Source: Erysipelotrichaceae bacterium MTC7
Lineage (GTDB): Bacteria > Bacillota_I > Bacilli_A > Erysipelotrichales > Erysipelotrichaceae
Direction: 5' to 3'
Length of the DNA stretch: 28,427 bases
NCBI GenBank assembly: GCA_001695645.1
Contig: LVZN01000021.1
Coordinates: 1 to 28,427, forward strand
Positions within the stretch are counted from its first letter, which is position 1, and every line of letters starts with the position of its first letter. Below, piece after piece: positions 1 to 28,427 of the stretch. The notes beneath the pieces are model-generated. The model saw only the letters and a program-made list of their open reading frames with translations. It did no database searches and was not told the origin of the DNA. Position numbers and translations under genes: made by a program.

Positions 1-165
1 AACAAATGGGGATGTCTAATTGCAGATCCAAAAACAGGAGCAACAACACGCGAAGGTGTGTTTGCAGGAGGAGATGCAGTAACCGGAGCCGCAACGGTTA
101 TTCTAGCCATGGGAGCTGGAAAAGAAGCAGCTGAAGCGATGGATGCGTATATCCAAAACAAATAA
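1..165 (+). CDS. 3' end of a GltD/SudA-like FAD-dependent NADPH oxidoreductase (glutamate synthase small-chain-like); 5' end lies outside the window
   Basis: Frame 1 reads ...REGVFAGGDAVTGAATVILAMGAGKEAAEAMDAYIQNK and stops at TAA 163-165. GVFAGGD...G..T...A...G..AA is the C-terminal FAD-binding signature of this family. Only 54 codons are visible. Confidence 0.55.
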   Translation, partial: NKWGCLIADPKTGATTREGVFAGGDAVTGAATVILAMGAGKEAAEAMDAYIQNK

Positions 166-272
166 AATGATACATTCTATCATTTATAATACTCATTCCT
201 ATGATATACTAAATATACTATTTGCTGTTTCAGGCAAATGTCGTATATGAATATTTGAAAAGAGGATTATAC

Positions 273-731
273 ATGAGAAAATTAACATACGGACTTGTTG
301 TTTTAGTACTTTTGGTGAGTGGCTGTCAAAGTAAAACGAAAAGTACGACGGTGTGCACCATTGCCCAAGATGAGATGAAAGTCACATTAACTTTGGATGC
401 TGAAGGTGATACCATTACCAAATTAACACAACAAGCAACAACCGATTTACAAACATCATTTGATCAAGGATTGTTAAATGAAGACAGTGTAAAACAAAGT
501 GCAGACGCTGTAAAAGAGAAGTTGAGTAAACTTAAAGGAGCGAGCTACAAATACACGCTTAAAAAGACAACGCTTGACGAAACTAGCGTTTTTGATTTAA
601 CAAAAGCCGATATTGATGAATTAATCGATGCTAAAATATTAGAAATCGAAGGTAGTACTGAAAAAGGACTTAGTTTAAAGAAATCTGTGGCCAATTATAA
701 AGAACAAGGATTGACTTGTAAAACAAAGTAA
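273..731 (+). CDS. Small lipoprotein, YehR/DUF1307-like
   Basis: ATG at 273 is preceded by aaaagaGGAtt. The N-terminus MRKLTYGLVVLVLLVSGCQSK has a lipobox (LVSGC). The size and the K/T/D-rich mature part resemble DUF1307 lipoproteins. The track ORF start at 222 is a TTG extension. Confidence 0.7.
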   Translation: MRKLTYGLVVLVLLVSGCQSKTKSTTVCTIAQDEMKVTLTLDAEGDTITKLTQQATTDLQTSFDQGLLNEDSVKQSADAVKEKLSKLKGASYKYTLKKTTLDETSVFDLTKADIDELIDAKILEIEGSTEKGLSLKKSVANYKEQGLTCKTK

Positions 732-769
732 TTGTGTTACAATAATTAACAATACAGCTTAGATTTGGA

Positions 770-985
770 GTAGTAATTTCTTTATTTATTGTAGAGAGCA
801 AGTGGTTGGTGAAAACTTGTATAAAGATGGAGATGAACTCACCAAGGAGCTAATCGTAAGACATAAGCGATTCGTGTTTCGAGCGATAATCGAAAATGAA
901 GGTGCATATAGATGTTTTCTATATGAACTAAGGTGGTACCGCGTATATAACGTCCTTAGATGAATTTCTAAGGGCGTTTTTATTT
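770..985 (+). promoter_or_regulatory. T-box riboswitch leader, leucine-specific (CUC specifier), with intrinsic terminator
   Basis: AGAGA box at about 793. GGUGAAA distal motif at about 806. Candidate specifier GAA-CUC-A, with CUC at 838-840 followed by a purine. Canonical T-box sequence AGGTGGTACCGCG at 931-943. Terminator hairpin CGTCCTTAGA/TCTAAGGGCG at 951-976 followed by TTTTTATTTT. Possible promoter TTGTAA (716-721), 16-nt spacer, TGT-TACAAT (738-743). Confidence 0.85.
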
Positions 986-1004
986 TAGTTAAAGGAGAAA
1001 AAAT

Positions 1005-3404
1005 ATGGTATTTGATTACAAAACAATTGAAACAAAGTGGCGTAAATATTGGAAAGATAACGACACATTCAAAACCGATGTATGGGATTTTAGCAAACCA
1101 AAATTCTACGCATTAGATATGTTTCCATATCCATCTGGACAAGGACTTCATGTTGGTCACCCAGAAGGTTATACAGCAACGGATGTTGTAAGTCGATTAA
1201 AAAGAATGCAAGGGTATAACGTCTTGCATCCCATGGGGTTTGACTCATTTGGTTTGCCAGCAGAACAATATGCAATTTCTACTGGAAATCATCCAAATGG
1301 ATTCACTGAAGCAAACATTAAAATCTTTTCTGAACAACTACAGTTGTTGGGATTCTCATACGATTGGGATAAATCGTTTGCTACTAGTGATCCTGCTTAC
1401 TACAAATGGACACAGTGGATTTTTGAACAATTGTACAAAGACAACTTAGTGAAATATGTAGATATGCCAGTAAACTGGTGTGAAGAGTTGGGAACCGTAC
1501 TTGCAAATGACGAAGTGATTGATGGAAAAAGTGAACGTGGGGGATATCCAGTTGTTCGCATCAATATGAAACAATGGGCAATTGATATTCCTGCGTATGC
1601 TGAAAAACTACTTGATGGTTTGGAAGAACTTGATTGGCCAAAATCAACCAAAGAAATGCAACGAAACTGGATTGGGAAAAGTGTTGGAGCACATGTTGAC
1701 TTCAAAGTTGCTGGTGCTGATGCATCATTTACTGTTTTTACAACACGCCCAGATACATTGTTTGGTGCTACCTATTGCGTACTTTCACCAGAACATGTTC
1801 TTGTTGATCAAATTACAAGTGAAGCGCAAAAAGAAGCGGTTGCTGCCTACAAAAAAGTTTGTGCAAGTAAATCGGATCTTGAACGTACCGAATTAAACAA
1901 AGAAAAAACCGGTGTATTTACCGGCGCATATGCAATCAATCCAGTCAATGGTGCAGAAGTTCCAATTTGGATTGCCGACTATGTACTTGCAGGATATGGC
2001 ACTGGAGCAATTATGGCTGTACCAGCACATGATGAACGTGACTATGAATTCGCTAAAAAATATGGACTCGACATCGTTGCTGTTTTAGAAGGTGGAAACA
2101 TTGAAGAAGCTGCTTATGTGGAAGATGGTGTGCATATCAATTCTGGATTCTTAGATGGTATGAACAAAGAAGATGCCATCCAAACTATGATTGCTTGGTT
2201 GGAAGATAAAAAACTAGGTACAAAACACATCAATTACCGTTTGCGTGAATGGATTTTTGCGCGTCAACGTTACTGGGGAGAACCAATTCCTGTTGTACAT
2301 ATGGAAGATGGAACACAAAAACTAGTTCCAGAAGACCAACTTCCACTTGTGTTACCAGAACTTGAAGACTACAGTCCAAGTAAAAGTGGTTCTTCACCAT
2401 TAGAAAAAGCAACGGACTGGGTTCATGTTGAAATCGATGGACAAAAAGGAAAGCGTGAAACAAGTACTATGCCAGGTAGTGCTGGATCAAGTTGGTATTT
2501 CTTACGCTACATTGATCCACATAACGACAAAGCACTAGGGGATCCAAAATTATTGGAACACTGGATGCCGGTTGATTTATATGTTGGTGGTCCTGAACAT
2601 GCAGTTGGTCACTTGCTTTATGCAAGAATGTGGAACCGTTACTTATTTGATAAAGGTATCGCACCAACAAGTGAACCGTTTAAAAAATTGGTTCACCAAG
2701 GAATGATTCTTGGTGAAAACAATATGAAGATGGGTAAACGTTACCCAGAATACGTAGTAAACCCTAACGATATCGTAGAAGATTATGGTGCGGATACACT
2801 TCGTTTATACGAAATGTTTATGGGTCCATTGGAAGCGGATAAACCATGGAGTACAAGTGGCGTTGAAGGAGCACATCGTTTCTTAGTTCGTGTTTATCGT
2901 TTATTTACAGAAGAGGGGAAAATAAGCGACAGTGAAAATGCAAACTTGGATAAGGTGTATCACCAAACCGTCAAAAAAGTCACTGATGACTATGAAAGTT
3001 TAAATTTCAACACAGCTATTTCGCAAATGATGATTTTCATCAATGCCGTGTATAAAGAAAATGTATTCCCTAAAGCGTACGCTGAAGGGTTTGCAAAAAT
3101 GCTATATCCAATAGCACCTCACTTAGGTGAAGAGTTATGGAATGTTATACTAAAACATGAAGATACCATTACGTATGAGCCATGGCCAACTTACGATGAA
3201 GCGATGTTGGTTGAAGATGAACTTGAAATCATTGTTCAAGTAAATGGTAAATTGCGTGGTAAGTTCACCATCGCAAACGGATCAAGTGATGATGCAATTA
3301 AAGAAAAAGCATTGGCACTGGAATCGATTCAAAGTTTTATTGAAGGGAAAGAATTACGAAAAGTCATCGTAATCAAAAACAAATTAGTGAATATCGTTGT
3401 GTAA
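1005..3404 (+). CDS. leuS: Leucyl-tRNA synthetase
   Basis: 799-aa ORF. Class I HIGH region [21 protein letters not shown]-like loop NMKMGKRY followed by [15 protein letters not shown] aaAGGAGaaaaaatATG. Sits directly behind the Leu T-box. Confidence 0.97.
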
Positions 3405-3424
3405 TGTAATAGGAGGAAAAGTTT

Positions 3425-5104
3425 ATGAACTTTAAAAAGTACAAGCGTGGTTACTTTATGCCACCAGAACCTTGTTTCGACTGGGTGAAAAAAGAATATA
3501 TTGACCAAGCACCAACATGGTGTTCGGTAGATTTACGTGATGGGAATCAAAGTTTAATCATTCCGATGAGTTTGGATGAGAAGTTAAAGTTCTTTGACAT
3601 GCTCGTAAAGGTTGGATTTAAAGAAATCGAGGTAGGATTTCCAGCAGCAAGTGAAACAGAATATCAGTTTTTACGTACGTTGATTGAACAAAATTTAATT
3701 CCTGATGATGTAACTGTGCAAGTACTTACACAAGCTCGTGAACATATCATTAAAAGAACATTTGAAGCACTTGAAGGTTGTAAAAAAGCGGTTGTGCATG
3801 TATATAACTCAACGAGTTTGGCACAACGTGAACAAGTGTTTCGCAAGTCAAAAGAAGAAATCTTAACGATTGCGACAAATGGAGCTAAACTATTAAAAGA
3901 TTTGGCTAAAGATGCAAAAGGAGATATTCGTTTTGAATATTCTCCTGAAAGCTTTACCGGAACAGAAATGGAGTACGCACTTGAAGTATGTAATGCTGTG
4001 CTTGATGTTTGGCAACCAACCGTGGATAAAAAAGCAATCATTAACTTACCAGTTACGGTGGAGATGAGTATGCCTCATGTTTACGCCTCACAAATTGAAT
4101 ACATGGATAAACATCTTAAGTATCGTGAAGCTGTAGAAATCAGTTTGCATCCACATAACGATCGTGGTTGTGGTGTTGCGGATAGTGAACTTGGTTTACT
4201 TGCTGGAGCAGACCGTATTGAAGGTACATTGTTTGGAAATGGGGAACGCACAGGAAATGTGGATATCGTAACTTTAGCGTTAAACATGTTTACCCATGGA
4301 GTTGATCCTAAGCTGGACTTTAGCAACATCAACGAAATTGTCTCTGTATATGAAGAAGTAACACGCATGCGTGTCTATGACCGGCAACCATATGCAGGAA
4401 AACTTGTGTTTGCGGCATTCTCAGGAAGTCACCAAGATGCCATTGCGAAGGGCTTAAAACACCGTGAGGAAATGAACAGTGAAATTTGGAGTGTTCCATA
4501 TTTACCAATTGATCCAAAAGATGTTGGACGCGAATATGAAAGTGATGTGATTCGTATCAACTCCCAATCTGGTAAAGGTGGTATTGGTTACTTGATGGAA
4601 GAGTATTATGGATTTGATTTACCGAAACGTTTCCGTGAAGGATTTGGTTACTACATCAAAGACATTTCCGATAAAAAACATGCGGAACTTATGCCAAATG
4701 AAATCAAAGATATCTTTGAAAAAGACTTTGTGAACTTACAAGCACCTTTGGAATTGATTGACTATCACTTCACGCGTAATGGTGAAATTTCTGTTGAAGT
4801 GGAAGTCTCATACAAAGGTGAACATAAAATGTGTAAAGGACGAGGTAATGGTCGTTTGGATGCGGTTGCCAATGCCTTTAGAGATAACTTAGGCTTAACC
4901 TTTGATGTGGTTGATTACAACGAACATTCTTTAGGAAAAGGAAGTGCATCGAAAGCTTGTGCCTACGTGGAAATAAACGATTGTGTTAATGTAGACCGTT
5001 TTGGAGTGGGAATCCATGATGATATCATCGCTGCGAGTATTCAAGCGATGGTGAGTGCATTGAACCGCGCAATAAACGAGAAAGCAAAAAATGAGGGGGA
5101 ATAA
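3425..5104 (+). CDS. leuA: 2-isopropylmalate synthase (long form with C-terminal regulatory domain)
   Basis: 559 aa. Motifs LRDGNQS, HPHNDRGCGVA and GTLFGNGERTGN (HMGL-like barrel). RBS tAGGAGGaaaagtttATG lies only 20 nt after the leuS stop. Confidence 0.93.
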   Translation: MNFKKYKRGYFMPPEPCFDWVKKEYIDQAPTWCSVDLRDGNQSLIIPMSLDEKLKFFDMLVKVGFKEIEVGFPAASETEYQFLRTLIEQNLIPDDVTVQVLTQAREHIIKRTFEALEGCKKAVVHVYNSTSLAQREQVFRKSKEEILTIATNGAKLLKDLAKDAKGDIRFEYSPESFTGTEMEYALEVCNAVLDVWQPTVDKKAIINLPVTVEMSMPHVYASQIEYMDKHLKYREAVEISLHPHNDRGCGVADSELGLLAGADRIEGTLFGNGERTGNVDIVTLALNMFTHGVDPKLDFSNINEIVSVYEEVTRMRVYDRQPYAGKLVFAAFSGSHQDAIAKGLKHREEMNSEIWSVPYLPIDPKDVGREYESDVIRINSQSGKGGIGYLMEEYYGFDLPKRFREGFGYYIKDISDKKHAELMPNEIKDIFEKDFVNLQAPLELIDYHFTRNGEISVEVEVSYKGEHKMCKGRGNGRLDAVANAFRDNLGLTFDVVDYNEHSLGKGSASKACAYVEINDCVNVDRFGVGIHDDIIAASIQAMVSALNRAINEKAKNEGE

Positions 5105-5107
5105 ACT

Positions 5108-6376
5108 ATGGGTATGACAATGTCACAAAAGATCTTAGCAGCACATGCGGGTCTAGAACGTGTAGAACCAGGTCAGTTAATTATGGCGAACTTGGACATG
5201 GTGTTAGGGAATGATATTACCACACCAGTTGCAATCAACGAATTTGAAAAACATGATTTTGATAAGGTGTTTCACAAGGACAAAATTTCAATTGTGCTTG
5301 ACCACTTTACGCCAAATAAAGATATTAAAGCAGCAACACAAAGTAAACAATGTCGTTGTTTTGCAAAAGATCAAGCAATTACGAATTTCTATGATGTAGG
5401 ACAAATGGGAGTTGAACATTCATTACTACCAGAAAAAGGAATTGTTACATGCGGTGATTTGGTCATTGGGGCTGATTCACATACCTGTACGTATGGAGCG
5501 CTTGGAGCGTTTTCAACAGGTGTAGGAAGCACGGATATGGCTGCTGGAATGGCAACTGGACGTGCTTGGTTTAAAGTGCCTAGTGCAATTAAATTCAACC
5601 TTACCGGAAAACTAAACAAAGACATTAGCGGAAAAGATGTTATCTTACATATCATTTCAAAAATTGGTGTGGATGGAGCACTTTACCGCTCCATGGAATT
5701 TGTGGGTGATGGCATTCAAAATTTAACGATGGATGATCGTTTCTGTATTGCCAACATGGCAATTGAAGCAGGAGCTAAAAATGGAATCTTCCCAGTTGAT
5801 GAACAAACATTAGCCTATGTTGAAGGACGTGGCGAACGTACACCTGCCATCTTTACAGCAGATGAAGATGCTGTATACGATGAAGTTTACGACATTGACT
5901 TGGCAAGTATTGAACATACTGTGGCATTTCCACACTTACCAGAAAATGGAAAAACACCAAGTGAATGGGGCGATATTGTCATTGATCAAGTATACATTGG
6001 GTCTTGCACAAATGGACGCTACTCGGATATGGAAGTTGCAGCAAACATCTTAAAAGGACGTCACATTGCTGAGAACATTCGTTGTATTGTGATTCCAGCA
6101 ACCCAACAAATTTATAAAGATTGTATTAAAAACGGTCTTGTCGATATCTTTATTGATGCAGGATGTATTTTCTCAACACCAACATGTGGACCGTGTTTAG
6201 GTGGACATATGGGAATCCTTGCGGAAGGCGAACGTTGTGTAGGAACAAGTAACCGTAACTTCGTAGGTCGTATGGGACATCCAAAAAGTGAAGTGTATTT
6301 AGCTTCACCACAAGTTGCAGCAGCAAGCGCAATTGCTGGTAAACTAGCAACACCAGAAAGTGTTAAGGGGGAATAG
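5108..6376 (+). CDS. leuC: 3-isopropylmalate dehydratase large subunit
   Basis: 422 aa, aconitase family. Motifs GADSHT, GSCTNGR and [11 protein letters not shown] (Fe-S ligands). RBS GGGGGA lies 8 nt upstream. Confidence 0.93.
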
Positions 6377-6377
6377 T

Positions 6378-6875
6378 ATGATTGCACAAGGAACTGTACA
6401 TAAGTATGGAGATAACGTTGATACAGATGTTATCATCCCAGCTCGTCATTTAAATACACAAGATGAAAAAGAATTAGCAAGTCATTGTATGGAAGATATT
6501 GATGCAGATTTCGTACATAAAGTAAAAGCAGGAGATATCATGGTTGGCCAAGCCAACTTTGGTTGTGGCTCAAGTCGTGAACACGCTCCAATTGCAATTA
6601 AAGCAAGTGGTATTTCATGTGTTATTGCATCAAGTTTTGCACGTATTTTTTACCGTAATGCCATTAACATTGGTTTGGCAATCATCGAAAGTCCTGAAGC
6701 TGCAAAAGAAATCAAAGATGGAGATCTTGTGAAAGTTGACTTTGATAAAGGAATCATTGTGAATGAAAGCCAAAACAAAGAATACACATTCCCTCCATTT
6801 CCTGAATTTATTCAAAAGATTATTTCAAGTAATGGATATCTGAATGCTATCAAGGAGGGAAAGTTTAATGATTAA
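6378..6875 (+). CDS. leuD: 3-isopropylmalate dehydratase small subunit
   Basis: ATG at 6378 follows GGGGGAatagt. Motif [15 protein letters not shown]. The track start at 6360 is an in-frame extension overlapping leuC. Confidence 0.92.
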
Positions 6876-7941
6876 GAATATCGCAGTAATCAAAGGTGAT
6901 GGAATTGGACCTGAAATCGTTGATGAAGCTATCAAAGTGTTAAAAAAAGTTGAAGATGTGTATAAACATACATTTAACTTAAACTACGTAAAAGCCGGTG
7001 GGGAAGCCATTGATGCTTATGGTGAATGTTTACCTGAAGCAACAGTTGAAGCTTGTTTAGCAAGTGATTCTGTGCTTCTAGGAGCGGTTGGAGGTCCAAA
7101 GTATGATCTACAACCACCAAACAACCGTCCAGAAAAAGCGCTTTTAGGTATTCGTAGTCGTTTGGGGTTGTATTCAAATTTACGACCAGCCAAACTATTT
7201 GCAGAATTAAAAGATGCATCTCCATTAAAACCTGAAATTGTCGAAGCAGGAATTGACTTTATGGTCGTTCGTGAATTAACCGGTGGTGTATACTTTGGTG
7301 ATCATGTAACAACAAGTGAAAACGATGTAGAAGTTGCTTATGATGTGATGAAGTACTCTGCACCTGAAGTATTACGTATTGCGAAAGTAGCTTTTGAAAC
7401 AGCGATGGTACGTAATAAAAAACTTTGTTCGGTTGATAAAGCAAATGTTTTGGATTCTTCAAAATTATGGCGTAAGTATGTGCTAGAAGTTGCGAAAGAA
7501 TATCCTGAAGTTGAAGTTACACATATGTATGTCGATAATGCTGCCATGCAAATATGTAAAGATCCAGCACAATTTGATGTCATCCTAACGGAAAACATGT
7601 TTGGTGATATCTTAAGTGATGAAGCCAGTATGATTACAGGTACCATTGGTACGATTCCTTCAAGTTCTTTAGGTGAAGGAACGCGTGGAATGTATGAACC
7701 AATTCATGGTTCAGCACCTGATATCGCAGGTCAAAATAAAGCCAATCCAATTGGAACCATCTTATCTGTAGCAATGATGCTTAAGTATTCATTTCAAATG
7801 GAAAAAGAAGCACAAGCGATTGAATATGCAGTTCAAAGTGTATTGGCAGATGGCTATCGTACGGGAGATATGATGGACAAACAAACAACACTTGTTGGCT
7901 GTAAAGAAATGGGAGATCTTATTGTCGCTGCAATAGCTTAG
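6868..7941 (+). CDS. leuB: 3-isopropylmalate dehydrogenase
   Basis: [17 protein letters not shown]-terminus behind AAGGAGGGA. Motifs [15 protein letters not shown] and HGSAPDIAG. Overlaps leuD by 8 nt. Confidence 0.93.
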
Positions 7942-7945
7942 ATCT

Positions 7946-8614
7946 ATGGAACAAGTAAAAAAGGTTGAACGTAAATTTGCAGAAGGATATTGTTTCAAAA
8001 AGATATTCTGTCTGTTTCTAATAGGATGCATCGTTGGAACGTATTATGAAGAAATTCTAATGTTGTTTGAAATGCATAAATGGGTGAATCGTAGTGGATT
8101 AATTTATGGTCCATTCAACCCCGTATATGGACTTGGGTTTATTTTGTTTGTGGTCTTTCTTGGAAAGAACTATAAGAGTCGACCATGGTATATCAACTAT
8201 TTGTTGAGTTGCCTAATTGGTGGAGCAACAGAATTTGGTTTATCGTGGTTTGAAGAAGTTGCATTTCACGCAGAAAGTTGGGACTACACAGGATATTTTC
8301 TAAACATTGGAGGAAGAACAACAGTTCCTTTTATGTTAGTGTGGGGACTTGGTGGTATGTTGATTTTATATGTCATCTATCCATGGTTATCCAAGTGGAT
8401 TGAAAAAATACCTGTAACAATTGGAAATAAAGTTTATCCCATTGTTTTGATTTTTATGATTTTGAATATGTGTATTTCATATAGCGCATTGTTTCGACAA
8501 GGCATGCGCGATCAAGGAAAGGAGCCAATCACAATCGTTGGTGAAATTCTTGATGATATATATCCAGATACGTATATGCAAAAAGCGTATCCAAATTTAG
8601 TCGAAAAGAAATAA
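7946..8614 (+). CDS. Polytopic membrane protein, PF06541-like ('putative ABC-transporter type IV')
   Basis: 222 aa with several hydrophobic helices. The LIGCIVGTYYEEIL...GLIYGPFNPVYGLG pattern is typical of that family. Starts 4 nt after leuB with no obvious SD. Function unknown. Confidence 0.55.
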   Translation: MEQVKKVERKFAEGYCFKKIFCLFLIGCIVGTYYEEILMLFEMHKWVNRSGLIYGPFNPVYGLGFILFVVFLGKNYKSRPWYINYLLSCLIGGATEFGLSWFEEVAFHAESWDYTGYFLNIGGRTTVPFMLVWGLGGMLILYVIYPWLSKWIEKIPVTIGNKVYPIVLIFMILNMCISYSALFRQGMRDQGKEPITIVGEILDDIYPDTYMQKAYPNLVEKK

Positions 8615-8618
8615 GTAT

Positions 8619-8650
8619 AAAGACACGGTTCATGATAAACCGTGTCTTTA
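8619..8650 (+). terminator. Intrinsic terminator ending the leuS-leu operon
   Basis: AAAGACACGGTT-catgat-AAACCGTGTCTTT followed by ATTTAT. Confidence 0.7.
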
Positions 8651-8656
8651 TTTATG

Positions 8657-8686
8657 AAAAAAAGAAGTTCACTTGAACTTCTTTAC
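8657..8686 (-). terminator. Hairpin downstream of the minus-strand phosphoesterase gene
   Basis: AAGAAGTTCA-ct-TGAACTTCTT flanked by A/T runs. The loop is very short, so the real stem is probably shorter. Confidence 0.4.
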
Positions 8687-8696
8687 ATCTATGTAG

Positions 8697-9566
8697 TTAT
8701 TTTTTAGCATTTGTTAGACGATACATCAAGATTTCTGGATTTGAGAAGACTCGCATGTCAACATCGCTTGTTCCTAAACCATTGGAAATATGAATGGTTG
8801 TGGTTCCACGTGTATGTTTTCCACGTTCATATGTCTCTGCACCCTCAATTTTTGAGAAAGCTCCAAGAATCGGAATGGAGATTTGTCCACCGTGGGAATG
8901 TCCAGCCAGTGCAAGAGAGACAACGTTATCTGGTAGTTGCGTATAAATGTCAGGTGCATGTGTAAAGCTAATGACAAAACTATCCGCACTTACGTTGGTA
9001 AAGGCTGCTTGTAAGTTTGGAGCACCACCAAGCAAGGAATCAATACCAACTAGGGTAATGCTACTAGTTGTCCCGTTATGGACTCTTGTATTACGGTTTG
9101 TCATATCTTCAAAACCTGCATCGAACAGTAAGTTTTGTACCATAGTTTTCGCTTCTGGATGATCTGCAGGCATGTCTGCTTCACCAAGAACATAAAACTT
9201 ACCCAAAGGAGCATCTAATGAAAGCATAAGTGCTTTCACTTTTGCGATTTCTTCTGGTTTATCCATAAATGCACTTGGATCGCTAAACAAGTCACCACCA
9301 AATAAAATAATATCAGGTGCAGTTTTGTTGGTTTTGTCAATCATGTCTTGCATACGCTTTTCATCAACGAATTCACCATAGTGAATATCGCTAATATAGG
9401 CAACATTGATTTCATTCATGTCCGCAGGAATCTTCGTCGAATTAATGCTTTCATGTTTCACCTGGTAGTTTTCAGGTGCATAGTACATGGAATAGAATAG
9501 AATTCCAGCAAAGGCAATCACGATGACAAGAAGGACGATCAGTAATTTTAAAATACGTTCTTTCAT
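8697..9566 (-). CDS. Membrane-anchored metallophosphoesterase (calcineurin-like, YkuE-type)
   Basis: N-terminal TM LKLLIVLLVIVIAFAGILFY. Phosphoesterase motifs SDIHYG, GGDLF and GHSHGGQ. I prefer ATG 9566 over the track GTG 9572 (see the leaderless finding). Confidence 0.85.
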   Translation of the reverse strand: MKERILKLLIVLLVIVIAFAGILFYSMYYAPENYQVKHESINSTKIPADMNEINVAYISDIHYGEFVDEKRMQDMIDKTNKTAPDIILFGGDLFSDPSAFMDKPEEIAKVKALMLSLDAPLGKFYVLGEADMPADHPEAKTMVQNLLFDAGFEDMTNRNTRVHNGTTSSITLVGIDSLLGGAPNLQAAFTNVSADSFVISFTHAPDIYTQLPDNVVSLALAGHSHGGQISIPILGAFSKIEGAETYERGKHTRGTTTIHISNGLGTSDVDMRVFSNPEILMYRLTNAKK

Positions 9567-9611
9567 AGCCACTATTTTATCACACCCACACTCGAAGTGA
9601 AACTATTTGTA

Positions 9612-9639
9612 TTGAGATTGAAGTGAGATTTGGTATAAT
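9612..9639 (+). promoter_or_regulatory. Sigma-A type promoter with extended -10
   Basis: TTGAGA (9612-9617), 16-nt spacer, TGg-TATAAT (TG 9631-9632, TATAAT 9634-9639). Confidence 0.5.
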
Positions 9640-9646
9640 GAGTGAG

Positions 9647-10672
9647 ATGAAACTAAAAAGAGGACTATTGGTAGTCGTTCTTTGTGGGTTATTCTTGGTT
9701 TGTTTTAGTTTGTTGGATGATCAATACGATCCATTTGCTAGATACAAGAGTTACTTTACCAAAGAAAACGAAGCGATTATTCGTGAAACGATTACAGACA
9801 CAAATGATATCGATTATATTGTGCAACAAAAAATTAAACCTGAACAATATATGGAGTTTATTCAAATTCCAGGATTCACGGTGAAAAACATTCTTTGTTA
9901 TGAAGCGGCAATGAGAGAACAGCCAAGTGATCCAACAAGTATTGTTAATTTTGTAAATACCTATCGTAAGGATTATTCTGTGGCAGAATTTGAGCGTTTG
10001 GTCACAAACTACAAATATGCAAGTTTGGCTAGTTATTTTGATAATGGGTATTTGTATTTCAAAGACAGCAATTTGCTTTTGGACCCTGCAGAACCCTTGT
10101 TGTTGTTAAAGGATAAAAACATTGTGATTGATTATGCACCTAAAAACCTTGTTGGTGTTGATTTTTCAATCATTGGTTCAGCATCGATTGTACCAGGAGA
10201 AGAACAAGTGCATGTACGTGAAGAAGTGATTGAACCACTTACAACAATGATGCAAGAGTTCACAAAAGTGGAACCTAATAACGTTGGAAAACTTCTATTA
10301 ACAAGTGGATATATTTCTTATACCAATCAAATAGAGTTTTGGAAAAATGCACAAATTCAACATGGAACGGTTGATTTTAAACGTTACAACGATTATCCTG
10401 GACAAAGTGAAAATCAATTGGGCTTTTCAATCACCTTAAAGATCGTTGGAAAAGATAAGGTAGAAGATATCGAAGCTTCTGAAGAATACAAATGGTTAAA
10501 AGAAAATGCTTATAAATATGGATTTACCTTCCGATATCCGTTAGATAAAGAGCAAGTGACTGGAAAAAGCTATCAACCATTAACGTTACGTTATGTTGGA
10601 AAAAGCAATGCAACAGAGTTATACAATAGTAAAAAAGTATTGGAAGAAATTAAACCAAAAGAAATTGATTAA
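9647..10672 (+). CDS. VanY / peptidase M15B-like membrane-anchored protein with degenerate active site
   Basis: TM LLVVVLCGLFLVCFSLL. C-terminal region aligns by eye to VanY blocks: YAPKNLV, SGYISY, PGQSENQLGFSIT, WLKENAYKYGFTFRYP, YQPLTLRYVG. The start is uncertain (GTG 9623, ATG 9638 or ATG 9647). I chose 9647 because the strong promoter's -10 covers 9634-9639. Confidence 0.75.
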   Translation: MKLKRGLLVVVLCGLFLVCFSLLDDQYDPFARYKSYFTKENEAIIRETITDTNDIDYIVQQKIKPEQYMEFIQIPGFTVKNILCYEAAMREQPSDPTSIVNFVNTYRKDYSVAEFERLVTNYKYASLASYFDNGYLYFKDSNLLLDPAEPLLLLKDKNIVIDYAPKNLVGVDFSIIGSASIVPGEEQVHVREEVIEPLTTMMQEFTKVEPNNVGKLLLTSGYISYTNQIEFWKNAQIQHGTVDFKRYNDYPGQSENQLGFSITLKIVGKDKVEDIEASEEYKWLKENAYKYGFTFRYPLDKEQVTGKSYQPLTLRYVGKSNATELYNSKKVLEEIKPKEID

Positions 10673-10700
10673 ATCAAATCAACTTTTGGTTTTTTTTTTA
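10652..10700 (+). terminator. Intrinsic terminator overlapping the stop of the VanY-like gene
   Basis: AAACCAAAAG (10652-10661) pairs with CTTTTGGTTT (10683-10692) and is followed by a T-run. The loop is about 21 nt. Confidence 0.55.
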
Positions 10701-10818
10701 CGCATAAGTGTTAATTTAGGGAAACGGTAGTAAACAACACCTCCACTTTGGACGAATTATTTTTATAGTGAGTGTACGTAGTTTGTGGTATGATTAACGG
10801 GTATGGAGCGTGATATAT

Positions 10819-13410
10819 ATGAGTTGTGAAATTTTATTAATCGATGGAAATTCGATGCTGTTTAGAGCCTATTATGCAACACTTTACAGTGGAGCAAGAA
10901 TGAGCACATCAAGTGGTGTGTCAACCAATGCTGTGTATGGGTTTGTGAATATGATCAACAAAGCCATCGCAACAATTGAACCAGATTATGTCATGGTGGC
11001 ATGGGATAGCGGTAAACCGACCTTCCGTCATGAAGCGTATGAAGAATACAAAGGAACACGAAAAGAATTAGATCCTGAACTTAAGGTACAGTTTCCAATT
11101 GTTCGTGAGTTTTTGGACGCGTATGGAATTTATCGTTATGAAGAAGATGGAATTGAAGCTGATGATATTATCGGTAGTCTTGCCAAACGTTATAAAGATG
11201 AAAAAGTAGTCATTTTAACAAGTGATCAAGACTTACTTCAATGTATTGACGATACAACAAGTGTCATGCTTATGAAAAAAGGGATCACGGAAATGGAAGA
11301 AGTGAACCGAGAAAAACTACTAGAGATGAAACAAATCGAACCAAAACAAGTCATTGACATGAAAGGATTGATGGGGGATAGTGCCGATAACATTCCTGGA
11401 GTAAAAGGCGTTGGTGAAAAAACCGCAACGAAACTATTACTAGAATACGGTAGCCTTGAAGGTGTCTATGACCACATTGATCAAATCAAAGGAAAGTTAA
11501 AAGAAAAACTTGAAAATGATAAAGCAAATGCGTTTATGTCAAAAGAACTTGCAACCATCAAAACCGATTGTGAGGTTCCAGTGGAACTATCTGCTTTGGC
11601 ATACGAAGCAAATGTACCAGCACTTAATGATTTCTACACAAAATACGAGATGAAATCATTTTTGAAAAACATTACAGTCAAACCAACCAAAACAAACATT
11701 ACGTTACATGAAGTTGAAGTATTACCAGAAACATTATTAGCTCATGATGCAGTATATTTGATCTTTGATTATGATACGCAACCATTTTATGATGCACAAT
11801 TGTATGGAGTTTTGGTGGCAAATGATCAAGATGCGTATTATTTAGGTAAAGAGCAAATGCTTGTTGACCCGGTTTTACAAAAGCTTTTAACAAGCAAACA
11901 AACACGAATCACCAACAATGCAAAAGAAGCGTATCATTTACTTGATCGTTTAGGGCTTACCTTTGATAATTTTAGCTTTGATGTACAAATTGCAGCATTT
12001 TTATGCGACAACTACATCAATGATGAAAAACAGTTGGTATTCAAATACAATTATCAATTTGAGAAAAACAAAGACGATGTGTATGGAAAGTCTGGTTCAC
12101 CTAAGTTAGCTGATGTAAACGAGCGACTTACCTACGTAGGTGATCAAATGTACATTGTGCAAGATCTCTATGAAAAACTAGAAGCAGAACTTAAAGAAAA
12201 AGAGATGGATAGCTTGTTTGTGGAGATGGAAATGCCATTGACACGTATTTTATTTGAAATGGAAGCGCAAGGAGTAAGTACAAGTCGTGATGTCCTTGAA
12301 GAAATTCATGACAAAACACAAACGATTTTGCGTGACTTGGAACAAAAAATACATACATTAGCTGGAGTTGAATTTAATGTGAATTCACCTAAACAACTGG
12401 CTGAAGTGTTATTTGACACTCTCGGTTTAAAAAGCAATAAAAAACGTAGTACAGCCATTGATGTATTAGAAAAACTACGTAGTTCACATCCGATTATCGA
12501 TGAGCTTATTGCATATCGTAAATACCAAAAGATTGATTCAACCTATGCGGTTGGTTTGCAAAAATACATTCGTAAAGATGGTAAGATTCATACCTTATAC
12601 CATCAAAGTTTAACGCAAACTGGACGTTTATCATCAAGCACTCCAAACTTACAAAACCTAAGTGTTCGTGATGAAGAAGCTAGAGAAGTCCGTCGTGCAT
12701 TTGTGGCAAGTGAAGGTTGTACACTGTATGCAGCAGACTATAGTCAAATTGAACTAAGAGTCCTTGCACATATGGCAAATGAAACACAAATGATTGATGC
12801 TTTTAACCATGGTATTGATATTCATACCAAAACGGCGATGCTGATTTTTGATGTTGCAAGAGAAGATGTGACTTCTGCGATGCGTCGACAAGCAAAAACC
12901 GTTAACTTTGGGATGGTCTATGGACAAACACAATATGGTCTATCAAGTGAGTTGAACATCGATATGAATACCGCAAAAGATTTTATGGATGGATATTTCC
13001 GTTCGTATCCTCAAATTAAGGAGTTTATGGATGAAACCATTGCCTTTGCCAAAGAACATGGGTATGTGAAAACGATGTTTAACCGTCGAAGAATCATTAA
13101 AGAAATCAATGATAAAAACTACATGACACGTGAATTTGGAAAACGGGCAGCGATGAATGCACCGATTCAAGGTAGTGCAGCAGATTTAATTAAACTTGCG
13201 ATGATTCACGTAAGTGAAGCAATGAAAGAGAAAAAATGTAAGAGTAAACTTATCTTACAAATCCATGATGAGCTTGTCTTTGACGTGCCAATGGATGAAA
13301 AAGAATTGATGGAACAACTTGTAAAAGATGCGATGGAACATGTTGCATCATTAAAAGTACCATTAGTTATTGATGCGAATTTCGCAGATAATTATTTAGA
13401 TAGTAAATAG
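10819..13410 (+). CDS. polA: DNA polymerase I
   Basis: 5'-nuclease N-terminus LLIDGNSMLFRAYY. Pol motif A DYSQIELRVLAH, motif B RRQAKTVNFGMVYG, motif C QIHDELVF. ATG 10819 lies 10 nt after GGAG; the track start 10810 is a GTG. Confidence 0.96.
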   Translation: MSCEILLIDGNSMLFRAYYATLYSGARMSTSSGVSTNAVYGFVNMINKAIATIEPDYVMVAWDSGKPTFRHEAYEEYKGTRKELDPELKVQFPIVREFLDAYGIYRYEEDGIEADDIIGSLAKRYKDEKVVILTSDQDLLQCIDDTTSVMLMKKGITEMEEVNREKLLEMKQIEPKQVIDMKGLMGDSADNIPGVKGVGEKTATKLLLEYGSLEGVYDHIDQIKGKLKEKLENDKANAFMSKELATIKTDCEVPVELSALAYEANVPALNDFYTKYEMKSFLKNITVKPTKTNITLHEVEVLPETLLAHDAVYLIFDYDTQPFYDAQLYGVLVANDQDAYYLGKEQMLVDPVLQKLLTSKQTRITNNAKEAYHLLDRLGLTFDNFSFDVQIAAFLCDNYINDEKQLVFKYNYQFEKNKDDVYGKSGSPKLADVNERLTYVGDQMYIVQDLYEKLEAELKEKEMDSLFVEMEMPLTRILFEMEAQGVSTSRDVLEEIHDKTQTILRDLEQKIHTLAGVEFNVNSPKQLAEVLFDTLGLKSNKKRSTAIDVLEKLRSSHPIIDELIAYRKYQKIDSTYAVGLQKYIRKDGKIHTLYHQSLTQTGRLSSSTPNLQNLSVRDEEAREVRRAFVASEGCTLYAADYSQIELRVLAHMANETQMIDAFNHGIDIHTKTAMLIFDVAREDVTSAMRRQAKTVNFGMVYGQTQYGLSSELNIDMNTAKDFMDGYFRSYPQIKEFMDETIAFAKEHGYVKTMFNRRRIIKEINDKNYMTREFGKRAAMNAPIQGSAADLIKLAMIHVSEAMKEKKCKSKLILQIHDELVFDVPMDEKELMEQLVKDAMEHVASLKVPLVIDANFADNYLDSK

Positions 13411-13420
13411 GAAGAACCAT

Positions 13421-14254
13421 ATGCCAGAATTACCAGAAGTAGAAACCGTTCTTAGAACGTTAGAACATCAAATCAAAGGACGTCAAATTGTACAAATTGA
13501 AGTACGATATGCAAAAATGATCGATGCAATGGATGCTAGTGAATTTACCAAACGATTAATGCATCAACATTTCGTAACGTTTTCACGTGTCGGAAAGTAT
13601 TTGGTTTTTGGCATGGATGATGTGAATTTGGTCGTTCATTTACGTATGGAAGGAAAATTCTACATTTATCAAAAGGATGAAGATCCATACAGCAAACATG
13701 CGCATATTGTATTTACGTTAGATGATGGGCGTAAACTGGTCTATCATGATGTTCGCAAATTTGGTCGTATGTATATTTATGATAAAGATCAACCTTTACC
13801 ACTGCAAAAAGCGTTTCAACACGTTGGGTATGATGCCTTTGATGTACGCGTTGATGCAAACTACTTGTATCAACAAGCAAAGAAACGCAAAACGACACTA
13901 AAACAATTCTTACTTGATCAAAGTGTTATGGCTGGAGTTGGTAACATTTATGCAGATGAAATCGCATATCGTTCTAAGTTCCATCCCGAAACAAAGGTTT
14001 ATCATCTAACCAAAAAAGATTTCCAAACAATCTTAGACAATACACGAATGATTTTAAAAGGTGCAATTAAAGCAGGGGGAACCACCATACGTTCCTATAC
14101 ATCTTCTTTAGGTGTCGATGGGAAATTCCAATTACAACTAAAGGTACATATGAAAAAAGGTGATGCTTGTCCAACTTGCGGAAAACCAATTGAAAAAATT
14201 GTTGTGGGTGGAAGGGGGACGTATCTATGTCGCACTTGTCAAAAACGCAAATGA
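13421..14254 (+). CDS. mutM: Formamidopyrimidine-DNA glycosylase
   Basis: MPELPEVETV N-terminus and C-terminal zinc finger CPTCG...CRTCQ. 277 aa. Confidence 0.95.
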   Translation: MPELPEVETVLRTLEHQIKGRQIVQIEVRYAKMIDAMDASEFTKRLMHQHFVTFSRVGKYLVFGMDDVNLVVHLRMEGKFYIYQKDEDPYSKHAHIVFTLDDGRKLVYHDVRKFGRMYIYDKDQPLPLQKAFQHVGYDAFDVRVDANYLYQQAKKRKTTLKQFLLDQSVMAGVGNIYADEIAYRSKFHPETKVYHLTKKDFQTILDNTRMILKGAIKAGGTTIRSYTSSLGVDGKFQLQLKVHMKKGDACPTCGKPIEKIVVGGRGTYLCRTCQKRK

Positions 14255-14844
14255 TGAAAATTGTCCTTACTGGAACCATTGGGTCAGGTAAAACCTATGT
14301 TGCCAAAAAGTTAGAAGCGCAAGGAGTTGCGGTGTTGTATTTGGATGCAGTTGCAGCTACGATACGTGATACGATTGCTAAACAAGCGGTTATCGATGCC
14401 TTTGGCACAAGTATTTTAAAAGATGATAACATTGATCGACAAGCACTTGGTGCACTTGTGTTTAAGGACTTGCAAGCTAAGCGAACTTTAGAAAACATCA
14501 TCCATCCGTTGGTTTTAGAAGAGATGTTAGCATTTTTCAAAACGCATGAACATGAGAAACTCTGTGTGGTGGAAGTTGCAAATGTACATGAGTTTGGCTG
14601 GCAAAAGTACTTTGATGAAGTATGGATGGTGGTATGTGATCACGATGTTGCCATCAACCGATTGATGAAACAAAGAGGATATTTGCAAGAATATGCAAAT
14701 ACAGTATTGAATGCACAAAAACAGTTTGTCTTAAAAGATAACGAAGTGCAAGCTTATATTTATAACAATCCAGAAGATGATGTGAACACACAATTGCAAC
14801 AACTTCTAGAAAGAGTAGGGGTTTATGGAATTACGCGAAGATAG
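14251..14844 (+). CDS. coaE: Dephospho-CoA kinase
   Basis: MMKIVLTGTIGSGKT P-loop. ATGA overlap with the mutM stop. The polA-mutM-coaE order is the classical Firmicute synteny. Confidence 0.9.
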   Translation: MMKIVLTGTIGSGKTYVAKKLEAQGVAVLYLDAVAATIRDTIAKQAVIDAFGTSILKDDNIDRQALGALVFKDLQAKRTLENIIHPLVLEEMLAFFKTHEHEKLCVVEVANVHEFGWQKYFDEVWMVVCDHDVAINRLMKQRGYLQEYANTVLNAQKQFVLKDNEVQAYIYNNPEDDVNTQLQQLLERVGVYGITRR

Positions 14845-15991
14845 TAAATTGCAAATAGAAATTCATGGTAAGATTGAACGTAGAGATTACCATGTTTTAA
14901 CGATGCTTTATTATCCTTTGATCCATGAAAGTGCCTATGTACTATATGAAATCATGGCTGCTTTAGCAGATGAAAAGATGAGTTTTGAAAATCATTTAAT
15001 TCTCGTGAAAGTTAGTGGACTAAGCATAGAGGTAATTGAACGTGAACGTAAAGTTCTGGAAAAATACCAATTGCTAAAAACCTACTATAGCGAAAAGTTA
15101 GATCGTTATATATACGAACTTTATCCGCCTAAAAAAGCCAATGATTTTTTGGAACACGAGGTGTTTGGTCGCATGTATTTAGATTTACTTGGAGAACAAG
15201 TATTCCGCTTCCAAAAACAAGCATTCTTACAAGAAAGTTTACGTAAACAAGAATACAAAGATGTTTCTGAGTGTATCAGTGATGTGATTCGTGAGGGTTG
15301 GAACGAACACTTTGAGAACACATTCTCAAAAATGCAGGAAGAAATTCAAGAAAGTCGCGATGGAAGTGAGATTATCTTTAATTATGACGCATTCTTGTTG
15401 AACTTTAAAAATGTTTGGCCACCAAAGAAACGTTCCGCGAAACTGTTAAAAGAAATTGGACGTATTGCGACCTTATATGGAATTCATCCACAAACCATGC
15501 GAGGTATTGTATCTCGTTCCTTGGATAAAGATGGTAATTTAGATGTAGATGGAATGCGTAAACGTGCAGCAAATAGTAAGGCAAAATACGAAACAGATGA
15601 GGTGAATATTTATAAATGGCCTCCGGTACGCTTCTTGCAAAACAAGCAAAAAGGGGTTGAACCAAGCCGTTATGATAAAGAAACCATTCGTATTTTATTA
15701 GAAGAATACAAATTGCATCCCGAAGTGGTCAATGTATTAATTGATTATGTGTTGCAAAAAGCAAATCAACGATTCCCACGAAACTTCGTAGAGAGTATTG
15801 CAGGATCATGGTTGCGTAGCAACATTGAAACCTACGAACAAGCAGTTGCCTATATGCACAATCCAACCAAAACCAACCAAGACGATAAAGTCTTAATATC
15901 ATATGAAGAAGAAGATACGATGAGTGAGGATGAACGTTCACGTATCATTGAAGAAATTCAAAAGAGAAGGGAGAGTCATGGAAAAGATTAA
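14825..15991 (+). CDS. dnaB: Replication initiation/membrane attachment protein (Firmicute DnaB, DnaD-domain family)
   Basis: 388 aa. N-terminal YHVLTMLYYPLIHESAYVLYEIM and C-terminal FVESIAGSWLRSNIETYEQA resemble DnaB/DnaD-domain blocks. Overlaps and precedes dnaI as in Bacillus. Confidence 0.7.
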   Translation: MELREDSKLQIEIHGKIERRDYHVLTMLYYPLIHESAYVLYEIMAALADEKMSFENHLILVKVSGLSIEVIERERKVLEKYQLLKTYYSEKLDRYIYELYPPKKANDFLEHEVFGRMYLDLLGEQVFRFQKQAFLQESLRKQEYKDVSECISDVIREGWNEHFENTFSKMQEEIQESRDGSEIIFNYDAFLLNFKNVWPPKKRSAKLLKEIGRIATLYGIHPQTMRGIVSRSLDKDGNLDVDGMRKRAANSKAKYETDEVNIYKWPPVRFLQNKQKGVEPSRYDKETIRILLEEYKLHPEVVNVLIDYVLQKANQRFPRNFVESIAGSWLRSNIETYEQAVAYMHNPTKTNQDDKVLISYEEEDTMSEDERSRIIEEIQKRRESHGKD

Positions 15992-16889
15992 TTTCAAATT
16001 GCAAGAAAGTGATAGCCAACGCAAAGAACGTGAGTTTTTATCACAACTATTGATTAAAGATGAACGAATCCAACGCTTTCTTGCAACTTACAAAGTCGAT
16101 TACGAATTTGTCTTACAAAATGCATATACACTAAAAGATTACGTGACTCGTCTGGACCAATGTCGTGATTGTGTTGGTTTAAGCCACTGCAAACAACCCA
16201 ATACAGGCTATTTGCTTGAAGTAAGTGCAAATGATGGTATATTAGATTATGAGTATGTAGCGTGCCGCTATGAAAGTAAAATTGAACGTCAAACGGCACA
16301 CCAAAACAAACTTATTTACAATGATATGTCGATTGAACAAATGGGATTTCGTTTTACAAACATTGATATTCAACACGAATCAACAGCGTATTTAGCCGTT
16401 GCAAACTACGTGGAGGCAAAAACGACGATCAGCGAACCACAGGGCTTTTATTTAAGTGGAGCACCAGGTGTTGGGAAAACCTATTTGATGTGTTGTTTTA
16501 TTAACGAAATGGCAGCGAAAGGAAAAACCTGTGCATTTGTACATGTACCAACTTTAATTGCCAATTTGAAAACGTTGATGAATACACCACATGGATATGG
16601 ACATGTGATTGAGAAATTAAAAAAAGTCGAAGTCTTAGCGATGGATGATATCGCGGGTGAAAGTGCATCGTCATGGTCACGTGATGATATTTTGCTTCCC
16701 ATCTTGAATGAGCGCATGGAAAGTCACCGTTTAACGGTATTTACCAGCAATTGTGCAAGAGAAAGACTCGAAGAATTCTATGTTTTAGGTAAGAAATCAG
16801 TCAATAATGAGCTTGGTGCTTTACGAATTAGTGAACGAATTAAGACATTGGCTGAAGAAAAAGTCGTGAAAGGTAAAAATCGCCGATAG
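15978..16889 (+). CDS. dnaI: Primosomal helicase loader DnaI
   Basis: ATG 15978 follows GGGAGAG. N-terminal Cys/His cluster CRDCVGLSHC...ACRY. AAA+ Walker A GAPGVGKT and Walker B LAMDDIAGE. Confidence 0.9.
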   Translation: MEKINFKLQESDSQRKEREFLSQLLIKDERIQRFLATYKVDYEFVLQNAYTLKDYVTRLDQCRDCVGLSHCKQPNTGYLLEVSANDGILDYEYVACRYESKIERQTAHQNKLIYNDMSIEQMGFRFTNIDIQHESTAYLAVANYVEAKTTISEPQGFYLSGAPGVGKTYLMCCFINEMAAKGKTCAFVHVPTLIANLKTLMNTPHGYGHVIEKLKKVEVLAMDDIAGESASSWSRDDILLPILNERMESHRLTVFTSNCARERLEEFYVLGKKSVNNELGALRISERIKTLAEEKVVKGKNRR

Positions 16890-16895
16890 ATACAC

Positions 16896-16924
16896 TAGAT
16901 ATTCTTATTGATAAGTGGTATATT
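16896..16924 (+). promoter_or_regulatory. Candidate pfkA-pyk promoter (extended -10)
   Basis: TAGATA (16896-16901), 17-nt spacer, -10 TATATT (16919-16924) with TG at 16916-16917. Confidence 0.35.
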
Positions 16925-16957
16925 AGTAGTGATTTTTAATCAGTGGGGAGTGCTATT

Positions 16958-17920
16958 ATGGTAAAAAGAATAGGCGTACTCACATCTGGTGGAGATGCAC
17001 CGGGTATGAATGCAGCAATTCGTGCAGTCACAAGAGTTGCAACGAATATTGGCATTGAAGTTTACGGAATTTATGATGGATATCGCGGAATGGTGGAAGG
17101 AAAAATCCAACCACTCACTCGTCGTGATGTTTCAGACATTCTTGACCGTGGAGGAACAATGTTAGGATCTGCAAGACTTCCGGAATTCAAAAGCCTTGAA
17201 GTGAGAGAAAAAGCTGTCGAGCAGCTTAAAAAATTCGGAATTGAAGCAGTAGTTGTCATCGGTGGGGATGGTAGTTACAGAGGAGCTTTAGCCTTGACCG
17301 AAATGGGAATTAACTGTATCGGTCTACCTGGGACAATCGACAATGATATCTCTAGTACGGACGAAACCATTGGGTTTAGTACGGCACTAACGACCATTGT
17401 TGATGCAGTCGATAAATTACGTGATACATCAAGTTCACACCATCGCTGTTCTGTTGTAGAAGTTATGGGAAACCGTTGTGGAGATCTTGCACTATTTGCA
17501 GGGATTTCAACAGGTGCGGAAATCGTCATAACAAGTGAAACAGGATTTGACGAAGGTGAAGTGTTAGACCGCTTACGTGAGTTTGATGTTGTGAAAAAGA
17601 AAAATCACGCATTGGTAATTATCTCTGAGAAAATTACAGATGTTGAGGTTTTTGCGCGTAAGGTCTCACAACATACCGGATTTTCTGGTAGGGCAACCAT
17701 CCTTGGTCACGTACAACGTGGAGGATCTCCTGTACCTGCTGATCGTATTTTAGCATCTCGCATGGGTGAGAAAGCTGTCGATCTACTGATGCAAGGTATT
17801 GGTGGTCAGTGCGTTGGGACGCAATCAGGTAATATTGTTGGTGTACCGATTGAAGAAGCACTTAACATGCCAGCAAAATCAAGAAAAGAATTACAAAATT
17901 TATTCGATCGTTTAGTATAA
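16958..17920 (+). CDS. pfkA: ATP-dependent 6-phosphofructokinase
   Basis: MVKRIGVLTSGGDAPGMNAAIR, IGGDGS, PGTIDND and LGHVQRGG. ATG 16958 follows GGGGAG. Confidence 0.96.
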   Translation: MVKRIGVLTSGGDAPGMNAAIRAVTRVATNIGIEVYGIYDGYRGMVEGKIQPLTRRDVSDILDRGGTMLGSARLPEFKSLEVREKAVEQLKKFGIEAVVVIGGDGSYRGALALTEMGINCIGLPGTIDNDISSTDETIGFSTALTTIVDAVDKLRDTSSSHHRCSVVEVMGNRCGDLALFAGISTGAEIVITSETGFDEGEVLDRLREFDVVKKKNHALVIISEKITDVEVFARKVSQHTGFSGRATILGHVQRGGSPVPADRILASRMGEKAVDLLMQGIGGQCVGTQSGNIVGVPIEEALNMPAKSRKELQNLFDRLV

Positions 17921-17937
17921 GGTGAGGTAAGAAAAAA

Positions 17938-19350
17938 ATGAAAAAGACGAAAATTATTTGTACGATTGGACCGGCTACAGAAAGTCCAGAAATGCTTAAA
18001 AAACTAGTAGAGACAGGGATGAACATATCACGTTTAAACTTCTCTCACGGTGACTATGAAGAACACGGAAACCGTATTAAAAACATCCGTAAAGTAAATG
18101 AAGAGTTAGATTCTAACATCGGGATTTTACTAGATACAAAAGGACCTGAAATTCGTTTAGGTGATTTCAAAAATGGTCAAGAAAGCTACAAAGCTGGGGA
18201 TACATTAACACTTGTTCGTGAACCAATTTTAGGAACACACGACCGTGTACACGTACAATGTCCAGAAGTGTTCGATGACGTACAAGTTGGTGGAACATTC
18301 TTAATTGACGATGGTAAAGTGCGTTTAACAATCCTTGAAAAAGGTGATGGAGAACTTCTATGCCGCGTTGAAAACCCAGGAGTACTTAAAAGTAAAAAAG
18401 GATGTAACGTTCCTAATGTTAAATTAAGTATGCCATTCGTGTCTGAAAAAGATGCTAACGACATTCGTTTTGGATGTAAAAATAAAGTGGATTACATTGC
18501 AGCTTCATTTACACGTCGTAAAGAAGATATTATGGACATCCGTAAGATCTTAAAAGAAGAAGGTCAAGAAGATATTCAAATTATTGCGAAAATCGAAAAC
18601 CAAGAAGGTTACGATAACTTAGATGAAATCTTACAAATCGCTGATGGAATCATGGTTGCTCGTGGAGACCTTGGTGTCGATGTAAGCTTTGAAAAAGTAC
18701 CTATTTACCAAAAAGAAATGATTGCACGAGCTAACGCATATGGGAAACCAGTTGTTACTGCAACACACATGTTAGAATCAATGCAACAAAATCCACGTCC
18801 AACACGTGCTGAAGCTAGTGATGTTGCCAACGCTGTGTTAGATGGAACAGATGCAATTATGCTTTCAGGGGAAAGTGCTGTTGGGATGTATCCAATTGAA
18901 GCGGTACAAACCATGGTTACAATTTCTGAAGGAATGGAAGCAATCTTACCTTACCGTGAAAAACTTCGTACTTCAATTAGTACTTCAAAACGTACAAAAT
19001 CAGATGCAATTGGTATTGCAGTAGCTGATACTGTGTTGGCAATGGATATTGCTGCTGTTGTATGTTTTACATCAAGTGGAACGAGTGCAAGACGTATTTC
19101 TAAATTCCGTCCTGACTGTCCAATCTTAGCTGCTACATTTGACGAAAGAACACGTCATGCATTAACCATCAACTGGGGTGTAAATGCAGTTGTTGTTGAT
19201 AAAATTAACAGCTTAGATAACGAATCAGAATTAGCAAGTACGGTTGCTAAAGAATTCGGATGCAAAAAAGGTGATACAATCATCGTTGTTGCTGGATATC
19301 CTCATGGATCTGGAGCAACAAACTCAATGCGCATTATCGAAGTTGAATAA
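17938..19350 (+). CDS. pyk: Pyruvate kinase (no PEP-utilizer C-terminal extension)
   Basis: KIICTIGP, RLNFSHG, IAKIENQEG, MVARGDLGV and MLSGESA. 470 aa. Confidence 0.96.
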   Translation: MKKTKIICTIGPATESPEMLKKLVETGMNISRLNFSHGDYEEHGNRIKNIRKVNEELDSNIGILLDTKGPEIRLGDFKNGQESYKAGDTLTLVREPILGTHDRVHVQCPEVFDDVQVGGTFLIDDGKVRLTILEKGDGELLCRVENPGVLKSKKGCNVPNVKLSMPFVSEKDANDIRFGCKNKVDYIAASFTRRKEDIMDIRKILKEEGQEDIQIIAKIENQEGYDNLDEILQIADGIMVARGDLGVDVSFEKVPIYQKEMIARANAYGKPVVTATHMLESMQQNPRPTRAEASDVANAVLDGTDAIMLSGESAVGMYPIEAVQTMVTISEGMEAILPYREKLRTSISTSKRTKSDAIGIAVADTVLAMDIAAVVCFTSSGTSARRISKFRPDCPILAATFDERTRHALTINWGVNAVVVDKINSLDNESELASTVAKEFGCKKGDTIIVVAGYPHGSGATNSMRIIEVE

Positions 19351-19364
19351 TAAACAAAACGTTT

Positions 19365-19392
19365 AAAAGCCCTTTTCCAAGGGCTTTTTTCT
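19365..19392 (+). terminator. pyk intrinsic terminator
   Basis: AAAAGCCCTT-ttcc-AAGGGCTTTT followed by TT. Confidence 0.85.
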
Positions 19393-19411
19393 ACTTCTAG
19401 GGGTCTTCTGA

Positions 19412-19428
19412 TACCATTTTGATACCAT
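19412..19428. repeat. attL core (direct repeat TACCATTTTGATACCAT)
   Basis: Identical 17-mer at 28103-28119. Itself contains a tandem ATACCAT...ATACCAT. Confidence 0.8.
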
Positions 19429-19448
19429 TTAAATCCGATTTAACTTGG

Positions 19449-19967
19449 TTATTCCTTTTCTAAGCGCCAAGTTTTTTTTGTCTTTTGATTTTCATAATCA
19501 TCAGAAGTGAATGGATAATTAAGTTTCCATTCATTGAACTCTCGAAGAGTTATATCGCCATTTGCTAATTCCTCTTTTCGTTTTTTCATTTCGAATAAAA
19601 GATTTTGCCAAGGCCAGTGCTTGAGTACGATACCACAATGTTCAAATGGATCATCAGTGTTGCCATCATCATATTCAAACATCTCCAATTCATTAGTTTC
19701 ATCTAATGTAAATAGGGTAAACATGATGCCATTTACATCTTTAAACAAATCGTTATTTATTTTTGGTTCTTGTAATGCTAAAGGATTAACATCAAGGTAA
19801 GATGCAATTTTGTTAATAACATCTTCTTTCGGGGTTCGATTATTAGTTTCATATTGGGCAATACGAACATCAGCAGATTCCTCTTTAAATCCAATTGCTA
19901 TACCTAAATCTTTTTGAGTAACATTTCTATGTATTCTCGCATTTCTTATTCTTGTTCCTACAGACAT
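19449..19967 (-). CDS. XRE-family HTH repressor of the element (ImmR/CI-like position)
   Basis: MSVGTRIRNARIHRNVTQKDLGIAIGF... HTH domain. ATG 19967 follows AAAGGAG. Divergent from xis-int. About 105-aa C-terminal domain of unknown type. The track start at 20018 is an extension. Confidence 0.8.
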   Translation of the reverse strand: MSVGTRIRNARIHRNVTQKDLGIAIGFKEESADVRIAQYETNNRTPKEDVINKIASYLDVNPLALQEPKINNDLFKDVNGIMFTLFTLDETNELEMFEYDDGNTDDPFEHCGIVLKHWPWQNLLFEMKKRKEELANGDITLREFNEWKLNYPFTSDDYENQKTKKTWRLEKE

Positions 19968-19996
19968 GATTGTACTCCTTTCAATGTTGTACCTAA

Positions 19997-20115
19997 ATTG
20001 TAGCAACAACTTAAGCAAGTGTAAAGATAAAGCTTAACAAAAATGTTAATGTTTATATTGACATTAACAAATATGTTTAGTATAGTAGGGTTGCGAGGTT
20101 TAACAAAATTGTTTA
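19997..20115. promoter_or_regulatory. Divergent promoter/operator region of the IME
   Basis: Plus strand: TTGACA (20058-20063), 17-nt spacer, TATAGT (20081-20086). Minus strand: TTTACA (complement of 20020-20025), 17-nt spacer, TACAAT (complement of 19997-20002). Three 16-bp palindromic sites TTAACA-N4-TGTT(A/T)A at 20034-20049, 20064-20079 and 20100-20115. Confidence 0.65.
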
Positions 20116-20136
20116 TTAAGAAAGGAGGTAAATTAT

Positions 20137-20349
20137 TTGAACAATGATGTGTTTATTGATGCTTCATACATTGCAGATATAACTGGTAGATCTAAATCAT
20201 TTGCTTACAAAGTAATGCAATCCTTAAATGATGAATTGAAACAAAAGGGATATATCACTCTGCGAGGCAAGGTAAGCAAAAAATACTTTGAAGAGCGCTT
20301 TTACGGACTAGTAGAAGGAGGAAATAAGAATGCCAGTTTACAAAGATGA
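20137..20349 (+). CDS. Small HTH DNA-binding protein, probable excisionase/recombination directionality factor
   Basis: 70 aa. TTG start 8 nt after AAAGGAGG. Overlaps int by 20 nt. ...ADITGRSKSFAYKVMQSLNDELKQKGYITLRGKVSKKYFEERFYG resembles small HTH proteins found next to Tn916-type integrases. Confidence 0.55.
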   Translation: MNNDVFIDASYIADITGRSKSFAYKVMQSLNDELKQKGYITLRGKVSKKYFEERFYGLVEGGNKNASLQR

Positions 20350-21457
20350 AACCATGAATAGTTGGTACGTATCAAAAAGATATACCAGCTGGGATGGTAA
20401 AAGCAAACGCAAAGTAAAAAGAGGTTTCAAAACAAAGAAAGCAGCACAAGAATATGAAAGATCATTTATTGCGAAAGAGTCACAAGAACTAGATATGACG
20501 TTTGGTGACTTTGTTGAAGTATATATGAAAGATCTGAATCCAAGACTTAAGGAGAACACCATTCATACAAAGGAAAATATTATTTACAATCAGATTGTTC
20601 CATACTTTGAAAACAAGAAAATAAACAATATAAAGCCTAATCATATTGTTGAATGGCAAAATGAAATGTTAGCATTTCGTAGTAAGTCTGGAGAACCATA
20701 TTCACCCTGTTATCTCAAAACACTTCATAATCAACTAAGCGCAATATTTAATCATGCTGTAAGATATTATGAGCTGAAAACAAACCCAGCAAAGCTTGCA
20801 GGCAGTATGGGGAAAGAAAAAGGGAAGGAAATTAAGTTCTGGACAAAAGAGGAATATCTTAAATTTAGTGAAGCACTAAATGATCGAGATTTGGTGTTTC
20901 ATGCATTTGAAATTTTATATTGGTGTGGTCTACGAATTGGAGAATTGTTGGCACTTACACCAAGTGATTTTGACTTTGAAAAAAGCACCATAAAAATTGA
21001 CAAGTCGTATCAAAGGTTAAAATGTAAAGATATAATCACAACTCCCAAAACAGAGAAAAGTAATAGAACTGTAAAGATGCCAAGTTTTCTCAAAAAAAAA
21101 ATGAAAGACTTATTATCACGTCTATATAAATTGGAGGGGAATTCACGCATTTTTGCAATCACTAAAAGTTGTCTTCATGGTCAAATGAGTAGAGGTTGTA
21201 AAAGAAGTGGAGTAAAGAAAATTAGAATACATGGTCTGCGACATTCACATGTTAGTTTACTAATTGAGATGGGGTTTGATGCTGTATCAATTGCAGACCG
21301 AGTGGGGCATGAGAGTATCGATATTACATATCGCTATGCACATATGTTTCCAACAAAACAAGATAATATTGCTGAAAGTTTGAATATTGAAAGAGAAACA
21401 ATCAGTAGTGTTACTACAAATACAAACAACAAACAAAAATTAGAAGTAAGAAGTTAA
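20330..21457 (+). CDS. int: Tyrosine recombinase (Tn916-family integrase with N-terminal arm-binding domain)
   Basis: N-terminus MPVYKDETMNSWYVSKRYTSWDGKSKRKVKRGFKTKKAAQEYE (AP2-like arm-binding fold). Catalytic blocks WCGLRIGELLAL, HGLRHSH and GHESIDITYRYAH. RBS GGAGGA. Confidence 0.9.
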   Translation: MPVYKDETMNSWYVSKRYTSWDGKSKRKVKRGFKTKKAAQEYERSFIAKESQELDMTFGDFVEVYMKDLNPRLKENTIHTKENIIYNQIVPYFENKKINNIKPNHIVEWQNEMLAFRSKSGEPYSPCYLKTLHNQLSAIFNHAVRYYELKTNPAKLAGSMGKEKGKEIKFWTKEEYLKFSEALNDRDLVFHAFEILYWCGLRIGELLALTPSDFDFEKSTIKIDKSYQRLKCKDIITTPKTEKSNRTVKMPSFLKKKMKDLLSRLYKLEGNSRIFAITKSCLHGQMSRGCKRSGVKKIRIHGLRHSHVSLLIEMGFDAVSIADRVGHESIDITYRYAHMFPTKQDNIAESLNIERETISSVTTNTNNKQKLEVRS

Positions 21458-21579
21458 TGATTAAACAATTTGTAAGCCATTTTAGTTGTTTGTCTGTTTG
21501 TTACAGTAGGCTAGATGTTAGTATAGATATTTTCTCCAGCTGGTGTTTTTTAGGAATTATTGGAGAAATGATTAAGATT

Positions 21580-21672
21580 GTGTCAGAGGATGTTGAAGTC
21601 TTCTGACACTTGATAATATGACAGCAAGCATGGTGTTTTGATACCAAAACACACTTGCTAGGGCTAAGCCCT
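21580..21672 (+). other. Candidate oriT (cluster of inverted repeats upstream of mobC)
   Basis: IR1: GTGTCAGAGGA (21580-21590) / TCTTCTGACAC (21599-21609). IR2: GCAAG...GTGTTTTG-ATAC-CAAAACAC...CTTGC (21624-21658). IR3: AGGGCT-A-AGCCCT (21660-21672). A possible extended -10, TGaTAATAT, lies at 21611-21619. Confidence 0.5.
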
Positions 21673-21701
21673 AAGACCCTTAAAGAGAAAGGATGATATT
21701 A

Positions 21702-22016
21702 ATGAACAGGAATATATCAATTCATGTTCGATTAAATGAGAAAGAATTTGATAAATTAAATGAACATGTAAATACCCTTGGTTGGAGCAGAGGGAAGTAC
21801 TTCAGGTCACTACTTGATGGTGCGGTTCTCAAAGTTCCACCACCACTTGAATACCATAAACTACTAAAAGAGTTTAACTATTTAGGTAACAATATTAACC
21901 AACTTGTAAAGTCTTCATATTGTAATGTTATGGACGTCTCAGAGGCACAAAAACAACTCAACAGATTTCATGAATTAATTACTTTGTTAGATAATAAAGT
22001 TAGAGGGTTTGCTTAA
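21702..22016 (+). CDS. mobC: MobC-family relaxosome accessory protein
   Basis: RHH-like N-terminus ISIHVRLNEKEFDKLNEH and the family motif LGNNINQLVK. TAATG overlap with the relaxase. ATG 21702 is better spaced from AGGA than the track start 21693. Confidence 0.8.
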   Translation: MNRNISIHVRLNEKEFDKLNEHVNTLGWSRGKYFRSLLDGAVLKVPPPLEYHKLLKEFNYLGNNINQLVKSSYCNVMDVSEAQKQLNRFHELITLLDNKVRGFA

Positions 22017-23314
22017 TGGCTACGACATCCCTTTGGGAAATCAAAGGGAAGATTACGGATGTAATTGCATACACTATTGATGAAAAGAAAACATCATTAA
22101 ATGATGCAGTTGATTACACTGTAGATTCATCGAAGACAATTGATAGGGAACTAGTAAGTTGTTTGAACTGTATGGATCACGATCCTGTGCAATCTATGAT
22201 AAATACCAAACGACAATTTCAGGATGATAAACCTATCGTATGTTTTCATGGTTACCAAAGTTTTCTTCCTGGTGAAGTTGACCATAAAACCGCACATGAG
22301 ATAGGGGTTAAGTATGCTCAAGAAATGTGGGGTGATAAGTATCAAGTTGTCATTTCAACTCATACTGATAAGGATCATGCCCATTCTCATTTTGTAGTTA
22401 ACTCTACATCATTTGTAGATGGCAAAAGGTACCAAAATAATCGACGAGACAAATATGAGATGCGAATTGTATCTGATAAGATTTGCAAAGAGTACGGGTT
22501 ATCGATTATAGAAAAACCAAAACGCTATGGAAAAACTAGAGCATATCAACATAATCTAATGAATGTGCGAGATAGGGTTCGTGCAGATTTAGATAGATTA
22601 ATTGCGATACACCAATCTACAGACAGTTTATTTCGAGAATTACAAAGGGAAGGTTATACTATTGATAACTCACGAAGGTACATGAAGTTAATTCCTCCGG
22701 GAAACACTAAAGGTGTGCGCTTAAAATCGCTTGGTGATAATTACACAATGGATGCTATCCAAGAACGAGTAATGGAAAATCATTTCAAGAAAATTGAAAG
22801 GCCAAGTCCATACGAGTATTACGAAAAGAAGAAGTTTGAAATTAGACCCTATTATGAAAAATATAAAAAAGGGGAATTAAATGGGTTTCAGAGACTATAC
22901 CTTCATTATCAATATGTATTAGGTATTATCCCAAAAGAGAATAAACTCAAATGGCGAGATTATTCTAAAGAACTTAAAAATGCAATCAAGGAAATGGATG
23001 CAATTTCTAGCCAAACCATCTTTATGTGTAGTTACAATATTTCTACAAATGAAGATTTGGACAGTGTTGAAAAAGCTCTAATTAAACACACTGATGAACT
23101 AATTAAGGAAAGGCGAGTTTTATATAACGCACGACGAACTATTACAAACGATGATGATCTCAAACAAAACAAAGAAAAAGTTAAAGATATTAACAAGACA
23201 TTGAAACAAGCGAAAAAGCAGATTGGTTATTGTGAGGGTATACGGACACGAGCAGCGACGATTGAAGCAATGAAGCTAGAAAGAGCAAGACGACGTGAAG
23301 AGTATATACTCTAA
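22016..23314 (+). CDS. Relaxase/mobilization nuclease (MobA/VirD2 PF03432-type)
   Basis: N-terminal ...VIAYTIDEKKT (candidate catalytic Tyr) and histidine triad HTDKDHAHSHFVVNS. K/E-rich, probably coiled-coil C-terminus. Confidence 0.85.
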   Translation: MATTSLWEIKGKITDVIAYTIDEKKTSLNDAVDYTVDSSKTIDRELVSCLNCMDHDPVQSMINTKRQFQDDKPIVCFHGYQSFLPGEVDHKTAHEIGVKYAQEMWGDKYQVVISTHTDKDHAHSHFVVNSTSFVDGKRYQNNRRDKYEMRIVSDKICKEYGLSIIEKPKRYGKTRAYQHNLMNVRDRVRADLDRLIAIHQSTDSLFRELQREGYTIDNSRRYMKLIPPGNTKGVRLKSLGDNYTMDAIQERVMENHFKKIERPSPYEYYEKKKFEIRPYYEKYKKGELNGFQRLYLHYQYVLGIIPKENKLKWRDYSKELKNAIKEMDAISSQTIFMCSYNISTNEDLDSVEKALIKHTDELIKERRVLYNARRTITNDDDLKQNKEKVKDINKTLKQAKKQIGYCEGIRTRAATIEAMKLERARRREEYIL

Positions 23315-23367
23315 AATGAAATAATGCATCTTATAATTTTAATAAAGTGTTTGATGAAAGTAGTAAA

Positions 23368-23416
23368 AAAAGGATGATAATTTCATGGTTGTGATAATCC
23401 ATTTATTACATCCTCT
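23368..23416. terminator. Possible bidirectional terminator between convergent relaxase and ABC genes
   Basis: AAAGGATG (23369-23376) pairs with CATCCTCT (23409-23416), with A/T runs on both sides. The 32-nt loop makes it weak. Confidence 0.3.
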
Positions 23417-23417
23417 T

Positions 23418-25238
23418 TTAATTATTTCTTAAAACTTTACTAGTTTTTACCTTTTTTATTAAATTTGTGAATACTACTACTGCAACAAGAACTTCCATAA
23501 GTATAAGAAGTAAAGGTAAGAATATGGCGTATATCGAAATATGAAATCCTAAAGTAAGAACAGCGGCAATTAATAAGTAGATTATTGTTGCCTTTGTTAC
23601 AACATATAAGTGACTTTTTAAATAAACAGATGTTAAGTAGTTATTGGATAATCCGTTAATCTTCAATATTGCTATTTCTCTACGTTTTTTCTTCAAAGTA
23701 TTCCAGTTTAATATGGAAAGTATAACAACACCAGCAATGATGAATCCAACCGTAAATAAGATTTTTAACCTATCATGAGATCTTTGCATCACTTTTATTT
23801 CATCCATTTTAATGGCATCTGAATTTACATAGAATCCTTTATCTTCAAATGATTCTTTCGCTTTTTCCAAATTTTCTAGTTTATTTCCTTGAAATATATA
23901 TCCAATTGATTCTGTGCTGGTAAGTGCTTCAGAAAAAAACGAATCAATTACATCGTAATGCATATACATAAAATACGCATTATTATTATCAAAATGGTTT
24001 GTGACTCCTTGCTTTAATACACCATTAATCTTATAGTCATAATCCTGTACGACTTCATTCCCATTGCTATTTACTATTGTTGTAGTTGCATCAAATTGAT
24101 ATTGAACATTGGCATTTTTCTCTCTTAATAGTTTGTAAACGCGATTTGATAAATAGACTCCATCGAGTTCATTATCATAATATTCGGTTTCAATTAGCGA
24201 GCTTATGTCATCTTTACTAAAATATGGAATTATTGAAATGGGATTTCCCATTTCAATATAAATCTGATTCAAAGGCTTGAGTTGAAAATTTGATTTTGGC
24301 TCACTAAAGAAATTTCTGTTCGTATATAGTGGAGCCTCATCTTTCTCATTCATTATCAATATTTCTTTCACGAAAGAGTTAACTAGTAATTCTTCTTGTA
24401 CTCCATTTTGATAATCGATAAATCCAATTACTAGAAAATTGATAATCATTAAAATCAAAGCGATTAAAGCGTAGATTGTGTTGTTTCTCTTTGACCTTTT
24501 CAACTCGTATTTTATATAATGCTTTTCAAAATTCTTATCTATAGGCTCATAGTATAAAGATGTTTTGTTTATTCTACTTTTAACACTAGAGTCATTAGTC
24601 TCTGAGATTATTTTTTTATTTTTTATTTTTAAACATATGTCAGCTTGTTTAACGACCGCTTTAGAGTGAGAGGAAATGAGTAAGTATATGTTTCTTTTTT
24701 TAATCTGTTCCTTCAAAATGTTTATAATAATTTTTTCGTTTTCTTTGTCTAGAGAAGCAGTTGGTTCATCTAAAACAAGTACATCAGGTTCTTTAATAAG
24801 TGAACATGCTAAGGCTAGACGCTGCTTTTGTCCAAGTGATAAAGTGGATACCGTTTGAGAAAACGGTATCTCTAATCTAAACTCCTTTAAATACGAAGTT
24901 AACTCTTTTTCTGAGATTGATTTATCCGTTAGTGCTGCAAACAAGTTTATGTTTTCTTCTACAGTGAGATGGTCAATTAAATCATTTTCTTGCAAAACGA
25001 ACCCAATATAATTTCTCTTGAAATTAGAAAGTTCTTCATTGTTCATTTGATTGATATTATTTCCTTCATATGTTATATCGCAATCTATGTCAATCAAGGC
25101 AACTCTGTACAAAAGAGAAGTTTTCCCAATTCCGCTTTCCCCAGCGAGAACATATAGCTTTCCTCTTTCTAAAAACAATGAGGTATTCACCAATAATTGT
25201 CTATCGTAAGTAATATTAATTTGTCGTAATTCGTACAT
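23418..25238 (-). CDS. Fused ABC ATPase - FtsX/MacB-type 4-TM permease, paralog 2 (606 aa)
   Basis: NBD: Walker A GESGIGKTS, Q-loop VLQEN, signature LSLGQKQR, Walker B LVLDEPTASLD, H-loop SSHS. Then TM1 (IYALIALILMIINFLVIGFI), an ectodomain of about 230 aa, and three C-terminal TMs with the FtsX-type loop KKRREIAILKINGLS. The start overlaps the upstream gene by 23 nt behind AAGAGGA. Confidence 0.85.
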   Translation of the reverse strand: MYELRQINITYDRQLLVNTSLFLERGKLYVLAGESGIGKTSLLYRVALIDIDCDITYEGNNINQMNNEELSNFKRNYIGFVLQENDLIDHLTVEENINLFAALTDKSISEKELTSYLKEFRLEIPFSQTVSTLSLGQKQRLALACSLIKEPDVLVLDEPTASLDKENEKIIINILKEQIKKRNIYLLISSHSKAVVKQADICLKIKNKKIISETNDSSVKSRINKTSLYYEPIDKNFEKHYIKYELKRSKRNNTIYALIALILMIINFLVIGFIDYQNGVQEELLVNSFVKEILIMNEKDEAPLYTNRNFFSEPKSNFQLKPLNQIYIEMGNPISIIPYFSKDDISSLIETEYYDNELDGVYLSNRVYKLLREKNANVQYQFDATTTIVNSNGNEVVQDYDYKINGVLKQGVTNHFDNNNAYFMYMHYDVIDSFFSEALTSTESIGYIFQGNKLENLEKAKESFEDKGFYVNSDAIKMDEIKVMQRSHDRLKILFTVGFIIAGVVILSILNWNTLKKKRREIAILKINGLSNNYLTSVYLKSHLYVVTKATIIYLLIAAVLTLGFHISIYAIFLPLLLILMEVLVAVVVFTNLIKKVKTSKVLRNN

Positions 25239-27405
25239 CTTTTTTCCTCTTTATAAAAATGAATGGCACAATAAACTCAAATATTAATGAAAGCATTAGT
25301 AGTGCACCTATTATTACAATATTTATCTTAATGAAACTAATATTCATAAAGTAAATTATTCGTGTAAGTAGTAAAAATGATAAAAGAGATATAACGAAGA
25401 CTACCAATGTATTAAACGTATACTGTAGTAGTAAATATTTGATTTGTTCATTCTTCTCTAGCCCGTTTTTTGCTAAGAAATCTTTTGCATTGTCATCAAT
25501 GTCTCTATTTAAATATTTTAAATATAAATTTAGTAACGCTGCAAAAATAAAAATTGCTATTCCTATATATAGAAAAGTTGTATTATTCAAATTTTTATAG
25601 TCCTCAATTGTACCAGAAGAAAGAAATTTAGAGTCGATATTAAAACCATTTTTTTCGATTTCATTTTGAATTTTCTCAATTTTATTTATGTCATTAACAA
25701 AAACATTGAAAGCGTTTGGCACCCATTTCTTTTGCACGATGTGTTGGTCATCAAATCCGGATGCATCGTAATTCACTTCTTCCGGTAAACTCTCATAAAA
25801 AGTTTCTCCAAGCTTAGAAATATACCATGCTTCTCTTTCGTCAGGATAATTAGAGGCAAGCATTCCTATTGTGTTTGAGATTAATTGTTGAGGTACATAT
25901 ATAGCATATAAAGTATTTTCACCATTTAAAGATTCTCCGCTTTTTATCACACCTAAAATTGGCAGTTCAACATGTACATAATGACAAGTTGTGTAGTTTA
26001 CTGGCACAGCATTTGAATCGTCATCTCCAGTACTTAAACTCGTTACTCCTTTGGAGTCGTATATTGGAACTGGCATATCAAATCCAACCTTTAAATTATT
26101 ATTGAATTCTTTTCCTCTAAAAAGGTATGAATAAACATTAGAAGTGAGATATACTCCTGTTTCTTCATATTTAAATTGTTCCTCTTTTGATAGTGAACTT
26201 GCTAGTTTAGTTTCATAATTACCCTTTGGGTAAGTGTGAAGATAATGGTCAACACCATTAAATGAAGGTTTTGTTTCAGTAGGTTCATCATTTAATATGT
26301 TAACAGAATTGATTACTTCACCATTTTCCATTCCAGATATCTCATAATTATAGATATTGAAGTTTTCGGTATGTATTCTTTCTTGGCCCTTGGCTAAATA
26401 AAAATCCCGTGTATTATCTAGAATGTTGTCATATCTCCATTCTAGTGAACTTACATCCTTAATGTTTGAAAGCTTCGTGATATCCTTTTCTTCGATTGGG
26501 TATTCGGATCCCGCATACTCATAAACCGAACTCGCAAAAGGAGCTTTATAAACTATTGTATCTGTATTGCTAAGTTGATCAAGTTGCTGTTGGATATTAG
26601 CCTTAAGTGCATTATTAAAAAAAATAGATGCAACTAAAATTGATATTGATACGCTTACAATAATATATGAAAATTTCTTTATTACTTTCTCATTTTTTGT
26701 TGATTTCACAATATATTTTAAGAATGATTTTGTTGATTTTGATTGTGCATTTTCGCTTAGAGATTTTTCTTTATTCTTTGTTATTTCTTTTTTTATTAGC
26801 TTCTTGTTATTTATCTCATAAATAACTCCAGCTCTGCTAATTAGTTGTTGATCGTGTGTTGCACAGATTACAATTTTCCCAATTCCTGCGTATTCTTCTA
26901 AAAAATTCATAACGGTTTGTTTGTTATCCTCATCAAGAGAAGCTGTTGGTTCATCCAATAATAATACATTTGGGTTCTTGATTGTTGCTAATAAAATTGA
27001 CAACCTTGTTTTTTCTCCACCTGATAATTGACTAGGGAATTTAACTAACAAATCATTCAGTTTCAATTTTTCAAGAAAGTTCTTTGGAAAATCTTGAATC
27101 TCATATAGATCCATTACAAAATGTATATTATCTTTCACCGTAAGGTTATCAAAAAAAGTTGGAGTCTGTTCAACAATTCCAACGTTTTGAAAAATGAAAT
27201 CTTGATAATTTTCGAGTTCTACCAGAAAGTTTTTATAGTGAACTTCAGATTTGTATAATCCTTTGATGATATTGAGCAAAGTAGTCTTACCAGTTCCACT
27301 TTCTCCTATGATTAATGTCAATTCACCTGGTTTTGCTTCAAACTTGGTTGACCTAAAAATATGGTTATCACCAAATGAAACATTAAGATTATTTAAGTTA
27401 AGCAT
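25216..27405 (-). CDS. Fused ABC ATPase - FtsX/MacB-type 4-TM permease, paralog 1 (729 aa)
   Basis: NBD: Walker A GESGTGKTT, Q-loop VEQTP, signature LSGGEKTR, Walker B LLLDEPTASLD, H-loop ATHD. Then TM1 (FSYIIVSVSISILVASIFF), an ectodomain of about 350 aa, and three C-terminal TMs. RBS GGAGGT. Confidence 0.85.
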   Translation of the reverse strand: MLNLNNLNVSFGDNHIFRSTKFEAKPGELTLIIGESGTGKTTLLNIIKGLYKSEVHYKNFLVELENYQDFIFQNVGIVEQTPTFFDNLTVKDNIHFVMDLYEIQDFPKNFLEKLKLNDLLVKFPSQLSGGEKTRLSILLATIKNPNVLLLDEPTASLDEDNKQTVMNFLEEYAGIGKIVICATHDQQLISRAGVIYEINNKKLIKKEITKNKEKSLSENAQSKSTKSFLKYIVKSTKNEKVIKKFSYIIVSVSISILVASIFFNNALKANIQQQLDQLSNTDTIVYKAPFASSVYEYAGSEYPIEEKDITKLSNIKDVSSLEWRYDNILDNTRDFYLAKGQERIHTENFNIYNYEISGMENGEVINSVNILNDEPTETKPSFNGVDHYLHTYPKGNYETKLASSLSKEEQFKYEETGVYLTSNVYSYLFRGKEFNNNLKVGFDMPVPIYDSKGVTSLSTGDDDSNAVPVNYTTCHYVHVELPILGVIKSGESLNGENTLYAIYVPQQLISNTIGMLASNYPDEREAWYISKLGETFYESLPEEVNYDASGFDDQHIVQKKWVPNAFNVFVNDINKIEKIQNEIEKNGFNIDSKFLSSGTIEDYKNLNNTTFLYIGIAIFIFAALLNLYLKYLNRDIDDNAKDFLAKNGLEKNEQIKYLLLQYTFNTLVVFVISLLSFLLLTRIIYFMNISFIKINIVIIGALLMLSLIFEFIVPFIFIKRKKDVRITTN

Positions 27406-27470
27406 TTTTTACCTCCATAGTAATAGAAAGTATTAACTATTGAGTTTTGTTAAACTGTTAGTGTAATACT

Positions 27471-27875
27471 CTATCTCCATGTTTTGGTATTGTTATCAAA
27501 AGTGTAAGTAAAGTTTGCAGTAGGACTACCAGCAATAGCAGGGTTTACATAAACGTATGCGGTTACTTTACGCTTAGCTACATATACACCCCCAGAAGCA
27601 CTTGTTGAAGTCGTTGTTGCACTCGAAACGTGGACTTGTTGTGCACCGGCACAAGATGCGCTTTGGTTGAATGTCCATCTCGATACACCTGAATCATCAA
27701 ATTTAGCTGTTGAGCTAATGTGATATGTAAATGATGACAATTTACCGCTACTACTTTTTGTTTGCGAGTAAACTTTTAAAGGCTCTATTGTTTTAACAGT
27801 TGTAAAACCAGATGCCACTAAAAAAGTTGAGATTGCCAATATACTTACAAATAATCTACTTAATCTATTTTTCAT
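27471..27875 (-). CDS. Small secreted Ser/Thr-rich protein (134-aa precursor, Sec signal peptide), unknown family
   Basis: ATG 27875 lies 5 nt after GGAGGGGA. MKNRLSRLFVSILAISTFLVASG is an n-h-c signal peptide with no lipobox Cys. The mature part is rich in S/T/A/V with alternating beta-like stretches and ends ...FTYTFDNNTKTWR. The track start at 27962 is a TTG extension. Confidence 0.75.
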   Translation of the reverse strand: MKNRLSRLFVSILAISTFLVASGFTTVKTIEPLKVYSQTKSSSGKLSSFTYHISSTAKFDDSGVSRWTFNQSASCAGAQQVHVSSATTTSTSASGGVYVAKRKVTAYVYVNPAIAGSPTANFTYTFDNNTKTWR

Positions 27876-28102
27876 TTTAATCCCCTCCGTATAATTTAAA
27901 AAATAGTTAATACTTCCTAATTTCATTTTATCACAAAGATTTTTGATATTTAAGTGATTCAAATTGATTTATTTTGACTGACTGATTTTGGTTTATGATG
28001 GGCTTTAAATTCTTGTTTTTTTCATTAGTCAAAGTACTATAAGATAATAAGTAAACGATCTTGTTATATGATATTAAATTTGCTATTATTGCATTCTAAT
28101 AG

Positions 28103-28119
28103 TACCATTTTGATACCAT
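28103..28119. repeat. attR core (direct repeat TACCATTTTGATACCAT)
   Basis: Identical to 19412-19428. Confidence 0.8.
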
Positions 28120-28124
28120 CTATC

Positions 28125-28153
28125 TTGAAAAACGTATATACCTGGTGTAATAT
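28125..28153 (+). promoter_or_regulatory. Near-consensus promoter immediately right of attR
   Basis: TTGAAA (28125-28130), 17-nt spacer, TAATAT (28148-28153). Confidence 0.45.
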
Positions 28154-28159
28154 GAGGAT

Positions 28160-28280
28160 AGAAAAGGAATAAAACCCCTTAAATACACTACGATTTACTA
28201 CAAGTCAGTTTTGAATTAAGGAAGTTGAATAATAAACTTTATACCTAAAGGAAGTGTCGATGACATTTCCTTTTTTTATT
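28160..28280 (+). ncRNA. Candidate ~120-nt small RNA (orphan promoter-to-terminator unit)
   Basis: Bounded by the promoter above and the terminator at 28247-28280. It contains only a 6-codon ORF. I recognise no family. Confidence 0.25.
28247..28280 (+). terminator. Intrinsic terminator
   Basis: AAAGGAAGTGT-cgatg-ACATTTCCTTT (11 bp including one G-U) followed by TTTTATT. Confidence 0.6.
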
Positions 28281-28310
28281 CTTTAGGAAAGTTCTCTTCG
28301 GCATGCAAAA

Positions 28311-28350
28311 CACGAAATAATAAAAATAGGCGAGTTAAAAAAGCCTATTT
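28311..28350 (-). terminator. Possible minus-strand terminator for a gene entering from the right edge
   Basis: On the minus strand, AAATAGGC-(11-nt loop)-GCCTATTT is followed by TTATTATTT. A minus-strand frame reading ...NPNFEERVNKYINFH* stops at 28379-28381. Confidence 0.35.
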
Positions 28351-28427
28351 GGGAGTGTCAAGAAAAGTGTGTAAGTAATTAATGGAAGTTAATGTACTTG
28401 TTAACACGTTCCTCAAAATTGGGATTG

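Follow-up and report, generated by a model that had tools for sequence, protein, structure and literature searches.

A rare, putatively secreted protein encoded with two paralogous MacB/FtsX-type ABC proteins on an integrative mobilizable element of an Erysipelotrichaceae bacterium

The operon and its mobile element

The window (the whole stretch of 28,427 nucleotides that was analysed) comes from the gut Erysipelotrichaceae bacterium MTC7 and contains an integrative mobilizable element of 8.9 kb at the 3' end of pyk. The sole cargo of this element is an operon of three minus-strand genes encoding proteins of 134, 729 and 606 amino acids (ORF list). The features of the locus are the following:

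19339-19355, plus strand: left copy of the 17-nt direct repeat GAAGTTGAATAATAAAC, putative attL, which takes in the pyk stop codon
19449-23314, no strand assigned: element backbone (Pfam matches and ORF list), composed of the next four genes
19449-20018, minus strand: XRE-type HTH gene
20330-21457, plus strand: tyrosine integrase
21693-22016, plus strand: NikA-like protein
22016-23314, plus strand: MobA/VirD2-type relaxase
23364-23419, minus strand: intrinsic-terminator-like hairpin and U7 run abutting the stop codon of the 606 gene, operon end
25238-23418, minus strand: gene of the 606-aa protein (ORF)
27405-25216, minus strand: gene of the 729-aa protein (ORF)
27875-27471, minus strand: small gene, 134 aa counted from the ATG, NCBI name A4S06_10955
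27888-27882, minus strand: SD of the small gene, GGAGGGG, 6 nt before the ATG at 27875 (direct sequence reading)
27925-27933, minus strand: TGATAAAAT, a candidate promoter element of the extended -10 type that precedes the small gene ATG by about 50 nt (by eye)
28221-28237, plus strand: right copy of the 17-nt repeat, putative attR (repeat search)

The pyk ORF ends at position 19350. On the other side, the putative attR is followed by a chromosomal terminator (28247-28273) and then by a rubrerythrin gene; the chromosomal genes past attR are visible on the 36.5-kb contig L007. The G+C content is 29-32% in the element versus 35-42% in the flanks. Together with the integrase, the relaxase and the 17-nt repeats, these values confirm what had been proposed from the sequence alone, namely that the operon is carried on a mobilizable element of lower G+C. 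No conjugation-pore genes were detected in the element backbone, among either the ORFs or the Pfam matches.

The organization described in the sequence-only reading (three co-oriented ORFs each preceded by a strong SD, a first gap of 65 nt devoid of a convincing terminator and a 23-nt overlap at the second junction) was recovered in full. The SD sequences of the 729 and 606 genes are GGAGG and GAGGA, both with the ATG 6 nt on. The terminator scan returned no terminator-like site in the gap between the small and the 729 genes, where RNA folding gave only an AU-rich hairpin lacking a U tract. The 729 and 606 genes overlap at 25216-25238, and the hairpin that follows the 606 stop codon has a folding energy of -15.5 kcal/mol (z -3.8), with none of 200 shuffled sequences equally stable. 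The three genes constitute one operon. The simple scan missed this last hairpin, probably because its loop length (3-8 allowed) or its G-C pairs fall outside what the scan accepts.

The element TGATAAAAT may represent the promoter of the operon. Its -35 box, TTAAAT, is weak (spacer of 17 nt) and fits only three of six positions, which is why the candidate is absent from the consensus scan. The small gene can also be read as a longer ORF with a TTG start extending to 27962; since the candidate promoter is included in this longer ORF, the ATG start is favoured.

The two ABC proteins

The 729 and 606 proteins both display an N-terminal ABC_tran domain (92.6 and 84.5 bits, respectively), followed in the hydropathy profiles by a first transmembrane helix (TM1), an ectodomain and three further TMs:

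729-aa "long" half-transporter: NBD about 1-215; TM1 245-263; ectodomain 264-610 (347 aa); TMs 611-629, 666-684 and 696-714
606-aa "short" half-transporter: TM1 255-273; ectodomain 274-492 (219 aa); TMs 493-511, 546-564 and 572-590

None of the ATPase motifs is disrupted in either protein; in the 729 protein these include Walker A, Walker B, the signature and the H-switch, and the signature of the 606 protein reads LSLGQ. The AF2 model of the 729 protein (pLDDT 81) gave as best Foldseek matches the MacB structures 5lil, 5gko and 5nik (E 4e-31 to 7e-26), aligned over the whole length (about 750 columns, TM 0.51-0.62). With the 606 profile, the best matches in the PDB were also MacB, in two matched stretches. 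The MacB/FtsX topology that had been deduced from the sequence alone is thus supported by hydropathy, structure and profile searches.

Neither large protein reached the cut-off of a curated family. HMM searches with all three proteins, which had been suggested beforehand, recovered ABC_tran, and FtsX in the 606 protein at 24.3 bits (whole protein) and 25.5 bits (TMD alone) for a cut-off of 25.5, and neither TIGR01654 nor Lactococcin_972; the membrane parts have no match to TIGR01654/DUF1430. The best NCBIfam model for both ATPase domains was TIGR03608 (144 and 133 bits), named "putative bacteriocin export ABC transporter" of lactococcin 972 loci. Its cut-off (255 bits) is far above both scores, and FtsE, LolD and DevA are nearly equal. 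The ABC part is a member of the MacB/FtsX superfamily by fold, outside every curated family. The earlier statement that the operon was not placeable in a known system was therefore too strong as regards this part.

The two ectodomains had been described as unrelated in appearance, which proved to be incorrect. The long and short family profiles were aligned by hhalign over 551 columns (probability 100, E 1e-73) that cover the ATPase domain, the ectodomain and the C-terminal TM region up to, but not including, the last TM helix. This profile alignment indicates that the two proteins are full-length paralogues with homologous ectodomains, the 729 type holding large insertions.

MacB, the best full-length structural match of the 729 model and the best PDB sequence-profile match, shares the N-terminal ATPase fused to a four-helix membrane domain and the large extracytoplasmic domain between TM1 and TM2. 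However, the identity is only about 15%, and with the MacB equivalog model, whose cut-off is 966 bits, the two proteins obtain 98 and 85 bits, in the ATPase domain only. MacB exports macrolides or enterotoxin in Gram-negative bacteria, whereas the present host is Gram-positive. It is a homodimer with MacA and TolC and has an ectodomain of roughly 200 aa, whereas here there are two paralogues, no MacA-like adaptor gene beside the pair and, in the 729 protein, an ectodomain of 347 aa (PMC5985334). The likeness to LolCDE, FtsEX, BceAB, YknXYZ, AS-48EFGH and YbbAP consists of a common mechanotransmission architecture, but the ATPase is a separate polypeptide in these systems and fused here, BceB and YbbP have ten helices per chain, and no model of these systems reached its curated cut-off with the present proteins. 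LolC/LolE show that the membrane part can be heterodimeric, BceAB, YknXYZ and AS-48EFGH that such systems can protect from peptide toxins, and FtsEX and YbbAP-TesA that they can have secreted protein partners (PMC5985334, PMC7668044). We did not find a fused ATPase combined with a heterodimer in the arrangements listed by the 2018 MacB review (PMC5985334).

The small protein and its gene neighbourhoods

The 134-aa protein begins with an N-terminal signal peptide, the hydrophobic h-region of which corresponds to residues 9-27 (hydropathy). The mature protein has about 110-112 aa, 11-12 kDa, a pI of 9.8 and 31% Ser+Thr. Its AF2 model (mean pLDDT 79) is all-beta, with seven strands that are long, and no fold match was found by structure search. 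No match was detected in Pfam, NCBIfam, PADLOC, PHROG or the PDB, and no catalytic or toxin domain is recognisable. As had been noticed by eye, there is no convincing match to lactococcin 972 (no hit at E<=10, hhalign probability of 0.6%), and no sequence or fold likeness to this or any other known bacteriocin.

Among 1.84 billion representative proteins the search retrieved only two relatives, both adjoining an ABC pair. The family comprises six loci in all (the window, L008, L009/L010, L093, L096 and a remnant in L097), and the four full-length members all have a mature size of 11-12 kDa, a pI of 9.7-10.0 and a net charge of +6 to +9. According to these searches, the 134-aa protein is the founding member of a new, very rare family. 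The co-occurrence on which the sequence-only reading had staked its proposal was observed: the small gene is located directly upstream of a long-type ABC gene, on the same strand, in 6/6 loci. The order long then short was found in all nine loci in which both genes show, and this strict pairing supports the idea of a heterodimer.

It is highly improbable that the three ORFs represent annotation artefacts or functionless genes in decay. The region is AT-rich and the small protein has almost no relatives, but the ORFs are long and intact with strong SDs, the catalytic motifs are conserved, the models of the small and 729 proteins are confident, and divergent homologues (24-37% identity) hold the same order in independent assemblies. 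The conservation of such divergent, intact homologues effectively refutes this possibility.

In at least six loci (L001, L002, L004, L005, L091 and L094) the ABC pair lacks the small gene, and in L002 it stands alone. In L097 the small gene has decayed to a remnant and the ABC genes are open up to the contig end. Because the pair persists in these situations, the small protein is not an obligatory subunit. In L001 and L094/L095 the pair lies in conserved chromosomal contexts beside a divergent PadR-type regulator, with another small protein encoded downstream (DUF6120 in L094/L095, without Pfam match in L001), and can therefore act independently of the 134-aa type of protein. Drug and peptide resistance pumps typically have an arrangement of this kind. 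These loci, together with the intact ATPase motifs and the repeated association of Gram-positive MacB-family proteins with peptide resistance (PMC5985334, PMC7038271), would suit a stand-alone pump on the model of BceAB, YknYZ or HrtAB, acting against foreign envelope-active peptides or other compounds. The small protein would then be an accessory (substrate-capturing or wall-associated) or merely co-transcribed cargo of unrelated role. We consider this explanation improbable, since it does not account for a small family never found away from the pair, in the six loci as in both database relatives, nor for the presence in L005 of a different secreted cationic protein of similar size (128 aa) in the slot of the small gene. 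In L005/L006 a LytTR regulator, a kinase and AgrB accompany this protein, and a LytTR response regulator is located upstream of the small gene in L009.

Comparison with lactococcin 972 loci and candidate function

The resemblance of the gene order to lactococcin 972-type loci, already pointed out in the sequence-only reading, holds: the pBL1 operon (lcn972-orf2-orf3) encodes successively the bacteriocin, a 648-aa membrane protein and a 207-aa ABC ATPase, and in pBL1, in scbABC and here a beta-rich protein with a Sec signal is followed by membrane and ABC components. Both the lactococcin 972 operon and the present one are on a mobile replicon, TIGR03608 is the closest subfamily for the present ATPase domains, which are 31% identical to pBL1 Orf3, and peptide quorum-sensing control is found in loci related to either operon (PMC11796350). 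On the other hand, the small protein is outside the Lactococcin_972 family, and its mature form, of about 110 aa, is larger than the 66-aa lactococcin 972. The membrane parts do not belong to DUF1430/TIGR01654: the C-terminus of pBL1 Orf2 is DUF1430/FtsX-like, with weak FtsX likeness, and hhalign against Orf2 gave a probability of only 24%, limited to TM2. Finally, each large protein here combines ATPase and membrane domain in one chain, and this fused unit has been duplicated to give two divergent paralogues. The operon is best regarded as analogous to that of lactococcin 972 and outside its family.

Synteny and analogy suggest an antimicrobial or immunity function. We tentatively propose, as the best explanation and with slightly less than an even chance, a Sec-secreted bacteriocin-like protein and a heterodimeric type VII ABC transporter that would release it and protect the producer. 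The 134-aa product would leave by Sec with cleavage of its signal peptide, and the mature cationic all-beta protein of about 12 kDa would act outside, presumably on the envelope of rival Gram-positive bacteria. The 729 and 606 proteins would form a heterodimer in which cytoplasmic ATP hydrolysis moves the ectodomains, as proposed for MacB, LolCDE, BceAB, YknXYZ and AS-48EFGH. This motion may strip the small protein off the outer face of the producer membrane and so, in our proposal, ensure both its release and producer immunity. The mobilizable element would hand its recipient the weapon and the shield, and the operon could help to maintain the element, just as pBL1 is stabilised by lactococcin 972.

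Besides the pBL1 gene order, TIGR03608 as best ATPase model and the identity to Orf3, this proposal is favoured by the one-sided dependence of the small family on the long-type gene, by its uniform size, pI and charge, by regulators typical of bacteriocin loci in L009 and L005/L006, by the position of the operon as only cargo of a low-G+C element, and by the link of MacB-type ABCs to protection from own or foreign peptide toxins (PMC5985334). Against it are the lack of likeness to known bacteriocins, the larger mature size, the TIGR03608 scores far under the cut-off, the membrane parts foreign to TIGR01654/DUF1430 and the pairs beside PadR regulators, which point to an independent role. Even the roles assigned to the B and C genes of lactococcin 972 loci await experimental verification (PMC11796350).

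The main alternative, which we hold to be unlikely but serious, is that the small protein is not a toxin but an extracellular partner or effector of the mechanotransmission machine, docking on the asymmetric ectodomains that the heterodimer would expose. ATP-driven motion would activate, release or position it for envelope remodelling, adhesion or a similar function, as FtsEX does with EnvC, PcsB, CwlO or RipC and YbbAP with TesA. Secreted partners of type VII ABC systems are well documented (PMC7668044, PMC10694151, PMC6705773), and YbbAP-TesA structures are among the fold matches to the ATPase domain of the 729 model. The strict adjacency of the small and long genes, a small-protein model with neither fold match nor catalytic or toxin domain, and the large lineage-specific insertions of the long-type ectodomain, which could make a docking surface, are also consistent with such a partner. 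However, known FtsEX-type partners are hydrolases or activators with coiled-coil, LytM or CHAP domains, none of which occurs in the small protein, the pair persists where the small gene is absent or decayed, and mobile carriage and quorum-sensing regulators suit competition better. For the bacteriocin-like proposal, the decay of the small gene in L097 beside retained ABC genes would match the "orphan" immunity genes retained at the pneumococcal scb locus (PMC11796350).

Mobile element and organisation of the operon

The window is an entire contig (28,427 nt) of Erysipelotrichaceae bacterium MTC7. Its region 1-19,350 is composed of ordinary chromosomal genes, among them two glycolytic ones, for phosphofructokinase and pyruvate kinase (pyk), and those for DnaI and for DnaB_2, which acts in replication initiation and membrane attachment. 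Downstream of pyk are found an XRE-type HTH gene, a tyrosine integrase, a NikA-like gene, a MobA/VirD2-type relaxase and then the three genes analysed here, which encode one small secreted protein (134 aa) and two large ABC proteins (729 and 606 aa), all named hypothetical proteins by NCBI (A4S06_10955, A4S06_10950 and A4S06_10945). The Pfam matches obtained in this element were Phage_integrase, Relaxase and NikA-like, and no conjugation-pore genes were detected in it. In a longer assembly of the locus (L007, 36.5 kb), rubrerythrin, TrkH and TrkA genes directly adjoin the element beyond the small gene, and chromosomal genes flank it on both sides. The G+C content is 29-32% inside the element against 35-42% in the flanks. 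A perfect 17-nt direct repeat is present in two copies:

19339-19355, left copy of GAAGTTGAATAATAAAC, spanning the pyk stop codon
28221-28237, right copy of GAAGTTGAATAATAAAC

The combination of an integrase, a relaxase with its accessory protein, direct repeats and chromosomal flanks, with no pore genes, identifies an integrative mobilizable element of 8.9 kb, inserted at the 3' end of pyk, of which the three genes are the only cargo. A second repeat, TACCATTTTGATACCAT, was observed at 19412-19442 (two overlapping copies) and 28103-28122 (one copy, 19/20 identical). All its copies are directly oriented and placed 60-100 nt inward of the 17-nt att repeats, and they may represent arm-type integrase binding sites. 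The integrase is intact in the window (20330-21457, 375 aa); in L007 (14948-15909, coverage 1.9x) gene calling split it into fragments of 118 and 202 aa, probably an assembly error of this low-coverage contig.

The three minus-strand ORFs are located at the coordinates that the sequence-only reading had assigned to them, and the signals from which it had deduced a single operon were all recovered: each gene is preceded by a good Shine-Dalgarno sequence, the first gap (65 nt) contains an AU-rich hairpin without U tract and no terminator, and the 729 and 606 genes overlap by 23 nt. The operon ends with a stable hairpin followed by seven U residues. The small gene likely starts at the ATG in position 27875, which is preferred because a canonical signal peptide then falls at the very N-terminus and because it matches the NCBI call. 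The AU-rich hairpin (window 27400-27480, minus strand; -14.9 kcal/mol, z -2.2, no U tract) begins in the final codons of the small gene and ends just short of the 729 gene's Shine-Dalgarno sequence, and could be an mRNA stabiliser or processing site raising the ratio of small-gene to ABC message.

The paired long and short ABC proteins

Both large proteins contain a complete N-terminal ATPase domain (ABC_tran in Pfam, 92.6 bits for the 729 protein and 84.5 bits for the 606 protein), in which the Walker A, Q-loop, signature, Walker B and H-switch motifs are intact. The topology deduced from hydropathy consists of TM1, an ectodomain of 347 aa (729) or 219 aa (606) and three further TMs, and the AlphaFold2 model of the 729 protein displays long helices at residues 241-278, 597-632, 651-686 and 696-720. 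With the Pfam model FtsX (PF02687, cut-off 25.5 bits), the entire 606 protein scored 24.3 bits and its membrane domain (TMD) alone 25.5 bits, and its homologue in the related locus L093 scored 35.3 bits; the 729 protein gave no sequence match. The best sequence-profile matches of the 606 family profile in the PDB were MacB proteins, and a profile restricted to ectodomain and TMD gave no sequence match at all in this database. Compared as a structure, the AlphaFold model of the 729 protein (pLDDT 81) aligned with MacB chains over the whole length of these (Foldseek E 4e-31 to 7e-26; ~750 alignment columns, TM 0.5-0.6, 15% identity). On the basis of this predicted fold, the ABC part is placed in the known MacB/FtsX (type VII ABC) superfamily.

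Neither large protein reached the curated cut-offs of NCBIfam. The MacB equivalog model NF007826 gave 98.3 and 85.2 bits for a cut-off of 966, on the ATPase domain only. The best model for both proteins was TIGR03608 (lactococcin 972-locus ATPase), with 143.8 and 132.9 bits, about half of its cut-off of 254.85. PADLOC matches as a phage-defence system were rejected, as they corresponded to generic ATPase-domain similarity with only partial profile coverage.

The two ectodomains had been described by eye as unrelated. This was wrong: in profile-profile comparison the 729 and 606 families proved to be full-length paralogues, aligning over 551 columns (probability 100, E 1e-73), with insertions in the ectodomain of the long type. 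In the 606 protein, the signature motif (residues 134-138, window 24825-24839) reads LSLGQ in place of LSGGQ. The form LSLG(Q/E) is found in 9 of the 15 short-type family members and LSGG(E/Q) in all long-type members; this variant would make the two ATP sites unequal if the proteins form a heterodimer.

The family is rare. A word-indexed search of 5.8 billion proteins recovered only ~14 full-length relatives per large protein (22-37% identity), a survey limited by the word index and by short contigs, and the relatives whose source is named belong to Erysipelotrichaceae or Faecalibacillus. When genome contigs were scanned with the full-length 729 alignment, the search patterns fell on the ATPase motifs and retrieved only generic ABC ATPases, which were uninformative about the family. 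Scans of JGI metagenome contigs and IMG/VR, run with alignments of both the small protein and the ectodomain/TMD, found no relatives, and a plasmid megablast with the operon gave no match. Among the independent loci showing both types, the long-type gene comes first and the short-type gene second, usually with an overlap, in 9 out of 9 (window/L007, L002/L003, L004, L005/L006, L091/L092, L093, L094/L095, L096 and L097), and reciprocal BLASTP assigned the partner type unambiguously in every case. Two long genes precede the short gene in L004 and L005. This strict pairing is the pattern expected of an obligate heteromer, from which we infer that the two products would also pair physically. A MacA/YknX-type adaptor gene is absent from the element, and none was called beside the pairs of the related loci.

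Among the arrangements described in a 2018 review of MacB (PMC5985334), an ATPase fused to the membrane part combined with two divergent paralogues was not found, and we consider these NBD-fused, paired long and short MacB-type proteins a new subfamily in Firmicutes. In L004 (8278-10434), a frameshift seems to have divided a single long-type gene into a 655-aa ABC fusion and the 57-aa ORF that follows it; by eye, the product of this ORF is nearly identical to the C-terminus of P0012.

The small secreted protein and its gene neighbourhoods

No model of Pfam, NCBIfam, PADLOC or PHROGs matches the small protein. When 1.84 billion representatives were searched exhaustively with phmmer, two real relatives emerged, P0243 (E 1e-5) and P0244 (E 2.5e-5), whose genes are both directly upstream of a long-type ABC gene. 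Two giant repeat proteins also matched by phmmer, P0242 and P0245, were discarded as spurious: with the four-member HMM, P0242 scored -8.5 bits over the whole sequence, on 'DGTWTF'-type repeats, and P0245 had no match at E<=10. A fourth full-length member was found in L093 through the neighbourhoods of the closest ABC homologues (48 bits, E 1e-16 against the three-member HMM), and L096 contains a C-terminal fragment cut by the contig end. The four full-length members have a mature mass of 11-12 kDa, a pI of 9.7-10.0, a net charge of +6 to +9 and a Ser+Thr content of 31-36%. The AlphaFold model, built from a three-sequence alignment, is all-beta with seven mostly long strands (mean pLDDT 79, ~85-90 in the mature part). 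No significant fold match was detected in the PDB or BFVD (best Foldseek E in the PDB 0.078, TM 0.28). In the absence of relatives outside these loci and of a fold match, the family is regarded as new, as is its combination with the ABC pair on a minimal mobilizable element.

The association of the small gene with the ABC genes, proposed in the sequence-only reading, was borne out by the neighbourhoods: the 6 occurrences, in 6 loci, share one position. The existence of divergent homologues that are intact and syntenic excludes an artefact. The strict adjacency, like the enlarged ectodomain, would be explained if the small protein were a secreted partner under mechanotransmission control, comparable to FtsEX-EnvC/PcsB/RipC or YbbAP-TesA; this explanation, which we consider plausible but less likely, fits less well with the mobile and quorum-sensing contexts and with the occurrence of pairs on their own.

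Several loci (L001, L002, L004, L005/L006, L091 and L094/L095) contain the pair without the small gene, and a six-frame HMM scan of these loci revealed no trace of the small family. In L002, the bare pair lies between lysine-biosynthesis genes and a peptidase gene. In L091, small membrane proteins are encoded upstream of the pair. In L001 and L094/L095 (two Erysipelotrichaceae assemblies with a conserved BipA-CutC context), a divergent PadR regulator is followed by another small protein, which is a DUF6120 protein in L094/L095 and a 69-aa protein with no Pfam match in L001; no small secreted protein is present in L001 or L094. The PadR-family regulator regions upstream of the ABC pair are:

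L001 5328-5666
L094 5282-5620

These PadR-linked loci would suit a general resistance pump, next to which the small protein is accessory or unrelated. The exclusive linkage of the small family to the pair is left unexplained by such a pump, which we judge unlikely.

LytTR regulator and kinase modules accompany the pair in L004 and L005/L006, and in L009 a LytTR response regulator lies directly upstream of the small gene. The module of L005 (517-9997, same in L006) is agr-like and precedes three consecutive ABC-FtsX fusion genes (723, 719 and 617 aa); it comprises a LytTR response regulator, a histidine kinase, AgrB, a gene for a 48-aa peptide without Cys and a secreted cationic protein of 128 aa, which occupies the slot directly before the ABC genes. 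The latter shares an 'RW' motif with the small family and was considered as a homologue; with a BLASTP E of 3.7 and an HMM score of 6 bits, it is only a positional analogue. Another ABC fusion gene ends just upstream of the module.

In L097, a decayed remnant of the small gene (100-252) has in-frame stops and no signal peptide, and only its C-terminal third is recognisable (HMM 21 bits). It is situated directly upstream of ABC frames of 697 and 562 aa that are open, the second running off the contig end. As L097 is a low-coverage Logan assembly, single stops may be sequencing errors; the locus looks like one where the small gene was lost and the pair retained. The dependence is one-sided: the small gene was never found without the pair, and the pair was often found without the small gene, once beside a decayed copy. 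A toxin with its immunity system would be expected to behave in this way. Loss of the toxin gene commonly leaves the immunity genes in place; at the pneumococcal scb locus, 25% of strains have no bacteriocin and yet keep scbBC (PMC11796350).

Candidate function and relation to lactococcin 972

The gene order of the MTC7 operon is common to the lactococcin 972 (Lcn972) operon of the Lactococcus lactis plasmid pBL1, composed of the bacteriocin, the membrane protein Orf2 and the ATPase Orf3. Together with the cationic secreted product, the quorum-sensing regulators in related loci, the carriage on a mobilizable element, the one-sided dependence and the protection against peptide toxins known for MacB-type ABCs (YknXYZ with SDP, BceAB and AS-48EFGH; PMC5985334, PMC7038271), this order argues for a bacteriocin-like system. 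The 134-aa product would be the secreted, cationic, bacteriocin-like protein, and the 729 and 606 proteins would form a heterodimeric type VII ABC protecting the producer and assisting release of the small protein. We give this assignment a little less than an even chance. With a slightly lower probability, the trio would represent a class of Sec-dependent bacteriocins that had gone unrecognised. Its members would be all-beta proteins of ~11 kDa, unrelated to lactococcin 972 and new in fold, each with a dedicated NBD-fused MacB-type heterodimer for both release and producer protection, and the module would spread on small mobilizable elements among gut Erysipelotrichaceae; such a class would have arrived independently, with other components, at the logic of lactococcin 972.

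If this bacteriocin reading is true, the Sec-dependent, unmodified antimicrobial proteins of gut Firmicutes, of which few are listed, would gain a new protein family, probably with a new fold. The trio would moreover provide a clean genetic system for what the linked ABC and membrane genes do, still a question for lactococcin 972, with three genes, a naturally mobile element of 8.9 kb and natural variants lacking or having lost the small gene. The ectodomains being unequal in size, the extracellular face would be asymmetric, which is useful for testing mechanotransmission models. Under any reading the scope is modest, the family being rare and the system as a whole following a logic already known from others; by fold, the ABC part is of a known superfamily.

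The sequence-only reading had seen no convincing Lcn972 match in the small protein, and the profile searches agree: with four members, PF09683 and TIGR01653 gave no match at E<=1 or E<=10. Alignment of the small family with authentic Lcn972 by hhalign gave a probability of 0.6%, the reference sequence having been checked (55.5 bits against PF09683, 100% identity to pBL1, NC_004955.1, found through tblastn). A C-terminal likeness noticed by eye (GVYVAKRK and GVWAKATV, plus the ends) was rejected by hhalign. With regard to the beta-sandwich fold of Lcn972, the small-protein model is all-beta; no Lcn972 entry was present among the 50 Foldseek matches listed for it, and the PDB copy searched may not contain one. 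TIGR01654 and DUF1430 (PF07242) had no match at E<=10 for either TMD; pBL1 Orf2 matches DUF1430 at 78 bits, and its alignment with the 606 family is confined to 73 columns at TM2 (hhalign, probability 24%). As the bacteriocin model and the DUF1430/TIGR01654 model are unmatched and the TIGR03608 cut-off is not reached, the MTC7 trio is not a member of the lactococcin 972 system; we favour, by analogy, the view that it works like one. The Orf3 ATPase of pBL1 is 31% identical to the MTC7 ATPase domains, and the sequences point to an ancestry shared with lactococcin 972 at the superfamily level only (ATPases and FtsX-like C-terminus of Orf2). In Orf2 itself (L098, the pBL1 sequence, 3571-5517), the lactococcin 972 'immunity' protein, residues 547-611 display a weak FtsX-like signal (17.3 bits, E 0.005), an indication that the ABC of lactococcin 972 also belongs, distantly, to the FtsX superfamily.
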